The notes under the pieces were generated by a model. That model was not told the origin of the DNA and did no database searches. It saw nothing but the letters and a program-made list of their open reading frames with translations. 64,000 nucleotides of DNA from an uncultured Gammaproteobacteria bacterium (lineage in GTDB: Bacteria > Patescibacteriota > Patescibacteriia > 2-01-FULL-39-33), in contig CAYGKC010000003.1 of the NCBI GenBank assembly GCA_964350585.1, positions 4,678 through 68,677 of the forward strand. The letters are read 5' to 3'. Within the stretch, counting starts at the first letter, position 1, and each line of letters opens with the position of its first letter. The position numbers were made by a program, and so were the translations under genes. Shown here piece after piece: positions 1-64,000 of the stretch.

Positions 1-1
1 A

Positions 2-1753
2 GCGAAAAAAATAGTCAACGGAGATGTGCCAGACATTTTGCAGAACAAAAAAATTTATGCTCTTGATATGGCATCACTGGTGGCTGGAACTATTTATAGA
101 GGTGAGTTTGAAAACAGAATAAAACAGATAATTGATGAAGTCCGCCAAAAAACAAATGTAATACTTTTTATTGATGAAATACATAATATAGTAGGTGCGG
201 GTTCAGCTGCCGGATCAATGGATGCGGCTAATATTTTAAAGCCCGCCCTTGCGCGAGGAGAGATCAGATGCATTGGTGCAACTACTTATCAAGATTACAG
301 AAAAAGTATTGAAAATGATCCTGCCTTGGAGCGACGTTTTCAACCGATCAGAATCGAAGAACCTTCATCCGAAGAAGCCAAAAAGATACTAGCTGGAATT
401 AGGCCTTTTTTTGAAGGGTTTCATGGAGTTGTGATCAAAGATGATGCAATTTCAGCCGCAGTTGAACTCAGTCAGAAATATCTTCCTGAAAAATTCCTCC
501 CTGACAAAGCAATTGATCTAATTGATGAAGCTTCAGCCTCAATAAAAGTTTTAGCTAAGACTTCTCCGGCGCAAAAAAAAGCACGTAAATTAGAATCGGA
601 AATTTCTCAAAAAGAGAAAGAAAAAAATAATGCCATAATTCAAGAAAAGTTTGATGAAGCAATAATGAAAAAAGATGAAATTGATAAAATTGCCATTGAA
701 CTTAAAGAACTAAAATCAAAAATTGCCTCTCAAAAAGGTGGAATTATTGGTGAAATCAGTGCAGGAGATATTGCTAAAATTGTTTCAAAAATTACAGGCA
801 TCCCCCACACCGAACTTCTTTCAGAAGAAAAAATTCGAATACTCTCTTTAGCGAAAAATTTAAAGAGGGAAATAATCGGGCAAGATAACGCTTTAGAAAC
901 AGTTTCAAACTTTATCAAAAGATCCAAAGCTGGGCTTAGCAATGAAAACAGGCCATTAGCCTCTTTTATGCTTGTTGGACCAAGCGGAGTGGGAAAAACC
1001 TATACGGCAAAAGTTCTTTCTAAACTGCTTTTTAATGATGAAAAAGCTCTTATAAGAATTGATATGTCTGAGTATAGTGAAAAGTTTAACGTCTCAAAAC
1101 TTATTGGCGCACCTGCCGGTTATGTGGGATATAAAGAAAGCGGACAATTAACTGAAAAAGTAAAACATAAGCCATATTCTATTGTGCTTTTTGATGAAGT
1201 TGAAAAAGCAAATCCTGAAGTTTTTGACTTACTTCTTCAAGTTCTTGACGACGGATATTTAACTGACGCGGCAGGATCAAAAATAAATTTTAAAAATACA
1301 ATCATAATAATGACTTCCAATATCGGCACGAACATTTTCAAAAAAACATCAAAGCTGGGATTTGGAACGGGCCAAGATAGTAATCTAAAATGGGCTGAAG
1401 ACAAAATAATGAGCGATGTTAAAAACCATTTTAAGATGGAATTTTTAAACAGGTTGGATCAAGTAATTTTCTTTGCTCCACTTTCTTTAAAATCCTTAAC
1501 AAAAATAGCCGCTCTTGAACTTGAAAAACTGGGCAAATCCCTTTTAGCCAAAGATATACATCTGAAATTTGACCCTGAAGTTGCGCAATTTTTAGCTAAT
1601 GAAGATACGCAAGAAAAAGGAGTAAGGGCAATAAAGAAAAATATTAGAGATTTGATTGAGACTCCCCTTTCCCATAAAATCCTTGAAGGTAAAATTGGAG
1701 ACGGAGGAAATATACACCTTAGCATAAAAAATGGTATAATAGATTTAAGCTAA
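2..1753 (+). CDS. clpC: Clp-family AAA+ chaperone ATPase, C-terminal part (5' end outside window); ClpC/ClpA-like
   Basis: Reading frame is open from position 2 (…GDVPDIL…). Second AAA+ module has Walker A LVGPSGVGKTYTAK and Walker B IVLFDEVEKA, followed by the sensor/Clp C-terminal D2-small domain. The KLGFGTG loop resembles the ClpP-docking IGF/LGF tripeptide, which favours ClpC/ClpA over ClpB. Stop TAA at 1751-1753. Confidence 0.75.
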   Translation, partial: AKKIVNGDVPDILQNKKIYALDMASLVAGTIYRGEFENRIKQIIDEVRQKTNVILFIDEIHNIVGAGSAAGSMDAANILKPALARGEIRCIGATTYQDYRKSIENDPALERRFQPIRIEEPSSEEAKKILAGIRPFFEGFHGVVIKDDAISAAVELSQKYLPEKFLPDKAIDLIDEASASIKVLAKTSPAQKKARKLESEISQKEKEKNNAIIQEKFDEAIMKKDEIDKIAIELKELKSKIASQKGGIIGEISAGDIAKIVSKITGIPHTELLSEEKIRILSLAKNLKREIIGQDNALETVSNFIKRSKAGLSNENRPLASFMLVGPSGVGKTYTAKVLSKLLFNDEKALIRIDMSEYSEKFNVSKLIGAPAGYVGYKESGQLTEKVKHKPYSIVLFDEVEKANPEVFDLLLQVLDDGYLTDAAGSKINFKNTIIIMTSNIGTNIFKKTSKLGFGTGQDSNLKWAEDKIMSDVKNHFKMEFLNRLDQVIFFAPLSLKSLTKIAALELEKLGKSLLAKDIHLKFDPEVAQFLANEDTQEKGVRAIKKNIRDLIETPLSHKILEGKIGDGGNIHLSIKNGIIDLS

Positions 1754-1784
1754 TATCCCATTGGAAGGTGATTTTTGAAGGGAT

Positions 1785-2600
1785 TTGCTTTTCCTAATTT
1801 TTAAATTTGCCTCAATGCCGAATCAATTAGTATCACCCAGTAATGAAGAGGTGGTCTTGTCTGTAGCAGATGCAATTAAAAGAGACCAGGAAGCGGCGAG
1901 ATCCGAAGGAGCTAAAAATAAAAACGTAAATAAATCTATCGGTTCAATAATGGGCGAATCTTCCTCGGAAAACAGTCTAAATAATCCCAAGAAAAAAAGA
2001 AATAAAAACACTCAAGGAAAAGCAATCTATTCCCCTAACGAAGATGACAGAAGCCTTGAATACGAAAGTAAAAAAAATAAAGAAAAAGATAGTGAAGATA
2101 CAGATGAAGAAGAACTTGATGAAGACGGAGAAGAACCAGCTGATAATTCTCCAGAAAGTGAGGTTGAAAATACTCCTGAATTCAAAATTAATCAAGCAAG
2201 CAAAATAAGAGAAGATCAGCAAAAAGATCTTGCTTCACAAGAAAATGGACCAGAAAAGTCCGAAGAGATGAATTCTGAAGAAAAAGAAGAAGAAAATAAA
2301 AATTCAGAAGATAAAGAAGAGCAAGATGAAACAGATAAATCCTACAAAAATTTTGGCGGTAATATGGGTGGTTCGGGAATGAATGAAATGTTAAAAAAGC
2401 AAGTTAAAAAAAGAGTGATGATGTGGATAATAATGGCAATATTACCATTGTTATTATATATTATAGTTACACTGCTAATTTTAATTCTTATTATTATTCT
2501 CACACTGTTTATTACTAATCACCCGTGGAAAGCGGCTTTCGCTGGATTTCAAGTCTTATTTGGGGATTTGGGCGGAGCAGTTGAAACAGTTATTCAATAA
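1785..2600 (+). CDS. hypothetical highly acidic (Glu/Asp/Lys-rich, low-complexity) protein with C-terminal hydrophobic membrane segment
   Basis: ORF of 271 aa. Long E/D/K/S-rich low-complexity stretch, then C-terminal TM-like stretch MMWIIMAILPLLLYIIVTLLILILIIILTLFI. No recognisable catalytic motif. First gene of a co-directional run of envelope proteins. Confidence 0.35.
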   Translation: MLFLIFKFASMPNQLVSPSNEEVVLSVADAIKRDQEAARSEGAKNKNVNKSIGSIMGESSSENSLNNPKKKRNKNTQGKAIYSPNEDDRSLEYESKKNKEKDSEDTDEEELDEDGEEPADNSPESEVENTPEFKINQASKIREDQQKDLASQENGPEKSEEMNSEEKEEENKNSEDKEEQDETDKSYKNFGGNMGGSGMNEMLKKQVKKRVMMWIIMAILPLLLYIIVTLLILILIIILTLFITNHPWKAAFAGFQVLFGDLGGAVETVIQ

Positions 2601-2602
2601 AT

Positions 2603-3823
2603 ATGAACATAGATTATAAAAAATTGGCCTTAATAATTTTAGTCATTGCAGCGACGGTAGCTCTTATTTTTTTAATTTATTTTCTTTTTTATAAACCAAT
2701 AACCAGTACCTTTAATGGTGGAGCTGATGAGAGGCAAAAGACTACCAGCGGGACACTATCCCCGGCCGGACCCGCGGGAACTGACGGATCATCCTCCGGA
2801 GGCTCTAATGAAACCGGAACTCAAGGAAATAACCAGTCAGAGGGACAAATACTTCCAACAGAGAATGCTGAAAATTCTAAGTTAAAAAAACTCACCGATT
2901 TTCCTGCTTATTTTTCATCACCTTCAGATAACGGTCTAGTTTATTATAACTATTCAGACGGTAAATTTTACAAAATACTTCCTGATGGGTCTATCTCTTT
3001 ATTAAGCGATAAAGTTTTCCATAATGTTTCCAATATTGTTTGGTCAAATGGCAAGAATAAAGCAATACTACAGTATCCAGATGGATCAAATATAATTTAT
3101 GATTTTAAGCAAGACAAACAAATAACCCTTCAAAAGCATTGGTCGGATTTCACCTTTTCTCCAAGCGACCAGCAAATTGCTTTCAAAAGCTTTGGCATTG
3201 ATCCTGAAAACAGATTCTTGGCGATAGGAGATACAAACGGATCGAATCTGAAAATCCTTGAGTCAATCGGGGGTGTTGAAAATAAATTCTCAGTAAACTG
3301 GTCACCAAACAACTCAATGGTTGCGAATTTCATAGAAAGCAATGGGATGGATAGGTCAGAAATTTATTTTATCGGACAAAACAATGAAAACTTTAAATCA
3401 ATGCTTGTTCAGGGACGCGGTTTTGAAGGAGTATGGACACCTGATGGAACCGCAATGGTTTATAGCACTTACGATACATCAGATTATATACCTCAGCTAT
3501 GGATTTCCGGAGCCGGTCCTGAAAATATAGGCGTTGGAAGAAACGTTTTAGGCATAAATACATGGATTGATAAATGTTCGTTTTCAGGCAATACCACTTT
3601 ATATTGCGCAGTACCACAGCAAATGCCTACCGGTTCTGCTTTAGAACCGTCCTTAACTTTGGGTATTTCCGATAACATATACAAAATAGATCTTCAAACT
3701 GGAAACAAACAACTAATTACCAACTCTAACCACACAATCAATAAAATTTTTCCTTTAAATAATGGAAATGACCTACTTTTTACTGATGCCTTTACGGGAG
3801 AAATTTACAGAATAGAAAATTAA
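2603..3823 (+). CDS. membrane-anchored TolB-like beta-propeller (PD40/WD40-like repeat) protein
   Basis: N-terminal TM LALIILVIAATVALIFLIYFLF, then Gly/Ser/Thr-rich linker. Repeated WSPNG/WTPDG-type motifs (WSNGKNKAILQY, WSPNNSMVANF, WTPDGTAMVYST) are typical of TolB-type propeller blades. Start sits 3 nt after the previous stop. Confidence 0.5.
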   Translation: MNIDYKKLALIILVIAATVALIFLIYFLFYKPITSTFNGGADERQKTTSGTLSPAGPAGTDGSSSGGSNETGTQGNNQSEGQILPTENAENSKLKKLTDFPAYFSSPSDNGLVYYNYSDGKFYKILPDGSISLLSDKVFHNVSNIVWSNGKNKAILQYPDGSNIIYDFKQDKQITLQKHWSDFTFSPSDQQIAFKSFGIDPENRFLAIGDTNGSNLKILESIGGVENKFSVNWSPNNSMVANFIESNGMDRSEIYFIGQNNENFKSMLVQGRGFEGVWTPDGTAMVYSTYDTSDYIPQLWISGAGPENIGVGRNVLGINTWIDKCSFSGNTTLYCAVPQQMPTGSALEPSLTLGISDNIYKIDLQTGNKQLITNSNHTINKIFPLNNGNDLLFTDAFTGEIYRIEN

Positions 3824-3824
3824 A

Positions 3825-4520
3825 ATGAAAAATATAATAAAAAAGAATTATGTTCGTTTTATATTTATCTGTTTAGGAGCAATTATTGCTTTAAGTTTTT
3901 TTTTACTCATCATTTACTATTTCTTAGTCTTTAATCAGACACCTACGTATGAAGCAGAGTTAGAAGAAGATTATTCAAAAATATCCTCGGGATTTGTCAG
4001 TTATACAGAAGACAATTACTATCCAACATTGCCTGAAACAGCACCAATAAAAGGCAATCCAAATGCTAGTGTAGTTATTTACGAATTTGCGGATTTTGGT
4101 TGTAATTATAGCGCACAAATGCAACCGATAATCAGTTCCCTACTAAAAAAATTTCCTGAAAAAATCAAAGTTGTTTTTAAAGATTCTCCTACAGATTATT
4201 CTTATCCGGCCCATCTTGCAGCAAGGTGCGCGCAAGCTCAAGGAAAATTTTGGGAATATTCCGACATGTTATGGAAGCAAAAAGATTTTTCAGATGCAAC
4301 TATAATTTCTTTAGCTCAATCATTGAATTTGAATCTGGAAGACTTTAATTTGTGTATTCAAAATAAAAGTGCTGATAAATTTATCGAATATGATTCTAAA
4401 GAAGCGGATGCCTTATCAATTTTAGGAACTCCTCATCTTTACATCAATAAAATCGAAATAGCAGGCTTTTCAACAGAAGAAGAATTGGTTAAAATCATTC
4501 AAAATGAAATAAATAACTAG
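3825..4520 (+). CDS. DsbA-family thioredoxin-fold protein with CxxS (single-cysteine) active-site motif, membrane-anchored
   Basis: N-terminal TM, then ASVVIYEFADFGCNYSAQ with C-N-Y-S where DsbA has CxxC, and a GKFWEY helical-domain motif. Paralogous to 48476..49291, which has CEKS and GKFWQF. Confidence 0.55.
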   Translation: MKNIIKKNYVRFIFICLGAIIALSFFLLIIYYFLVFNQTPTYEAELEEDYSKISSGFVSYTEDNYYPTLPETAPIKGNPNASVVIYEFADFGCNYSAQMQPIISSLLKKFPEKIKVVFKDSPTDYSYPAHLAARCAQAQGKFWEYSDMLWKQKDFSDATIISLAQSLNLNLEDFNLCIQNKSADKFIEYDSKEADALSILGTPHLYINKIEIAGFSTEEELVKIIQNEINN

Positions 4521-4947
4521 CAAATGAATAAAAAATTTATATTTTTTTTAATAATTTTATCTTTTTTCTTCTCTATTTTGTTTTCTACTCCGTTAGCCTA
4601 TGCCGCTGATCCTGTTGTAACTCAAAGTTATGAGCTAAACACTCCCATAGGAGGAATTAAAGAATTTAATGTTAGTCAAGGAAGCAATGATATTTTAGGA
4701 AAATACGTAAAAGCATGGTACGGATTTTTATTAGGCATTGTTGGAATTTTAGCGGCTGTAGTGATAATATTCGCAGGAGTAAGATGGATGATATCAAGAG
4801 GGAATTCTTCAGAAACAGGACAGGCTAAAGAAATGATGGTTTCTGCTATTTCTGGACTTGTTTTAGCATTGCTTGCTTACACAATTTTATACTTAATAAA
4901 CCCAACTCTGGTAGTTATAAAAATGCCAGCGCTTGATCCGTTGTATA
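4512..4947 (+). repeat. 436-bp direct repeat, copy 1 (100% identical to 5505..5940): intergenic tail, start codon and N-terminal module of the hydrolase gene
   Basis: Block-by-block comparison of the two regions in the raw sequence found no mismatch. Identity starts 12 nt upstream of the ATG and ends at codon 141/142. Confidence 0.9.
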
Positions 4948-5513
4948 GTGAAGCAACGGAAGGAAGTGCAGGAGCATTAAGAGAAGGCGCAAGAGAAAGA
5001 GCTGACTGCCCACAAACTTCCCAATCTTGTAGAAATTCCACAACCGGTGTGTTAGATTTTGGAAATGTTCCTCCAAAAGCTCCCACAATACCAGCAGACA
5101 TTGAAGCCATAATTACAAGAGTGGCTGGCACTGATAATAATATGAGAGCAATGCTTAGAGCAATATGTATGGCGGAAAGCGGATGTAATCCCAATACCAG
5201 AAGTAGTAGTGCAGGAGCCATAGGCTTAATGCAAATAATGCCTTCCACTGGTGCCAGACTCAACTATACACCTGAACAGCTTAGAGATCCTGAAACCAGC
5301 ATCAGAGGAGCTGCAGCATTAATAACAGAAGGGCGGGCAAAAGGATATACACCACCCCAAATTGCAGCATATTATAACGGCGGCAGCGGTGCTGTTGCTG
5401 CAAGTAGAGACTGCCCAGGAGTTCAAGCCTATCAATGTTGCACAAATCCAGGATGCTTAACTCAAACGCAAGATTATGTTCCTAAAGTTATGAGTTATTA
5501 TAATAATAACTAG
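4524..5513 (+). CDS. secreted/membrane cell-wall hydrolase: T4SS-pilin-like N-terminal module (signal peptide + 2 TM helices) fused to lytic transglycosylase (SLT, VirB1-like) domain
   Basis: N-terminus is a signal peptide ending AYAA. Two hydrophobic helices follow (GFLLGIVGILAAVVIIFAGV; MMVSAISGLVLALLAYTILYLI), giving TrbC/VirB2 or T4SS_pilin-like topology. C-terminal SLT motifs AICMAESGCNPN (catalytic Glu-Ser) and AIGLMQIMPSTG. First 141 aa are identical to the next gene. Confidence 0.65.
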   Translation: MNKKFIFFLIILSFFFSILFSTPLAYAADPVVTQSYELNTPIGGIKEFNVSQGSNDILGKYVKAWYGFLLGIVGILAAVVIIFAGVRWMISRGNSSETGQAKEMMVSAISGLVLALLAYTILYLINPTLVVIKMPALDPLYSEATEGSAGALREGARERADCPQTSQSCRNSTTGVLDFGNVPPKAPTIPADIEAIITRVAGTDNNMRAMLRAICMAESGCNPNTRSSSAGAIGLMQIMPSTGARLNYTPEQLRDPETSIRGAAALITEGRAKGYTPPQIAAYYNGGSGAVAASRDCPGVQAYQCCTNPGCLTQTQDYVPKVMSYYNNN

Positions 5514-5940
5514 CAAATGAATAAAAAATTTATATTTTTTTTAATAATTTTATCTTTTTTCTTCTCTATTTTGTTTTCTACTCCGTTAGCCTATGCCGCT
5601 GATCCTGTTGTAACTCAAAGTTATGAGCTAAACACTCCCATAGGAGGAATTAAAGAATTTAATGTTAGTCAAGGAAGCAATGATATTTTAGGAAAATACG
5701 TAAAAGCATGGTACGGATTTTTATTAGGCATTGTTGGAATTTTAGCGGCTGTAGTGATAATATTCGCAGGAGTAAGATGGATGATATCAAGAGGGAATTC
5801 TTCAGAAACAGGACAGGCTAAAGAAATGATGGTTTCTGCTATTTCTGGACTTGTTTTAGCATTGCTTGCTTACACAATTTTATACTTAATAAACCCAACT
5901 CTGGTAGTTATAAAAATGCCAGCGCTTGATCCGTTGTATA
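5505..5940 (+). repeat. 436-bp direct repeat, copy 2 (tandem, 993 bp offset)
   Basis: Same evidence as copy 1. Sequence diverges completely immediately after ...ccgttgtata. Confidence 0.9.
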
Positions 5941-6329
5941 CTGAAAGCGGTTTAGGCGAAGAAAGCAGTGAAGAAGGTGAAGGCACAGGAAGAGCAGGGA
6001 GTGCGGGCAATAGCGCATCTATCGATGAATTAACACCAGAAGCTCAAGCCTTACATAGATCAATAGTTGAAACATGCGGTCCCGTAACTGCCAACTCTAC
6101 ATACCGACCGGCAAATCGCGCTTCTGCGCATTATAGCAGAATAGCAATTGACTATCCAAGAACTACAGCAATGGATAATTGCATGAATGGCATAATAAAT
6201 GGAGTGGAACCGTATACTAGAGACAAGCAGGGCAATCCCATTTACAGAGTCACTTTTCCTAATGGCGCCAGCGGAAGAATAATTGATGAGCCAGGTAATA
6301 ATTGCTGGCATATTGACCTAAGACCTTAG
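5517..6329 (+). CDS. paralogous cell-wall hydrolase: same pilin-like N-terminal module fused to LAS/M15-type (YcbK/DUF882-like) zinc peptidase domain
   Basis: N-terminal 141 aa are identical to 4524..5513. C-terminus has SAHYSRIAIDY (H-x6-D) and NCWHIDLRP (HxDxR), which resemble Zn-ligand motifs of the peptidase M15/hedgehog-DD-peptidase fold. The family assignment is inferred from motif resemblance only. Confidence 0.5.
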   Translation: MNKKFIFFLIILSFFFSILFSTPLAYAADPVVTQSYELNTPIGGIKEFNVSQGSNDILGKYVKAWYGFLLGIVGILAAVVIIFAGVRWMISRGNSSETGQAKEMMVSAISGLVLALLAYTILYLINPTLVVIKMPALDPLYTESGLGEESSEEGEGTGRAGSAGNSASIDELTPEAQALHRSIVETCGPVTANSTYRPANRASAHYSRIAIDYPRTTAMDNCMNGIINGVEPYTRDKQGNPIYRVTFPNGASGRIIDEPGNNCWHIDLRP

Positions 6330-6331
6330 AA

Positions 6332-7648
6332 ATGATCAAATCTAATACATTTATTTGCTCAAATTGCGGCGCCCAGTATCCTAAATGGCAAGGGCGTTGT
6401 TTGGAATGTGGAAAATGGAGTACAATCATTGAAGAAACCGATAATAATCACCAAGCAAACGGGAAACAAGATATTCCCATACTTCTTTCTGAACTTAAGG
6501 TTTTAAACCAAGATAGAATTAAAACAAATATTGATGAATTAGACAGAGTTTTAGGCGGAGGTATTGTAAAAGGAGCGGTAATACTAATCGGAGGCGATCC
6601 TGGAATAGGAAAATCAACTTTAGCATTGCAAATAGCACAGGGCATTAAAAAAACGTTATATGCTTCCGGAGAAGAATCGGCAAATCAAATTAAAATTAGA
6701 TTTGATCGCTTAAAACTTAAGCCGAATGAGTTAAACTTTTTACCACAGACTGATGTTAATAGGATTATATCAACTGCACTCTCAATAAATCCTGAACTGC
6801 TAATAATCGATTCAATTCAAACATTAACGGATGCGGATGTGCCAAGCGGAGCCGGAAGCCTTATACAAATAACAAACTGTTCGGGCAAACTGATTCAATT
6901 TGCAAAAACTAAAAACATTCCAGTTATAATAGTTGGACATGTCACCAAAGAAGGAATAGTTGCCGGACCAAAAACATTAGAACACTTGGTAGATACTGTA
7001 TTATACCTCGAGAATGACAGCCAAAATTTTTATAAAATATTACGAGGAACTAAAAACCGTTTCGGCTCAACAGGTGAAATAGGAATTTTTGAAATGACAC
7101 AATCCGGACTCATAGAAATTAAAAATCCGACGCAAATATTTGTGGAAGAAAACGGATCCGAACATCCAGGCAAGGCAATGTCAATAATTATGGAAGGAAG
7201 CAGGCCTTTTCTAGTTGAAATTCAAGCTCTTGTTTCTAAAACTATATTCGGATACCCACAAAGAAAATCAACCGGTTATGATCTGAATAGAATGCAGATG
7301 ATCATAGCTGTTATTTCCAAAATTGCAAAAATAAATTTAAGCAATCAAGATATTTATTTAAATATTGCTGGAGGTATAAAAGTTAAAGATACTGCAATAG
7401 ATTTAGCAGTAGCTTTAGCCATAATTTCTGCATTTATCGAAATAAATATAAATCATAAAAGCCTGATAATAGGAGAAATAGGGTTATCCGGCGAAATAAG
7501 AAATGTTACTCAAATGGAAAGAAGAATTAAAGAAGCAAAAAATTTAAATTTTAATAAAATTATTCTTTCTCCCATAAAAACAGACGAGAACTTTCTTTTA
7601 AAAGCCAAGGATATTAAAGAAGCGATAAACTACATTACAAAAAGTTGA
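6332..7648 (+). CDS. radA: DNA repair protein RadA/Sms
   Basis: N-terminal C4 zinc finger CSNCGAQYPKWQGRCLECGKW. RecA-like Walker A GGDPGIGKST, KNRFG motif, and C-terminal Lon-protease-like domain. Stop is TGA. Confidence 0.9.
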   Translation: MIKSNTFICSNCGAQYPKWQGRCLECGKWSTIIEETDNNHQANGKQDIPILLSELKVLNQDRIKTNIDELDRVLGGGIVKGAVILIGGDPGIGKSTLALQIAQGIKKTLYASGEESANQIKIRFDRLKLKPNELNFLPQTDVNRIISTALSINPELLIIDSIQTLTDADVPSGAGSLIQITNCSGKLIQFAKTKNIPVIIVGHVTKEGIVAGPKTLEHLVDTVLYLENDSQNFYKILRGTKNRFGSTGEIGIFEMTQSGLIEIKNPTQIFVEENGSEHPGKAMSIIMEGSRPFLVEIQALVSKTIFGYPQRKSTGYDLNRMQMIIAVISKIAKINLSNQDIYLNIAGGIKVKDTAIDLAVALAIISAFIEININHKSLIIGEIGLSGEIRNVTQMERRIKEAKNLNFNKIILSPIKTDENFLLKAKDIKEAINYITKS

Positions 7649-9694
7649 TTATTCCCTATGTGTTACATATCCGAAATCTGAAATTTTTTCCTTTATCTGA
7701 TTAATTGATTCCTTATCTTCGTTAGCCATACTCCAAGCTGCCCAATGCTTGGCTTTTTTTATCAAATCAATATCATTTATATCTGCAATTTTAAAATCGA
7801 CAAAACCAGATTGTTTTGTTGAATAAATTGAACCGCCACCTCTGGTCTCCAAATCATAATTAGCCAATTTAAAACCATCATTACAAGAAGCCATATAATT
7901 TAACCTTCTTATGACTTGTTCATCATTTTTATCACTAAATAAAAAGCAATAAGATTGATGCATTCCCCTTCCGACTCTCCCCCTAAACTGATGTAATTGA
8001 GCAAGCCCAAACCTCTCTGATCCTTCTATCATCATAACGTTAGCATTAGGTACATCTATTCCTACCTCTATCACTGATGTAGATACTAAAATCTTTATTT
8101 TATTTTCAATAAATTCTCTCATTATTTTTTCTTTTTCTTCAGCCTTCATTTTTCCATGCAAAAGGCCAACTAATAATTCGGGAAAGATTGTTTTATCTAA
8201 TTTTTCATACTCTTCTTTTACTGATTTAACTCCAAGAAAATCCGATGGATCAACTAAGGGACAAATAATAAAAACCTGCCTTCCGTTTACAATTTGCTTT
8301 TTAATGAATTCATAAGCTAAGCGCCTTTTTTCAGAAGGGACAACTTTTGTTATTATCTGCCTTCTGCCACTGGGCATCTGTTTAATAATGGATAAGTCGA
8401 GATCGCCGTAACAAATCAAAGCAAGAGATCGAGGAATCGGAGTTGCGGTCATTGAAAGAAAGTGCGGTGTTTTTCGGTTTAAATTTTTTTCCTTCAATAA
8501 CTTCCTTTGTTCGACTCCAAAACGATGCTGTTCATCAACAATAACCAATCCTAAATTTAAAAATTGAATTTTTTCTTGTATAACAGCATGGGTGCCGATT
8601 ATAAAATTAACTTTACCTTTTTTTATTAACTCGATTAAATCATTCTCCTTAACATCTTTTCCGTTGATAGATTTAAAGGACCTGGCCAGTATGGCAATAT
8701 TAATTTTTTCTTTTTTAAAAATTTTTCTTGCACTCTCATAGTGCTGTTTGGCAAGAACTTCAGTAGGTACCATTAATACTGTTTGAAGTGATGATAAATA
8801 TGCGTTTAAAACAGCAATAAATGCAACAATAGTCTTACCCGAACCAACATCGCCTTCCAACATTCTATTCATTGGGATTTCTTTGCCTAAATCTTTTATT
8901 ATTTCCCAAGTAGCTTTTTTTTGATCTATTGTAAGATTAAAACCAAGACTGGAAATAAAATCTTTGGATTTTTTTTCATCAAAAGTTATTGGCGAAGCTT
9001 TTTTATTTGATAATTCGTTTTTTATCAATTCAGAAGCAAATTGCATTAAGTATATCTCATCAAAAGAAATTCTTTCCTTAGCCTTTTTTAACTTCTCCTC
9101 CGAAACCGGATAATGAATATTCACTATCGCCTCTTTTAAATTTAAAAAACCTTCTTCTTGAATAATTTTAGTTGAAAGATGATCAGTAATTTCAAAACTT
9201 TTAATTACTTCTTTTACAAGTGAACGTATATGTTTCTGGTTCAAACCTGATGTTAGCGAGTAAATTGGCAATAATCCGTTTTCAAAATTTTTAGAAAAAG
9301 AATAGTTTGGACAGCTTAAATAGCAGTCTGAATTATCACCGATTATTTTACCGGAAAAAAACAATTCCTGCCCTGCTTTAATATTTTTTGTAAGCCAAGG
9401 TTGGTTAAACCAAAGTATTTTAACAGATCCAGTATTATCACTGACCAGTGCCTCCACAATATTTTTTCTATTGTATCTGGTTTTTTTGGCGCTAATCAAT
9501 TCTACAGTTCCAAAAATATTTACCATAGTGCCGGCCTTCAAGTCAGAAATATTTGTATTCTCATATGATTCATATCTGAAGGGAAAATAAAAAATGAGAT
9601 CCTTAACGGTCTCAATTTGTAAAAATTTTAATTTACCAGCCAAAATCTTTGAAACTCCTGATAAATCCTTTATTTTATTATTTAAATCTAACAT
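7649..9694 (-). CDS. recG: ATP-dependent DNA helicase RecG
   Basis: SF2 helicase motifs GDVGSGKT (I), VIVDEQHRFG (II) and MTATPIPRS (III), plus a wedge/OB region. The ORF track extends to 9745, but that extension overlaps a tRNA. The Met at 9694 (MLDLNNKIKDL…) is the plausible start. Stop abuts the radA stop, so the genes are convergent. Confidence 0.85.
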   Translation of the reverse strand: MLDLNNKIKDLSGVSKILAGKLKFLQIETVKDLIFYFPFRYESYENTNISDLKAGTMVNIFGTVELISAKKTRYNRKNIVEALVSDNTGSVKILWFNQPWLTKNIKAGQELFFSGKIIGDNSDCYLSCPNYSFSKNFENGLLPIYSLTSGLNQKHIRSLVKEVIKSFEITDHLSTKIIQEEGFLNLKEAIVNIHYPVSEEKLKKAKERISFDEIYLMQFASELIKNELSNKKASPITFDEKKSKDFISSLGFNLTIDQKKATWEIIKDLGKEIPMNRMLEGDVGSGKTIVAFIAVLNAYLSSLQTVLMVPTEVLAKQHYESARKIFKKEKINIAILARSFKSINGKDVKENDLIELIKKGKVNFIIGTHAVIQEKIQFLNLGLVIVDEQHRFGVEQRKLLKEKNLNRKTPHFLSMTATPIPRSLALICYGDLDLSIIKQMPSGRRQIITKVVPSEKRRLAYEFIKKQIVNGRQVFIICPLVDPSDFLGVKSVKEEYEKLDKTIFPELLVGLLHGKMKAEEKEKIMREFIENKIKILVSTSVIEVGIDVPNANVMMIEGSERFGLAQLHQFRGRVGRGMHQSYCFLFSDKNDEQVIRRLNYMASCNDGFKLANYDLETRGGGSIYSTKQSGFVDFKIADINDIDLIKKAKHWAAWSMANEDKESINQIKEKISDFGYVTHRE

Positions 9695-9703
9695 AAAATC
9701 TTT

Positions 9704-9777
9704 TGTGCCCGAGAGGATTTGAACCTCTGATCTCCGGCTCCGCAAGCCGACGCTTTATCCAGCTAAGCTACGAGCAC
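9704..9777 (-). tRNA. tRNA-Arg (anticodon read as GCG)
   Basis: Minus-strand sequence GTGCTCG…CGGGCACA folds as a cloverleaf. Acceptor stem is 7 bp with one G·U; D-stem GCTT/AAGC; anticodon stem TCGGC/GCCGG with loop TTGCGGA; T-arm AGAGG-TTCAAAT-CCTCT. Folded by hand, so the anticodon needs tRNAscan confirmation. Confidence 0.6.
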
Positions 9778-9807
9778 ATAATTAGCTCCCTACACCTTAT
9801 CAAAAAA

Positions 9808-10314
9808 CTACAATTTTAGCCAGCGCCTTAACCGCTCAGATAATGGTTCAGCCTCTCTTTGTAAATCTTCTTTGAGAAATTTAAGCAAATACCTTCTAAT
9901 ATTTACTGCATCTTGTCCATCCAAAGGAACAATTAATCTTCCTTTTAACGGATTTTTAAATTGCAGATACAAATTTTTAATTCCAAATTCTTCATAAACC
10001 ACAAAGAAATGATCAAAATCCCTAAAATAATAAAAACGACTTCCAATTTTAATTCCGTCTGTTGTTATTATGAATTTAACATCTTGAGGTTCTAGGTTAT
10101 TATAAAGCAACACTACAAGATAAAATAAAATTAAAAATAAAGCAAAAGGGATATTTTTATCAATTACACACCAAACTATTGCCACTCCCAAAATAATAAG
10201 TGAAGTAACATACCATGAAGTATTTTTATCATACCGAAACATTTCTTTATAATCCCAACTAAAAATCACTTCCCTAATTTGACTCGGAATTTTATCTTTT
10301 TCATCACCTTCCAT
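9808..10314 (-). CDS. hypothetical membrane protein (two TM helices, C-terminal basic tail)
   Basis: ORF of 168 aa with hydrophobic segments SLIILGVAIVWCVI and FALFLILFYLVVLLY. No recognisable motif. Confidence 0.35.
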   Translation of the reverse strand: MEGDEKDKIPSQIREVIFSWDYKEMFRYDKNTSWYVTSLIILGVAIVWCVIDKNIPFALFLILFYLVVLLYNNLEPQDVKFIITTDGIKIGSRFYYFRDFDHFFVVYEEFGIKNLYLQFKNPLKGRLIVPLDGQDAVNIRRYLLKFLKEDLQREAEPLSERLRRWLKL

Positions 10315-10346
10315 TTTAATTTTATTAATTTAATAAAATTTATTTT

Positions 10347-10434
10347 CGGAGAGGGCGAGATTCGAACTCGCGGTTCCCTTTTGAGGAACTCCGGTTTTCA
10401 AGACCGGTCCATTCAACCACTCTGGCACCTCTCC
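10347..10434 (-). tRNA. tRNA-Ser (anticodon UGA), class II with long variable arm
   Basis: Minus strand GGAGAGGTGCCAGAGTGGTTGAATGG…ACCGGTCTTGAAAACCGG…GAGTTCGAATCTCGCCCTCTCCG. Anticodon loop CTTGAAA gives TGA. Long variable arm and GGTTCGAATCC T-arm. Confidence 0.8.
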
Positions 10435-10449
10435 ATTTTATTCATTTTT

Positions 10450-10540
10450 CGGAGAGAGAGGGATTCGAACCCTCGGTACGCCAAAAAAGACGTACAACGG
10501 TTTAGCAAACCGTCGCTTTCAGCCACTCAGCCATCTCTCC
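10450..10540 (-). tRNA. tRNA-Ser (anticodon GCU), class II
   Basis: Minus strand GGAGAGATGGCTGAGTGGCTGAAAGCG ACGGTTTGCTAAACCGT… GGGTTCGAATCCCTCTCTCTCCG. Anticodon loop TTGCTAA gives GCT. Long variable arm. Confidence 0.8.
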
Positions 10541-10584
10541 ATACTGTAATAACCACTATACTTTAACATAATTAAATGTTTTTT

Positions 10585-11319
10585 TCAACCCCCTCCCCTG
10601 GCTATCACAAATCCGCCGATATTATTAAATCCAGAAGATTTCAATACTTTTGCGCACTCCTGCATTGTTGATCCTGTTGTGTAAACATCGTCTACTAATA
10701 AAATGTTCCTATTTCTATTTATAAAGCTTAAAACCTCATCATTAATAACAAAATTATCTTTTAAATTAATTCTTCTTTCTTGCGCTTTTAATTTTGCCTG
10801 AGGTCGGCTATAAATTATTCTTCTTAGCAATTTATCTTCTTTTACTCCTCCTATTAAGTTCACTATTCTATCCGCTATCAGATCTGCTTGATTAAATCCT
10901 CTCTCAAGTTTCCTTCTTCTATGTAATGGAACGGGAACAATTATTGAATTATCATATTTATAATTCAGATTATTGAAATATTTTACAATCATTGCATCAA
11001 AAATTTGGACGTTTTCAACAATAAAATCATATTTAATTGAAGAAATTATTTCCTTAACCAAATTGCCATAATCAGACAAGATCAAAAGGTAATTTAAATT
11101 GGATTCTCCACAACAATTTCCGCAAACCAATCCACCGAAATTACTTTTTCTGCAAATAGGACATTCGAATCCGCTTTTGATTAATATTTTTTTATTGCAA
11201 TTTTCACACAAATATTTACCTAACAAACCGCAACCAAAACATTTTTTGGGAAAGATTAAATCAATAATTTTTTCCTTTGTTTTTGTAAAGTTAAAATTAC
11301 TGTAACCACTGTGCATCAT
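10585..11319 (-). CDS. comFC: competence protein ComFC-like (zinc-finger + phosphoribosyltransferase domain)
   Basis: N-terminal Cys clusters (CFGCG…CENCN…CPICR…CGNCC). C-terminal PRTase PRPP-binding motif ILLVDDVYTTGSTM. Last gene of the long minus-strand operon; its start overlaps the upstream gene by 23 nt. Confidence 0.7.
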   Translation of the reverse strand: MMHSGYSNFNFTKTKEKIIDLIFPKKCFGCGLLGKYLCENCNKKILIKSGFECPICRKSNFGGLVCGNCCGESNLNYLLILSDYGNLVKEIISSIKYDFIVENVQIFDAMIVKYFNNLNYKYDNSIIVPVPLHRRRKLERGFNQADLIADRIVNLIGGVKEDKLLRRIIYSRPQAKLKAQERRINLKDNFVINDEVLSFINRNRNILLVDDVYTTGSTMQECAKVLKSSGFNNIGGFVIARGGG

Positions 11320-11875
11320 CTATTTTCCACTCAGCTCCAATTTTAATGAATTTTAGCTTAATTTTCCAATAGGAAACATTGGCATCTTTTCCTGAACCCA
11401 AATAAGTAAGCCTTTGAGTTCCAACCGTAACAGATGCCTGAGTATCGGAAGTCTCATCCAATGAAAAACTTAATGCCTTTGTCGTAAATCCTTGAAACAT
11501 TTGCGCCTCAGTATTTACATTTTCAAATGTACCTTCCTTTTTTCCCTCTATTTCCTTTGCCATTTTTTCTGTTACCATTGGCATTATATCGTCCAAATTC
11601 TTAAAATCAGCATCAGAAGAATAACTGCCATATCTTTCAGTAAAAGACATTGCTAATTGTTTTAACCCCAAAGGGTATGAACTTTCTTCCTTAACTCTTT
11701 CTGGACTTGATACCGGGAGATTTAATTCACTTTGGAATTCTATTCCCGTTTCAGTACCTTTATCCACCGGTCCCACCTGCTTCTTTGGCCAAAACAAAAT
11801 AACTAAAATTAAAATTATAAGAATTACTATTGCCAGAATGAGGGAAATAATAAATATTTTTTTCTTATTTTCCAT
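11297..11875 (-). CDS. membrane-anchored protein, possible VirB8-like (NTF2-like) T4SS component
   Basis: Single N-terminal TM (IFIISLILAIVILIILILVILFW), then a ~160-aa extracytoplasmic domain ending …GAEWKIDDAQWLQ, which is compatible with an NTF2-like fold. Sits immediately downstream of the VirB4 ATPase. Assignment is inferred from topology and position only. Confidence 0.3.
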   Translation of the reverse strand: MENKKKIFIISLILAIVILIILILVILFWPKKQVGPVDKGTETGIEFQSELNLPVSSPERVKEESSYPLGLKQLAMSFTERYGSYSSDADFKNLDDIMPMVTEKMAKEIEGKKEGTFENVNTEAQMFQGFTTKALSFSLDETSDTQASVTVGTQRLTYLGSGKDANVSYWKIKLKFIKIGAEWKIDDAQWLQ

Positions 11876-11883
11876 ATTATTTT

Positions 11884-13815
11884 TTATGAATTTGCAATAT
11901 CAGTGTTTCCTGCTGCCAAAGCATCCTCGAATTCTTTTTTAGCAGCTTCCAATTCCAATAATTGCCTTGGATCCGATGTAATTAATTGATCTTCTGAATA
12001 TGAAGCAATTATTTTTATAGCAGCATGTTTAGCTCCGGCAAAAAATATACCTTCCCCGACTCCGCTTTCAAGAAGCAAATATTTTTCACCTTCAGTCAAC
12101 ATAAAAGTTTTCTGAATCAAATTAACAGCTGCGGGAGTTTGCTTCATTAACAACTGCATTGAAGAGTTGTTAATAATTGCTTGCCCGTATGGTGATGTTA
12201 AAAAATCATTTACATCCTGAGTTATTGTAGTAATTCCAAGGTAGTATTTTCTGCACCTTTTAACCATAGCATAAATAAATTTAGCGCTATCCTCTCTTTG
12301 CATCAGCCACCAAGCCTCATCTACTATCAAAATTCTTTTTTTCATCTGACTTCTTACCACATTCCAAATATAGTTTACGATAGTATAAATTGAAATAGGC
12401 TTAAGTTCATCTTCCAAATCTCTGACACTAAAAACAACAAGCTGATTGCTCATTTCTACGTTTGTAGGATTATTCAAAAGACCTGAAAAAGTTCCCTCAG
12501 TGTATTTTTTTAATCTTAAAGCTATATTCTCTGCGCCTTCCATTCCTTCTAAAATATCCTGCAAATCCTGGAGAATCGGCGGTTCAATATTTGTCAAATT
12601 CGCTGTAGCTGTTATATCTTTTTTAGCATATGTTTCAAGAAGAGCTCTGTCAATTATTGAATCTTCCTCATATGTAACATCGCCAATCATTAGTCTTATA
12701 AGTCCTTTTACAGTAATAACGGCGCTTCTGATAATATCTTCCGGATGAGCATCTTCTCCCACTGCGCGAGGCAAATCGAATGGATTTATTTTGCTTTCGG
12801 AATTTAAGGAAATATCAATGTAAGTCCCTCCAACGGCATCGCATAAATGCTTGTATTCCCTTTCCGGGTCAATAATTATCACTTCAACTCCAAGCATTAA
12901 ACTTCTTAAAACTTCAAGCTTAACTGCATAAGATTTTCCAGCTCCGGAAGTAGCAAATACAACTGCATTTGCATTTTGAAGTGAAAACCTATCAAAAAGT
13001 ATTAGGCTATTATTATGCCTGTTAATTCCATATAAAATTCCATTATCTGAAGTTAGATCAGAAGACACAAAAGGAAAAGAGCTGGCTGCAGGTGATGTGT
13101 TCATATTCACCAACGTAGCAAGTTCATCAAAAGCTAGAGGCATAGTTGAATTAAAGCCTTGCTCAGCTTGATAAAAGACTCTTCTGGAATAAACCAAATG
13201 CGACCCGAAAAAATTTTCCACTTCTTCGGAAATTTGATTTAATTCCTCAAGTGACTTTGCATAAAGTGTTACATAAAGGCCTGTCTGAAAAAAGTGTTCA
13301 ATCCCCTGTGTCAAGTCATCTCTTAATTTTTCCATATCACGTAACTGCGTCTCAGCCAAAGGATCTCTTGGCGCGCCTTTTTCCGCAGAACTGATAAGTC
13401 CAGATTCTACATTTCCTACTTTCTTTTTTAACTGTTTTAAAATAACGGCAGTTTTAACCGGATAAAAATAAAACGACATATCCGCAACAATATCCATATT
13501 AATAATAGGAGCGAACCATCCCACACTGATGTACCTTGGGTACTGCACCACAAAAATAGTTCTTACATATAACTCTCCCAACCTAATATGGTTAGCTGTA
13601 ACCTCCAAAGCTGCAGGAGCAATTAGATCCCTGATACTTACAACACCTTGTCTGTATATCCTTTCTTCTTCCAAAACTTCTTTGGCAGTGTCTATATGGT
13701 CCTTTTCAATTTGCTTCACTTGTGCCGGAGCATACTTAACTTGCGCACCCAATTCAGGGGGCGTTTCTGTCTGCTTTTTTAAGTCATTTGGAGTAAACAT
13801 ATTAGAATCCTTCAA
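11884..13815 (-). CDS. virB4: VirB4/TrbE/CagE-family type IV secretion ATPase (Gram-positive size class)
   Basis: Walker A VFATSGAGKSYAVK, Walker B RILIVDEAWWL, and conserved C-terminal QDVNDF/TQ region. Track start is a TTG at 13813-15. The first ATG (MFTPNDL…) is at 13798-13800, 1 nt from the stop of the upstream ORF. Confidence 0.85.
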   Translation of the reverse strand: MKDSNMFTPNDLKKQTETPPELGAQVKYAPAQVKQIEKDHIDTAKEVLEEERIYRQGVVSIRDLIAPAALEVTANHIRLGELYVRTIFVVQYPRYISVGWFAPIINMDIVADMSFYFYPVKTAVILKQLKKKVGNVESGLISSAEKGAPRDPLAETQLRDMEKLRDDLTQGIEHFFQTGLYVTLYAKSLEELNQISEEVENFFGSHLVYSRRVFYQAEQGFNSTMPLAFDELATLVNMNTSPAASSFPFVSSDLTSDNGILYGINRHNNSLILFDRFSLQNANAVVFATSGAGKSYAVKLEVLRSLMLGVEVIIIDPEREYKHLCDAVGGTYIDISLNSESKINPFDLPRAVGEDAHPEDIIRSAVITVKGLIRLMIGDVTYEEDSIIDRALLETYAKKDITATANLTNIEPPILQDLQDILEGMEGAENIALRLKKYTEGTFSGLLNNPTNVEMSNQLVVFSVRDLEDELKPISIYTIVNYIWNVVRSQMKKRILIVDEAWWLMQREDSAKFIYAMVKRCRKYYLGITTITQDVNDFLTSPYGQAIINNSSMQLLMKQTPAAVNLIQKTFMLTEGEKYLLLESGVGEGIFFAGAKHAAIKIIASYSEDQLITSDPRQLLELEAAKKEFEDALAAGNTDIANS

Positions 13816-14479
13816 AATTTAATTTATTTAAGTCAGCTAATTTCTCATTCCTTGAGGTAACGGGATTATAAGTTGTATAAAACAATTCAATAAGCGACTG
13901 CGTATCTAAAACGGTAGCTCTTAGTCCCATTCCTGAAAGTCCCATTAATATTTTATCCAACAATGTAAACAGTCCTTTCTTTCTTTCTAAAAATTGTTTC
14001 TGATTTAATTTGATTAGGCTTGTAGGGGATGCGACATCTCCCAACCTTTTCCAAAAACTCATTGATCTGCTAGTTGCAGGATCATACGGCACAACGATAA
14101 AAAACTTTTTTGTCATTATGTTTCCCATCTCCACCAATTCAGAAATATACTGCTTATACTCAGCAATTTGGAGCTTTAACAGGTCGTTTGTTTGCTTTTT
14201 CTCCTTCTCCGCAATATTTTTTAAATAGCCGTCTAGGTCTAATTTTCTGGATTGGATAAGTATCTGAAGCGGGCTGTCTAATAAGTTTAAAAATTGGACA
14301 TAACCTGCTATAATTGCGTTTTGCTCATCTTCAGATTTTAAAGAAAAATTAATACTAGAGACAAGTAAAACCGCTCTCATAGTGCCGTCTTTTAAAACAA
14401 CAGTATCATTCCTTATTTCAGCGATATGTAACCTGCTTTGCGTTGACGGTGTAGTCTGATTAGCTTTTGGATCTGCCAT
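13802..14479 (-). CDS. T4SS-associated protein resembling the N-terminal domain of VirB4/TrbE
   Basis: IRNDTVVLKDGTMRAVLLVSSINFSLKSEDEQNAIIAGYVQFLNLL…LQILIQSRK matches the hallmark pattern at VirB4/TraC N-termini (v-l-kDG…f…g.d.e..s.ee…a…L……l.i…R). Separate ORF ending 1-14 nt from the ATPase ORF start. Confidence 0.45.
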   Translation of the reverse strand: MADPKANQTTPSTQSRLHIAEIRNDTVVLKDGTMRAVLLVSSINFSLKSEDEQNAIIAGYVQFLNLLDSPLQILIQSRKLDLDGYLKNIAEKEKKQTNDLLKLQIAEYKQYISELVEMGNIMTKKFFIVVPYDPATSRSMSFWKRLGDVASPTSLIKLNQKQFLERKKGLFTLLDKILMGLSGMGLRATVLDTQSLIELFYTTYNPVTSRNEKLADLNKLNFEGF

Positions 14480-14483
14480 ATTT

Positions 14484-14915
14484 TTATTCTTCTCCCATAT
14501 AAACGCCCCCCGTATCCACTATTAGAGACAATTCTGATAGTTTGGAGGCTGATACTGACTTTTTAGATTTTATTCTTAAGGGCACATACTGATCTGTCGG
14601 ATTTTTTAGTGCAGCTTTTATTTCATTAATAGATAATTTTTTGCGCCACACCTTTAGCTTTGGGTTTTTTAGCGTAGCAATAAGGTTTAAAAGAAAAAGA
14701 TGGAAAACTTGTCCATTAATTTTAGCAAAAGCAAAAAGGCAAGTTATGCCAAAAACCAAAAGACCCGACAAAACAAAAAGCGAGAAATCAAAAATTTTAT
14801 AAAAAATAAATATTATGCCTAGACCAATAAGCAATTCTATGAACTGCCTGATGGTTATCGGGCCCATAATCTTATCTTCAACGTCCAAAAATTGAGGAAC
14901 TGTTACTTGTTGCAT
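14484..14915 (-). CDS. small inner-membrane protein, VirB3-like
   Basis: ORF of 143 aa with two adjacent TM helices (LLIGLGIIFIFYKIF; VLSGLLVFGITCLFAFA). Encoded just upstream of the VirB4 N-terminal-like and ATPase ORFs, which is the canonical VirB3-VirB4 arrangement. Confidence 0.4.
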   Translation of the reverse strand: MQQVTVPQFLDVEDKIMGPITIRQFIELLIGLGIIFIFYKIFDFSLFVLSGLLVFGITCLFAFAKINGQVFHLFLLNLIATLKNPKLKVWRKKLSINEIKAALKNPTDQYVPLRIKSKKSVSASKLSELSLIVDTGGVYMGEE

Positions 14916-14917
14916 TT

Positions 14918-16525
14918 TTAATGCCTTAATTGATTATTTAATTTCATAACCGCATCGAATTCTTCAATACTTAACGTAGGTTTACCGCTCACCAGTCTCT
15001 CCTTGATTACTTCATTTATATTTCTATTTTCTTCCATAGCCATTAATCCCAAAAGCCTGTAAAACCTGTTAATTTCATTTTTAAACCAAGCATTTACACC
15101 TTCCATTTTCCTTTCATAAGACTCATCTTCCAAAAGCTGTACTTTTTTGGTTATTTCTGAAGTAGCTTTATCAGGAGTTTCGGCCAATCTTCTAAATTCA
15201 ATAAGAGTCATTTGGCTTAATTCTTCGATTGGGCCGGTAAGTTTTTTGGCTATCCTTACGCCATCAAGCAAGGGCCTTCTAGTATTCTGAGCTTCTATTA
15301 TCCTTGGAGGAATTTTTTGCGTTGTCGGATAATGTACCGGAGAAGCTTGAGGCAAAATTTCTTCCTTCACTTCTTTTTTTTCTGTCTTTTCTATTTTGGG
15401 ATCATTATCAGTTTTTAGCTCAGCTTCTTTTATAATTTTATCAATTTCCTCTTGCGGTTTATTTATTTTTTCAAAATTTTCTTTCGGTTTAACTGCAACT
15501 TCTTCTTTTATACTATCCATTTTAATTACCGGCAGCCCGTCTTCTTCCTCTATTTTCATTGGCGGAGCATAAAAAACCTTCTTACTCAAAGCCTTTTGGC
15601 TGGACTTGGGAGCCTCAACAACAGCAGTTTCTTTAGGTTGTTCAACAACAGTAAAAGAAGTTGGCTCACCTTTTTTTTCATCTTGAATCTTTTGCGCCAA
15701 TGTTATTTTCTGCGGTTCTTTAACAACCTGTTGCGGTTTATTATTAGAAGGAGAAAGAATGGCCTTAGGCAGAACAGTTTTAGTAACAAGAGGAGTTACT
15801 TTAATTTCAGTTTTAACAAAGTTGCCTTTCTCATTCTGTTTATTCTTAACTATCCCTATCAAAGAATTGGCAGAATTTGAATCCAACTCCATTCCTCCGA
15901 TTTTTCTGCTTTTGGTAAGCGCATCCAATGTCTCTATCTCATCGCGAACATCCCTTAAATTCAAAATTATTATATTTTTAAGGCGCTTTGCCAACACATC
16001 ATCACCTTGATAAGCAAACTCTTTAATTATTATATCAGATAAAGCGTCATAATTATAATCTTCACTCGGTTTTACTGAATTATTTTTAATTTTTGCAATT
16101 TCTTGCTCGTCTTCAGCATCAAAAGACAAATTTCTTGCAATATTTTTTTGCGGATCAGAAATAAAATTAGTCAGATTTTGAGTTTCGGCTTCTATAACCA
16201 CATTTTGATCATCAGCCTTTTCTGATTTACTTAAAGATAATTCCGGCATCTGGCCTAATAAAAAATCAAATTTATCAACTATTTCCTTAACCGCTAGCCC
16301 GCCAAAACCCAACTTATTTTGTAAAAATAAAGGAAGGTCTTTTTTTGCTATAAATCCAAAAGCATATTCCAGAAAAACGCTTGCCGCTTTAATCCTGTAT
16401 TTTTTATCCAAATCGTTAAAAACAGATATAAAATCAGGCGAAGACATTTTTTGCTTCGCTGACATTGGCAACTGAGATAACTTATCTAATATTGAATCCA
16501 TTAAATATGGTTTTAAAATCTTCAA
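14918..16525 (-). CDS. hypothetical protein, K/E-rich, no TM; T4SS-locus member
   Basis: ORF of 535 aa with a central Lys/Glu/Pro-rich low-complexity region. Tightly packed in the operon, with 2-nt spacing to the next gene. Confidence 0.3.
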   Translation of the reverse strand: MKILKPYLMDSILDKLSQLPMSAKQKMSSPDFISVFNDLDKKYRIKAASVFLEYAFGFIAKKDLPLFLQNKLGFGGLAVKEIVDKFDFLLGQMPELSLSKSEKADDQNVVIEAETQNLTNFISDPQKNIARNLSFDAEDEQEIAKIKNNSVKPSEDYNYDALSDIIIKEFAYQGDDVLAKRLKNIIILNLRDVRDEIETLDALTKSRKIGGMELDSNSANSLIGIVKNKQNEKGNFVKTEIKVTPLVTKTVLPKAILSPSNNKPQQVVKEPQKITLAQKIQDEKKGEPTSFTVVEQPKETAVVEAPKSSQKALSKKVFYAPPMKIEEEDGLPVIKMDSIKEEVAVKPKENFEKINKPQEEIDKIIKEAELKTDNDPKIEKTEKKEVKEEILPQASPVHYPTTQKIPPRIIEAQNTRRPLLDGVRIAKKLTGPIEELSQMTLIEFRRLAETPDKATSEITKKVQLLEDESYERKMEGVNAWFKNEINRFYRLLGLMAMEENRNINEVIKERLVSGKPTLSIEEFDAVMKLNNQLRH

Positions 16526-16539
16526 AAATATTTACCAAG

Positions 16540-17466
16540 TTAAGACGCTAATAATTTATCCCATTCCTGATCACTCATTCCATATTCCTGCTTTGCTATC
16601 ATTTTCTCAATCTCAGTCATATCTTTTATTTGCTCTTTGGATAAATGATTTTTCTTGGTGTTTACAGTTTCCTTAGGAGCTACATAATTATTCTTTCTTT
16701 TTATCTCGCCTCTTGGGATAATTTCCCACTTGTCTTCCGCCAAGTCTATCAACTGATCAGGGTAGTTTTTCAAATTAGTGTAAATATTTAGAATATCAAA
16801 CAATTTTATCTTCTCTGCCTCTGAAATATTTCTACAGTTATTACCGTTTGCAATATAATCACTTAATTCAATAGTGGACAATACTCCTGTGCCTTTTTTT
16901 TCAATAAAATCTTTAAGCCAATTGGCAATCGTTGGAGCTGATTGCTTGTTTTCTAAAATTATATTTTTTTGCGTCAATTGTTCTTCATTTTGAAAAAGAA
17001 GCCTTATTAATTCGCTTTTAAAATTAATATCTTTCCTAAGGATATTAAAAATCCTTAAGTTAACAGCGTTTCTTATAATAAAATTTTCAGCCAATTCTTC
17101 CAGAACACCGCCCGCAAAAATCCTTCTAAGCATATCCTTTTCATCATTTACCGCCATATTTTTATTAGGATCAGCATTTAGGAAACTAATTCTTTTTTCA
17201 AGTGGCTTTACAACTTCTGCAAAAAATTCTTTTTCACAAGGTATAGCTTTTTCTTTATCCAAACCCTTTTCCTGAATAAGATAAGACAAAAAATCTTCAT
17301 AAGATAACCCGCCAACGACTAACAACAATAATGGAGCGTTCAAATCTACGCCGTATTTTTGGGATAATTTTGATATAGCGGAAATATTTCTTTCACTGTT
17401 AACAATAAACACCACTTCCGGATGCATTTGTCCAAATTTCCTTAATGCTTCTTCTAAAGTAATCAT
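16540..17466 (-). CDS. hypothetical cytoplasmic protein; T4SS-locus member
   Basis: ORF of 308 aa with no TM and no recognised motif. Operonic. Confidence 0.3.
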   Translation of the reverse strand: MITLEEALRKFGQMHPEVVFIVNSERNISAISKLSQKYGVDLNAPLLLLVVGGLSYEDFLSYLIQEKGLDKEKAIPCEKEFFAEVVKPLEKRISFLNADPNKNMAVNDEKDMLRRIFAGGVLEELAENFIIRNAVNLRIFNILRKDINFKSELIRLLFQNEEQLTQKNIILENKQSAPTIANWLKDFIEKKGTGVLSTIELSDYIANGNNCRNISEAEKIKLFDILNIYTNLKNYPDQLIDLAEDKWEIIPRGEIKRKNNYVAPKETVNTKKNHLSKEQIKDMTEIEKMIAKQEYGMSDQEWDKLLAS

Positions 17467-17475
17467 AATTAATCT

Positions 17476-20400
17476 TTATTTTTTTGGTATGACATTACTG
17501 CCATGTTCTGCCACTGTCTTATTATCAATAATCGGACCATTTTCAGTTTTTCGGCCAACTTTCTCATTTAACAATGCGATAACGGTCGATAATTTTGAAA
17601 CATCCCCTCCGCCTTTTTCATAAGCAGCGATACCGCGTTTTAATTCAAGAACCAAATAAGCTTGAGGTCCGCTTAATTCGCGAGGCAAAGCAGCTAAAGA
17701 ATCGGTTAATGTTTTTATAGCGCCTGTGGATTCAGTAAGTGCTTTAACCGATTTGAATTGCATTTCTGTTTGACCGTTAGTAGAATAAAAACTGCCCCTG
17801 CTTATATCAGTTAAGAAATCTGCGTCTGTAGCCCCATTTTCTATAACCTTAATTAGATTATCAATGGCTTTTTTCATTTTTGTAGCATCTTCAGCTACAG
17901 CCTGAGAAACCCAATTTTCATGGGCATAGGGCTTATAATCATCAAGAACGGTATCGACAAGATTAGGTTGCGGTTTTTGAGGCTGAACTGAACCAATAGT
18001 ATCAGTATATTTTTCATTTGCTTTAGTATCTTCACTATCTTTATTTTCGTATGCTTTTTTTCTTTCTTGTTCTCGTCTGTTTTCAATGTCACTGATACTA
18101 CTTAAACCATAAGTTCTTGCGTTAATAGCAGCTAACTCTAAATCTAATTTTCCTTGTATTGCTCCTTTTGCACTATTGAGATCAATATTTGCCTGATATT
18201 CTTTTAAAAATCTATTTTTCTCTGCTTCAATGCGTTCTTGTTCTTTTGCAGTTTTTCCACTCTTACTAGCATTTAAACTATCTTCTACTCTTGTTACATG
18301 GCGGGATTCTTCATCTGCTCTGATAGTTTCAGAATTTATTTTATGAGTTTCTATTTTATTTTGTCTATCAGTATATGCAGTCTCTTTATGGAAATCTTCC
18401 TTGGCTTTAGCTAAATCTGCATCGGAAACTTTTCCTTTCTTAACAACAGATGACATTGATCTATATGCACCTCTGCCATTTAAGAAGTCTAAGAAATCAC
18501 TTGGCACCATACCCTTTGAAATTTTACCTGATTGTACATTGTCAATTTGTGATATTTCACCTTCTGCCTTAACTCTTGCAGCATAAGCTGGATCGCTTTT
18601 TATCCTTTGATCAATAGCTAAATCTCTTCCCTTTTCAGACGTAGCAACAATATTTTTTGTATTTTGGCTTGCTTCATCAATTTTTTTACCTTCTTCTTCC
18701 CTATTCTTTTGGCGTTTTGAGCTTTGATCACCTAATGCCATTTCAAGCAAACGTCCTCCTCCTGTCATATAACCCACAGCTAATGCGCCCAATCCCAAAC
18801 CTCCAGTAGCCACACCTCCTGCTACAGTACCAACGGTAGCTGTAACTGCAAGAGCTCCTGCTTTAACATTTTTAGCTAAATCCGTATTTGTAAATTCCCC
18901 CCATGCCGCTTTTGCTTTATCACTGCCAAGACCCATTTTACCCATTGCTTTTGATAGCTTTTCTTTTCTTACCTTTCTCCTGCCTTCCAAAACATCAGTT
19001 CGCCACTGTGAACCAAACGCTCCAAGCTTGGTCAAACCCTCAGACCCTGACAATTTGCCAAGACCTTTTGAAATTCCGCTGGCAAGTGCAAGAGATCCTG
19101 TCCCAGCCTTCCCTGCGGCTTTTTTGCCTACCCATGCGCCCGCTCCCAATCCCGATTTTGCCAATGATTTTCCAAATTTCATAGGCTTCTTAGCCTGCTG
19201 TTGCAACCAACTCATCCCAGAGTTAGCAACGTTTGCTCCGACAACTCCGCTTCCTTTGGCAAAATTCAAACAAACAATCAAAGCGCCAATAACTAAAGCC
19301 GTATTAATAATGCCTTCAACCGTCAAGCCTGCTGAAAGTGTTCCTTTGTTCAAATCTGTAATTTCCTGTTTATCAGGAACCTGACCCCCTAAAGAACTAC
19401 GTATATCCCTTGTAGGATTATTATTAAGAGCTCTCTCAGCTGAGTTACCCCCATGACCCATCATCATAAATGAAATCCATAAAAAGAAAACCAACACAGG
19501 ACCGACTGTCAAATACTTCACAAAGTTATTAAACCAATCAGAAGAATACTTTTCTGTTTGCTTGATTAATTTTAGAAAAACATATGCCGGAGAAAGAATA
19601 GTCAAAAACAGCAATACAACTATTCTGGCAACGAGTATGGCAATAATTGATACAATTACAATTACAACTATAACTGCCACTATTATGGCGTAAATAAGAG
19701 CGGCAAAAATATTAGTCATTTCTATACCAGCCTTATTTTTGGATATACCCTCATTCATAGGATTCGCTGTCCATTCCTGCCACCTAGTAAGTTCCGGCAA
19801 TTTTAGAGCTGACAAAACAATATTTCCACCTTGAATATTGGCAAAAGCGCTGGCGAATGAAAGCATTAACACTTGTGATATATCTATGGCAATACCCACA
19901 AAAAGCTTTGAAAAATTAATAAGTATTGCAGCGATTAGAATTTTAGGCAACATCGCCTTATAATGATAGTCTTTTTTATTGAGAATAGTCCCGATAGCCA
20001 CAACCATCAGAAGAACAATAAAAAAGTTATTGAAGAGATTTCTAACAACCTTCCAGCCTTCAACGACAGCAGCAGTATTATTAACATTTATAGGATAACT
20101 CATCACCGTTAGCATTGCCCACATTAACCTAGTTATTATCCAACCAAGTGCAGCAAATATTATATAAAGAATATATGCGAGAAGGTTTATAATTATATCT
20201 ATTGCTTCTAATTCTCCCACGTATTTACCAGACGGAGATTTTTCAATAGCTTCTTTTTCTCTTTTAGCAGTGTTTAAAAACTCCTCTTGTTCCTTAGTTA
20301 AAGGTTGCTTTGATTCTAATTCGGTAATCCATTTATTATATTGAATAATTCTGCTTTCATCATTTCTAACAACATCATCAGGTACTGAAAGCCAACTCCA

Positions 20401-20568
20401 CAAATCAACTGCTGCTAAACCAGGTCCAATGTTGGGTATTAAATATTGAAACCAACTATTTCTAATATCTTCTACTGTTATCGCTGCTCTAACATTTATC
20501 GGAAAACAAAAATTTAAAAATAAAACTACTGATATCAATCCAATTAATATTTTATTTTTATTTTTCAT
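17476..20568 (-). CDS. large polytopic membrane protein, VirB6/TrbL-like, with long Gly/Ala/Lys-rich and coiled-coil C-terminal extension
   Basis: Signal peptide MKNKNKILIGLISVVLFLNFCFPINVRA. At least six hydrophobic helices lie between aa ~120-440. A ~590-aa hydrophilic tail has GKxGxG repeats and charged coiled-coil-like segments. Confidence 0.45.
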   Translation of the reverse strand: MKNKNKILIGLISVVLFLNFCFPINVRAAITVEDIRNSWFQYLIPNIGPGLAAVDLWSWLSVPDDVVRNDESRIIQYNKWITELESKQPLTKEQEEFLNTAKREKEAIEKSPSGKYVGELEAIDIIINLLAYILYIIFAALGWIITRLMWAMLTVMSYPINVNNTAAVVEGWKVVRNLFNNFFIVLLMVVAIGTILNKKDYHYKAMLPKILIAAILINFSKLFVGIAIDISQVLMLSFASAFANIQGGNIVLSALKLPELTRWQEWTANPMNEGISKNKAGIEMTNIFAALIYAIIVAVIVVIVIVSIIAILVARIVVLLFLTILSPAYVFLKLIKQTEKYSSDWFNNFVKYLTVGPVLVFFLWISFMMMGHGGNSAERALNNNPTRDIRSSLGGQVPDKQEITDLNKGTLSAGLTVEGIINTALVIGALIVCLNFAKGSGVVGANVANSGMSWLQQQAKKPMKFGKSLAKSGLGAGAWVGKKAAGKAGTGSLALASGISKGLGKLSGSEGLTKLGAFGSQWRTDVLEGRRKVRKEKLSKAMGKMGLGSDKAKAAWGEFTNTDLAKNVKAGALAVTATVGTVAGGVATGGLGLGALAVGYMTGGGRLLEMALGDQSSKRQKNREEEGKKIDEASQNTKNIVATSEKGRDLAIDQRIKSDPAYAARVKAEGEISQIDNVQSGKISKGMVPSDFLDFLNGRGAYRSMSSVVKKGKVSDADLAKAKEDFHKETAYTDRQNKIETHKINSETIRADEESRHVTRVEDSLNASKSGKTAKEQERIEAEKNRFLKEYQANIDLNSAKGAIQGKLDLELAAINARTYGLSSISDIENRREQERKKAYENKDSEDTKANEKYTDTIGSVQPQKPQPNLVDTVLDDYKPYAHENWVSQAVAEDATKMKKAIDNLIKVIENGATDADFLTDISRGSFYSTNGQTEMQFKSVKALTESTGAIKTLTDSLAALPRELSGPQAYLVLELKRGIAAYEKGGGDVSKLSTVIALLNEKVGRKTENGPIIDNKTVAEHGSNVIPKK

Positions 20569-20578
20569 ATAAATTATT

Positions 20579-23500
20579 TTAATATCCCGCTTCTATTAAA
20601 CTACTGCTTATGGTTGAACTTGCACTTGCATTCCAATTATCTTTAACAGTTATCGTAATAGTAGCCGGATTAGGAGACATTTCATTAGGATTATAATAAT
20701 GATACATCACAAAAGGATTATTTTCATCTATTCTTTGCCTTAACTTTACGCCTGCAACCGAATCTTCCGATCCGTCACCCCAATTAATAGTGTAAGAAGT
20801 AAGCGGAAGCTGATCCTTGTCAACTTTTACATTAAAAGAAAGTCGAAGTGTCTGGCTTGAAGTAGAAACTTTAATATTAGTAATCAACGGCTTGATTTTA
20901 CAGGGCACACCCAAAGCCGTGTTAATAAATCTCCAGTTAACATCCCTGTCACCAGGATTCAAACCGGAACAATATTCATTTGGCAAAGACCAATTTGCTC
21001 CTTTTACTTCATCATAACTACCTTGATCCCATCTGTTATTGTCTTCCTTCCACACCCATACGCCATAACTTTGGGCGAATAAATTCTTTAATGCTTCCTC
21101 TTTTACTGGTTGACCGGTTCTTGGCTGATAAGGAGCTTCAGTTTTAAAATTCGGCGTTTCCCATAAAATTGGCTGTTTTGTGTAATCATCATCAGTTCTC
21201 CTAGAATCCCATAAGATAGGATTTTGAAAATTATTTGACGGCGCGACAAGTGATCCAAAAGGCTTGTAATCTGCTCCGTAACCGTCAAATTTATAGCCAA
21301 GATTTGAATAAATCATATTTTCGTAATAGCATTTTCCGGTAATTTCATCCCATGTGTTACCCTTTTCTCTGCAAGTAGTAGAACCATTAATAGCTGAATT
21401 AGTACAAGCAGCAGTAACGCCATCATTTAAACCTTTCAGGCAATAAGGATTTGTAAATTGTGGATACTTATCCGTGGTGGTTGAAAAGGCAAATTGAGAT
21501 CCGCTACTGAGCCTGTCCACCCATGCTTTATTTTTACCTGATGGCGTAGCTACCTGGACAATTTTATTGCAATAATGAATATCAAACTCACTATAAGCCG
21601 ATCCAGTCATAAGCAGTCCTAACACAATACCCCCAGCTTTTACATTCCAAGCCAGACCCAAAATATCACCTGGCACGCTTGGATTAGGATCAGTAAAATA
21701 AGAAGCATATTTTGGATCCTGATCGGTAACCACTTTTGCTCCCAAGGAAGTTCCTGTTCCGCCAGCATCCAATCCGGCCATAGACATTATCTGACCTATA
21801 AGGTCTCCACCCCCGTCACCCGATCCGCCGGACATTATTTTATTTTCTACATTATCCCAACTTTCAGGGAATAATAAGGCCGTTCCCGCTCCATCGCCTC
21901 CAAACCAACTAGTTGCAGCTAGTCCCCATCCTCCCCAACGACTGTTATCAGTTAGATTGCCTATACGTGGTTCTAATTCACCTCCATTGTATGTTTCACA
22001 TTTATCACCCAAAAGAAATTTCAAAAAAGATGAACAGATAGTATTTTCCAAATTATTTAAACCCAATAAATCAAAAATAATTCCGAGTGGATCTTGTCCA
22101 TCAGCGCCAAAATGACTAACATTATTGCGACCCATATGGACGTTAGCAATTCCACCTCCCAAACCAAAACCGTCTAAATTTCCACCAACACCGAGAACAA
22201 TTCCAGCATAATGAAAAGTATTTCTATTTTGAGGTTTACCGCCCAAAGTAAAACCACTAAGTACTTCACTAAATAAAGTCGAAAGTTTATTAAGAGCGTT
22301 TGTTTCCGGCTTTGATATAAATGGATATCTAAATAGAGCGGAAGCATTTATTAAATCTGAATTTTCAGATTCAAAAACAGAATACTGTGCAGTTTCACCG
22401 CCTAAGACATTTAAATTAAGTCCTGGAGCAAGATTATTTAACATTTGTCCCATACCGCCACTAGTTACTTTGGTAGTTTCTACATAAACTCTAATTGTTT
22501 CTTTAGTGGTGGAAACGCAATAATATAGCGGAGATCTCTCTCTATATCCACCCGAATACTCATCCACAATATCGCCTTTAATTTCATCAACCGGCCACCA
22601 CTGCAAACACACCTGGGGATTCTTCGGATCCCAAGCCAAGCAATAACCGTACCAACCATAGTAAAATCTTCCATCTTCTGAGTATTGGCAAGACATCGCA
22701 TTTTGATCTGGATAAATTCTACAACTTCTAGAAATAGTAGACTCTTCTTTAGTTAAAATATCGGTTAAACCAGTAAAAGCATTTAACTGCGAAACTTTAG
22801 GAACAGGATTTAAAACAGGCTTTAGGGAAATATCGTCAAAAAGCGAACTTCCGCTTATCCTGCAAGCCGTACCATAATTTATGTTATATTTTTTATCATC
22901 AAGTAAGTCATTACATTCTTTCTGGTCTAAACTATTATTAAAATTAATCAATTTTAAACAAATTGTAGAGGTTGAAGGTGTAAACTTTAGCGTTTTCTTT
23001 GTCCAATTAATTCCTTCACGCATACTGATAACTCTCCCAGGCCTTTGATTACTACATTCTGAACCTTCAAAAACCCATATTTCAGCAGAAGTGGTGCTAA
23101 GCAAGTCTAAGGTGTTAAGCCAAGCGCTTAAATAATATTCTTGTCCTTTTTCAACATCAATCGGTTCCGATTCCAACTCGTTTGGTCCGTGCAATCTCAA
23201 ATAGCCCGCATCCTGTTTTCTGTATAGATAATTTCTTTCAATCGCATATTTATCGGGACCCCAACCAGATGCATCCAAATCCGAAGATGATGCAGACATT
23301 GTCCAACCTAACGGTTCGGCTGAAGCTGAGACAGTAGATTCAAAATTACCGTTTGAAACACTTGCAGATTGCCCTTCCTGTGTCATCTCTGCAAAGGACA
23401 AATAATTAGGCACGGAGTAACCTGTCAAAAATTGGAAATTAGAAGAATTAGTTGTTATAGGTTCATTGTTTTTTTGGGTAAAGGAATCGCAAGTTCTGTC

Positions 23501-26500
23501 GTCATAGTCCATTTTTTCACATAAACCAACTCTTAAACAACTGTCCTGACTCTGGAATCGAAAATCTGCCGCCGTACTTGTGGTGGAATCACTGTCTTTT
23601 TTATAAGTGGTGCAATACAGCCAGTTCTTGCAAGTTCTGTCGGGCAGAACCTTAAGCAGTACGCTGGTATCTTTGGGCTCATCTGTTGAAGCCTTAAGAG
23701 GTTGCTGTTTATTGCCAATATAATCGGAATATGTTTTTGAAGAATTGAAAATCAAATATTTATTTCGTTCTTTAATTAATTCATCGTTTGAATCTGAATC
23801 ATATGAATAATTTATGCTTGATCTTTCATTAAACAGCACGCAACCCGTCTTGTAATCAACAAGGCCGTTGCAACCTGAACGATTTACATTGGTAGATAAA
23901 GCGTAATACACTCCCGCTCGAGTAACTACAGTACTTGTACTTGAAAGATTAATTTTACAAGTTTTAACGTTATCATCCTTTGCCTTCACATAAAAAGTAG
24001 TTGTAACATTGCCAAGCGGATGATAAATATTACAAAAAGCAGAAGCGGCAGTTGTGGTAACAAATCCTCCTGATGAAGAATAAAGGTAATTAGATTCTAT
24101 AACCAAGGTTGATGAACTCTTATAATTCAAATTAGGATAAATTTCAGTGATAGGATCGATATATTCGCTGCATCCGTTTTTATTATCCTGACATAAACCC
24201 ACCCAACCGTTATATTTAATGTTGCTGTAATTATTTATTACAAAAATTGTTGATGATCCTGTTAAATTATTAATAGGACCGATCGGCTGATATTTGTTTC
24301 TGACTGATTCATAACCCGTGCCGAATGTTTGATCGGGAGTAATCATACACGCTTCGTCAGTTCCTTTTTTGTACCATCCCGCCGCCAAATCTCCCGCTCC
24401 TCTGAATTCGCAAAGTTTCCTGGGATTTTTAAAATAATATAAGGAATTATTGCCGGCAAATTGTTCGCACCATACCTCGTCTGCAGCGCATAAATCAGTC
24501 GCATACCTATCAGGATCATTCTTTAAAAATACAGTGCTATATCCTAGAACTTCGTCATATTGGTTAATTTTGGGCAAACCCAAAGCCATACATCCTTTAT
24601 CTTGCAAACCACAACTATATGCTGGGCTATTAACAAGATATGCTTTTTCGTAAGGTCGGACGGTAATTTGATCATTATATCCTTTGCTATTATCAGGATT
24701 AAATATAAATCCTTGATATTTATCGTAATTATGAGTATCAATAAGTTCTTCGCAACCCGCAGCTTCTTTTCTGCACAAATTGGCAAATGACTTCAAATAA
24801 GCGCTTAATCCGTCTTGAGTTTTGTACGCTTTACAGCCAAGCATATTGCCAGGAACACATCTGTGGTTATCAGTACCGGGATTTTGATCATAACAAATTT
24901 GATAAGCAGCACTGGAATTAGTCTGTGACTGAGCATAGTTTACTTTACCAGCCGGATCATTTAAATCATTGTCGCAAGAAAACGGAGTAAACCAGGAATT
25001 CTCAACCAGATACACTTTATCTCTCATTTCTTTCAACTGAATATTATCCAAGAAAACTTTTTCAGAACCAATATTAAAAACTAAATTTTCAACCTCCGGC
25101 TGATCCCATGTTACAAAGACCGGACCTACTTCAAAATATTTCCATTCACCTGTAATTTCAGGCATAGAAAGATTAATATCACCATCATTTTTCAAAGATG
25201 AAACTGCAAAGTAGTCATTTGGATTAGTAGAGCTGTTGAACTTTATTGATTCGAATCGGAAATTGCCTGTTGAACTTGCTTTAGCCCAGAAACTGAGCAT
25301 ATATGTCCTATTTTTATGTACGGCAACTTCCTTTTTAATTTGTCCACCAGTATTTTTTATGGAGTATCCCCCTTGATATGTCGCTTCTGAACTTGTAACC
25401 GCTCCAATCCAGCCTTCAAGATTTTCATTGCTGAATTGACTTATTGGGAATACGTTTCTGATATTATTGCCATAATTTCCGGTGTAAGCCCGACAACCGG
25501 AAACTGAGGCGCTGCACATAATTCCTTCGCCTTTCATAGCCATATATATGCACTCATTAGTAGCACTATTCCACCAGCCTTTTGTACAGTTTGCCTCTGC
25601 TTCTGTAAGCGTTTTTTCTGTTTGTGTTCTTCTATACGGATGGCAGTTATCAGAAATTGTAACAGTCATTGATAAAAGACGATAAGTGATGTTTCCGCCA
25701 GCATCGTAAAACTGCCTGCAATCTGGATTTGAAGCCATATTCTCTTTGGTACAAAGTCCATTTTCTAAATTATGTGAAACTGCATCAGGATCATTGCAAA
25801 TTCCAATACCGCTTGTATTATAGGAAATGTTTGTGCAGGGCGCGCTTGGATCTTTATTACTCCTTTTTAGTTTGTAAACCTTTAACTGATAACCGGTCGT
25901 ATCTTCACCCTCCCAAGTATAGTAAGTGCCATCATCCGTAGAAGGTTTTTGGCATGCTTTTATTCGCACAAAATATTCTCTTTGTTCCGCTCCCCTGCCT
26001 AGCTCATCAAGGTTTGTAAATTCATCACATCCCGCATAAGCGGCCGAACAGTATTTTGGCACGTTATTAGCAATAAACTGGACAAAGGTCGACGAAACAA
26101 AATAAGTTTTTTCTTGTTTATATACCTGGTATCCCGCACATTCCGCAGGGCACAAATCAATGCTTTCAGCCACTCCGGGCACTTCCGGATCGCCGTTTAC
26201 GGGCTTATAAATATTGCAACCTACCTCATCAGAAGTACAAACTGAAGCGTATTTTGAACAAAGTTTATTTTGGTTAAGAAGAATATCATATAAATTCGAG
26301 CTGTTAGCCCAAATATTACCTTTCTTATAGCAATTTAAATAATCAGGCGCTTTCCTTAAAAACGTCAATTGCTCTGCAGGCCGTTTTGAAGGATTATATT
26401 CTGTGAAAGAAGAAGGCAACTCAGAATTGTAGTTTATTTCTTCTAACTTTATATCATCAAAATATACCATCGTTTCTGCTAAGCCGGATATCACCCGAAT

Positions 26501-29500
26501 ATCGTATTCATTGGCTCTGTAATCTTTCGCCATCACTGCGACTGCCTGAACTTTTTGCCATTGATTGATTCTACTCTTGTCAAAACCGGCTGACATAATT
26601 TTATTATTCGGTGACAATAAAAATAATTCTACCGACCCGCCACCTAAATTACTAACAGTGCTTGAAGCAATATATACCCAGCCGGACAAGGCATATTTAC
26701 TTCCTCTTTTAAGATTTATAATATTTTCAGCTCTGGGAACTTCCACAACGGCATAGTCAGCGTTACATGAATCAGCTGACAAAGTACATCTAATTCCCAA
26801 AGAATGTGAACCGCTATTTTTTATGCTATTGCTTCGGCTGAATTCTACGTGTCTGCCATGCTCGCTGTCTTTCTTCCATACATCCACTCCGTCACCTGCT
26901 CCGTCTTCAAATCCCCCGTTTGGCACCAAATTACTGCCCAAGCCTGATTTCAATCGAATAAATTGCGAACAGCCGTCAGAAACACTATTGCAGGTAGGGG
27001 CATTTTTTGTCAGATAAATTTCATTTTCTGTCGCATTGATACTGGCTGTATTACTGGCATTACCTAACCAAATACTGTTAGCTCCGCAATCATCCTTTAT
27101 TTTTTTAATGGTAAAATCATCAAAATAAACATCAGCAGTAGTGCCTGCTTTCAATCGGATTTTTATTGTTGTAGTATTAAAATTTCCAGAGTTAAAATAC
27201 CATATTTTTTCATTCCAGCCTGCACTAAAAGAATATAGTTGGTATTCTTCTTTTTCTTCGCCTCTTATTATTGAAACAATAATTGCTCCATTATTATCTA
27301 AAACGCCAGTGCTTCCCGATAAATAATTGCCTCTAACAAAGAAATTTAACTGATAATTTTTGTCTTTTTCAAGAGGTATGTTTTCAAGCGATACCCAGGT
27401 ATTGGCATCTTCTGCTATGACTGGGGCATTATTTCCGATTATTCTTAAAGCTGAACTAGTACCTCTTCCTTCTCCCGCAACTCTGTAAAAACGGTTATAC
27501 ATATCATAGTTGGCATTATCAAAATTCCAGATTGCAGGAATCCAGTCATATTCATCCTTTTGTTCAAAACCTCCGTTAAACGTTCTAAGCAGATCATTAT
27601 TGTCTATGCAAAGCTCTAAATAACATCCCGAGCTTCCAGGCGTTGAGGTGCAAGATACCTGAGGCGTCCCAAATGAGCTGAATCTACATGTACCATCAAT
27701 AATATTATAAGTACAATTGGTAGATGAAGTGCTGTCACAAGCTGATTGCGTACAGGGTTGAGACATCCTAAGCATTCCGTCCGTGCTTATCTGATGCCAC
27801 TTATAAACAACTTTTCCTTCAAGAGTTAGAGTTTGTGAAGTGGAAGTGATTCTTGTTATTACGTTTGGAGCAAGATGACGCCAAACATTGTTTACCGTAT
27901 CAAGTAACATACTATACCAACGGCATCCTACATTAGTAGAATTACAATTGCCGAAATCCAGAGTGTTCATCAAATATGATTGTTTTTTACCGTCAGATGC
28001 CGAAAAAGTCTGGCAAGTATTGAATCTTGGTTCGCAAGCAGTTGGAAAAGTCCAGATTCTTCTTTCTTCGGTACAATAGCCGTAAGCTTGGCAATTATTA
28101 TCAATATCCTGTTGTAAACACTGTTGTTCATCTGCACAATATTCTCCTCTCATAATACTTCCATCAGGTGAATCTCGCGTTGTGTTATAACCTCCATAAC
28201 CCTGCCTTCTGCAAAATAATTCTGGCACTTTTAAAGTCCAATATGGATTAACCAAACCGTAAAAAATACTATCTGGATTTTCAAAACCGGCAGCAACCTC
28301 TTTTAGTGTATAATTTCTATCGCTTCCATTTGCTTTTATTGCTGCAAACTCCCATCCCACAGGAATAATTCTGTATTTTCTAAGTATAATTATCGATCTT
28401 AAGGGCAATTCACTGTCTAAATTGTCATTTCCCACGGCTGGAGCAAATAATCTTTCTCCTATGCCAAGAGTATCAGACAAAACTTCATATAACTGCTTCT
28501 TTTCTTTTATTGCTGATAGTAGTTTTTGATCAATTACGCAATCAGTTGGACCCGGATTCTTTCTGGTTGAATCAGAACATAAAGCAAGCTTTGTTAAAAT
28601 ATCGTAAGATCCTCCTTCTTTAAAGGAATAATTCTTAAGCTCCGAAAACCTTTCTTTAGCTCCCGTAGCTCCTTCGCTTTGTGGAGATGCCAACGGATTT
28701 AGCAATGCGGATAAATTTGGAAGAGCAAAACCGCTTGAACCGCCGGAACTGCTATCGGAAGAACCTTTGAATAATCCATTTTTAAAATTATTCAACAACT
28801 GAGCAGCTAAAGTATTTAAAAATGTTTCAACAAAATCAAAAATTGTTCCGGTATATATATTATCTTTTTTGCCGACGTTATCAGGATCAACTAAAGCCTT
28901 ATGCAAAGCTTCCCTAACAGTAGTTCCCGGAGTAAGAACTTTGCCGGCAAAATCTTTTAGATCCTTAAATTTGGCCGCCTTTGCAGCTTCATCTTCAGCC
29001 TCTTTGACTTTTTTATTTACATATTCATATGATTTTCCTTGTATTAACAAAAAGGTTGAAATATCGTTTTCTCCAGGTTGAAGAGAATTATTGTACTCAA
29101 AAGAAAAATCAGCTCTTTGGATTGCTGAATTCCAATTTGTCATCATCGTAGAAAAAGTACATCTGACCTGTCTTGGAACTTTATAATTAATGCTTGTTTG
29201 AATCGCTAACCGCATACTTAAATTAGGGCGACATAAATCGACACCATAAGATTGCCCTACTTGATCAATAAAGTCTCCCAAAGCGCTGTCTGCGGCATTT
29301 TCCAAATATGCTCCCCAACCTTCGGTAATAAACAAAGGCTTTTGTCCCTTTCCTCCTGAAGCCACCCAGGTAGCGGTATCTTCGGCCAACTGTCTTGAAA
29401 AGGTACTTAAAGAAACCTTAAAAGCTCCTGCCATTGCTTTTGTAGCCTCCTCCTTTATTGCCTCCCACCATTCTCTTCTCTTTTGATCCCTAATCATCTG

Positions 29501-29845
29501 TTTCATTTGTTTCTCAGCACCAACTTGTGTTGCAGCATCAGTACACTGCTTTTCAGCTTCTGCTAAAGCAGTTGTTCTAGCATGGCATTCAAAACCAACA
29601 AGTGGTACAGGTTCGCATGGAATCGCAGAAGCCAGTATAAGTGATTCGTTACATCTCAATATTAATTCTTCAACAGGAATAGCCCAAGCGTCTGGAAGAA
29701 ATGTCAAACTCTCATCAAACCTTGAAATTGCTAAATTTCTGCTTTTATCTAAAGCTTCAATAAAAGCCTTAGCATTATCAACAAAAATAAAACTAAAAAA
29801 AATAGTTAAAAATAAAGTTAAAATAATTTGATATCTTTTCATCAT
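20579..29845 (-). CDS. giant (3088 aa) secreted Cys-rich multi-domain surface protein with CBM-like beta-sandwich modules and C-terminal PKD-like domain
   Basis: Uninterrupted 9.27-kb ORF with signal peptide MMKRYQIILTLFLTIFFSFIFVDNAKA. Very many Cys residues. Recurring (N)GGFE/NGNFE motifs typical of CBM4/9/22-type modules (LRTFNGGFEQ, VPNGGFEDG, SNGNFES). C-terminal …YTINWGDGSEDS… resembles the PKD-domain WDFGDGS motif. No C-terminal TM. Confidence 0.6.
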   Translation of the reverse strand: MMKRYQIILTLFLTIFFSFIFVDNAKAFIEALDKSRNLAISRFDESLTFLPDAWAIPVEELILRCNESLILASAIPCEPVPLVGFECHARTTALAEAEKQCTDAATQVGAEKQMKQMIRDQKRREWWEAIKEEATKAMAGAFKVSLSTFSRQLAEDTATWVASGGKGQKPLFITEGWGAYLENAADSALGDFIDQVGQSYGVDLCRPNLSMRLAIQTSINYKVPRQVRCTFSTMMTNWNSAIQRADFSFEYNNSLQPGENDISTFLLIQGKSYEYVNKKVKEAEDEAAKAAKFKDLKDFAGKVLTPGTTVREALHKALVDPDNVGKKDNIYTGTIFDFVETFLNTLAAQLLNNFKNGLFKGSSDSSSGGSSGFALPNLSALLNPLASPQSEGATGAKERFSELKNYSFKEGGSYDILTKLALCSDSTRKNPGPTDCVIDQKLLSAIKEKKQLYEVLSDTLGIGERLFAPAVGNDNLDSELPLRSIIILRKYRIIPVGWEFAAIKANGSDRNYTLKEVAAGFENPDSIFYGLVNPYWTLKVPELFCRRQGYGGYNTTRDSPDGSIMRGEYCADEQQCLQQDIDNNCQAYGYCTEERRIWTFPTACEPRFNTCQTFSASDGKKQSYLMNTLDFGNCNSTNVGCRWYSMLLDTVNNVWRHLAPNVITRITSTSQTLTLEGKVVYKWHQISTDGMLRMSQPCTQSACDSTSSTNCTYNIIDGTCRFSSFGTPQVSCTSTPGSSGCYLELCIDNNDLLRTFNGGFEQKDEYDWIPAIWNFDNANYDMYNRFYRVAGEGRGTSSALRIIGNNAPVIAEDANTWVSLENIPLEKDKNYQLNFFVRGNYLSGSTGVLDNNGAIIVSIIRGEEKEEYQLYSFSAGWNEKIWYFNSGNFNTTTIKIRLKAGTTADVYFDDFTIKKIKDDCGANSIWLGNASNTASINATENEIYLTKNAPTCNSVSDGCSQFIRLKSGLGSNLVPNGGFEDGAGDGVDVWKKDSEHGRHVEFSRSNSIKNSGSHSLGIRCTLSADSCNADYAVVEVPRAENIINLKRGSKYALSGWVYIASSTVSNLGGGSVELFLLSPNNKIMSAGFDKSRINQWQKVQAVAVMAKDYRANEYDIRVISGLAETMVYFDDIKLEEINYNSELPSSFTEYNPSKRPAEQLTFLRKAPDYLNCYKKGNIWANSSNLYDILLNQNKLCSKYASVCTSDEVGCNIYKPVNGDPEVPGVAESIDLCPAECAGYQVYKQEKTYFVSSTFVQFIANNVPKYCSAAYAGCDEFTNLDELGRGAEQREYFVRIKACQKPSTDDGTYYTWEGEDTTGYQLKVYKLKRSNKDPSAPCTNISYNTSGIGICNDPDAVSHNLENGLCTKENMASNPDCRQFYDAGGNITYRLLSMTVTISDNCHPYRRTQTEKTLTEAEANCTKGWWNSATNECIYMAMKGEGIMCSASVSGCRAYTGNYGNNIRNVFPISQFSNENLEGWIGAVTSSEATYQGGYSIKNTGGQIKKEVAVHKNRTYMLSFWAKASSTGNFRFESIKFNSSTNPNDYFAVSSLKNDGDINLSMPEITGEWKYFEVGPVFVTWDQPEVENLVFNIGSEKVFLDNIQLKEMRDKVYLVENSWFTPFSCDNDLNDPAGKVNYAQSQTNSSAAYQICYDQNPGTDNHRCVPGNMLGCKAYKTQDGLSAYLKSFANLCRKEAAGCEELIDTHNYDKYQGFIFNPDNSKGYNDQITVRPYEKAYLVNSPAYSCGLQDKGCMALGLPKINQYDEVLGYSTVFLKNDPDRYATDLCAADEVWCEQFAGNNSLYYFKNPRKLCEFRGAGDLAAGWYKKGTDEACMITPDQTFGTGYESVRNKYQPIGPINNLTGSSTIFVINNYSNIKYNGWVGLCQDNKNGCSEYIDPITEIYPNLNYKSSSTLVIESNYLYSSSGGFVTTTAASAFCNIYHPLGNVTTTFYVKAKDDNVKTCKINLSSTSTVVTRAGVYYALSTNVNRSGCNGLVDYKTGCVLFNERSSINYSYDSDSNDELIKERNKYLIFNSSKTYSDYIGNKQQPLKASTDEPKDTSVLLKVLPDRTCKNWLYCTTYKKDSDSTTSTAADFRFQSQDSCLRVGLCEKMDYDDRTCDSFTQKNNEPITTNSSNFQFLTGYSVPNYLSFAEMTQEGQSASVSNGNFESTVSASAEPLGWTMSASSSDLDASGWGPDKYAIERNYLYRKQDAGYLRLHGPNELESEPIDVEKGQEYYLSAWLNTLDLLSTTSAEIWVFEGSECSNQRPGRVISMREGINWTKKTLKFTPSTSTICLKLINFNNSLDQKECNDLLDDKKYNINYGTACRISGSSLFDDISLKPVLNPVPKVSQLNAFTGLTDILTKEESTISRSCRIYPDQNAMSCQYSEDGRFYYGWYGYCLAWDPKNPQVCLQWWPVDEIKGDIVDEYSGGYRERSPLYYCVSTTKETIRVYVETTKVTSGGMGQMLNNLAPGLNLNVLGGETAQYSVFESENSDLINASALFRYPFISKPETNALNKLSTLFSEVLSGFTLGGKPQNRNTFHYAGIVLGVGGNLDGFGLGGGIANVHMGRNNVSHFGADGQDPLGIIFDLLGLNNLENTICSSFLKFLLGDKCETYNGGELEPRIGNLTDNSRWGGWGLAATSWFGGDGAGTALLFPESWDNVENKIMSGGSGDGGGDLIGQIMSMAGLDAGGTGTSLGAKVVTDQDPKYASYFTDPNPSVPGDILGLAWNVKAGGIVLGLLMTGSAYSEFDIHYCNKIVQVATPSGKNKAWVDRLSSGSQFAFSTTTDKYPQFTNPYCLKGLNDGVTAACTNSAINGSTTCREKGNTWDEITGKCYYENMIYSNLGYKFDGYGADYKPFGSLVAPSNNFQNPILWDSRRTDDDYTKQPILWETPNFKTEAPYQPRTGQPVKEEALKNLFAQSYGVWVWKEDNNRWDQGSYDEVKGANWSLPNEYCSGLNPGDRDVNWRFINTALGVPCKIKPLITNIKVSTSSQTLRLSFNVKVDKDQLPLTSYTINWGDGSEDSVAGVKLRQRIDENNPFVMYHYYNPNEMSPNPATITITVKDNWNASASSTISSSLIEAGY

Positions 29846-30724
29846 TTAATTATTTCCCAGTTTATCTAAAAACATCTTTTTAATTTCTTCATCTGAAATC
29901 TCATTTATAACTCCGGCAGGCGCTCCGTTTTGTATCATTAATGATTTTATTTGCGCTCCGGTTAAATTATTTAAGTCATCCATTGAATTAATTTGCAGTT
30001 TGGAAATATCAATTTCTCCAGGCACTATATATCCTTGGCTAGAATCACCGCCAACAACCGTTGTGCCAGCCTGCGCAGAAATATTTGCCAACTCGGGATC
30101 TTCCGCAAGCATTTCTTGAAATAGTTGTATTAAATCACTGTCAGTTAACTCATCAAGATCACTTTGACTGACACCTGCAGTAAGTAAAACTTCTCTAATC
30201 ATTTGAGGAGTAACAACCGGAGCGCCAGTTTCAGGCATTTGTCCAAAAATCGGCACATTTGCAGTTCCTGTAGAATTACCGAAATTAAAGCCCCCAGTGC
30301 ACTGCTGGCCCTGCGGACAATTCGGATCAGTGCCTGCAGTAACTTCATTGGCGTCGTTTATTCCGTCGCCATCAGTATCCTCTAGAAACGGACTAGTGCC
30401 GTAAACAGTAGTTTCGTGATAATCAGAAAGGCCGTCGCCATCAGTATCGGTAACTGTATCAATTGCCATTGTCTGGCTCTGTTCAATAGGATTTTTATCC
30501 AAAAAAGAAAAAGGATTTCTTATTCCATTTACTATTTCGTAAAAACCGAGACCGAAGGCGAATATGCCGACAATTACAATAACAATAATATTAAGCCTTT
30601 GCTTATTATTGCCGGCTGTTTCCTTCTTTGGGATGTTTTCAACGCCACTTTCAGCATTTATGCCATCATAAAAATCCCCTTGTGCGGGTAAATTCTCAAA
30701 GTCATTTTGATTGCCACCTTCCAT
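29846..30724 (-). CDS. membrane-anchored protein with thrombospondin-type-3/dockerin-like Ca2+-binding Asp-rich repeats
   Basis: TM IIVIVIVGIFAFGLGFY. Repeats DTDGDGLSDYHE… and DTDGDGINDANE… follow the DxDxDG calcium-binding pattern. First gene of the operon; its stop abuts the giant ORF start. Confidence 0.5.
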   Translation of the reverse strand: MEGGNQNDFENLPAQGDFYDGINAESGVENIPKKETAGNNKQRLNIIVIVIVGIFAFGLGFYEIVNGIRNPFSFLDKNPIEQSQTMAIDTVTDTDGDGLSDYHETTVYGTSPFLEDTDGDGINDANEVTAGTDPNCPQGQQCTGGFNFGNSTGTANVPIFGQMPETGAPVVTPQMIREVLLTAGVSQSDLDELTDSDLIQLFQEMLAEDPELANISAQAGTTVVGGDSSQGYIVPGEIDISKLQINSMDDLNNLTGAQIKSLMIQNGAPAGVINEISDEEIKKMFLDKLGNN

Positions 30725-30744
30725 GAGCTGTGGATAATTTATAT

Positions 30745-30795
30745 ACTAAAATTATAACACAATAAAAGAAAAATTTCTATTATATTAGAACATAA
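30745..30795 (-). promoter_or_regulatory. candidate sigma70-type promoter (extended -10 TGnTATAAT) for the 30724→10585 operon
   Basis: On the minus strand, tgtTATAAT (plus 30751-30759) lies ~30 nt upstream of the ATG at 30724, in an AT-rich 155-nt intergenic region. Found by eye only. Confidence 0.25.
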
Positions 30796-30879
30796 AACAT
30801 ATAAAATTATAAAATGCGATTGACTAAAAATTTAATTTTTAAAAAAGAGACCTATGTTTATATTTCTTTTAAAAAATCA

Positions 30880-31719
30880 TTATAAAATTTTAGATTTTTT
30901 TAATCCTTGAGTCAGTTTTATCCAATCTATGACTGAAAGATCCTGCGCCCTGACTTTTTCATCAAATCCTTCTCCTGTAATTATCTCTTTTGCCTTTTCG
31001 CTATTGATTTTTAGACCTGCTGAGAAATTGTTATGCAATTGTTTTCTTTTGGAAGAAAATCCCATCCTGGCTATTTTAAAAAGCGTCGATTCATCTATTT
31101 TTTCATCTAAATTTGAAAATAATTTTAATTTAATAACCGCTGAATCCACGTCAGGAATCGGCCAAAAACTGTTTCTGCTGACAAAAAATAATATTTCTGG
31201 TTGACTATAGAACTGGCAAGACAATGACAACAAGCTCATATCTCCGGCCTTGGCGACAATCCTTTTGGCAACTTCTTTCTGCACCATCAAAATCATTTCG
31301 CTTGGCTTCGGTTCCTGCTCAAGCGACAGTCTCAAAAATTTTGAAGTGATATTATACGGCAAATTTGAAACTACTTTATATTTGAAATTATTCAGTCCCG
31401 CTTCTTTCTTATTAAGGCGCAAAATATCTTCCCCGATAATTTCTAATTTTTTTTCAGCTAAAAATTGGACCCTCAAAAATTCCAATATTTTTTTATCCAC
31501 TTCAACGGCAACAACTTTTTTTGCCGCCTTAATCAGATCTTCCGTAAGCACTCCCACTCCCGGTCCGACCTCTACCACTGTTTCATCTTTTTTTATTTCC
31601 GCAGCATCAATAATTTTTTTGACAATATTTTGATCAATTAAAAAGTTCTGCCCCTTCGACTTTGAAGGAGTAATATCGTACTTGGAACAGATTTCTTTGA
31701 TTTGATTTAAGTTAGGCAT
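30880..31719 (-). CDS. rsmA: 16S rRNA (adenine1518/1519-N6)-dimethyltransferase RsmA/KsgA
   Basis: KGQNFLID, SAM-binding VVEVGPGVGVLT, and VVSNLPYNIT motifs. Confidence 0.85.
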   Translation of the reverse strand: MPNLNQIKEICSKYDITPSKSKGQNFLIDQNIVKKIIDAAEIKKDETVVEVGPGVGVLTEDLIKAAKKVVAVEVDKKILEFLRVQFLAEKKLEIIGEDILRLNKKEAGLNNFKYKVVSNLPYNITSKFLRLSLEQEPKPSEMILMVQKEVAKRIVAKAGDMSLLSLSCQFYSQPEILFFVSRNSFWPIPDVDSAVIKLKLFSNLDEKIDESTLFKIARMGFSSKRKQLHNNFSAGLKINSEKAKEIITGEGFDEKVRAQDLSVIDWIKLTQGLKKSKIL

Positions 31720-32914
31720 TAATTTTTTCCAATTTAAATAATAAATATAACAATCCCATTAATCCTCCAAGAATAAATAAGGCGTTCCAGGAAGGTCCAA
31801 ATACAAAAAGTAAAATTATTGCCATAATCATGGCTACTATTTTTCCGATAATAAGCGCCATTTCAAAAAACAAGATCTCTTCCATTTCATCTCCTTTATT
31901 CGCTTCCTTATAAATTTGCGCGACAATGGGAAGAACAATTGATTGCTTGGTGAGCCTTGAATAACTGTCAACAAAAAATATTCCAATAATATTGCGTGAA
32001 AAAAGCCTAAACATCCAGCCAAAAAAGTACAAAACCGAACCGAACTTCAAAATTTTGGCCGGTCCCTTGCTGTCACTAAGTTTGCCGATATATAAAAAAG
32101 CAAGGGTCATTATCATTGTTGCAACTGCAGTTAGTGATCCAAGCTTTAAAAAATCATCAACTATTAAATACATAAAAATCGGCCAAAGAGTCAAAACAAT
32201 AAAGTCTTCACCGAAACCGCAATATGAAAAAAATCTCCGTAAATTTTTTTTGGCGAATAATTTTTTAAAGGTGCCTATATAAGAAAAAGACTCGACAATA
32301 AAAAATTCTTTGGTGATAATCATAGGGATATTCGATAACACCATAATTATTGCCGCTAAAACGAATAATGATTTAAACCCCAAAAATTCCACAAGCACTC
32401 CACCAAAAAAAGACCCTGCAATAAAAACGAAAGATTGCAAAATTGACAAGTTGCTTAACTCTCTTCCTTGTTCTCCATCAACTGAAAATTTAGAAAAATT
32501 GGAATGATAAGCCGGCCAATAAAGAATTTTCCATAAAACATAATTTATGACAGACAAAACTAAGAACCATGGACTAAAATTTATGGCAAAAAGTGAAAAG
32601 TAAAATAGCGCTGTAAAAACGCAGCCAAGCGCAATCGTATATTCATAGCCTAGCCTCTTTGCGATTTTGCCACCTAATGGCACCATAAAAAAATAAGCGA
32701 CATAGACTGCCAAATAAAAAAACAAGACCCCCAACAACGAATCCCTCAAATTATATCTTTGAGCAAAAAACAGATACAAAAAAACAGGCTCAAATATAGC
32801 CACCATTGATAAGGCAAAATTAAGAATTATTGTCGAAGCGTAAAGCTCTCTTATTTGCCTTTGAATTTGGCAAGGGAAAAATGAAGTGATGTAGGCTAAT
32901 ATTTTTGCAAACAT
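31712..32914 (-). CDS. polytopic membrane transporter, MFS-like
   Basis: ORF of 400 aa with ~12 hydrophobic helices. Its 3' end overlaps the rsmA start by 8 nt. Confidence 0.45.
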   Translation of the reverse strand: MFAKILAYITSFFPCQIQRQIRELYASTIILNFALSMVAIFEPVFLYLFFAQRYNLRDSLLGVLFFYLAVYVAYFFMVPLGGKIAKRLGYEYTIALGCVFTALFYFSLFAINFSPWFLVLSVINYVLWKILYWPAYHSNFSKFSVDGEQGRELSNLSILQSFVFIAGSFFGGVLVEFLGFKSLFVLAAIIMVLSNIPMIITKEFFIVESFSYIGTFKKLFAKKNLRRFFSYCGFGEDFIVLTLWPIFMYLIVDDFLKLGSLTAVATMIMTLAFLYIGKLSDSKGPAKILKFGSVLYFFGWMFRLFSRNIIGIFFVDSYSRLTKQSIVLPIVAQIYKEANKGDEMEEILFFEMALIIGKIVAMIMAIILLFVFGPSWNALFILGGLMGLLYLLFKLEKINA

Positions 32915-32916
32915 TA

Positions 32917-33939
32917 TTATTTGGCTTTCTTATTTTTATACTTTGCGAATTTCTTTCTTTTTATAATTCTATATAAAAGGTATAACAAATGATCCACTGA
33001 CATATCCCATGCCCCAACATACTCCGTTAATTCTTTTTCGGGTGCAAAGCCCGTTTTAAATCTCGTTACTCCCGGCCATTTATTTTCATTTGCTCCCCAA
33101 AAATCATAAAATTCGCACCACCTTGACTTTGCCCAAGCTATGCTTTCCCACTGAAGAAGATAAGGCGCCATTTTATCTCGATAACCATAATCCGATGCGC
33201 CATGAAGATAAACGCACCACTTGCCACTTTTGGCAACCAAATTTGCCGCAATCACCTTTTGTTCATATTTGGCAACAAACAATTTTATTTTCCCTCCCTC
33301 ACCAAGGACTTTGAGCATTTGTCTGTAATATTTTTTACTATGTACCTGTATCTTGTCTCTTTTGGCCGTAAGTTGCATCAGCCTCCAAAAGTCTTCAAAA
33401 TAATTTTCTCCCTCATCAACTGCAACGCAATGTTTCTGCGCCACCTTGATATTATATCTTGTTTTGGCTTTCATTTGCGCCAGGATTTCAGCCTCGCTTT
33501 TAGTCAGATCCAAAATTAAAGTGCTCTGGGGCTGGACTTCTCCCGCACTTTCCAGACCTAAATTCTTTAAAATTGTTTTTTTACCATCATCTACTAAAGG
33601 CGGATCCATCCGCACGAAAAGTACCCGCTTTTTTTTTGCCAGTTTATTAATTTCGAGAAGTAGTTTTTTAAATTCCAGTGATAAAATATCATTGACAATA
33701 GGACCTCTTGGAATGTACAGATACTTTTTTTTCAATGGCAACTTATAAATTATACCCTGCGCGCCTGACTTAATGTTGCCACTTTCATCAACTAAGGCAA
33801 TTCTAAAAACTTTACGTCCGATTGATTCCTGGAAAATTCCCCAATCCCAACTTTGAAGCAATCCCCCATCACAGGAATTTTCGGAAATAAAATTCTCCCA
33901 TTTTGCCTTCCATGAGTTGTCGCAAATTATTGCTTTCAT
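32917..33939 (-). CDS. FemAB-family peptidoglycan interpeptide-bridge aminoacyltransferase (FemX-like)
   Basis: Two GNAT-like halves. C-terminal …YLHGASDYGYRDKMAPYLLQWESIAWAK…YDFWG matches the FemABX (PF02388) conserved core. Confidence 0.65.
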   Translation of the reverse strand: MKAIICDNSWKAKWENFISENSCDGGLLQSWDWGIFQESIGRKVFRIALVDESGNIKSGAQGIIYKLPLKKKYLYIPRGPIVNDILSLEFKKLLLEINKLAKKKRVLFVRMDPPLVDDGKKTILKNLGLESAGEVQPQSTLILDLTKSEAEILAQMKAKTRYNIKVAQKHCVAVDEGENYFEDFWRLMQLTAKRDKIQVHSKKYYRQMLKVLGEGGKIKLFVAKYEQKVIAANLVAKSGKWCVYLHGASDYGYRDKMAPYLLQWESIAWAKSRWCEFYDFWGANENKWPGVTRFKTGFAPEKELTEYVGAWDMSVDHLLYLLYRIIKRKKFAKYKNKKAK

Positions 33940-34125
33940 TAAATTATTCCTAAATATTTTATTAATTATAACAAAAATATAGCCATTAAAAAAGCCGCCT
34001 TTGTATATAGATCTCCGGCGGCCAATTTACCTTTTCAGCAAGATTAAACATTCTCGCCAATTATTATAAAGAGTAATTATATGCCAAAATTTATCAATTT
34101 TTTAATGTCTAATTTAAGCCAATTT

Positions 34126-34154
34126 TCAATGCTTCAGACAGTCTGAAGCATTGA
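34126..34154. terminator. 29-nt perfect palindrome TCAATGCTTCAGAC-A-GTCTGAAGCATTGA, likely leuS terminator hairpin (copy 1 of 2)
   Basis: Perfect 14-bp stem with 1-nt centre, 4 nt downstream of the leuS stop. Identical 29-mer at 61954..61982. Confidence 0.55.
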
Positions 34155-34157
34155 ATT

Positions 34158-37100
34158 TTAAATGACAAAACTGATCAGTTTATTGGGAACAAAAATCGTC
34201 TTTTTTATTTGAGAGTTTTCTAGATATTTTTTTACATTCGGCTCATTTTTGGCGGCTTCTACGGCTTGAGCTTCTGCTGTTCCGGCAGGAAGACTTACCT
34301 TTCCCCTGACTTTGCCGTTTATCTGCACCACTATCTCAACCTTTTCGTCTTTTATTTTACTTTCATCGTAGCTTGGCCAAGACTCTTTAAATATGCTTTC
34401 TTTATTTCCCAGCTTTGACCATAATTCTTCCGCCATATGAGGGGCAAAGGGTGAAAGGATGATGAGAAATTTTTGATAGAATTCTTTTGAGACTGATTCT
34501 GCAAACTTATTTACTAGAATCATCATCGCAGAAATTGCGGTATTAAATCTCATGCTCTCAATATCTTCACCGACTTTTTTTATGGTTTTATTTAATAAAA
34601 TATCTAAACCATTATCAGATTGGATTCCCGCCTGCCTGCGCAGGCAGGCCTTCGCGGGAATAACAGTAGCAGGGTCATTACCCATATTCCAAACTTTTTC
34701 CAAAAATCTATCAATACCAACTATGCCTTTTGTGTTCCACGGTTTTACATCTTCAAGCGGGCCCATAAACATTTCATACATTCTAAAAGCATCTGCGCCA
34801 TGTTCAGCTACCACTTCATCAGGATTAACAACATTGCCCCTGGACTTTGACATTTTTTCACTGTCTTCGCCAAGGATCAATCCTTGATTAACAAGTTTTG
34901 CAAACGGCTCTTCCTGCGGAACATATCCCAAATCAAATAAAACCATATTCCAAAACCTGGCATATAGAAGATGAAGAACGGCATGTTCCGCGCCTCCGAC
35001 ATAAACATCCACCGGCAACCAATATTTTAATTTTTCAAGATCGGCAAAGGCATTTTTATTTTGCGGATCAAGATATCTAAGCCAATACCAAGATGAGCCA
35101 GCCCATTGAGGCATGGTGTTTGTTTCTCTTTTGGCATCACCTCCGCAATAAGGACATTTTATCTCAACCCACTCTTTTATATTGGCAAGCGGAGACTCGC
35201 CTGTTCCGGATGGTTCAAATTTATCAACTTCCGGCAAAGTCAAAGGCAATTCATTTTCGGATACTGGAAACCAGCCGTTACTTCGATTTTGTAAAATCAA
35301 ATGGAGTATTTCGGGAATTTCTTTTTCCTGAAAATGTCCAAAGCCCTGCCATAATTCCTTACTCCAGCCGGCTGGCAGAATTTCTTTAGTTTCCATGAAA
35401 ATATAAGGATCATCTTCAGAAAAAATTACGTTTTTACGCTTCACCAATTCGCTAACCTTATTCCAATCTGTCTTTTGGGCTGAAAAATTTTTAAGTGATT
35501 CAATGTCTGATCCAGCCCATTTCTCTTTTAAAGCATCGTAATCTTCATCAGAACTTTTATCCAAAACGGGCGCCACCAATATTAATTGGCCTATTTTCTT
35601 ATTATTTTTTTGGATTAAATTAAGTGCCGCCTTAGCTCCCAAACTATGTCCAATAATTATATCGTTTTCATCCATTTGTTCTATATAAGGATTTAATTCT
35701 TCAATCCATTTTTCCAAAACAGGATGTTGCGCTGTAGTCATTGTGGGATTAAAAACTTCAAAACCCTGCTGCTGCAACTTTTCTTTCAGCCAAGAAAACC
35801 AATTACCGTCACCGTTTCCTTCAAAACCATGAATCATTAAAACTTTTCGTTTTTTGTTTTTGCATTTTTCACAATATATCAAAGGAATCGGCTCGCCCCA
35901 ATATCTTTGCCTGGAAAAAACCCAGTCACGTAATTTATAATTAACCGCCTTTTTACCATGACCATTTTCTTCAAGCCATGCAGTCATTTTGCCAATTACT
36001 TCCGATGGTTTTAAGCCGTTTAAAAATTCTGAATTAATCATTACGCCATTATCAATATCGGTGAAAGCCTTTTCGCCTTTTACTAACTCATCCCAATACC
36101 ATTTATGGCTTGGCAAATTAATAAATTCAGATATTTTATTTTTTGCTATCCATTCGCCTTGATGGTGTTCAACATCAATATCATTTGATCTCTTTCCATC
36201 TTGCAACTCAATATAAAAACATAATGATTCAGCATATCGATTAATACCTTTATGTTCGGCATAATAATTATTATGCGTCTCTACGCTTATTTGCTTTATT
36301 GATTTAATATTTTCATAACCAGTTTCTTCTTTTGTTTCTCTTACTGCAGCTTCCTCCGCAGTTTCTCCCTCTTCTATTCCACCCATTACAAATGATCTCC
36401 AATTGTGTTCTTGCCAATCCAAACAATAATAAGAATCATCCTGCCAGTGTTTAACAATAACATAAACGCTTTTTCTTCTAACTGTTTCTTTTTCCGGTTT
36501 GATTTTATCCTTATCCATTATGGCACCAAAAAGTGGCGCTACAACTTGTACTATTTCCAAACCAAACTTCTTGGCGAATTCCCAGTCTCTTTCGTCATGA
36601 GCCGGCACAGCCATAATTGCTCCGGTCCCATAAGAAGCCAGGACATAATCAGAAATCCAAATCCGAATCTCTTTTCCATTTACGGGATTAACCGCCTTGA
36701 TGCCTTTTAATTCAACTCCTGTTTTATCTTTTGCCAAATCAGTCCTTTCCAAATCGGATTTATTTTTTGCCTGAACAATATATTTGTTCACCTCATCAAA
36801 ATTTTTAATTTTATCTTTTAAATTCTGAATCAATTCATGCTCCGGCGAAAGCACCATATAAGTGGCGCCAAATAAAGTATCAGGACGCGTTGTATAGACA
36901 CGAATTGTCATCTCGGGCTTGCCTGATTCAGAATTCTGGATTCCCGCCTTCGCGGGAATGACAGAAGAATCTGCTGATGCCATAGAATCATTCGCTCCGC
37001 TTTCAACGACTGCAAAATCGACTTCAGCTCCCTCGCTTCTGCCGATCCAATTCCTTTGTTGGGATTTGATTGATTCCGGCCAGTCTAACTTATCCAATCC

Positions 37101-37721
37101 TTTTAATAGCCTATCAGCGTAATTTGTAATTCTAAGCATCCATTGGCGCATATCTTTTTTTACAACTTCAGTTCCGCATCTGTCGCATTTGCCATCTTTA
37201 ACTTCTTCATTGGCAAGACCAGTCTTGCATGAGGGACAAAAATTTATGGGCACGGTAGCTTCATACGCCAAGCCCTTTTTAAATAATTGCAAAAATATCC
37301 ACTGCGTCCATTTATAATAATCCGGATCAGTCGTATCGATTTCCCTTGACCAATCATATGAAAATCCAAGCGATTGAATTTGTCGTTTAAAGGTTGCAAT
37401 GTTTTTGGCAGTTGTTTCGCGCGGATGAGTGCCGGTTTTTATGGCGTAATTTTCTGCAGGCAAACCGAATGCATCCCAACCCATAGGATGTAAAACATTA
37501 AAGCCTTTCATCCGAAAATATCGGGAATATATATCTGTGGCAGTATAGCCTTCAGGATGGCCAACATGAAGCCCTGCTCCAGAAGGATATGGAAACATAT
37601 CCAAAATATATTTTTTGGGTTTTTTATCAAAATCAACGGCTTTATTCAATTCCTTTTTCTCCCAAAAATCCTGCCATTTATTTTCGCCGTCATTTTTTAA
37701 AAATTCTTTATAACTATGCAT
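34158..37721 (-). CDS. leuS: leucyl-tRNA synthetase with in-frame inserted Nudix hydrolase domain and RBBP9/YdeN-type serine hydrolase domain
   Basis: HIGH motif [14 protein letters not shown] and KMSKS motif; editing CP1 (TTRPDT…AVPAHDERD) and Zn motifs CPSCK…CDRCG. At 1187 aa it is ~330 aa longer than typical bacterial LeuRS. Complete Nudix box [23 protein letters not shown] sits at aa ~445-467 (nt ~36100-36480). Alpha/beta hydrolase with GHSLGA nucleophile elbow, Asp (SEDDPY) and His (GFGHF) is at aa ~621-812 (nt ~35286-35861). Confidence 0.9.
34622..34665. repeat. GC-rich palindromic repeat, long variant (GATTCCCGCC-[18-nt nested palindrome]-TTCGCGGGAAT-aACAg), in frame inside leuS
   Basis: Arms ATTCCCGC/GCGGGAAT flank a nested palindrome gcctgcctgc/gcaggcaggc. 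Translated as …[16 protein letters not shown]… in LeuRS. Confidence 0.8.
36939..36964. repeat. GC-rich palindromic repeat GATTCCCGCCTTCGCGGGAATGACAG, in frame inside leuS editing-domain region
   Basis: 8-bp arms ATTCCCGC/GCGGGAAT. Translated as …[14 protein letters not shown]… within a ~25-aa expansion between [10 protein letters not shown] and [10 protein letters not shown]. Antisense reading gives the WIPAFAGMT-type spurious ORF at 36919..37122. Confidence 0.8.
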
Positions 37722-37822
37722 AAAATTAATATTTCTACAGTCTTCTTTTTAAGATTTTAATGTCTTTAAATTAACATAAAACAACAATTAATTCAACTTT
37801 TTACTTCCATTTATAATTCAAT

Positions 37823-38803
37823 ATGTTACACTTTTTGAAGGAGAAACAACATCAAACAGTGGAGGAAAATGCCATGGCAAGATACGCAATAATTTCTGAC
37901 ATGCATTCCTCCACTGGCTATATCATGGAGGAGGCGGAAGTGTTAGCAACAAGATTCGGCAAATGGCTTCTCGGGCCGTTTTACCGATCAATGAAAGAGG
38001 AGATAAAGGATCACCATCATGTTCGCTCTACCTTAGAGAGAATCAAACAGGGCGGTTATGATGGCATCATCGGCTTGGGAGACTATTCGCAAACAGGAGA
38101 GGCAGAAGAAGCCGAAGAGGCTATGGATCTTTTAAATCAGTACTCTAAAGGAGCGCCTCTATATTTGGCTCCAGGAAACCATGACATAAAGTCGTGGGTT
38201 AAATTCGGTGATAGGTGGTCTGAATATTTAAGCGAGGAACAGATAGATTCTTACAAAAAAATATTCGGTCCGCTTTATGGAGCAAAAGAGCTTAAAGGAA
38301 ATGTCATATTAATTTGGCTTATGTCTGAGCCCTTTATGTTTCAATGGCATAAGCATGATCACCTTTCATCAAGGCAATACCGGCTCCTTAACAACATTCT
38401 CAAGGCTCAACTTCAGTTCTTGCAAGAAACACTAAACTGCAAGCAATGGGTTGATAAAAAAATCATTCTGTCTTTGCATGATCCGGGAGCACTGTTGTCT
38501 AGCCATTTAAAAGGAGCACTTTGGCAACATAGAAACAGAATTTTACTTACCCTAACCGGACATATTCATGCAGGTTGGCTTATGAGAATAATGTGCTTGG
38601 TCCATCCTATTCTTTGGCCAAAACTACTATGGCAAATGCGCAGGTATAAAGCGTGGCTTATCCCTTCCGTTTGGGGCATTGCTTTGCCGGATACCTTTTG
38701 GATGGCAGGAGCAGGTTGGGCTGAACTTGATATAAGTGACAGTGGCAACAAACTACTGTTCCATTTCACTAATTCCAAAAAAATAAGAGGTTTTCGTTTA
38801 TAA
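37823..38803 (+). CDS. calcineurin-like metallophosphoesterase (MPP) family protein
   Basis: MPP motifs ISDMH (DxH), GLGDYS (GD), GNHD, and GHIHAGW (GHxH). Paralog of the next gene. Confidence 0.6.
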   Translation: MLHFLKEKQHQTVEENAMARYAIISDMHSSTGYIMEEAEVLATRFGKWLLGPFYRSMKEEIKDHHHVRSTLERIKQGGYDGIIGLGDYSQTGEAEEAEEAMDLLNQYSKGAPLYLAPGNHDIKSWVKFGDRWSEYLSEEQIDSYKKIFGPLYGAKELKGNVILIWLMSEPFMFQWHKHDHLSSRQYRLLNNILKAQLQFLQETLNCKQWVDKKIILSLHDPGALLSSHLKGALWQHRNRILLTLTGHIHAGWLMRIMCLVHPILWPKLLWQMRRYKAWLIPSVWGIALPDTFWMAGAGWAELDISDSGNKLLFHFTNSKKIRGFRL

Positions 38804-38833
38804 AACCGTTCTCAAGAAAGAGAACGGTTTTTA
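38804..38833 (+). terminator. rho-independent terminator (CCGTTCTC-aagaaa-GAGAACGG + TTTTTATT)
   Basis: Perfect 8-bp stem and U-run immediately after the stop at 38803. Confidence 0.6.
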
Positions 38834-38882
38834 TTGACAATAAAGGAGATTTAGTTGATAATATAGTTGCTAAATAAATTTT

Positions 38883-39878
38883 ATGATGCAATTTTTAATA
38901 ATTGCCGACATGCATTTTGCAATTGAAAAAGCAAAAAAAGATAATCGGCAGATTTTACATAAATTAGGCGATATGATCCCCACGCTTAACCAGCGACGTA
39001 TGAGTGGAGCATCATCGCATATACAAAAAACTTTCAGGGAAGCTGCAAATTACGGACCGTACGAAGCGATTATTGATCTAGGAGACAGAACACACGGAAC
39101 ACCGGACAATACTGGACTAATATGCAGTCATAGTGTAAATGAAGCTTTTGAAGCAATAAAATTGCGCAAAGAATCATTTCCCGAAATTCCAGATAATTTA
39201 GTTTGCCAAATACCAGGCAACCATGATTTGGGTTGGGCGCTTTCATCTTTCGCGCGCAAAGGAGACGGCTATCTAAAAAAGAGCTTAGCCAGCTATCGGA
39301 AAATATACGGTCCCCTATTTTGGATGAAAGAATTAACCTCAGAAATTAACGTCATTGGAATATCTTCTGAACCTTTTCTTTATGATTACAACCAGCCTAA
39401 AAAATTCAAAAATGGCGAAAATGAAAAAGAAATTAAAACCAGAATTCTCCTTCTTAAAAATGAACTTGCTCTTCAGCTTTCCTTTATAAAAAATTCCCTG
39501 CAAGAGATAAAACAAAAAAATAAAAAATTCATACTTGCAGTACATGAACCCTTTGCCATGCTTTCTCCTAAACTTCAGGCATTAATAGAACCTTACAAAG
39601 AAAGGCATTTAGTTACTCTCGCAGGCCATGTTCATGCCAGATGGCTGATGAATATTTTAAACTTCACGATGCCTCAAAATAGTCTGCCAATATTCAAACG
39701 TTATAAAATACAAATGATTCCTTCAGTATGGGGCATAATGATTCCTTCAATTCCTTGGGGAATCGGAGCCGGTTGGGCAAGGATAGTCATTGAAGATGAT
39801 GGGCATATCAATCTTTACATTTACAGAACAAACAAAAAAAAGTTCCAAGGCATACGCCTTGGAAAATCTTGTTTATAA
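38883..39878 (+). CDS. calcineurin-like metallophosphoesterase family protein (tandem paralog)
   Basis: Motifs IADMH, DLGDRT, GNHD, and GHVHARW, with the same spacing as the preceding gene. Confidence 0.6.
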   Translation: MMQFLIIADMHFAIEKAKKDNRQILHKLGDMIPTLNQRRMSGASSHIQKTFREAANYGPYEAIIDLGDRTHGTPDNTGLICSHSVNEAFEAIKLRKESFPEIPDNLVCQIPGNHDLGWALSSFARKGDGYLKKSLASYRKIYGPLFWMKELTSEINVIGISSEPFLYDYNQPKKFKNGENEKEIKTRILLLKNELALQLSFIKNSLQEIKQKNKKFILAVHEPFAMLSPKLQALIEPYKERHLVTLAGHVHARWLMNILNFTMPQNSLPIFKRYKIQMIPSVWGIMIPSIPWGIGAGWARIVIEDDGHINLYIYRTNKKKFQGIRLGKSCL

Positions 39879-39887
39879 TAAACTAAT

Positions 39888-42752
39888 TTATTTTATTAAA
39901 CTTTTTAAATACTTTCCAGTATAGCTGTTTTTTGCTTTTATAATTTCCAGTGGCGTTCCCTCTGCCACTATATAGCCTCCTTTTTCACCGCCCTCAGGTC
40001 CCAAATCAATAACCCAATCAGCTGATTTTATCACGTCCAAATTGTGCTCCACTATTAAAACAGAGTTTTCCTTATCCACTAGACGGTTAAGCACTTGAAG
40101 CAACCTGTTGACGTCATCAAAATGCAAACCCGTTGTAGGCTCGTCTAAAATATAAAGCGTTTTGCCGGTCGGCCTTCGCGAAAGCTCAGTTGCCAATTTT
40201 ACTCTTTGGGCTTCACCACCCGAGAGAGTCGTTGCGCTTTGCCCTAACCGCAAATATCCAAGTCCCACTTCTTCGAGTATATGAAGCTTATCAACTATCT
40301 GAACATCTTCAGCAAAAAACTTCTTAGCTTCAGAAACTGTCATATCAAGCACATCAGCAATATTCTTTCCACTTCCCTGATATCCGGAAGGTGAGTAATA
40401 AATATCCAAAGCTTCTTTATTATATCTTTTGCCGTGACATTCTTCACATTCTATAAACACGTCGGGCAGAAATTGCATTTCGATTTTCACATAACCCTCT
40501 CCCCCGCAATTTTCACATCTTCCTCCTCCTTTTACATTAAAACTAAAATGTCCAAGCTTAAAGCCTCTCATTTTACTTTCAGGAAGAGAAGCGTATAAAT
40601 CCCTTATATAAGTAAACACGCCGGTATATGTTGCTGGATTAGATCGTGGCGTTCTTCCTATTGGAGATTGATCAATATTTATTACCTTATCTAAATTTTC
40701 CATTCCCTTGATTTCTTTGTGTTTGCCGGGAAGTTCTTTTGTGCGGTAAAATTTCGCAGCCAAGGCTTTAGCTAAAATTTCAGACATCAGTGTGGATTTA
40801 CCCGAACCAGAAACTCCGGAAATAACAACTAAGCTTGCCAAAGGTATTTTTACATCAATATTTTTTAAATTAAATTCACTGGCTCCTAAAATTTGAAGAA
40901 ATTTTCCATTGCCCTTGCGAAATTCTTTGCGTATCGGTATTGATTTTTTCCCTGAAAGATACTGACCGGTAATAGATTTTTTATCAGTCAAAATTTGCTT
41001 TGGCGTTCCTTCAAAGACCAATTCTCCGCCCAGCACTCCGGCTCCAGGGCCTATATCTATCAAGTAATCTGATTCTCTCATAACTTGTTCGTCATGTTCA
41101 ACAACAATTACAGTATTGCCTTTATCTCTTAAATTTTTAAGTGTTGTAACTAACTTTTCAGTATCCCGGGCATGCAAACCGATTGAAGGCTCATCAAGAA
41201 CATAAGTCACTGATTCCAACCCTGATCCTATCTGAGTCGCCAACCTAATTCTTTGAGCTTCACCGCCGGCAAGAGTATTAGCACTTCTTGACAGAGCCAA
41301 GTAATCCAAGCCTACATTTTTTAAATAAGTCAGTTTTTTCTCTATTTCGCGTATTACTTGTTTAGCAATTTTTCCTTCATTCTTTCCTTCCCACTGCTTT
41401 GAAACCTTCGCAAAAAACTCGGCTATTTTATTGCCGTCAAGATTCGTAAGCTGTGAAATATTTACTGAATCAATTGTGACAGAAAGACTTTCGGGCTTTA
41501 GCCTTGCGCCTTTGCAACTGGGACAAGTAGAAATCCTCATATACTCTTCAAGTGTCTTCTGAAGATATTCTGATTTAGTATCCTTATATTTATCATCCAA
41601 AAACTTAATCAATCCCTCAAATCTAAACATTTGACCATCAATTTCATATGTTTCGTTTCCGCTTCCGTTGAAAATCATTTCTTGGACTTTCGGACTCAAC
41701 TCGCCAAATGGAATATTCAAGTCAAACTTATTTTTTTCTGCAACTTTTTCCAATAATTTAAAATTAGTATTTTGGGATGCAAAATTTCTAGCCCACGGCT
41801 TAATTGCGCCTTCCGCCAACGTAAGACGTTTATTTGGAACAATAAGATCTGGGTTGGGAACCAATTTTATGCCTAATCCTTTGCAAGAACCGCATGCGCC
41901 AAAAGGCGAATTAAAAGAAAAACTTCTTGGCTCAATCTCAGGCAAATTTATTCCGCAGAAATGACAGACATAGTAAAGATTAAAATTAATATTGTCTTCT
42001 TTTTTAGGCAAATAAATATTTACAAATCCATTTCCCAAATCCAAAGCGATATTTAAAGCTTTAACTAATCTCTGATAATCCAAATCTGAGGGTTTTTTTT
42101 CTGCAATCTCAGAAGATATAACCATTTTATCAATAAGAACCTCCACTGTATGATTTTGATCCTTAGAAAGTGAGAGTTCTTTAATTTCTTCATAATTATA
42201 AAAATTTCCGTCAATTCTGAAAATTTCATAGTTGCTTTTGATCATTGCGTCTATTTCTTTAGAATGAGATCCTTTCTTATTAAGAATAATTGGTGAAAGA
42301 ATTTGTATTTCGCTTCCAGGATCTAATTTTACAATTTGATCCAAAATTTCCGAAGCTGTTTGCCTGCCAACTTCCCTACCGCATTGCGGGCAATGGACAG
42401 TTCCCACCTTTGCATAAAGCAATCTTAAATAATCATAGATTTCCGTAATGGTTCCGACAGTCGAACGGGGATTAACTGATGATGATTTCTGATCTATTGC
42501 AATCGTCGGCGTCAATCCTTCAATACTGTCAACATCTGGTTTATCCATCAAATCCAAAAATTGTTTGGCATATGATGACAAACTTTCTGCGTAGCGTCTT
42601 TGCCCTTCAGCATATATTGTATCAAAAGCCAAAGATGATTTACCGGATCCTGAAAGCCCTGTTATTACAACTAGCTTATTTTTAGGAATATCAATACTTA
42701 AATTCTTTAAATTATTGACCCTTGATTTTTTAATGCTGATTTTTTCGAGCAT
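39888..42752 (-). CDS. uvrA: excinuclease ABC subunit A
   Basis: Two ABC ATPase modules ([12 protein letters not shown]; [11 protein letters not shown]). Signature LSGGEAQR appears twice. Zn-finger Cys clusters. Confidence 0.9.
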
Positions 42753-42821
42753 GTTTTTTGATGATTAATAAGAGACGATCAAATTAACATCCATTATAAA
42801 GGAAAAGTCGCGCTTGGTCAA

Positions 42822-42852
42822 GCAATCAAAAAGAACGGCCCAATAGCCGTTC
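42822..42852 (-). terminator. rho-independent terminator for 42867..43244 gene (GAACGGC-tattgg-GCCGTTC + U-run on minus strand)
   Basis: 7-bp stem at 42833-42852 with an A-run on the plus strand (a U-run on the minus strand) downstream of the minus-strand stop. Confidence 0.5.
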
Positions 42853-42866
42853 AAATTGACTCAATA

Positions 42867-43244
42867 TTAAGATCTTCTGTTCACCTTATATCTAACTCCA
42901 AAGAAATATATTAGGACCACCACCATAAAGTAAATATAAATAATTGCTCCCACAATCCATCCGATTATCGGGATTAACATTACCATACTCGCAATAAATG
43001 GAACAAGAACTAAATTATAAAACCAGGTTTTTTTTGATACTCCTGATTTTTCAAAGGTGACATGTTCAGTCATGCCCCAATGATAAACATTTATCAAATT
43101 AAGAATGCCAATAATAATAGCTATTATCCCAATGATAAGAGCTGTTATGCCTAATCCTGCCAAAACAGATTCTAAAGTTGAAGTTTCCACATTTCCCCAA
43201 CCCCAATCAGGAAGAGAAAACATCTGCAAAGCGTATAAAAACAT
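42867..43244 (-). CDS. small hypothetical membrane protein (3-4 TM)
   Basis: ORF of 125 aa, very hydrophobic (GITALIIGIIAIIIGILNLI…; IPIIGWIVGAIIYIYFMVVVLIYFF). Confidence 0.35.
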   Translation of the reverse strand: MFLYALQMFSLPDWGWGNVETSTLESVLAGLGITALIIGIIAIIIGILNLINVYHWGMTEHVTFEKSGVSKKTWFYNLVLVPFIASMVMLIPIIGWIVGAIIYIYFMVVVLIYFFGVRYKVNRRS

Positions 43245-43309
43245 TTAAATTCACCTCCTTTCGTTTAATATTTTTACAAATTCTATAATAATAATTTATT
43301 ATTATGAAT

Positions 43310-44221
43310 TTATGAAGCTGAATTTAAATTATATTTTTCGATATTTTTATTACAGATGTTTTGAATTTTCTTAATTTCAACTTTCCCCTCTTCAGAAGAG
43401 AATAAGTGCTTGAATCTTTTTTGAATTTTTAAAAATTCTTCTACAGGAACCTGCTTCGTAACTTTCATTTTGTTAACCAACTCTCCGTTTATATACTCAA
43501 TAATAGGATAAAAACCGGATTGCACTGCAAGGCGCGCCACATTTAAGGAATCTTTAGGCTCTATGCCCCAGCCGGGCACGCAAGAGGTATAAATTTGTAA
43601 ATACTTCGGTCCTTTTATGCTCAGTGCTTTTTTTACTTTATTTACGATGTCCGTTGGGTAGCCCATAGTAGATGTAGCAACATAAGGCAAGTGGTGCGCC
43701 AAAGCAATACCTATCATATCTTTTTTGACTTGTTGGCTGCCAAAAGATTCTTTTCCAGGCGGTGTAGTGGAAGTATTGGCATTTAAAGGAGTTGATCCGC
43801 TAGATTGGTAACCTGTATTCTGATAAGCTTCATTGTCAAAACAAATATATAAGATATTTTCTCCTCTTTCCCACATGCCTGAAATCTGTCCCATGCCGAT
43901 ATCAAAAGTAGCGCCATCACCGCCTATGGCAATTACGTTTATTTTTTCATCTTCTTTTTTGTGTTTGAGAGCTGATAAAATACCGGAGGCGATTGAGGAA
44001 GAGTTCTCAAATAGGCTATGAATCCATGGCATCTTGAATGCTGTCATGGGATATTGGGTAGTTGTCACTTCACTGCAACCTGTTGCATTGGCAATTATAG
44101 TGTTCGGTCCTGCAGCATCAGCTAAAAGCCTATAAGCAATAATCATTCCGCAACCGGCGCATGCGCTATGGCCTGGATTCACTTGATGCGATATTGGAGC
44201 TTTGTATTTTTTATTTTCCAT
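43310..44221 (-). CDS. porB: 2-oxoacid (pyruvate):ferredoxin oxidoreductase beta subunit (TPP-binding)
   Basis: GCSEVTT and the TPP-binding GGDGATFDIGMG motif. Cys ligands for the proximal [4Fe-4S]. Confidence 0.8.
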   Translation of the reverse strand: MENKKYKAPISHQVNPGHSACAGCGMIIAYRLLADAAGPNTIIANATGCSEVTTTQYPMTAFKMPWIHSLFENSSSIASGILSALKHKKEDEKINVIAIGGDGATFDIGMGQISGMWERGENILYICFDNEAYQNTGYQSSGSTPLNANTSTTPPGKESFGSQQVKKDMIGIALAHHLPYVATSTMGYPTDIVNKVKKALSIKGPKYLQIYTSCVPGWGIEPKDSLNVARLAVQSGFYPIIEYINGELVNKMKVTKQVPVEEFLKIQKRFKHLFSSEEGKVEIKKIQNICNKNIEKYNLNSAS

Positions 44222-44309
44222 ATTTAAACTTTTAATGTCTGATTAATTATTTTTTTCTTATCATCGTGAACCATATCAGCCTTTGGAGAATAAACTATCC
44301 ATACTACTA

Positions 44310-44334
44310 GATTCCCGCCTTCGCGGGAATGACA
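44310..44334. repeat. GC-rich palindromic repeat GATTCCCGCCTTCGCGGGAATGACA (intergenic copy between porA and porB)
   Basis: Same 8-bp inverted arms as the two leuS copies. Lies 9 nt downstream of the porA stop. Confidence 0.8.
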
Positions 44335-44342
44335 AACAACGT

Positions 44343-45476
44343 TTATCTACCGACAAAAATAACTTTTTCTTTTGGGTTTTTAACAGTTGAATAAACTTGC
44401 TTAATCATATTTTTTGTAATATCCCTTCCGCCAAGACCAAGAATATAACTTACAATATTTTTCTTTTGCCCCATTAACGCTCTTTTTATTTCAGTAGCGA
44501 TAATTCCCTCCTGTCCGAGAGATATTGATTTATCAACCACGGCAATATTTTTTGCCTTTGCTAAAATCTCTGCGATTTTTGCATCGGGAAACGGTCTAAA
44601 TGAAACTATTTTCAAAACTCCGACATTCTTTTTATCTTTTTTAAGCTCATCCACCGCTTCTTTTATTGTCCCAAGAACAGATCCCATAGCCACAATTACA
44701 GTATCAGCATCTTTATCACCGTAATATTCAATTAAATTCAAGCTCCTGCCAAAAAATTTTTTAAATTCTTTCATTTCTTTTTGCAGTTTCTTTTCTGAAG
44801 AAACTAAGTCATCATGCAATTCTTTCCTAATTTCCATGTAATGCTGAGGCGTCGCAAAAGCTCCAAAAGTCAGAGGCTTTTCTGTATCAAGATATTCTTT
44901 TGGAGTATAAGGAGGCAAATATTTTTTCACTTCTTCTTCCGTGGCTATATCAACCGGCTCCACAACATGAGTCAAGACAAATCCGTCCAAGTTAACCATG
45001 ACCGGAAGCTCGAGGCTTTCTCCCACTTTATATGCCAGTATATGCAAATCGCAAACTTCTTGCACTGTTTCGCCAAAAAGCATTATCCAGCCGGCATCGC
45101 GAATAACCATTACATCTTGCTGATCATTCCAAATATTTATGGGAGCAGAAACTGCTCGATTGGCATCTGTAACGATTACCGGCAATCTCATCCCGGCAAT
45201 ATTATACAAAACCTCTGTCATTAATAATAAACCCTGCGATGATGTCGCAGTATAAACTCTTACGCCCGTTGCAGAAGCGCCTTCAACTATTGATGCGGCC
45301 GCAAATTCGCTTTCCGCCCTGACATATTCAAAATCCGCTTTGCCATCCGCTTTAAGCTTGGCCAGATCTTCAACAATGTGAGTCTGAGGCGTAATCGGAT
45401 AAGCAGATACCACTGCCGGCTTTATCGCATTTATTGTTTCGGCAATCGCACGACTGCCTTCTAATATTTTTTTCAT
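44343..45476 (-). CDS. porA: 2-oxoacid:ferredoxin oxidoreductase alpha subunit
   Basis: ORF of 377 aa. Homologous layout to POR alpha domain I/II (…YPITPQT…GAS..G.R.), and adjacent to porB. Confidence 0.75.
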   Translation of the reverse strand: MKKILEGSRAIAETINAIKPAVVSAYPITPQTHIVEDLAKLKADGKADFEYVRAESEFAAASIVEGASATGVRVYTATSSQGLLLMTEVLYNIAGMRLPVIVTDANRAVSAPINIWNDQQDVMVIRDAGWIMLFGETVQEVCDLHILAYKVGESLELPVMVNLDGFVLTHVVEPVDIATEEEVKKYLPPYTPKEYLDTEKPLTFGAFATPQHYMEIRKELHDDLVSSEKKLQKEMKEFKKFFGRSLNLIEYYGDKDADTVIVAMGSVLGTIKEAVDELKKDKKNVGVLKIVSFRPFPDAKIAEILAKAKNIAVVDKSISLGQEGIIATEIKRALMGQKKNIVSYILGLGGRDITKNMIKQVYSTVKNPKEKVIFVGR

Positions 45477-45479
45477 AAG

Positions 45480-45800
45480 TTATAAAATGTAATCCTTCAA
45501 AAGTTGCTCCTCTACACTTTTTATGTCTCTTTCCATAATCATTTCAAAAGTTTTCTTTTCATCCTTTAAAATTTTTTCAGTTGGAAAGAAATTTATATTT
45601 TTATCTCTTTTACCATGACCAATACAATATGCCAAAAGGCTAGCCGCCTTCACTTCAGCATCTTCAATCTTAACAATTTCAGGCAACAATGTTTTATCAT
45701 ACGGCTTCTTAATTAAAGTGTCGAATTCTGTCAAGAATTTTTTATATAGATCACTATCTTGAATTTCATCTTCTTGATTTTTTTGAGGAATTTCTCCCAT
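45480..45800 (-). CDS. hypothetical protein inserted between porD and porA
   Basis: ORF of 106 aa with no recognised motif. Confidence 0.3.
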   Translation of the reverse strand: MGEIPQKNQEDEIQDSDLYKKFLTEFDTLIKKPYDKTLLPEIVKIEDAEVKAASLLAYCIGHGKRDKNINFFPTEKILKDEKKTFEMIMERDIKSVEEQLLKDYIL

Positions 45801-45827
45801 ATATTTTTATTATTTAATTTAAAGTAA

Positions 45828-46103
45828 CTATTTTTTTTCTTCTCGCATTTGGATCGCCTTTACTGGGCACTCCGCAGCGCAAATACCGCATCCTTTACAC
45901 CAATCCAAATCACATCCGTAAATACTTTTGCCGGTAGAATTTTTTTTGCCCGTGTTAAAACAAATCCCCTCAGGGCAAATGCGTTCACAGTTACCGCAAC
46001 CGATGCATTTTTCTTCATCTATATCCGGGTAATACATATCTCGCCAATTTCCGGTTTTAACTTGTGAAGTTGTTCCTGGTTTGGCATTTATATTTATTTT
46101 CAT
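45828..46103 (-). CDS. porD: 2-oxoacid:ferredoxin oxidoreductase delta subunit (2x[4Fe-4S] ferredoxin)
   Basis: Two CxxCxxCxxxCP motifs (CIGCGNCERICPEG; CKGCGICAAECPVK). Confidence 0.8.
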   Translation of the reverse strand: MKININAKPGTTSQVKTGNWRDMYYPDIDEEKCIGCGNCERICPEGICFNTGKKNSTGKSIYGCDLDWCKGCGICAAECPVKAIQMREEKK

Positions 46104-46106
46104 AAT

Positions 46107-46409
46107 TTATTCTAAATCAGTTTTAATTAGTTCCTCGCTTAACTCTTCCTGCATTTTTACAGTTTCATCTATAAGCTTTAGTTTTATATGCTTGGACAAT
46201 TCTTTATAAAAATTTATGTATTTGTCCGTCTGTTCCAAATATTCAGTTTCTTTATCTCCTAAATTGTCGATGATTTGGATAATTTTCAAAAGATCTTCAT
46301 CAGAAATATTTGAAATATTACTTATAACCTGCTCCTGAACAAACGGAGGTAAAGATGAAAAAGATAACTTAACGATCAAATCCTCAACTATTTCTTGTCT
46401 TATTTTCAT
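46107..46409 (-). CDS. hypothetical acidic protein
   Basis: ORF of 100 aa with no motif. Confidence 0.3.
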   Translation of the reverse strand: MKIRQEIVEDLIVKLSFSSLPPFVQEQVISNISNISDEDLLKIIQIIDNLGDKETEYLEQTDKYINFYKELSKHIKLKLIDETVKMQEELSEELIKTDLE

Positions 46410-46411
46410 AT

Positions 46412-47929
46412 TTATAGTAAAAATTTTAATAATTTATAACCTAACTTCGGACCTAAAAACACAGGATTACTGCCCAAACCGAACTTTGTCATATCGTATA
46501 TTCTTTTAACCTTACGAATATCTTTAGACACACTATTATCATATATTAATTCACCAGCCTTGTCGGCAACCTTATCTAACTCGTTCCCCAGCACTCCAGA
46601 ATCTACCAATACTGATTCATCTTCCATATTACTAAGATCTAAACCATATTCAGCCGGGTCAAATGAAGGACCGTTATCAATGTTTGTAATGGTTAAGTCA
46701 TCATTAATTACATAATCACCAAAAGGATAATCCGTAATTTCACCATGAATTTTCCCGGCTGCAGCAATATTATCAAGAGTGTTGTTTACAGATGCATCTG
46801 CAACTTTTTCAGTCATAGACAAATCCGGAGCTTCTACTTCCATTTTCGAACCGAAGTCGAATAAGTCTATATTATGCATAGCCAAACCCATAACGGTATA
46901 AATAGCTGACTTTAAATATCTCTTATTTACAGCAAATGACTTTTTAAGACTCCCGTTTATCTTTTTTATTTCCCTTGCAATATCTTTTTGTGACATCTCC
47001 CCTTTCATAACTGCCATCAATCTTTGAGCTATTTTTTCTTTTAACTTCTGTCTTCCTTCTTTTTCTTTGGCAGTACCAACCCATTCACCTTTAACTTTAC
47101 CGGCTATTTTTCCAATTTTTGTTTTATAATAATTTTCTATATCAGTAATCATTTTATCAGCAGTGTCTTCAGCCAATCTATCAACTAATACTTCGTTCTC
47201 TCTGCTAAAACTATCGCCTTTTTCAAAAATCGATTTTAAATTTGAAAAATCAACACAATCTTGATATACAATTTCAAACTGAGCAATTTTTTTGGCTGCT
47301 TCGGATATTTTTTCTTTATTTTTTTCCGGATCTTCCCTCCAAGCAGACAATTTTTTTCTTAAACTGTAATACTCGTTTAATGCTTTTTTAACCTGACCAT
47401 CTTTTAAATGATCAATATAACTTAAGGCGATTACCTCGTCTTTATTTTTTGCAGAATTAATTTCATGTGTGGCGGAATTTACTGCCATATGTTGCCTAAA
47501 AGCATCAAGCCAAGCAAACGAACCCATAGTAAAAATATTAAATGAAGCCTTTGCTAAGCTTTTAGCGACTGCAATGCTAATTTCTGAGCTTTTTACAACA
47601 AGCTTATCGACAATCATCGCAATATGTCCTTGAGGTATAAAACCGGTTAGCAACTTTGAAGTTGGCTTGATAATTTTATTTAAAGCATCGCCTGTAAAAT
47701 CAATGGTTCCTTCTACTAATGTTTTAATTCTACTGCCAGCTTCAAGGACGGCAGGAATTGAATCTCCGATAAACTTTTTAACCTTTGAAAATATTGATTT
47801 TCCATCTTTGCTTTCATCAACTATATCTTTTTCTTTCTTTTCTTCTTTGTCTTCCTCATCCATTTTAAGTTCTTCCTCTAAATTTTCTTCAGGTGATATA
47901 GGTTTCTTCAATTTTTCTAAATTCTCCAT
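46412..47929 (-). CDS. hypothetical protein (505 aa) located inside the por gene cluster
   Basis: Uninterrupted ORF with a charged N-terminus and no recognisable catalytic motif. Confidence 0.35.
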   Translation of the reverse strand: MENLEKLKKPISPEENLEEELKMDEEDKEEKKEKDIVDESKDGKSIFSKVKKFIGDSIPAVLEAGSRIKTLVEGTIDFTGDALNKIIKPTSKLLTGFIPQGHIAMIVDKLVVKSSEISIAVAKSLAKASFNIFTMGSFAWLDAFRQHMAVNSATHEINSAKNKDEVIALSYIDHLKDGQVKKALNEYYSLRKKLSAWREDPEKNKEKISEAAKKIAQFEIVYQDCVDFSNLKSIFEKGDSFSRENEVLVDRLAEDTADKMITDIENYYKTKIGKIAGKVKGEWVGTAKEKEGRQKLKEKIAQRLMAVMKGEMSQKDIAREIKKINGSLKKSFAVNKRYLKSAIYTVMGLAMHNIDLFDFGSKMEVEAPDLSMTEKVADASVNNTLDNIAAAGKIHGEITDYPFGDYVINDDLTITNIDNGPSFDPAEYGLDLSNMEDESVLVDSGVLGNELDKVADKAGELIYDNSVSKDIRKVKRIYDMTKFGLGSNPVFLGPKLGYKLLKFLL

Positions 47930-47931
47930 AT

Positions 47932-48468
47932 TTAATTAATTAGTATAAATCCTCTTTTGGCCGCTTTAACATTCTTATCAGCTATATCTCCAGAAAACCT
48001 TTCGTTTATAGCCTTCTCAACCGATCTCATTTCGGTCAGACCAGATAACTTAGCAAAGGCGCCAAGCATAATCGTATTAATGATTGGTTTGCCTATAATT
48101 TCCATGGCAATTTTTTTTGCCGGGATTGTTTTTAAAATAATATCCGAAGGAACCTTAAAATTCAAATCTTCCTTTTCACTATTTAGTAAAACAACCGTTC
48201 CCTTTTTAGCTCCGGCAAATATATCAACTGCTCCAAGAAGACTTGGGTCTTGTACAATAATATAATCCGGTTCATAAACCTGGCTCCTTAAACGAATAAA
48301 TTTTTTATCCGCACGCACATAAGCAGTCACTGGCGCGCCTCTGCGTTCAACACCAAAATTTGGAAATGCCTGAGAAAATTTACCATCATAAAAAATCGCT
48401 TCTGCGATTAGTTCTGCCATAGTCACTGAGCCTTGCCCTCCTCTTCCATGTATTCTTATTTCAATCAT
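47932..48468 (-). CDS. porG: 2-oxoacid:ferredoxin oxidoreductase gamma subunit
   Basis: IRIHGRGGQGSVTMAELIAEA, the characteristic POR-gamma N-terminus. 178 aa. Confidence 0.75.
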   Translation of the reverse strand: MIEIRIHGRGGQGSVTMAELIAEAIFYDGKFSQAFPNFGVERRGAPVTAYVRADKKFIRLRSQVYEPDYIIVQDPSLLGAVDIFAGAKKGTVVLLNSEKEDLNFKVPSDIILKTIPAKKIAMEIIGKPIINTIMLGAFAKLSGLTEMRSVEKAINERFSGDIADKNVKAAKRGFILIN

Positions 48469-48475
48469 ACTATTG

Positions 48476-49291
48476 TTAACTTTTTTTAATTTCTAAAAAC
48501 TTATTTATTATGGACTGCCAATCTTCAAATTTTATTACTCCTTCAAGCTTATTTCCGTTTACAAAAAATGTCGGCGTGCCTATTACGCCTAAATTTCTGG
48601 CATCATTAATATCTTCTTCAAGAATTTTTTTATACTTATCGGAACTCAGACAAGCAGAAAAAACTTGCATATCAATACCTGAGAGCTTTGCCAGTTCGTT
48701 GATATTTTCTACTGAAATTAAATATTGCTGATTGGCAAACAATCGATCATGAAACTGCCAAAACTTTCCCTGATCATTAGCGCATGAACCAGCCTTAGCT
48801 AGAATAATGGAGTTTTCATCAATTACTGGAAAATTTCTATGTATAAACAATACATCATCCTTATTTGATAAAATAGCCTGTCTTATTTGATTTGATTCCT
48901 GCTGGCTCTTTTCACATTGAAAGTCACTGAATTCTACTATAACCAAAGAAGCATTGCTATTACCGATATATGGTCTGTCTTTCTTTTCAGCCAAAATTCT
49001 TTCTGCTCCCATTTGTTCATTATTGATAGCAATTTTGCCAATATCGTTTATTTTATTATCTTGCGTTTTAGTGTAGAATAATCCAACCAAGGATATTACA
49101 ATAACCAAAACCACAATTAAGCTAATCATTATTACCAGAAACATCCAAAATCTTTTCTGTGGCCTGTTAGTCGGATTATTTTCATAATTAAAATTATTTC
49201 CCTGAGGATACTGGTAATTATTACCGTCCTGAGGGAACTGGGCCCTTAATTCCTGATTTTGCCAAGTTGTATTATTATTAGTCTCATCCAT
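48476..49291 (-). CDS. DsbA-family thioredoxin-fold protein, CxxS variant, N-terminal Q/N/Y-rich region + TM
   Basis: SNASLVIVEFSDFQCEKSQQ (C-E-K-S), GKFWQFHDRLF, and cis-Pro region VIGTPTFFVNG. Paralog of 3825..4520. Confidence 0.55.
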   Translation of the reverse strand: MDETNNNTTWQNQELRAQFPQDGNNYQYPQGNNFNYENNPTNRPQKRFWMFLVIMISLIVVLVIVISLVGLFYTKTQDNKINDIGKIAINNEQMGAERILAEKKDRPYIGNSNASLVIVEFSDFQCEKSQQESNQIRQAILSNKDDVLFIHRNFPVIDENSIILAKAGSCANDQGKFWQFHDRLFANQQYLISVENINELAKLSGIDMQVFSACLSSDKYKKILEEDINDARNLGVIGTPTFFVNGNKLEGVIKFEDWQSIINKFLEIKKS

Positions 49292-49436
49292 TATTTAATA
49301 ATATCATAAATATTAGCCATTACCAATATTTCTTGACTTTATTGCAAAACAATGCTAATATAAATATTGATTAATTTATGAAATTAAGAGAGGTAATAAT
49401 TCCTAAAACTAGAAATTCAAGGAATAACAATATAAA

Positions 49437-49646
49437 ATGATAATAGACATAATCCAAATTGCTTCTGCCGTCGGTTTAATCGCAGTAATTCTTCTTCAAA
49501 ATAGAGGTTCCGGACTAGGTTCCGCTTTTGGCGGTGACGGTAATGCCTACAGAACTAAAAGAGGCATAGAAAAATTATTGGTTAAAATCTCTATAATTTT
49601 AGCTGTAATATTTTTTGTAACAGCTTTCATTAACTTCCTATACTAA
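49437..49646 (+). CDS. secG: preprotein translocase subunit SecG
   Basis: ORF of 69 aa. IASAVGLIAVILLQNRGSGLGSAFGG matches the SecG signature (LLQ.gKg.GL…FGG) plus a second TM. Confidence 0.7.
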   Translation: MIIDIIQIASAVGLIAVILLQNRGSGLGSAFGGDGNAYRTKRGIEKLLVKISIILAVIFFVTAFINFLY

Positions 49647-49690
49647 TCTTTTTGCTATTAAAGGCAATAACTAAATAACCGTCTTCGAAC

Positions 49691-51520
49691 GTGAACTTAT
49701 TATCTTCTTGGAAAAAAAACCTTGAAAGGGCCTTTTCTCCAAAATATAAAAAATTAAGAACACTCGCTAAACAGTACCATCTTGATAAAAGACTGGTTCA
49801 TTCTTTAAATAGCGCAAAAGTTCCAACTGCAAATCAATTCAAACACTTCTTCACCATACTCAATAAAACTGAAAAGAAAGTTTTTATATTTACAGCAATC
49901 ATATTAGTAGTTTCACTAACTCTTCTTGGCATAAAATCAATTTCCTTTTTTACAGTTCCTCTTGCAAAAGCCGGTGGAACATATACTGAAGGACTGATAG
50001 GTTCTGTAAGATATTTAAATCCCATACTTGCACAGACAAATGACGTTGATATAGATATTTCAAGTCTCATCTTTTCCGGACTCTTAAAATATAATAACGA
50101 CAGACAACTTGTTCCTGATCTTGCGGAAAGCTATGAAATTTCAGAAGACCAACTTTCATACACCATAAAATTAAGGACTGATGTTAAATGGCATGATGGC
50201 GAACCATTCAAAGCCGATGATATTATATTTACAATTGCATCAATTCAGGATCCCGAATTCAAAAGCCCTCTACAAAGGAGTTTCCGAGGCATTATCGCTG
50301 AAAAAATCGATGATCATACTATAACTTTTACCCTCAAAGAACCCTTTGCTCCGTTTACAGGACTTTTAACTTTCGGCATTCTGCCCGAACACTTATGGTA
50401 TAATATTGCCCCTGCCAATGCATCTTTAACCGAACTTAATAAAAAGCCGGTAGGAACTGGTCCATGGCAATTTGACAGTTTTAAGAAAGATATGAATGGA
50501 GTGATAAAATCTTACACTCTTACGCCAAACAAATTGTATTATGATCAAAAGCCGTTCATCCAAGAATTAACATTTAAGTTTTATGGCGATTTTGTTTCCG
50601 CCCTTGATGCCTTAAAAACTAAAAGTGTTGACGGTATTGCTTACTTACCAAGTGAATTTAAGGACGAACTTAAAAAATATAAAAATATCCAGTATCACCA
50701 CCTGATCCAGCCACAGTATACCGCACTGTTTTTTAATCAAAGTAAAAATGAACTTCTAAAATCTGACTATATCAGGCAAGCACTTGCCATGGCTATAGAC
50801 AAAAACAAAATTCTTAATGAAGGAGTTAAAGGAGAGGGACGCATAGTTGATATGCCTTCCCTTCCGGGAATTGAAGACTTTCCAGATGCCAAAAAATATG
50901 AATTTAATCCACAAGCTGCCGTTGATCTCCTTGAAGCCAATGGCTGGGAAATGATTTCTACAACAACTGAAGGAATAACTGAACAACTTAGACAAAAAAA
51001 ATCATGGCCGCTTGAAGTTAATATTACAACAATTGACCAGGCGCAAAATATTGAAATCGCCAACATCATTAAACAGTCATGGGCTCAAATCGGAGTAAAA
51101 ACCAACATTACGATTGTAGATAAATCAAAGATATTGCAAGATGTCATAAATCCAAGGAAATATGAAATACTATTATTTGGTGTAAATCTAGGTGCCGATC
51201 CTGATCCTTTCCCATTCTGGCATTCTTCACAAAATGAATATCCCGGATTAAATTTAGCAATTTTTTCTAATAAAACCGTAGATCAGCTACTAGAAGACGG
51301 ACGAAAAACAAGCGATTGGGCACAAAGGAAAGCCAAATACTGGGAATTTCAAAAAATAGTTTCTGAACAACTACCGGCAATTTTCCTTTTTAATCCAAAC
51401 TATATTTATCCTCAATATAATAACATTAAAGGATTCAATGCCTGGGGAATTTCGGGACCATCAGACAGATTTGCAAATATTTCTCAGTGGTATTTAAAAG
51501 AAAAAAGATCCCTCAAATAA
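49691..51520 (+). CDS. ABC transporter substrate-binding protein, family 5 (OppA/DppA-like peptide-binding), TM-anchored
   Basis: ORF of 609 aa with an N-terminal TM. Length and conserved SBP_bac_5-like blocks (…YTIKLRTDVKWHDGEPF…, …LLFGVNLGADPDP…). Confidence 0.6.
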   Translation: MNLLSSWKKNLERAFSPKYKKLRTLAKQYHLDKRLVHSLNSAKVPTANQFKHFFTILNKTEKKVFIFTAIILVVSLTLLGIKSISFFTVPLAKAGGTYTEGLIGSVRYLNPILAQTNDVDIDISSLIFSGLLKYNNDRQLVPDLAESYEISEDQLSYTIKLRTDVKWHDGEPFKADDIIFTIASIQDPEFKSPLQRSFRGIIAEKIDDHTITFTLKEPFAPFTGLLTFGILPEHLWYNIAPANASLTELNKKPVGTGPWQFDSFKKDMNGVIKSYTLTPNKLYYDQKPFIQELTFKFYGDFVSALDALKTKSVDGIAYLPSEFKDELKKYKNIQYHHLIQPQYTALFFNQSKNELLKSDYIRQALAMAIDKNKILNEGVKGEGRIVDMPSLPGIEDFPDAKKYEFNPQAAVDLLEANGWEMISTTTEGITEQLRQKKSWPLEVNITTIDQAQNIEIANIIKQSWAQIGVKTNITIVDKSKILQDVINPRKYEILLFGVNLGADPDPFPFWHSSQNEYPGLNLAIFSNKTVDQLLEDGRKTSDWAQRKAKYWEFQKIVSEQLPAIFLFNPNYIYPQYNNIKGFNAWGISGPSDRFANISQWYLKEKRSLK

Positions 51521-51540
51521 CAACTCAGTTTACTAGCCGA

Positions 51541-51624
51541 GCCGATATGGTGGAATTGGTAGACACGCTAGCTTCAGGAGCTAGTGGGAGTAATCCTATA
51601 AGGGTTCAAATCCCTTTATCGGCA
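51541..51624 (+). tRNA. tRNA-Leu (anticodon CAG), class II
   Basis: GCCGATATGGTGGAATTGGTAGACACGCTAGCTTCAGGAGCTAG… closely matches the canonical bacterial tRNA-Leu D-arm and anticodon arm (loop CTTCAGGAG gives CAG). Long variable arm, T-arm GGGTTCAAATCCC, acceptor GCCGATA/TATCGGC. Confidence 0.8.
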
Positions 51625-51661
51625 ATATACTTTTAATTAAAAATAAACTCTATATTACTAA

Positions 51662-53500
51662 TTGCCTCTTAAGGCAAAAAAATTTATGAATGAAAGAACA
51701 AACAGCTACTATAAACAAAGTGGCTCTCAAAGAAAACATGCGCAAAAAAAATCAACACAGAACGTTGCAAATATTGCCTATGAAAAAAACAACGACAAAA
51801 AAAATCAAACCAGAACCGCTCCAGAAAAAAAAGATGAAAATCTTTTGAAAATAATCCCTCTTGGGGGATGCGAAGAAGTTGGAAGAAATATGACTCTCTT
51901 TGAATATAAGAAAGACATTATTATCCTTGATATGGGAATACAATTTCCGGAAGAAGATATGCCGGGAATTGATTACATTATTCCCAACATTGAATATCTT
52001 AAAGGCAAAGAAAAAAACGTCAAAGGAGTAATTTTTTCTCACGGCCATTTAGATCATATCGGAGCTGCCCCCATACTTTTAGAAAAACTCGGCAATCCTC
52101 CTATTGTAGGTATGGATTTTACCTTAGCAATGATAAAGCACAGACAGGAAGATTATAAGAAAGATACGGCAGACAAACTCAAAATAATTAATATCAAAAA
52201 TTTAAACGACAAAATACGCCTTGGAGAATTTTCAATCGAATTTTTTCAAATAGAACATTCCATTATGGATGCTGTCGGTGTAATAATCAAAACTCCCGTA
52301 GCCACCTTAGTTCATCCAGGCGACTGGACGCTTGAAAGAGATAAAAACGGTAAGCCATTTTTAGATTTTTCATTTTTGTCGAAACTACCAAGACCCACAG
52401 TACTGATGCTAGAAAGCTTAGGCTCAACAGACGTAAGAGAAAGCGCCACTACTGAAGAGATGAAAAAAAACCTAACACAACTAATTTCCGAATCATCCGG
52501 AAGGATAATCATCGGAACATTTTCCTCGCAAATAGAAAGAATCGGATGGATCTTTTCTATTGCCCAAAAATTAGGAAAGAAAATCGCGCTTGACGGATAT
52601 AGCATGAAGGTCAATGTTGAAATCGCCAAGAAATTAGGTTATATAAAAATAACCAAGGGTGAGCTTATTAAAATAGAACAAATTGACAATTACCCAGATA
52701 ACAAAATTATCGTATTATGCACTGGCGCTCAAGGCGAAGGAAATGCAGTCCTATCTAGAATTATTGACGGTACCCACAGGCATTTAAAACTGAAGAAAAG
52801 TGATACAGTAATCCTTTCTTCATCCATTATTCCCGGAAATGAAAGAACAATACAAAGACTGAAAGACAATCTTTACAGACAATGTGATAACGTTATCCAT
52901 GGAAGCATTATGGACATCCACGTATCAGGACATGGCAATAAGGAAGATATTAAATACATGCTCCATCAAATCAGTCCTGATTATTTTATTCCTGTTTATG
53001 CGCATCATTACATGCTTAAAGAAGCCGCTAAGCTTGCTAAAGTTGAAGGCTTTAGGGAAGATAGAATTTTTGTTCCTGATAATGGACAGATTATAGAGTT
53101 CGATAAGTCGGGTGGCAGAATAACAGATAAAAAAGTTCCTGCCAATTATGTTTTTGTAGACGGACTTGGAATAACTGACAGTAGCAACGTTGTTATTAGA
53201 GACAGAAAAATGATGGCGGAAGATGGTATGCTCGTTGTTATTGCAACCATAGATGCCAAAACAGGAAATTTAGTTCACAATCCTGATCTTATTTCAAGGG
53301 GTTTTGTTTATTTAAAAGAAAATAAAAAACTTATTGAAATGACAAGACAGAAAGTTAAAAAAATGCTCAAAGATGAAAATCCTTTGACTGCGCCTGATGA
53401 CCAGTATCTCAAAGATAAAATTAGAAATGAAATCGGCAAGTTTTTATACCAAAAAACTGAAAAAAGGCCAATGATTCTCCCAGTTATAATCGAAGTTTAA
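51662..53500 (+). CDS. rnj: ribonuclease J (metallo-beta-lactamase/beta-CASP RNase)
   Basis: Motif HGHLDHIG, beta-CASP region, and N-terminal LKIIPLGGCEEVGRNMT typical of RNase J. A ~60-aa basic N-terminal extension. Confidence 0.8.
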   Translation: MPLKAKKFMNERTNSYYKQSGSQRKHAQKKSTQNVANIAYEKNNDKKNQTRTAPEKKDENLLKIIPLGGCEEVGRNMTLFEYKKDIIILDMGIQFPEEDMPGIDYIIPNIEYLKGKEKNVKGVIFSHGHLDHIGAAPILLEKLGNPPIVGMDFTLAMIKHRQEDYKKDTADKLKIINIKNLNDKIRLGEFSIEFFQIEHSIMDAVGVIIKTPVATLVHPGDWTLERDKNGKPFLDFSFLSKLPRPTVLMLESLGSTDVRESATTEEMKKNLTQLISESSGRIIIGTFSSQIERIGWIFSIAQKLGKKIALDGYSMKVNVEIAKKLGYIKITKGELIKIEQIDNYPDNKIIVLCTGAQGEGNAVLSRIIDGTHRHLKLKKSDTVILSSSIIPGNERTIQRLKDNLYRQCDNVIHGSIMDIHVSGHGNKEDIKYMLHQISPDYFIPVYAHHYMLKEAAKLAKVEGFREDRIFVPDNGQIIEFDKSGGRITDKKVPANYVFVDGLGITDSSNVVIRDRKMMAEDGMLVVIATIDAKTGNLVHNPDLISRGFVYLKENKKLIEMTRQKVKKMLKDENPLTAPDDQYLKDKIRNEIGKFLYQKTEKRPMILPVIIEV

Positions 53501-53501
53501 C

Positions 53502-53536
53502 CTAAAAAAAATCCCGCCTAGGCGGGATTTTTTTAA
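53502..53536. terminator. bidirectional rho-independent terminator (A7-ATCCCGCC-tag-GCGGGAT-T7)
   Basis: Perfect 8-bp GC-rich stem flanked by an A-run and a T-run, between convergent rnj and the speH-like gene. Confidence 0.7.
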
Positions 53537-53922
53537 TATCGCAAAAGGATTTTACTCCTTGATTTTTTCGCTTTGAAATATTTCTTGGCGAACTCCTCAG
53601 CAAGACTTGGATCAAAAAACTTGCAACTGAAAATGTCAATAAATCCCCTATCTCCTGTTTTATCATCTAGATGCAAAACAACTGATGATGTTTCTATAAA
53701 TTGCATCGCACTGTATCCTTCTAAAGACCCTTCACCAAACTTTTTCAAGTGGGTAGAGCCGTAAGGCTTCATATTGATCTTTTCAATCAACTCGGCAACA
53801 AATTTCTTTATTGCTTTTGGCGACTGAATTAACTTGTTATCGCAGCCAGAAAGATCAATGCTGGCTAACATACCCCACGCCCCGCTAGACTTATAGCGCT
53901 GACGCAAAGTTGAAATGTCCAT
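53533..53922 (-). CDS. speH: S-adenosylmethionine decarboxylase proenzyme, small (SpeH/class 1) type
   Basis: ORF of 129 aa. GCD…, …LEGYSAMQFIETSSVVLH… (the ES self-cleavage site context) and GFIDIFSCKFFDP align with Bacillus/archaeal SpeH motifs (GVSGVVIISESHLTIH; SIDVYTCG..DP). Confidence 0.55.
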   Translation of the reverse strand: MDISTLRQRYKSSGAWGMLASIDLSGCDNKLIQSPKAIKKFVAELIEKINMKPYGSTHLKKFGEGSLEGYSAMQFIETSSVVLHLDDKTGDRGFIDIFSCKFFDPSLAEEFAKKYFKAKKSRSKILLRY

Positions 53923-54026
53923 TCCTCTTTTAATTATTAATTAGCTACCGCGCAAAAATGCTTGGGTAAAATTAATTATAATGGAATAAAACAATAATGT
54001 TAATATGTGGATAAATTAAATTAAAA

Positions 54027-54058
54027 AAAGAGCCCGTTTAAAGGCTCTATTTTTTATA
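54027..54058. terminator. rho-independent terminator hairpin (AGAGCC-cgtttaaa-GGCTCT) flanked by A- and T-runs; serves trpS on minus strand
   Basis: 6-bp stem with U-runs in both orientations, 10 nt downstream of the trpS stop. Confidence 0.5.
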
Positions 54059-54067
54059 TCTACCTTT

Positions 54068-55069
54068 TTATTTAGTAAAATAATCAAGTTTCATGGCTTT
54101 TTTTACTTCTTCAAGAGTCTGAGAAGTTTTGTTTCTGGCTTTTTCCGTTCCTATTTCAAGCATTTTCATAACTTGCCCAGGATCCTTAGCGTATTCATTC
54201 CTTCTTTGTCTAATTGGTTTTAATAAATTTTCCAATACATCCAATAACCTTTTTTTCAAAACCACATCTCCTAACCCGCCACTTTTATATTTTGATTTCA
54301 GTTTTTTAATCTCATCAGTATCCGGGTCAAAAGCATCAAGATATTCAAAAACAATATTACCATTAACATTTCCAGGATCTTCGACTTTAATATGCTTTGG
54401 ATCAGTGTACATTTTTTTAACTTTTTGGCTTAAATCCTCAAAAGTATCGGATAAATAAATGGCATTACCTAAACTTTTTCCCATTTTTGCCTTACCATCT
54501 ATACCTGAAAGCCTTCCAATGTCTGAAACTAACCCTTTTGGTTCAGTTAATACCGGCTTGTAAATTCTATTAAATGACCTGACGATTTCAACAGTTTGTT
54601 CGATTACGGGCAGTTGATCCTCCCCCACAGGAACTAAATCAGCGTTGAAGGCCGTTATGTCAGCTGCTTGACTAATAGGATACATTAAAAAACCAACCGG
54701 CACATTTGCGCCAAAACCTTTTTGTTTCATTTCATCTTTAACTGTCGGATTACGCTGGAGTCTTGCTAGTGTTACTAAGTTCAAATAGTAAACTGTCAAC
54801 TCCGCTATTTCTGGAACCAACGACTGGACTACAATAGTAGCCTGTTTGGGATCAATACCAACAGCCAAATAATCCAAAGCGACCTGTAAAACATTTTTTC
54901 TAATTTTTTGAGGATCTTCCGCATTATCCGTTAAAGCTTGAACATCAGCGATTAAAATATATGTTTCATATTCTTTCTGCAACTCTATCCTTTTCTTTAA
55001 AGAACCGACATAATGCCCCAAGTGCAAAGATCCATTAGGTCTATCGCCTGTTAATATAACTTTTTTCAT
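54068..55069 (-). CDS. trpS: tryptophanyl-tRNA synthetase
   Basis: HIGH-class motif [16 protein letters not shown] and KMGKS (KMSKS) motif. 333 aa. Confidence 0.85.
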
Positions 55070-55138
55070 AAATGAGATTAAATTTTAACTATTATAACAA
55101 CACTTAACAAAAAATAGCAATAACTGTTTTAATTTAAA

Positions 55139-56524
55139 TTATTTTATCAAGGCAAGAGCATCTTTTTTAACCTCTTCCAACAGTTTTGAATTTACGGCTT
55201 CGATATTAAGCCTAACAAGTGGTTCAGTCACAGAACGACGAATATTCAAGAAAAAATCAGGCGCAAAAACTGATATGCCATCTGAAAGGTCAATTCTCAA
55301 ATCCTTATATTTTGCAATGAATTTTCTTGATAACTTTTCAAAATTCTTATTCTCAACATTTATCTCTCCGGAAATTTTATATTCCTTTTTAAACGGCGCA
55401 ATAGCTTCTGAAAATTTAATATTATGGTTACTCAAGTATTCTATAACCAATAGGGCAGGCATAATTCCGTCTCCAAAAGTAAAGTTTTTCTTTTCCTTTC
55501 GTGACAACAAAAAATTTAAAAAATAGTGACCCGAATTTTCACAACCGAAAGATGCCCTTTCTACTTTCATGGCATTTACAATATTAGGATAGCCTGAGCG
55601 CGAGGTAACAGAAACTCCGCCACTACTCTCTATTACTTTTTTAATGGCCATCTGAATCCTGCCGTCAACAACTACCTTTTTATTTTTTAACTTTATTTCC
55701 TTCGATTTTTCCAGAAATATTTTTGACAAAAGGCAATTGGCATAATAAGGCAAAACAAATCTACCCTTTTCATCTATAAAGATAATTCTGTCACCGTCTC
55801 CATCCCATATAATACCCAAATGAGCTTTTTGTTTCCTAACTTCTTTTTCAATTGGCCGCCTATTTTCCTGCAACATCGGATTTGGACCATGGTCCGAATA
55901 TTTATCTTTGCGAAAATTCATTTTTGTGGTTCTTCCGGGAATTCTTATAAAAAAGTATTCAATTATTTTCGCAGCTGAACCCCCGCTGGCATCTAAAACA
56001 ATTTTCAAATTTCCGATTTTTTTTCTATCAACAATTTCAAAAACAAAATTATAATATTCTTTTAAAATTTCCAAGTGTTTAACTTTATTTTTTATGGAAA
56101 CAGCTTTTGTTTTCGTAGCTAAAATCTTATCAGCCAACAAGGCAATTTTATCCAAACCGTTTTTACTGCCTATACTCCTGCCGTCTTTTTGAAAAAGCTT
56201 CATTCCGGTAAAACCTGGCGGATTATGCGAAGCAGTAACCATTATTCCTCCATCTAAACTTTTTGCACCTACTGCAAAGTGCAAAGAAGGCGTGCTTTCT
56301 TCTTCCATATTATAAATTTGACAACCTGCCTTCGCCAACCCCTTAATTATGAAAGGATAAATTTTTTTTGATTCTTCTCTCTTATCCCTTCCGATGGCAA
56401 TTTTTTTTATTTTTAAGGTCAAAGCAAAAGCCGTTGCAAGCGCCTCAGCACTTAACTCATTTATGCCATCAGGATAAATTCCCCTAACGTCATATTCTCT
56501 TAAAATATTTTGATTTATTTTCAC
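55139..56524 (-). CDS. alpha-D-phosphohexomutase family protein (phosphoglucomutase/phosphomannomutase)
   Basis: Active-site motif GIMVTASHNPPGFTGMK (TASHNP), a Mg-binding DGDGDR loop, and 461 aa. Confidence 0.75.
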   Translation of the reverse strand: MKINQNILREYDVRGIYPDGINELSAEALATAFALTLKIKKIAIGRDKREESKKIYPFIIKGLAKAGCQIYNMEEESTPSLHFAVGAKSLDGGIMVTASHNPPGFTGMKLFQKDGRSIGSKNGLDKIALLADKILATKTKAVSIKNKVKHLEILKEYYNFVFEIVDRKKIGNLKIVLDASGGSAAKIIEYFFIRIPGRTTKMNFRKDKYSDHGPNPMLQENRRPIEKEVRKQKAHLGIIWDGDGDRIIFIDEKGRFVLPYYANCLLSKIFLEKSKEIKLKNKKVVVDGRIQMAIKKVIESSGGVSVTSRSGYPNIVNAMKVERASFGCENSGHYFLNFLLSRKEKKNFTFGDGIMPALLVIEYLSNHNIKFSEAIAPFKKEYKISGEINVENKNFEKLSRKFIAKYKDLRIDLSDGISVFAPDFFLNIRRSVTEPLVRLNIEAVNSKLLEEVKKDALALIK

Positions 56525-56556
56525 CTTCCTTAAATTTATTATTTAATATAATTTTA

Positions 56557-57273
56557 TCATTTTTTCTTCGCTACTGCCACTAAATTAAAGCCTTTGTAAA
56601 AATTGCTTTTTTCGCCTTTGTTTTCATAATACAGTTCTTTAACATCAAATCCTGTTTTCTGCAGTAAATTTCTCATTTCATTTTTTGTAAAATTATGGAT
56701 ATATCTTAAATGACTGCTTCCTTTCTTCCAAGGCACGAAAGCATCCTTGATATTAAAAACTCCTTGAGATGCCTTGTAAGCGAAGTTAAATAAGAATTTT
56801 CTGTATTTGGCAGATCCAAAAATATTCCAATTAGAAATAAATAATGTGGCATTTTTTTTCATTGCCTTGTTTATGTCTTCTAAAGCTTTCAATCGTAAGG
56901 CTTCAGAAGGTATATGATGCAATACAGCGAGTACATAAACCAAGTCAAAATTATTTTTTTGAAGTTGCAAATTCAAAATATCGCCTACCTCAAATCTTAT
57001 ATTATTTTTGACTGCAAATTTTTTCTTTGCTATTTTAATTAATTCTTCACTTACGTCAATTCCTAAATAACTAATTTCACAATCCGCAAACAACTGAGCC
57101 AATCTGCCATTGCCACAGCCAAGATCCAAAATATTATCCCCTTCCTTGGCGCCTAATTTAAACTTATCCAAAATATGCCACCATTTACCTCTGGTTATAT
57201 CAAAATCTGAAGCAATATCATTGTATATATGCTTTGTATTGTTTAAAATTTTTTTAGCAGATTTATTTTTCAT
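56557..57273 (-). CDS. class I SAM-dependent methyltransferase
   Basis: Motif I ILDLGCGNGRLA, with acidic post-I (GIDVSE) and motif II DLVYVLAVLHH. Confidence 0.65.
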   Translation of the reverse strand: MKNKSAKKILNNTKHIYNDIASDFDITRGKWWHILDKFKLGAKEGDNILDLGCGNGRLAQLFADCEISYLGIDVSEELIKIAKKKFAVKNNIRFEVGDILNLQLQKNNFDLVYVLAVLHHIPSEALRLKALEDINKAMKKNATLFISNWNIFGSAKYRKFLFNFAYKASQGVFNIKDAFVPWKKGSSHLRYIHNFTKNEMRNLLQKTGFDVKELYYENKGEKSNFYKGFNLVAVAKKK

Positions 57274-57300
57274 AGGTATTTAAATTGAAATTGTTAAATG

Positions 57301-58917
57301 TTAATATGATCCATTATTTTTAAAAATTACAGAAATTTCATTTTGATAAAAAATAGTAAAGTTTTCATTTGAAATTAAATTATTAATTTCAGCTGATACA
57401 GTTTCCTTATCAACTGGCCATGAGGAATAACTTTTTTCCTTAGACAACAATATATAATCGTATTTATAAAAATTATCTGGAAATAATCCAGCCACGTGAG
57501 AATAATCTAAATGTGGCACGATAGTGTCTTGAGTTAGAACACTTGATCCTCCAGGAATCTGCTTAATAGCTTCCTTGACCAAAATATGTTTGTCGTTTAA
57601 TTTAAAATTTTTCCATGATTTATAATTAATCAAGTTATTAGGAGAAACACAAGTAACAGTTATCGAACAGAGTAGAACAAAAGCAGATAAATAAACAGCC
57701 AAATTTTTTATCGAAATTTTTTTAGTAATCCAACAAATGGAATAAATTGTTGAGAAATAAAGCATGATAGCAACGGGTATGCTGTAATGAAAATTCAAAG
57801 TATACATCGAGGAATGATGGGCCAAAAATCTTTCTAAAAACATTGGCAACACCAACACAAGAAAAACAGGTGATAAAACCGCCAGAAATCCTGTTGAAGC
57901 AAGCGACGCAATTAAGGTTTGTAACTTTCCTTGTTCAAAAAGATATTTCAATGATAGGATTGGAGTTTTTATACTGTCTCCCAAAAAATTTAAAGGATTA
58001 TCTAAAATATAATTGTAAATTCCGTGGACGTATGGAGAACCGTTATTTAAACCAGGCATAAGCAGATAAATAATAAAAAAACAATAAATAATTCCGGTGG
58101 AAATAGTAATTAATCCATGCTTTCTCTCTTTTAAAAATATGGCAAGAAAAATACCAATATATAGCAAATGCAAAAATGCGCTCTCTTTTGAGAGTAAAGC
58201 CAGACAAAGAAATAAATAATACCATTTAAACTTCCTTTCCAATGCAAAATACAGCATAAAACCGTAAAAAGTTGCGAGCCAAGATCCCGGGTGAATAGGA
58301 AAATTTACCGCCGATAAAACACCAAGAAAAAAAACAAATGAAAAACCTAATAAAATCCCTGCAACTCCACTCTTAAGCTTCTTCTTTGCAATTAGGTAAA
58401 TTGGAACAAAACCAAGCGCTATAATCAAAGCCTCTAAACCAAGTAAGACATAAGGACTTTCATAAATCAGGTAAATAATTCCCGGCAATATTAATATAGG
58501 TTCAAAATGATCTGCCATTTTATTTTTAAAAATCAAATTTTCATAATAATTAAATTGCAAACGACCGTAGTGCCATGCAGTGCGATCGTAAATTGCAAAA
58601 TCGAATGCATGAGTTTCAAAATTCCTATGCTGGTTAAAGGTAATGCCCGCATAAAAAACCGTTATCAACAGAACGGCAAAAAATACGATCTTCTTTTGAT
58701 TTCTAGAAATAAATTTTTCAACTATTTTAAAGTCATTCCAAAACAAAAAGTAAAAGAATAGACTTACAGATAATAAAACAGCGAAAATCTGCAACATAAA
58801 AACATTTTTTACCAATTCAGATAGTATGCCCTGATGCGGATTTAAAAATGACAAAAAACCGCTTATTATTAACGGCAATAAAATAATAGAAATTTTAAAG
58901 GTTAATCCTCTCGCCAT
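57301..58917 (-). CDS. large polytopic membrane protein, possibly GT-C-type glycosyltransferase (DUF2079-like)
   Basis: ORF of 538 aa with ≥10 TM helices over the first ~400 aa, then a ~130-aa soluble C-terminal domain. First loop has an acidic THAFDFAIYD motif. Family assignment is inferred from topology and position only. Confidence 0.3.
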   Translation of the reverse strand: MARGLTFKISIILLPLIISGFLSFLNPHQGILSELVKNVFMLQIFAVLLSVSLFFYFLFWNDFKIVEKFISRNQKKIVFFAVLLITVFYAGITFNQHRNFETHAFDFAIYDRTAWHYGRLQFNYYENLIFKNKMADHFEPILILPGIIYLIYESPYVLLGLEALIIALGFVPIYLIAKKKLKSGVAGILLGFSFVFFLGVLSAVNFPIHPGSWLATFYGFMLYFALERKFKWYYLFLCLALLSKESAFLHLLYIGIFLAIFLKERKHGLITISTGIIYCFFIIYLLMPGLNNGSPYVHGIYNYILDNPLNFLGDSIKTPILSLKYLFEQGKLQTLIASLASTGFLAVLSPVFLVLVLPMFLERFLAHHSSMYTLNFHYSIPVAIMLYFSTIYSICWITKKISIKNLAVYLSAFVLLCSITVTCVSPNNLINYKSWKNFKLNDKHILVKEAIKQIPGGSSVLTQDTIVPHLDYSHVAGLFPDNFYKYDYILLSKEKSYSSWPVDKETVSAEINNLISNENFTIFYQNEISVIFKNNGSY

Positions 58918-58993
58918 AATTTAAACATTGCCTGATTCTCTTGATATTATTGTAAATATCATTAATTTACTGTATATTTATTGAAATACGAAC

Positions 58994-60580
58994 ATGGACA
59001 AAAATATTTTATCAGAAGCAATATACAAAATAATTAAATCGAAACCCTTGAATGAAAAGGAGTTTTTTAATACTGCTCGAAAAGAGTTTGGTAAGCTTAA
59101 ATTAAGCACTCCCGAAAAATCACAACTACTATCAGCTTACCATAATTTAGTAAAAAACGGCAAAATTAAAACGAACAAAAATATTGAACGAATATTGACA
59201 AAAAGAGCTGTTCGCACCCTTTCCGGAGTGGCTGTTATTTCAGTTTTGACCAAGCCATACCCATGCACCGGCAAATGCCTTTACTGCCCGACCGAAAAAA
59301 ATATGCCCAAAAGCTATTTATCCAATGAACCAGCGGTAATGAGAGCGATTTTAGCTAAATTCGATCCATTTAAGCAAATTAAAATCCGCTTAAATGCTCT
59401 TAAAGCCAACGGACATCAAACAGATAAAATTGAATTGATTGTAATGGGAGGAACGTGGTCTTGTCATAGCAAGCAATATCAAATTTGGTTTATCAAAAGA
59501 TGCCTTGATGCCCTAAACGGAAAGGTGAGCAAAAATATTGTTCAAGCCCACAAACAAAATCAAACGGCCAAACATCGATGTATCGGCTTAACTCTGGAAA
59601 CTCGCCCCGATTACATAAACAAAGAAGAAATTATCAGAATGAGAAAATTGGGCGCAACCAGAATTGAACTTGGTATCCAACACATAGATGATAAAATATT
59701 AAAACTTAATAGGCGCGGACATAATAACGCAACCAGTATTAAAGCAATAAATCTTTTAAAACAAGCGGGTTTCAAGCTGAATTTTCATATGATGCTAAAT
59801 TTGCCAGGCTCAACACCGGCCAAGGATTTGTCGATGTTTAAAAAATTGTATTCATCCTCAGACTATATGCCTGATATGGTAAAAATCTATCCTTGCGTTG
59901 TTAATGAGCATGCAGATCTATTTAAATTATGGAAAAAAGGGAAATATAAATCTTACAGCGATAAACAACTTAGAAAATTAATAATTCAAATAAAAAAAAT
60001 AACACCTCCTTTTGTTCGTATTACCCGCCTAATAAGAGATATACCAGAAGAAAGCATTATCTCGGGCAATAAAATAACAAATTTAAGACAGCTTATTGCC
60101 AATGAAGCAAAGGGTCATTGGAGCTGCAAATGCATCAGATGCAGAGAAGCAGGACACCTTAAATTAATTTCTAATTTTCAATTTTCAAATTTCAAATTTA
60201 AAAAATTAAAATACCATGCCAACGGCGGAACTGAGTATTTCCTCTCATTTGAATCTCCTGACGAAAAAGTCCTTTATGCTTTTTTACGGCTCCGAGTCGA
60301 CAATAAACCTGAGAAAAATTTTATTCCCGAGCTTCGAGATTCGGCCATTATCCGTGAATTGCACACTTATGGTAAAATGACCGGCATCGGCGAAAGCGGA
60401 AATGATGTTCAACATATGGGCTTTGGCAAAAAACTTTTAGCGGAAGCGGAAAAATTTACTAAGAAAAACGGCCTCAAAAAAATCTCCGTAATTTCTGGAA
60501 TTGGCGTAAGAAAATATTATGAAAAACAAGGCTATAAACTTCAAGGTGAATATATGATTAAAAAATTTATAATAAAATAA
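58994..60580 (+). CDS. Elp3-like radical-SAM + GNAT acetyltransferase (tRNA U34 modification family)
   Basis: Cys cluster PCTGKCLYCP in the radical-SAM core, an Elp3-like central region (…LTLETRPDYI…RIELGIQ…), and a C-terminal GNAT motif (…MGFGKKLLAEAE…). 528 aa. Confidence 0.6.
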   Translation: MDKNILSEAIYKIIKSKPLNEKEFFNTARKEFGKLKLSTPEKSQLLSAYHNLVKNGKIKTNKNIERILTKRAVRTLSGVAVISVLTKPYPCTGKCLYCPTEKNMPKSYLSNEPAVMRAILAKFDPFKQIKIRLNALKANGHQTDKIELIVMGGTWSCHSKQYQIWFIKRCLDALNGKVSKNIVQAHKQNQTAKHRCIGLTLETRPDYINKEEIIRMRKLGATRIELGIQHIDDKILKLNRRGHNNATSIKAINLLKQAGFKLNFHMMLNLPGSTPAKDLSMFKKLYSSSDYMPDMVKIYPCVVNEHADLFKLWKKGKYKSYSDKQLRKLIIQIKKITPPFVRITRLIRDIPEESIISGNKITNLRQLIANEAKGHWSCKCIRCREAGHLKLISNFQFSNFKFKKLKYHANGGTEYFLSFESPDEKVLYAFLRLRVDNKPEKNFIPELRDSAIIRELHTYGKMTGIGESGNDVQHMGFGKKLLAEAEKFTKKNGLKKISVISGIGVRKYYEKQGYKLQGEYMIKKFIIK

Positions 60581-60582
60581 GT

Positions 60583-61455
60583 ATGCGCTTATCAATTGAA
60601 AAAAATTTAAATTCGGTACAAAAAAATACTGAACATATTGTTCCCAATGAAAATATTATTGACATCAAGCCAGAAAAATAAAATTTCGAAACTCCTGTAC
60701 TTGTAGCTCCGGGTTGGGGAAAAATAGTTAAACCTTTTATAGACAATTGTTTAAATGTCATTGCTGAAAGTGGTCGCAGAGTTCTTTCTTTGGATCACCC
60801 AAGGGAGATTAGAATTTCAAACGTTCCGAAAAATGCTCCAACAGAAGAAATACAAAAAGCCGTATCATTATTGGATGTTTTAGAGCAAAAAGATATCGCC
60901 ATAACAGATGCAATTGGACATAGTGAAGGTGGCTTATATCTTGCGTTAGCCGCGTTTATGCATCCAGAGAAATTTAGAAACCTTATTTTTGTAGATCCAG
61001 CAGGCATGATTGGAAAAGATTCTTTTTTAAATCTCGCCTATAGATTCATGATCAAAGAAGGAAAACAAAGCAAACTTCCATCAATAATGATGATGAAAAG
61101 TATGTCCGAATTTATTGCCAGCAATCCTTCAATGGCCTTAAAAGAAATAAAACAATTATCAGAAGCTGACATATACCAAATGATAAAGAGCCTAAAAGAA
61201 AAGGGCATAAATATTTCTTTTGTTTTTGGTAATGACGATAAAGTATTTCCAATGGAGAAGGTACAAGAAACCTATACCCAAAGAAAAGAAAATGGTGAAA
61301 TTAAAGATTTCAAAGACATTCTTAACGGCTTTTACTCGGTCAAAGGCACACATGGTGAATTTATCGGTCATGGAGAGTTGTTGCCACCAAAAAGCTTGCC
61401 CAAAGGAATAAATCATATCCTTGATACGATGGAAAATTTACCAAATAAAAATTAA
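60583..61455 (+). pseudogene. alpha/beta-fold hydrolase interrupted by an in-frame TAA (60679-60681); ORF track only recovers the TTG-initiated 3' part 60790..61455
   Basis: ATG at 60583 opens MRLSIEKNLNSVQKNTEHIVPNENIIDIKPEK, then TAA. The same frame continues NFETPVLVAPGWGKIVKPF…AIGHSEGGLYLA (GHSxG nucleophile elbow). The oxyanion-hole-like PVLVAPGWG lies between the stop and the TTG, so the catalytic core spans the stop. Confidence 0.45.
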
Positions 61456-61471
61456 AAATATTTCTTAAAAT

Positions 61472-61939
61472 ATGGACAATAATAAAAAATTGGAAAAAGA
61501 GCTAGGAACTTTTAAAAGTATGATCGCCTCAGGACCTGTTATTATAAAAAATTTTAACGGGATCCAAAAAACCTTATTAGTAAAACATGGCAACAAACCG
61601 CTCGAAGAATTAAAATGGAAATTCTGCGGTGGAAAAATTTTACCTGGCCTCAGTCTTGAGGAAAATGCAATTAGAAAAGCCAGGGAAGAAATAGGAGTGC
61701 AAGTTAAAATAATAAGATCTCTAAATCCTCTCATTCTTTGGCAGGAAGTCCCCGAAAGCGGAACTGAAAAGCCGGAAGCCACTGTTTTAATCCATTATCT
61801 TGCAGAAATAGAAGAAGATCCGCAAAAAGGAGAAAAAATATTAGATATGGAATGGTTTGATGTAAACAATCTGCCATTCGATAGCGCTCCAAACATCAAG
61901 CCGGTAATCGAGAATTATTTAAACCAATTAAGCATATAA
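61472..61939 (+). CDS. Nudix hydrolase
   Basis: Nudix box GGKILPGLSLEENAIRKAREEIGV (Gx5Ex7REUxEExGU). 155 aa. Confidence 0.75.
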   Translation: MDNNKKLEKELGTFKSMIASGPVIIKNFNGIQKTLLVKHGNKPLEELKWKFCGGKILPGLSLEENAIRKAREEIGVQVKIIRSLNPLILWQEVPESGTEKPEATVLIHYLAEIEEDPQKGEKILDMEWFDVNNLPFDSAPNIKPVIENYLNQLSI

Positions 61940-61953
61940 ATTACTCAAAAAAA

Positions 61954-61982
61954 TCAATGCTTCAGACAGTCTGAAGCATTGA
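61954..61982. terminator. 29-nt perfect palindrome TCAATGCTTCAGACAGTCTGAAGCATTGA flanked by A-run/T-run; bidirectional terminator (copy 2)
   Basis: Identical to 34126..34154. Lies between convergent Nudix and rsmE genes, with AAAA upstream and TTTT downstream. Confidence 0.6.
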
Positions 61983-62007
61983 TTTTCATTTAAATTTAAA
62001 TAGAATA

Positions 62008-62721
62008 TTAATTGTAATTTTGCAGTATCGAAAGAGCATAAATACTTGCTGTTTCTGCCCTTAATATCCTTTTACCCAAACTAACCGCTTTAATTTTATT
62101 TTTCAGCGCATAATCGACTTCTTCTTTTGAATATCCGCCTTCAGGGCCAATAAAAAAATGGACCCTATCGCATCTTAGACTCGTCGGTATTTGCTCTTCT
62201 TCCTCTTGCTCCCAAGCAATAAAGCCACAGCCATTATCATTAGCGGCTATTTGGACTGCACTCTCAAAAACTACCGGCTCTTGAAGTGATGGAATAATAC
62301 ATCCTCCGCATTGTTCCGTTGCTTCTTTGATTATTTCCCCATATCTATTAAACTTTGCCTGCGAAATAGTATCTATAATACACCTTTTGGAAACTACAGG
62401 AACTATCTTAGTTACACCAAGCTCTGTAACTTTTTGCAACATCCATTCGAATTTATCAGCCTTAAGCAAAGACGGATATAGCACTATTTCTTTTTCTAAT
62501 TCTGCTTCTCCTTTCTTTTTGTCTATGATAAGCAATTTAACAAAATTATTTTGCAACTCAATCAGTTGAGACAAATATTCCTCGCCGGAACCGTCAAAAA
62601 ATAAAAATTTCTCGCCTTCTTTTGCCCTTAAAACATTAGATAGTTGCGAGATTAACTTTTTATCAGAAGAATTTATATAATTGCCGGCGAAAGCTTCCGA
62701 AGGCTGGTAAAATCTATGCAT
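62008..62721 (-). CDS. rsmE: 16S rRNA (uracil1498-N3)-methyltransferase RsmE
   Basis: MHRFY N-terminus (PUA-like). C-terminal SPOUT motifs FFIGPEGGYSKEE and LGKRILRAETA. Confidence 0.75.
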   Translation of the reverse strand: MHRFYQPSEAFAGNYINSSDKKLISQLSNVLRAKEGEKFLFFDGSGEEYLSQLIELQNNFVKLLIIDKKKGEAELEKEIVLYPSLLKADKFEWMLQKVTELGVTKIVPVVSKRCIIDTISQAKFNRYGEIIKEATEQCGGCIIPSLQEPVVFESAVQIAANDNGCGFIAWEQEEEEQIPTSLRCDRVHFFIGPEGGYSKEEVDYALKNKIKAVSLGKRILRAETASIYALSILQNYN

Positions 62722-62786
62722 TAGAAATAATTGAATATATTACTGATTTATAGTAATATTATAGCATAATTACGAATATAAGCACT

Positions 62787-64000
62787 ATGAGCTATCAAGA
62801 AATTTTTCATTTGATTAACAGCGAGCTAGAAAGGCAAAAAAACGGCCTTGTTATGATCGCTTCAGAAAATTATGCTTCAGAAGAGGTTTTAAAAGCCATG
62901 GGTTCTCCCCTTTCCAATAAATACTCTGAGGGCTATCCGGCGAAAAGATATTACACCGGAAATCAGTTTATTGATGAAATTGAAAATTTAGCCAAATCAA
63001 ATGCGCTTAAAATGTTTGGTTTGTCAGAAGAAGAATGGTCTGCCAATGTCCAACCGCATTCGGGAAGTAGCGCTAATCTGGCTGCCTACCTCGGACTTCT
63101 TACTCCGGGAGACAAAATCATGGGCATGAACTTAAGCCAAGGAGGACACCTGACACATGGAAGTCCGGTTAATTTTTCAGGAAAACTTTTTAACTTTATC
63201 CATTATGGCGTAAGAGAAGATACAAATTTTTTAGACTATGACGAAATTGAAAAAATCGCCATCGCAGAAAATCCAAAAATGATTGTCTGCGGAGCGACAG
63301 CATATCCTAGAACCATTGACTTCGAAAAATTCAGAGCCATAGCTGATAAAGTCGGCGCCATACTTTTGGCAGATGTGGCTCACATTGTTGGACTTATTAT
63401 TGCTGGAGTTCATGCCTCCCCTTTTCCTTACGCAGATATAGTCACTTCTACAACACACAAAACTTTATCAGGCCCCAGAAGCGCTTTCATTATTTCGCGA
63501 AAAAATTTCTCTGTCCAAATTGATAAAGCTATTTTTCCCGGACTTCAAGGAGGTCCTCTTGATAATATGACAGCAGCGAAAGCGATATGTTTCGCTGAAG
63601 CAATGACGGAAAATTTCAAACAAACTCAAAAGCAAACTATTGCCAATGCGCTAACACTTGCAAGAGTTTTGCAAGATAACGGCATCAAAGTCATTACCAA
63701 CGGAACAGACAATCATTTAATGCTTATTGATTGCAGATCAATAAACCTAATGGGAAAAGAATGCGCTAACCTGCTCGCTGAAGCAGGAATTTATACAAAT
63801 TTCAACACCATTCCTTACGACCCATCGACTCCGTTTAATCCTTCAGGTTTAAGAATGGGTACAGCCGCCTTAAGCAGTCGCAAAATGAAAGAAGAGGAAA
63901 TGAAAACTATCGGTTCATGGATAACGAGTATCCTTAAAAATCCTCAAGACGGTCAAATAAGGCTGGAAATAAAAGAAAAAGTTAAAGAATTAACAAGCCG
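62787..64000 (+). CDS. glyA: serine hydroxymethyltransferase (3' end outside window)
   Basis: ATG at 62787. MIASENYASEEVLKAMGS…YSEGYP…, PLP-lysine motif TTHKTLSGPRS, VQPHSGS. Frame is open to the window end. Confidence 0.9.
   Translation, partial: MSYQEIFHLINSELERQKNGLVMIASENYASEEVLKAMGSPLSNKYSEGYPAKRYYTGNQFIDEIENLAKSNALKMFGLSEEEWSANVQPHSGSSANLAAYLGLLTPGDKIMGMNLSQGGHLTHGSPVNFSGKLFNFIHYGVREDTNFLDYDEIEKIAIAENPKMIVCGATAYPRTIDFEKFRAIADKVGAILLADVAHIVGLIIAGVHASPFPYADIVTSTTHKTLSGPRSAFIISRKNFSVQIDKAIFPGLQGGPLDNMTAAKAICFAEAMTENFKQTQKQTIANALTLARVLQDNGIKVITNGTDNHLMLIDCRSINLMGKECANLLAEAGIYTNFNTIPYDPSTPFNPSGLRMGTAALSSRKMKEEEMKTIGSWITSILKNPQDGQIRLEIKEKVKELTS

Follow-up and report, generated by a model that had tools for sequence, protein, structure and literature searches.

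Nudix and YdeN/RBBP9-type serine-hydrolase domains nested within the leucyl-tRNA synthetase of a Patescibacteria bacterium

Aminoacyl-tRNA synthetases (aaRSs) are among the best-studied enzymes, and in bacteria they are considered poor in accessory catalytic domains. A module with hydrolytic or modifying activity is physically joined to the synthetase, or encoded beside it, in the editing and trans-editing systems (CP1, INS/YbaK, AlaX and DTD), as it is in IleRS with a GNAT domain (NCBIfam NF040702). The small serine hydrolases of the YdeN/RBBP9 family (PF06821) are largely orphans as regards physiological substrates; one member, RBBP9, is reportedly a valacyclovir-activating enzyme, valacyclovir being the L-valyl ester of a nucleoside analogue. 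Within leucyl-tRNA synthetase (LeuRS) itself, the leucine-specific domain is present in the T. thermophilus and E. coli enzymes but is not universal. A 2026 survey of domain insertions found the CP1 editing domain (PF13603) never to be host to another domain (PMC13114784).

The leuS gene described here lies on the minus strand at 34158..37721 of the window, by which we mean the whole 64,000-nucleotide stretch of DNA analysed. It starts with ATG and encodes 1187 amino acids without an internal stop. The first-pass annotation had called it a LeuRS with all canonical elements, which the uninterrupted frame, the motifs and the score against NCBIfam leuS_bact (TIGR00396) confirm: 1045.6 bits against a curated equivalog cut-off of 548.4, in three stretches broken by the inserts. 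We take the protein to be the housekeeping enzyme of its Patescibacteria (CPR) host; it aligns to T. thermophilus (Tt) LeuRS in five collinear blocks (E 4e-215). The N-terminal catalytic core (aa 1-238; 37008..37721, minus strand like every protein segment below; Tt 10-236) holds the class I signature HVGH (52-55) and the first Zn module (C162/C165/C179/C182, in CPSC162 and CDRC179). It is followed by the N-terminal part of CP1 (aa 270-394; 36540..36914; PF13603; Tt 240-362), and by the C-terminal part of CP1 with the return to the core (aa 557-620; 35862..36053; Tt 379-442), which carries RQRYWGEP and CEKC (617-620), the first CxxC of the second Zn knuckle (CEKC617/CPYC856). The C-terminal half of the catalytic core (aa 816-1004; 34710..35276) supplies CPYC (856-859) and KMSKS (956-960), and the anticodon-binding and C-terminal tRNA-binding domains (aa 1033-1187; 34161..34625; PF08264; Tt 637-876) complete the chain. 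In the T. thermophilus alignment the leucine-specific domain is absent before KMSKS, with no counterpart of Tt 593-636; its site has 9 residues in all 120 homologues compared but one, which has 43. A perfect 14-bp, terminator-like hairpin (34125..34155) stands directly 3' of the stop codon. Elsewhere in the window there is a tRNA-Leu(CAG) gene (51541-51624).

The editing motifs of CP1 are intact, with TTRPDT at 277-282 and AHDERD at 374-379, the latter closing a 15-residue stretch (365-379). The PF13603 match scores 185 bits, and the Thr-rich motif and the Asp are nearly invariant across homologues. Because both the synthetic and the CP1 editing motifs are intact, the synthetase itself is predicted to function normally. 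We considered the inserts as compensation for a dead CP1 and rejected this, as the editing motifs are intact in at least 90% of homologues and there is thus no lost editing function to replace. An AF2 model of the whole chain reaches a pLDDT of 90.1 and a pTM of 0.82, with both inserts above 84.

The first insert (aa 395-556; 36054..36539) is a Nudix domain that lies within a loop of CP1. Its Pfam NUDIX match (PF00293) covers aa 438-530 with 48.1 bits (cut-off 21.1), the 23-residue Nudix box (aa 447-469; nt 36315-36383) fits GX5EX7REUXEEXGU, and AF2 gives the domain a pLDDT of 94.3. Foldseek matches it to 2AZW (E 2e-10, TM 0.75/0.82) and yields 529 PDB matches at E<=1e-3. These sources agree with one another, and with conservation, on the in-frame Nudix fold with an intact box that had been read from the sequence. 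Its location had been misjudged: the domain does not follow the editing domain but lies inside it, since the PF13603 match stops at about position 144 of 185 in the model, which insert-free homologues span from 1 to 185. It takes the place of the Tt loop 363-378. A stand-alone Nudix gene noted elsewhere in the window (61472..61939) does exist, with 63.7 bits, and was rejected as the source of the insert, the similarity being a generic match of 32% over 88 aa.

Nudix enzymes cleave pyrophosphate linkages, so the suggestion that the domain hydrolyses aminoacyl-adenylates would be chemically atypical. The insert has an aromatic pair in its X-loop, Y486/Y487, and a [YF][YF] pair stands at +17/+18 after the box in nearly all embedded copies; an X-loop tyrosine at this position after the box is the ApnA-hydrolase tyrosine (PMC5389931). 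The Foldseek neighbours include the Ap4A hydrolases 3I7U and 4MPO, RppH and Ndx1. With such ApnA-hydrolase/RppH-like enzymes (Aquifex 3I7U, Chlamydia CT771 4MPO, E. coli RppH 4S2X and T. thermophilus Ndx1 1VC8), which rank among its best Foldseek and NCBIfam neighbours, the insert shares the fold, the box and the X-loop aromatic about 17 residues on, at an identity of 16-22% and with NudI, MutT and NudB equally close. All NCBIfam equivalog scores are far below their cut-offs (best RppH score 29.8 bits against 118), and a profile search of the PDB gives generic matches, which makes any subfamily assignment weak. An ApnA-type role would fit the X-loop pair and the structural neighbours. Two extra conserved motifs, W..F..GG and A.HK..NR, are specific to the LeuRS/CP1-associated Nudix clade.

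The second insert is a serine hydrolase of the YdeN/RBBP9 type (aa 621-815; 35277..35861), identified by Pfam, a PDB profile search, invariant residues and its exact junction. Ser_hydrolase (PF06821) matches aa 627-798 with 73.6 bits (cut-off 22), and the family profile finds YdeN (1UXO) at 6.5e-42 and RBBP9 at about 1e-25. The triad consists of S693 (GHSLGA; nt 35643-35645), D771 (SEDDPY) and H796 (GFGHF); together with H631-G632, the HG oxyanion motif, these residues are invariant in alignment A3 and at least 90% conserved over 36 domains. The first reading of an alpha/beta hydrolase of about 190 residues with a complete Ser-Asp-His triad is borne out. That reading placed it after RQRYWGEP; it is indeed downstream of that motif, and we refine the site to the loop between the CEKC of the second Zn knuckle and the next Gly-Trp, equivalent to Tt 442-444. 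B. subtilis YdeN and human RBBP9 (2QS9) are lid-less small alpha/beta hydrolases with the same HG, GHSLG, Asp and His; whereas known family members are free-standing and about 190 aa long, this domain is nested within a tRNA synthetase. The alpha/beta-hydrolase gene that adjoins the window's stand-alone Nudix gene (60790-61455) was rejected as its source, having no similarity to the embedded hydrolase.

Neither insert is an intein, as had already been noted. The inserts run A395...K556|A and K621...N815|G; neither begins with Cys/Ser/Thr or ends in HN+Cys/Ser/Thr (...GEK|A and ...RSN|G), and a Pfam scan of the protein gives no Hint or intein match. Chimeric assembly, or frame-restoring errors that joined separate genes, is a negligible explanation. 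In a single distant relative, hydrolase and Nudix do form a separate, complete gene (P0190), 15 nt downstream of the 3' end of leuS; among orthologues, adjacent separate genes as envisaged by the first-pass annotation extend to this single case, and the gene has a CP1 remnant of its own between the two domains. Against an artefact, the identical protein is found on four contigs and the same architecture in dozens of independent assemblies from NCBI, ENA, JGI and Logan. Relatives at 71%, 68% and about 50% identity carry both inserts, again in independent assemblies, and a syntenic orthologue with a core identity of about 80% cleanly lacks both. Both inserts have clean, in-frame junctions, and AF2 folds the whole chain confidently, so that the misassembly feared earlier is ruled out. 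Foreign composition was also considered and set aside as uninformative, GC3 of the inserts (0.24 and 0.30) being only slightly below that of the core (0.34).

The architecture had been described as unfamiliar for LeuRS. It is not a one-off, being common in public Patescibacteria data, and in the literature searched we found no relevant description of LeuRS with a Nudix domain, LeuRS with a hydrolase or a free-standing CP1. Among the 120 closest LeuRS proteins, 34 have the Nudix domain, 22 the hydrolase and 8 both. The strict Nudix box is kept in 29 of the 34 embedded copies and GxSxG in 22 of 24 hydrolase copies; HG, GHSLG, D and H are at least 90% conserved. The hydrolase occurs at three LeuRS loops (sites A, B and C), sometimes in two copies or in tandem with Nudix. 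Some relatives have two or three Nudix domains plus a hydrolase with all motifs intact, one of them three Nudix domains and a hydrolase. In a neighbour-joining tree the embedded hydrolases are polyphyletic among free-standing ones, and where one protein has two copies, each is closer to other sequences than to its partner, showing repeated independent insertion into LeuRS. The inserts are patchy among close relatives and both are missing from the syntenic orthologue, so they are dispensable. They change more quickly than the core: identity to P0002 is about 55% in the inserts and 85% in the core. A full-protein scan of genome contigs returned mostly ordinary LeuRS of Spirochaetes and Clostridia.

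The catalytic residues are all retained in the window protein and in most relatives, across 25-70% identity. This argues against the inserts being catalytically dead structural decorations such as interaction or solubility modules, a reading we hold to be very improbable even though degenerate copies do occur (P0045, those at site A of P0075 and P0079, and 5 of the 34 Nudix boxes). We instead favour, at a probability of roughly 40% and on the strength of sequence and models, that the inserts are tethered accessory hydrolases with acceptor-end esters and nucleotide by-products as their substrates. Both hydrolases sit in surface loops on the editing-domain side of LeuRS, a position from which they might clean up the chemistry that arises around the acceptor end of tRNA-Leu and the adenylate site. 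For the serine hydrolase the proposed role is that of an esterase, with aminoacyl or acyl esters, carried by the terminal adenosine or by nucleotides, as its substrates. The Nudix domain would be a pyrophosphohydrolase of adenine-containing polyphosphates, either ApnA-type by-products or nucleoside-diphosphate-X groups. Catalytic activity, substrates and the coupling to LeuRS or tRNA-Leu are what we infer here. Circumstantial support for a tRNA-directed esterase comes from the valacyclovir-activating RBBP9, from P0190 adjoining leuS, and from a hydrolase relative (P0253) that has a tRNA-binding domain of the MetRS-C type fused to it (TIGR00399, which scores 122.7 bits and passes its cut-off).

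The main rival, which we hold to be only somewhat less likely, is that LeuRS is merely a carrier with no mechanistic coupling to its passengers: small house-cleaning enzymes (Nudix, the PF06821 hydrolase and Ham1) would be lodged in permissive loops of an essential protein that is expressed constitutively, and would serve the general metabolite pool. The loops are simply permissive, as a GIY-YIG domain, a Y1 transposase, palindromic elements and a Ham1 ITPase occupy the same LeuRS loops in relatives, some of this clearly selfish DNA. The window protein itself has two short in-frame insertions from a palindromic repeat element. One is part of a 31-aa linker insertion at the core/CP1 boundary (site A; 36915..37007), where the element at 36941-36958 encodes VIPAKAGIQ (aa 254-262) and AF2 predicts disorder (pLDDT <50 at aa 251-264). 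The other is a second, longer copy at 34625-34660 (aa 1020-1034) in the short insertion of site D (aa 1005-1032; 34626..34709), with a pLDDT of about 67. Relatives also have an insert of about 130 aa at site C, for which a PDB match was not found and ASCH matches are weak (4 of 9 members, best E 0.03). A mere carrier would further accord with the patchy distribution and faster evolution of the inserts, and with Ham1, Nudix and hydrolase genes that form house-cleaning operons or fusions without LeuRS (L094; P0216, P0218 and P0246); the window has its own neighbouring hydrolase and Nudix genes (60790-61939).

The choice of host speaks against mere carriage. In a search of 1.84 billion representatives, the best 150 of 1916 matches include 27 long fused hosts; each of these is a LeuRS or a fragment of one, with no other aaRS among them, and the insertions into LeuRS arose several times independently at different loops. 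Free-standing paralogues moreover retain the CP1 remnant, one such module adjoins leuS (seen once only), and one hydrolase relative has a tRNA-binding domain. Two further apparent links were rejected: the free-standing hydrolases P0122 and P0124 are downstream of fpg and not linked to leuS, and the CP1-remnant+Nudix protein P0148 lies in a house-cleaning neighbourhood and has no tRNA-gene link.

Proteins of about 277 aa that consist of a CP1 remnant and Nudix are found on Firmicutes-type contigs. In the CP1-like proteins that stand alone the Thr-rich editing motif is gone, with, for example, DRPELI or NRPEAM in place of TTRPDT. We know of no earlier description of a free-standing CP1 homologue. 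The relevant passages of a 2024 review mention none. It is a doubtful yet conceivable extension of tethered hydrolases that the PF06821 hydrolase, Nudix and a CP1-type scaffold binding the CCA end make up an unrecognised clean-up system for the tRNA acceptor end, either built into LeuRS or existing on its own, beside leuS and in Firmicutes. The alpha/beta-hydrolase would then represent a new class of enzyme for deacylating (acyl-)aminoacyl-tRNA, the Nudix domain would strip pyrophosphate-linked groups from the tRNA end or from dinucleotides made by LeuRS, and the forms that stand alone would be the first trans-acting factors derived from CP1.

The same free-standing modules, which keep a CP1-like CCA-end scaffold with the editing threonines lost, might also suit protection embedded in the target. 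The domains would here counter agents directed against LeuRS or the 3' end of tRNA, such as inhibitors mimicking aminoacyl-adenylates, pyrophosphorylated CCA ends made by toxic RelA/SpoT homologues, or the N-acetyl-aminoacyl-tRNA that GNAT toxins produce. Such a role would account for inserts that are accessory and patchily distributed. Functions tied to conflict are typically gained and lost in a patchy manner; some relatives carry a weak NTase-like insert (aminoglycoside nucleotidyltransferase-type), and the NCBIfam IleRS-with-GNAT model offers a precedent for an aaRS with a modifying domain. We nevertheless regard such protection as improbable: PADLOC gives only weak, generic Nudix matches (PDC-S07), no toxin or immunity genes adjoin leuS in the neighbourhoods checked, and the idea draws on general toxin biology.

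Across an entire lineage, LeuRS is decorated with as many as four additional hydrolase domains, spread over several loops. Should tethered hydrolases act on tRNA-Leu or on LeuRS by-products, they would add one or two new folds to translational quality control and give the orphan YdeN/RBBP9 family a substrate class. If not, the protein is a clear natural case of nested insertion, with an enzyme in CP1 and CP1 itself in a Rossmann fold. Variants with and without the inserts at one orthologous locus are useful for studying how essential proteins tolerate or recruit inserts in ultra-small genomes.

Compared with canonical LeuRS (T. thermophilus 1H3N/2BYT and E. coli 4AQ7), the window protein shares the class Ia core, HIGH, KMSKS, ZN1, the Thr-rich motif and Asp of CP1, and the anticodon-binding and C-terminal domains. 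It differs in the enzyme domains of about 160 and 195 aa in the loops equivalent to Tt 363-378 and 442-444, in having two short repeat-derived peptides and in lacking the leucine-specific domain. In contrast to the 2026 survey (PMC13114784), CP1 here does host another domain, a Nudix. As with other aaRS editing and trans-editing modules, free-standing paralogues exist. Nudix and alpha/beta-hydrolase are not among the known folds for aminoacyl-tRNA editing (CP1, INS/YbaK, AlaX, DTD, PheRS B3/B4 and ThrRS N2), and if the inserts deacylate tRNA they would represent a new kind of editing module.

The single leuS ORF (34158..37721, minus strand, ATG start, 1187 codons) encodes what is, by its profile match, a bacterial-type leucyl-tRNA synthetase (LeuRS), and the protein shows the features that define bacterial LeuRS, the Nudix superfamily and PF06821. 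It scores 1045.6 bits against the NCBIfam leuS_bact model (cut-off 548.4), with the match broken into three stretches, and Thermus thermophilus LeuRS (1H3N) aligns to it in five collinear blocks (phmmer, E 4e-215). The canonical motifs listed in the first-pass annotation were all located: HVGH for HIGH (aa 52-55), the Zn knuckles CPSC162/CDRC179 and CEKC617/CPYC856, TTRPDT (aa 277-282) and AHDERD (aa 374-379) of the CP1 editing domain, and KMSKS (aa 956-960). The leucine-specific domain is missing from this protein and from all 120 relatives examined. With its catalytic and editing motifs unbroken, and as the syntenic housekeeping copy, the synthetase should be functional.

Alignment to 1H3N leaves four stretches without a counterpart: site A (aa 239-269, facing 3 residues in T. 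thermophilus) and site D (aa about 1005-1032, facing a short loop) hold short repeat-derived peptides, while site B (aa 395-556, facing residues 363-378) holds a Nudix domain and site C (aa 621-816, facing residue 443) a serine hydrolase. Both enzyme assignments had been made on first reading and are confirmed by Pfam matches above the curated thresholds, with NUDIX at aa 438-530 (48.1 bits, cut-off 21.1, E 1.5e-12) and Ser_hydrolase PF06821 at aa 627-798 (73.6 bits, cut-off 22, E 2.3e-20). The Nudix had been placed after the editing domain; it actually lies within CP1, where the PF13603 match ends at about position 144 of the 185 in the model, and in insert-free relatives the match runs unbroken from 1 to 185 through the same position. 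With the Nudix inside CP1, the insertion is nested at two levels. The hydrolase interrupts the second Zn knuckle between its first CxxC and the following Gly-Trp, reading CEKC-[K621...N815]-GWFPVSE here versus CEKC-GWVPVPE in the closest insert-free orthologue. Where the window protein has the Nudix, the insert-free P0011 has an 8-residue loop, TGGDVSKE. Intein identity, already doubted in the first-pass annotation, was rejected, as neither insert has intein boundary residues or a Hint match.

In the AlphaFold2 model of the whole LeuRS (121-sequence alignment, mean pLDDT 90.1, pTM 0.82), both enzyme inserts fold with confidence, in blocks of 84-98 pLDDT. Modelled by itself, the Nudix segment reaches pLDDT 94.3 and matches 2AZW best (E 2e-10), followed by the Ap4A hydrolases 3I7U and 4MPO, NudI, RppH, Ndx1 and MutT. 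Of the 34 embedded homologues, 29 keep a strict Nudix box, and the X-loop carries a conserved aromatic pair at the position occupied by the tyrosine of ApnA hydrolases (PMC5389931). A profile built from the hydrolase together with free-standing relatives matches Bacillus subtilis YdeN (1UXO, 6.5e-42) and human RBBP9 (about 1e-25); in its alignment S693, D771, H796 and the HG motif do not vary, and they are at least 90% conserved across 36 embedded and free copies. Judged from these residues, both domains are most likely active hydrolases, and we consider it improbable that they are dead decorations.

The first-pass annotation had allowed for a chimeric assembly, and our survey of relatives shows that this LeuRS is neither a singleton nor an artefact. 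An artefact is extremely improbable, given that the identical 1187-aa protein is present on four contigs and that both inserts recur, in independent assemblies, in P0002 (71% identity), P0003 (68%) and several homologues near 50%. Among the best 120 LeuRS homologues, whose named members are Patescibacteria such as Buchananbacteria and Komeilibacteria, the Nudix occurs in 34, the hydrolase in 22 and the two together in 8. The taxonomic placement of the window is based on how these homologues are named. The distribution is patchy, with sister LeuRS differing in content on a crude neighbor-joining (NJ) tree of the cores without support values. The window and the genomes of P0003 and P0011 have the gene order Metallophos<-leuS->FemAB->MFS->KsgA in common; P0003 has both inserts, whereas P0011, with about 80% core identity, has neither, so at this one orthologous locus the inserts are polymorphic, present in some genomes and absent from others. 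This block (31712-33939 plus 37823-39878 in the window, also seen at loci L095 and L097) is unchanged whether leuS holds inserts or not; it encodes a FemAB-family aminoacyl-tRNA-dependent transferase, an MFS transporter and, in the window, two metallophosphoesterase paralogues. A perfect 14-bp hairpin, TTCAATGCTTCAGAC AGT GTCTGAAGCATTGAA (34125-34155), lies 3 nt past the leuS stop codon, is terminator-like on both strands and is followed by promoter-like hexamers for femAB. Elsewhere in the window are two very large minus-strand ORFs (20579-29845, 3088 aa; 17476-20568, 1030 aa), whose syntenic giant counterparts in relatives match CBM_4_9 and TSP3.

The peptides at sites A and D derive from a palindromic REP-like element, TTCCCGC(N)GCGGGAA, present in frame within leuS at 36941-36958 (site A, translated as VIPAKAGIQ) and 34625-34660 (site D, a 15-residue peptide, with a nested extra palindrome), and in a third, intergenic copy at 44312-44329; shuffled sequence gave zero copies. 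Both peptides are predicted to be disordered or low-confidence, with AlphaFold2 pLDDT <50 at aa 251-264 and about 67 at aa ~1010-1030. Similar element-derived peptides occur in the same two LeuRS loops of relatives. The element resembles the in-frame Rickettsia palindromic elements.

The insert pattern is much broader than the single protein first noticed. Among LeuRS relatives the hydrolase is found at sites C, B (within CP1) and A, twice within one protein (P0036, P0046), as a tandem pair at site A (P0168) or in tandem with a Nudix at site B (P0177). In a domain NJ tree without support values, embedded hydrolases are polyphyletic relative to free-standing ones, the window clade falls together with the free-standing P0121-P0124, and paired copies within one protein are not mutual closest relatives. 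The most elaborate LeuRS, at metagenome loci, include one of ~1490 aa (L102:3762-8261) with three Nudix domains, two in tandem, and one hydrolase, and one of ~1330 aa (L099:4287-8291) with two Nudix domains and one hydrolase; their extra Nudix copies occupy a fourth loop, at the position of window aa ~208-212, and all Nudix boxes and GHSLG motifs are intact. Other inserts are Ham1/ITPase at site A (P0248, P0178), a GIY-YIG nuclease domain within CP1 (P0061/P0063), an IS200-type Y1 transposase domain at site A (P0078), a weakly matching aminoglycoside-NTase-like domain (P0050, P0041) and, at site C, a conserved ~130-aa domain with a GxKxxExR motif and weak ASCH matches (P0022/23/31/52/59/68/90/113/117). 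In P0119 the CP1 segment is duplicated at site B. A house-cleaning guild may be piggy-backing on permissive LeuRS loops, since Ham1 is likewise inserted, selfish DNA is tolerated in the same loops, and the inserts can be dispensed with, are patchily distributed and evolve faster; Ham1, Nudix and hydrolase genes also form operons and fusions without LeuRS, and in P0216, P0218 and P0246 the hydrolase is joined to Nudix domains of other subfamilies.

A full HMMER pass of the hydrolase segment against 1.84 billion representatives gave 1916 matches, and in the best 150 of these every long fused host, 27 in total, is a LeuRS or a fragment of one, with no other synthetase. In P0304 (639 aa), a Met-start ORF, a hydrolase is fused to the C-terminal LeuRS half; this could reflect either a split synthetase or an error of gene calling. 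Closest to the window Nudix segment are ~277-aa proteins, one in an annotated Firmicutes/Bacillota MAG, whose alignment to the window LeuRS begins at residue ~321 in CP1, spans the Nudix and ends at residue ~569 (36% identity, E 2e-32); these are excised units of the C-terminal half of CP1 plus Nudix that have lost the Thr-rich editing motif. Proteins of this kind on Firmicutes-type contigs, P0138-P0154 (e.g. L005:7001-7834; clusters of up to 75 member sequences), nest the same Nudix in a degenerate C-terminal CP1 half, with DHH, Nudix, APH, Ham1, GNAT, S51 peptidase, UvrD and CYTH genes as neighbours. P0190 (452 aa, a complete gene at L091:677-2035) comprises hydrolase, CP1 remnant and Nudix, and begins 15 nt past the natural C-terminus of a leuS (L091:3-662) 45% identical to the window protein, the single locus found where a free-standing module adjoins leuS; downstream lie a 61-aa ORF, Sua5/YrdC and an MFS gene. 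P0253 (L093:5640-6542), from the Patescibacteria-like MAG GCA_030688765.1, fuses a PF06821 hydrolase to a MetRS-C-terminal/Trbp111-type tRNA-binding domain (PF01588; 122.7 bits against TIGR00399, cut-off 116.65).

In valacyclovir a nucleoside analogue is esterified with L-valine. Its activation has been reported for RBBP9 (Shenoy et al. 2020, as cited in PMC7730578). This report, LeuRS as the sole long fused host among those best 150 matches, repeated independent insertion into several CP1-side loops, the CP1 scaffold kept by free-standing paralogues, the module adjoining leuS, the fusion to a tRNA-binding domain and the X-loop aromatic pair lead us to favour, narrowly over piggy-backing and at a probability of about 0.4, functional coupling of the inserted domains to LeuRS or tRNA-Leu. 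The Nudix is less likely to act on aminoacyl-adenylates, as first suggested, than on pyrophosphate-linked species, given established Nudix chemistry. A protective or repair variant, in which the inserts would detoxify LeuRS inhibitors or mend toxin-modified tRNA 3' ends, is unlikely, and PADLOC matches are weak.

Literature searches found no publication on Nudix or YdeN-type hydrolase domains embedded in LeuRS, or on free-standing CP1-derived proteins, and a 2026 domain-insertion survey has CP1 (PF13603) never hosting another domain (PMC13114784). Sequences with this architecture are already public, labelled merely 'leucine--tRNA ligase', 'class I tRNA ligase family protein' or 'alpha/beta fold hydrolase', and we found no published description of it. 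Neither insert belongs to the known aminoacyl-tRNA editing folds. In the window, an S33-type alpha/beta hydrolase gene (60790-61455) directly upstream of a stand-alone Nudix gene (61472-61939), neither closely related to the LeuRS inserts, mirrors the arrangement of the Ham1-Nudix-hydrolase-[Nudix+hydrolase] operon at L094 (4132-7014).

Follow-up and report, generated by a model that had tools for sequence, protein, structure and literature searches.

Probable CGTC-1 palindromic repeats in a Patescibacteria genome, two of them translated within leuS

Among described bacterial repeats, those closest to the elements considered here are the CGTC-1 REPs, which are defined by a (C/T)GTC tag, an 8-bp stem with A,T first, a 4-nt loop and a CCA tail (PMC3733652). 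Neisseria dRS3 and R. conorii RPE-6 have both been placed in this class (Di Nocera, De Gregorio & Rocco 2013, PMC3733652). CGTC-1 units occur as singletons or, mostly, as head-to-head dimers, typically just 3′ of ORFs, and intragenic CGTC REPs, including in tRNA synthetase genes, were already described in 2013 (PMC3733652). The cognate protein of the elements named NTS or SRM is Ssn, a small GIY-YIG ssDNA nuclease (Chenal et al. 2025, PMC11893778), which serves as the sequence-specific ssDNA partner of NTS in Neisseria, Wolbachia and relatives. NTS and SRM are described as spatially associated with ssnA-type single-domain GIY-YIG genes (cd10448). The activities demonstrated for Ssn are strand-specific binding and cleavage of ssDNA rather than transposition, IS-like behaviour being only a hypothesis of the authors, and that study makes no mention of Patescibacteria or of intragenic or in-frame copies (PMC11893778).

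The 64-kb stretch of Patescibacteria DNA analysed here (the window) contains three copies of an element of this kind, ATTCCCGC…GCGGGAAT, at 34624-34661, 36940-36959 and 44311-44330, all in a single shared orientation. This bears out the original prediction of a three-copy repeat, and dinucleotide-preserving shuffles yielded no match to the pattern ATTCCCGC-N-GCGGGAAT. Two copies lie in leuS (sites 1 and 2) and one between two por genes (Table 1). The copies at 36939-36963 and 44310-44334 share one and the same 25-mer, GATTCCCGCCTTCGCGGGAATGACA, and the core of the intact copies, ATTCCCGC-GAAG-GCGGGAAT, consists of an 8-bp stem beginning with AT and a 4-nt loop. On the minus strand, a TGTC tag is found at 36960-36963 (site 1) and 44331-44334 (por copy), with a degenerate TGTT at site 2; the tails are CCA at both leuS sites and CTA in the por copy. 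The window element has the tag, stem, loop and CCA-type tail of CGTC-1, and two copies match the NTS consensus CGTCATTCCCGCGMAVGCGGGAATCYRG with one mismatch each (none in shuffles), so the element is already known. The same two copies, at site 1 and in the por operon, match the degenerate SRM pattern. Two copies also fit the dRS3 pattern ATTCCC-N8-GGGAAT exactly, the third having N26 because of a nested palindrome. The element is thus not something new to a single AT-rich lineage but pan-bacterial, and has been named dRS3, NTS or SRM (PMC11893778). The finding is an extension of the dRS3/NTS/CGTC family to Patescibacteria, i.e. a described kind of element in a new host.

Table 1. Coordinates of the repeat units and associated features in the window.
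Feature	Position	Strand	Remarks
leuS host gene	34158..37721	minus	1187 aa; HVGH and KMSKS intact; NUDIX and Ser_hydrolase domain insertions
Degenerate CGTC-1 unit, leuS site 2, TGTTATTCCCGCGAAGG[CCTGCCTGCGCAGGCAGG]CGGGAATCCAA	34620..34665	minus	tag TGTT
Nested palindrome CCTGCCTGC/GCAGGCAGG (= CCTGCCTGCGCAGGCAGG)	34631..34648	none	18 nt, perfect
Expanded LeuRS site-1 loop, aa 237-272	36906..37013	minus	28 codons longer than ortholog P0002
Probable decayed reverse-oriented unit B, GAATCAGGCAAGCCCGAGATGAC (SGKPEMT)	36907..36929	minus	right border of site-1 insert
Intact CGTC-1/NTS unit, leuS site 1, TGTCATTCCCGCGAAGGCGGGAATCCAG	36936..36963	minus	SRM pattern match; NTS 27/28
Probable decayed older unit A, GTCGTTGAAAGCGGAGCGAATGATTC (VVESGANDS)	36985..37010	minus	left border of site-1 insert
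porB-like gene (TPP_enzyme_C)	43310..44221	minus	downstream of por copy
Intact CGTC-1/NTS unit, intergenic, TGTCATTCCCGCGAAGGCGGGAATCTAG	44307..44334	minus	SRM pattern match; NTS 27/28
porA-like gene (POR_N/PFOR_II)	44343..45476	minus	upstream of por copy

Compared with the published CGTC-1 REPs, the tag, stem, loop, tail, stop-proximal copy and in-frame copies in a tRNA synthetase gene are all alike. Differences are that Patescibacteria are absent from the five phyla listed in 2013 (PMC3733652), that the density is low (three copies per 64 kb) and that one unit carries a second palindrome nested within it. A loose scan of the window for decayed copies returned fewer than in shuffles. The comparison with NTS/SRM and Ssn rests on the NTS and SRM matches and on GIY-YIG genes next to the identical element in other genomes, whereas the window lacks an ssn gene and a role in natural transformation has been shown only for Neisseria. 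The parallel with the Rickettsia palindromic elements (RPE) turned out closer than the original prediction had it: both insert in frame into functional, even essential genes and are translated as extra surface peptides, and RPE-6 belongs to CGTC-1 (PMC3733652), the class whose definition fits the units described here. RPE-4 and RPE-6 are short, and RPE-1 is a longer palindromic insertion than single 28-nt units and dimers, its size being given qualitatively (PMC3733652). GTAG REPs and REPINs with their RAYTs likewise comprise short tagged hairpins with inverted doublets, ssDNA-based biology and occasional intragenic copies, but their tag is GTAG rather than TGTC/CGTC and their enzyme is a Y1 HUH transposase rather than a GIY-YIG protein; the window has the TGTC tag and no Y1 homolog that could represent a flanking RAYT.

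Taken together, we consider it very probable that the three copies are CGTC-1 tagged REPs (dRS3/NTS/RPE-6/SRM), two of which landed in LeuRS loops and are translated, with the third placed after a stop codon. The units would be non-coding elements of about 28 nt that fold as hairpins in single-stranded DNA; their computed folding energies range from −8.9 to −14.9 kcal/mol and the z-scores from −3.4 to −5.8 (−12 kcal/mol and −4.8 for the site-1 unit). Two of them would have landed in variable surface loops of LeuRS and been read through as VIPAKAGIQ-type loop peptides. They presumably persist because five of the six reading frames of the element are open and only stop-free inserts of 3n nucleotides survive in an essential gene. 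The third, 8 nt past the porA-like stop codon and 85 nt ahead of the porB-like start codon with no U-tract after it, was found between the two genes as predicted and would occupy the commonest REP position, just 3′ of a stop codon within an operon.

As for leuS, the claim of two in-frame copies holds, in that the ORF and its catalytic motifs are intact and both elements are translated. The site-1 unit encodes (S)VIPAKAGIQ, VIPAKAGIQ being aa 254-262 of LeuRS, and the site-2 unit encodes 15 residues (aa 1020-1034). Site 1 lies in the loop where the catalytic core meets the CP1 editing domain. When aligned to T. thermophilus LeuRS (1H3N), aa 239-269 form an unaligned gap between two aligned blocks, opposite which 1H3N has three residues (237-239), and pLDDT is below 50 at aa 243-269 of a predicted model that is poor overall. 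Alignment with orthologs lacking the inserts, which had been suggested as a check, supports insertion: the closest full-length ortholog (P0002) has neither insert and conserves the flanking codons. Another proposed check, on insert polymorphism, was negative, as leuS is 100% identical across four assemblies and therefore no presence/absence polymorphism was seen.

The insert at site 1 is bordered by two further sequences, units A and B. Unit A shares the border GAT TTT NNN/GTC and about 73% identity, by eye, with an intact unit, GTCATTGCGAGCGAAGCGAAGCAATCC, at the same position in a relative (P0013), and its hairpin arms have lost complementarity. On the other side, an insert end …ATGAC/A just before I/L-R/K-V-Y-T-T-R is common to the window, P0013 and P0011, and the reverse complement of unit B, which lies 6 nt from the intact copy, resembles the NTSvar-type GTCATCTCGGGCTTG…. 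Both are probably decayed family units, an assignment made only from border position and about 70% similarity. Site 1 thus appears layered, with an older, decayed head-to-head dimer and a younger, intact unit between its arms; this relative order of arrival, like that at site 2, is one that we infer. At site 2, a palindrome had been noted within one leuS copy, where it is indeed present, between the loop and the 3′ arm, though its length is 18 nt and not 20 bp. It belongs to a second widespread palindromic repeat: its halves are exactly the termini of an in-frame GIY-YIG cassette in the LeuRS of another relative (P0061), and palindromes of this type flank GIY-YIG ORFs at two further loci (L209 and L217). 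Judging from its mutated tag, the site-2 unit may be the older component, its loop having later been invaded by this second kind of repeat.

Beyond the window, at least 120 genome stretches from many phyla contain the exact 25-mer; among the matches listed, hosts include Rickettsia, Tisiphia, Coxiellaceae, Bacteroidota, Planctomycetota and Cyanobacteria, along with 17 Patescibacteria loci. Inverted doublets are frequent in these genomes, and the partner units show compensatory stem variants within a constant GTCAT…ATCC frame. Also among the matches listed, ORFs of at least 250 aa contain 11 of the 141 exact copies, and in the genome of a Rickettsia endosymbiont (L020) exact copies are found within a 1137-aa ORF. 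Across the 141 copies, neither a conserved flank nor a duplication extends beyond the element, which does not fit a MITE (TIR of 15-30 bp, target-site duplication). At nine of the 120 loci listed, the identical element is adjoined by a single-domain GIY-YIG ORF (81-95 aa, Pfam E about 1e-16), in one case as an NTS-gene-NTS arrangement (L117) and in two cases in Patescibacteria (L022 and L031). The window itself contains no GIY-YIG gene (tblastn and iterated HMM) and no Y1 transposase homolog, so the mechanism of mobilisation is inferred: copies would have spread via an ssDNA intermediate that served as substrate for an Ssn-type nuclease, whose gene either lies in another part of the genome or has since been lost.

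In Pseudomonas and E. coli, Y1/RAYT enzymes mobilise REP doublets and REPINs. A rival reading is that a Y1 (RAYT or IS200-type) tyrosine transposase, not an Ssn nuclease, moved the units. Di Nocera et al. allowed for CGTC units borrowing other transposases; they saw no RAYT gene flanked by CGTC units (PMC3733652). One LeuRS relative (P0078) even has an in-frame RAYT-like domain exactly at site 1 (72 bits against NF047646, cutoff 80; Pfam Y1_Tnp E 1.7e-14), yet the hairpins flanking it are of a different sequence type. With a TGTC/CGTC instead of a GTAG tag, no Y1 homolog in the window and GIY-YIG rather than RAYT genes beside the identical element at nine loci, mobilisation by Y1 seems quite improbable. 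Marginally better placed, but still unlikely, is the idea that the units are not selfish and are kept for a function in place, possibly as an mRNA-stabilising or -processing hairpin after porA or as DNA marks that, like NTS in Neisseria, modulate recombination or uptake. The por copy, 8 nt after the stop codon in a co-directional gene pair, is at the typical 'uni-REP' position, which Di Nocera et al. read as a sign that REPs undergo transcription, with a possible role as RNA (PMC3733652). An NTS-like hairpin forms part of the abundant Francisella sRNA FtrB. In N. meningitidis, NTS together with SsnA lower transformation about 5-fold (PMC11893778). Against a function in place, the loops that hold the coding copies are missing from most orthologs or occupied there by unrelated sequence, and in one copy the tag is mutated and the loop disrupted. 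Since such a function leaves the arrival of the copies unexplained, it complements more than it competes with spread as CGTC-1 REPs.

Two other readings have next to nothing in their favour. Related peptides at the same place in several relatives might suggest that the VIPAKAGIQ segments are an ancestral LeuRS loop resembling the intergenic copy by coincidence or convergence. However, the 25-28-nt DNA identity with that copy and with at least 120 other genome stretches, and the lack of both inserts in P0002, effectively refute this and uphold the original prediction of a repeat family; the compensatory changes in the relatives' stem variants moreover indicate a constraint at the DNA/RNA rather than the protein level. 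Equally far-fetched is a derivation from, or identity with, intrinsic-terminator hairpins, for which a hairpin at 53.5 kb had been cited as a close relative. That hairpin exists (53504-53534, A8-TCCCGCC-TA-GGCGGGA-T7) and is GC-rich like the repeat, but the heptamer TCCCGCC is all they share: its centre measures 2 nt, TGTC/CCA tags are absent, and its A/T-tracts and position between convergent ORFs identify it as an ordinary bidirectional intrinsic terminator. As it is not a relative, the idea of a terminator origin is left without support. None of the three units has a T-run 3′ of it on the transcribed strand, as an intrinsic terminator would, and the other terminators of the window have unrelated stems.

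While the element itself, read as a CGTC-1 REP, needs no new explanation, its host protein is of wider interest, as different family members have inserted repeatedly into one loop of LeuRS, an essential enzyme. In about 70 of 120 orthologs, the site-1 loop has a basal length of 8-10 aa (an approximate hand tally), and at least 18 of 120 relatives carry CGTC-type peptides there, e.g. VIPAEAGIQ, VIPSEAEGS or VIASEAKQS; a reverse-unit peptide with …MT or …ND at its end often comes next. These loop units are of different subfamilies and are placed at slightly different codons; alternatively, one old insertion could have been replaced later by gene conversion. In some relatives, the serine-hydrolase domain is located in this loop, P0013 has apparent GTAG-tagged units at another LeuRS site, and in P0061 and P0063 a GIY-YIG cassette is inserted in frame at a different place in the protein. 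LeuRS therefore offers a natural series for two questions, namely how hairpins choose their targets and how proteins tolerate them.

More speculatively, and at low confidence, ssDNA-hairpin elements and the genes travelling with them might land time and again in the core/editing-junction loop of Patescibacteria LeuRS, and hairpin repeats might be one route by which proteins of the candidate phyla radiation gain extra peptides and whole domains. In the same view, the untagged palindrome CCTGCCTGC(CG)GCAGGCAGG might serve an undescribed group of Ssn-like nucleases as their recognition hairpin, and might be able to insert into tRNA genes as well as into the loops of other hairpin elements. The nested palindrome and the GIY-YIG cassette form a second candidate hairpin-nuclease pair, which is of practical interest given that Ssn enzymes are under development as programmable cutters of ssDNA.

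Finally, the two antisense ORFs that had been regarded as by-products of the element both exist and read its other strand, 36919..37122 as WIPAFAGMT and 34552..34887 as a 15-residue element-derived peptide. Because of such spurious antisense ORFs and of inflated protein lengths, annotators should mask the element.

The pattern ATTCCCGC-N(3-30)-GCGGGAAT has three matches in the window, all in identical orientation, and none in 100 shuffles; at two of these sites, one in leuS and one in the porA-porB spacer, the 25-mer GATTCCCGCCTTCGCGGGAATGACA is identical. The units stand out because the G+C content of the window is only 32-38%, and folded as single-stranded DNA they reach -8.9 to -14.9 kcal/mol (z-scores -3.4 to -5.8). 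The palindromic repeat of the original prediction is thus real, non-random and correctly described, and the antisense ORFs named there are present as well, reading WIPAFAGMT and a 15-residue peptide. A generic scan of the window for GC-rich hairpins returned the three units and terminators and nothing else, and a permissive search for tagged hairpins in decayed form gave 12 matches vs 18.6 in shuffles, i.e. no hidden copies. The spacer copy is flanked by two minus-strand genes, one POR_N/PFOR_II and one TPP-binding, and sits 8 nt past the stop codon of the upstream POR_N/PFOR_II gene. That two of three copies occupy one gene is only mildly unusual (rough hand estimate: p ~0.01 for leuS itself, ~0.04 for any one gene).

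Positions of the repeat units, their host gene and other features in the window
Feature	Position	Strand	Remarks
Repeat unit, leuS site 2	34624-34661
Nested insert CCTGCCTGCGCAGGCAGG	34631-34648		18 nt, inside the leuS site-2 unit
Repeat unit, leuS site 1	36940-36959		25-mer at 36939-36963
Repeat unit, porA-porB spacer	44311-44330		25-mer at 44310-44334
leuS	34158..37721	minus	1187 aa; tRNA-synt_1, editing-domain and anticodon-binding-domain matches
Rfam FtrB match	44290-44356	minus	sub-threshold
ORF beside hairpin AAAAAAAATCCCGCCTAGGCGGGATTTTTTT	51662..53500	plus	convergent with the next
ORF beside hairpin AAAAAAAATCCCGCCTAGGCGGGATTTTTTT	53533..53922	minus
Hairpin TCAATGCTTCAGACAGTCTGAAGCATTGA	34126-34154		immediately 3′ of leuS
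Hairpin TCAATGCTTCAGACAGTCTGAAGCATTGA	61954-61982		between convergent ORFs
Tandem gene pair	4524-5513 and 5517-6329		shared N-terminal region

Searching the literature with the encoded peptides yielded no relevant paper, whereas the DNA strings led to two descriptions of the same kind of element. For the Neisseria repeat dRS3 (ATTCCC-N8-GGGAAT), Chenal et al. (2025, PMC11893778) defined a longer version, NTS (CGTCATTCCCGCGMAVGCGGGAATCYRG), along with a general 'Ssn-related motif' (SRM). Di Nocera et al. (2013, PMC3733652) described CGTC-tagged REPs; their CGTC-1 type combines an 8-bp stem beginning with AT and a 4-nt loop with a CCA tail and a tag commonly reading TGTC, and they equated it with dRS3 of Neisseria as well as RPE-6 of R. 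conorii. The two intact units of the window agree with CGTC-1/NTS in every sequence feature, match the NTS consensus at 27/28 positions and fit the SRM pattern; at leuS site 2, the tag is mutated to TGTT and the loop is interrupted. To judge from these sequences, the three units are CGTC-1 REPs (dRS3/NTS/RPE-6), a kind of element already described, and the suggested parallel with Rickettsia palindromic elements holds, RPE-6 being equated with CGTC-1 in PMC3733652. In Rfam, the window also gave an FtrB match at 29.7 bits vs a gathering score of 66. An NTS-like hairpin within FtrB, an abundant Francisella sRNA (Northern probe GAGATTCCCGCCTACGCGGGAATGAC), accounts for the sub-threshold match and places a member of the repeat family inside that sRNA.

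The exact 25-mer is widespread, with at least 120 stretches found when one genome per species was scanned and at least 17 Patescibacteria loci. Hosts among the matches listed include Bacteroidota, Planctomycetota, Nitrospirales, Chloroflexi, Cyanobacteria, Actinomycetes, Alpha-, Beta-, Gamma- and Deltaproteobacteria, Rickettsia and Tisiphia endosymbionts and Coxiellaceae. The 141 copies listed share no common flanking sequence outside the unit. Inverted doublets, TGTCATTCCCGCGAAGGCGGGAATCCAG-about 20 nt-CTGGATTCCCGCCTTCGCGGGAATGACA, are frequent among them; the partners often retain the GTCAT…ATCC frame, and their stems differ by compensating substitutions (ATCCCCGC/GCGGGGAT, ATACCTGC/GCAGGTAT, ATGCTGAA/TTCAGCAT).

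A descent of the family from terminators, at which the original prediction hinted, finds no support. The hairpin near 53.5 kb on which that idea was built, AAAAAAAATCCCGCCTAGGCGGGATTTTTTT, lies between convergent ORFs and carries A- and T-tracts but none of the tags of the repeat family; it is an ordinary bidirectional terminator. A second hairpin flanked by A/T-tracts, TCAATGCTTCAGACAGTCTGAAGCATTGA, occurs twice and looks like a shared terminator module.

Within leuS, the site-1 unit encodes VIPAKAGIQ (aa 254-262) and the site-2 unit a 15-residue peptide (aa 1020-1034); the HVGH and KMSKS motifs of the encoded LeuRS are intact. Homologs come overwhelmingly from Patescibacteria. Neither segment is present in P0002, the nearest full-length ortholog (71-73% identity), whose flanking codons align cleanly; this argues for repeat insertion rather than ancestral protein segments. 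Compared with P0002, the window LeuRS is 28 codons longer at site 1; at site 2 it has an insertion of 16 codons, a net gain of 12 once a 4-codon gap in the window sequence is subtracted. Strain polymorphism was sought, and leuS DNA proved 100% identical in three other assemblies. In an alignment with T. thermophilus LeuRS (1H3N), residues 239-269 of the window protein stay unaligned, with an aligned block on either side; 1H3N has residues 237-239 alone there, at the link of the catalytic core to the CP1 editing domain. This mapping was more useful than an AlphaFold model built from a 14-sequence alignment, which was poor overall (pLDDT 63, pTM 0.32). The model shows coil with pLDDT <50 at 243-269 and 1021-1035, and this low confidence would support added loops only weakly.

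In-frame intragenic CGTC and GTAG REPs, including those in tRNA synthetase genes, have been reported earlier (Di Nocera et al., PMC3733652), and 11 of the 141 exact copies listed from other genomes lie within ORFs of at least 250 aa. Read by hand, five of the six frames of the element are free of stop codons, which partly explains the survival of coding copies. The window LeuRS additionally carries a complete NUDIX domain and a Ser_hydrolase (PF06821) domain, both inserted in frame (aa 438-530 and 627-798). One or both insertions are common to a clade of Patescibacteria LeuRS, and in three relatives (P0069, P0075 and P0079) the hydrolase domain is found at site 1 instead; a literature search for 'leucyl-tRNA synthetase', Nudix and 'Candidate Phyla Radiation' found no paper.

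Site 1 appears to have been used repeatedly. In a rough hand tally of the best 120 LeuRS homologs, about 70 have a basal loop of 8-10 aa (e.g. DFKIAGSEEK), and in at least 18 the loop contains peptides from this repeat superfamily, such as VIPAEAGIQ…SGMT, VIPSEAEGS, VIASEAKQSH…SLAMT and VIASDRRERGNP…SLGMT. At the DNA level, the insert borders GAT TTY NNN / GTC … ATGAC / A (slashes marking the junctions) are common to the window and the relatives P0013 and P0011. P0011 holds a clean head-to-head dimer, CGTCATTCCCGCGGAGGCGGGAATCCAG-TCTT-CTGGATCCCGGATCAAGTCCGGGATGAC, while the window insert apparently consists of three pieces: a decayed left unit GTCGTTGAAAGCGGAGCGAATGATTC, comparable to the intact GTCATTGCGAGCGAAGCGAAGCAATCC of P0013, an intact NTS and a decayed unit in reverse orientation that ends with GAGATGAC. 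From this we infer that a younger unit is layered within an older dimer. Another repeat-within-repeat case is seen in P0013 (L125 10001-12697), where a CGTC-like hairpin is nested in the second arm of the site-1 dimer. In its anticodon-binding domain, this protein has one more insertion site, the third, where GTAG-tagged hairpins (GTAGAGACGC…GCGTCTC) encode ETHCHVSQ…VETRFIAS peptides. In P0078 (L128 2019-5222), a RAYT-like Y1 transposase domain lies in frame at site 1 (72 bits vs NF047646, just below the cutoff of 80), preceded by two further kinds of hairpin repeat, ACCCCCGAATTTATTCGGGGGGT and one of a CCAATTAATTGG type, in two copies each.

The palindrome nested in the site-2 unit belongs to a different sequence family. 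CCTGCCTGCGCAGGCAGG is absent from the 120 25-mer loci listed. Two LeuRS relatives from Komeilibacteria-like genomes, P0061 (L127 3001-5685) and P0063, carry a small GIY-YIG nuclease domain in frame in the editing domain. In P0061, this cassette is bounded by the inverted repeats CCTGCCTGCGCCGCGGCCGG … CCGGCCGGACGCGGCAGGCAGG, and its termini, CCTGCCTGC… and …GCAGGCAGG, are exactly both halves of the nested palindrome. Scanning metagenomes for CCTGCCTGC-N(0-30)-GCAGGCAGG gave at least about 128 matches; among those listed, most lay on AT-rich contigs, groundwater was the source of many, and 66 had a CG centre that yields the 20-nt palindrome CCTGCCTGCCGGCAGGCAGG. This palindrome directly flanks GIY-YIG ORFs in L209 (740-1200) and L217 (4330-4760). 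Because of these flanks and the P0061 termini, the nested insert can be assigned, on sequence grounds, to a second hairpin-repeat family likewise tied to small GIY-YIG genes, possibly as the footprint or the minimal derivative of one such cassette. In L209, the element adjoins an apparent tRNA-Asn gene, with CCTGCCTGCCGGCAGGCAGG in the D-arm of a duplicated 5′ tRNA-Asn part, and the flanking direct repeats of L217 look tRNA-like too (judged by eye), which suggests tRNA genes as targets. Copies within CGTC-type units, L131, L163 and L210 among them, amount to 7/102 vs a background of 3.2%, a weak enrichment that is only suggestive of a preference. No paper containing the palindrome was found in the literature searched.

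Both the element kind and its in-frame occurrence in genes are already documented. Judged by comparative sequence evidence, four points seem to go beyond the literature consulted and raise the interest of the locus moderately: a Patescibacteria host for a CGTC-1 REP, a LeuRS loop that different members of the family apparently entered again and again, the nesting and probable layering of units, and the putative connection between the nested palindrome and GIY-YIG cassettes inserted in frame.

As to mobilisation, SsnA, a small single-domain GIY-YIG protein, binds and cuts NTS solely as single-stranded DNA and on one strand; as to movement of the repeats, the authors went no further than noting an IS-like architecture (PMC11893778). 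Among the matches listed, a single-domain GIY-YIG ORF adjoins the identical element in 9/120 loci, including a Rickettsiaceae contig with an NTS-gene-NTS arrangement (L117); three of these ORFs, checked against Pfam, encode 81-95 aa (E ~1e-16 to 1e-17). These loci bear out the association that Chenal et al. described (PMC11893778), and two Patescibacteria loci (L022 and L031) show that the pairing occurs in the phylum of the window, in other genomes. Neither a GIY-YIG nor a Y1 transposase homolog was detectable in the 64-kb window. We favour a mechanism in which copies would spread via a single-stranded-DNA intermediate. By analogy, the minus strand, which is tag-forward in all three units, is the predicted cleavable strand. 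It is also the G-rich strand across most of the window (GC skew) and the sense strand of the genes, so that with three copies replication and transcription orientation are inseparable.

Elsewhere in the window, the two tandem genes have identical N-terminal stretches of ~140 aa (a 300-nt repeat at 100% identity) that are hydrophobic and signal- or pilin-like, followed by differing C-terminal domains.
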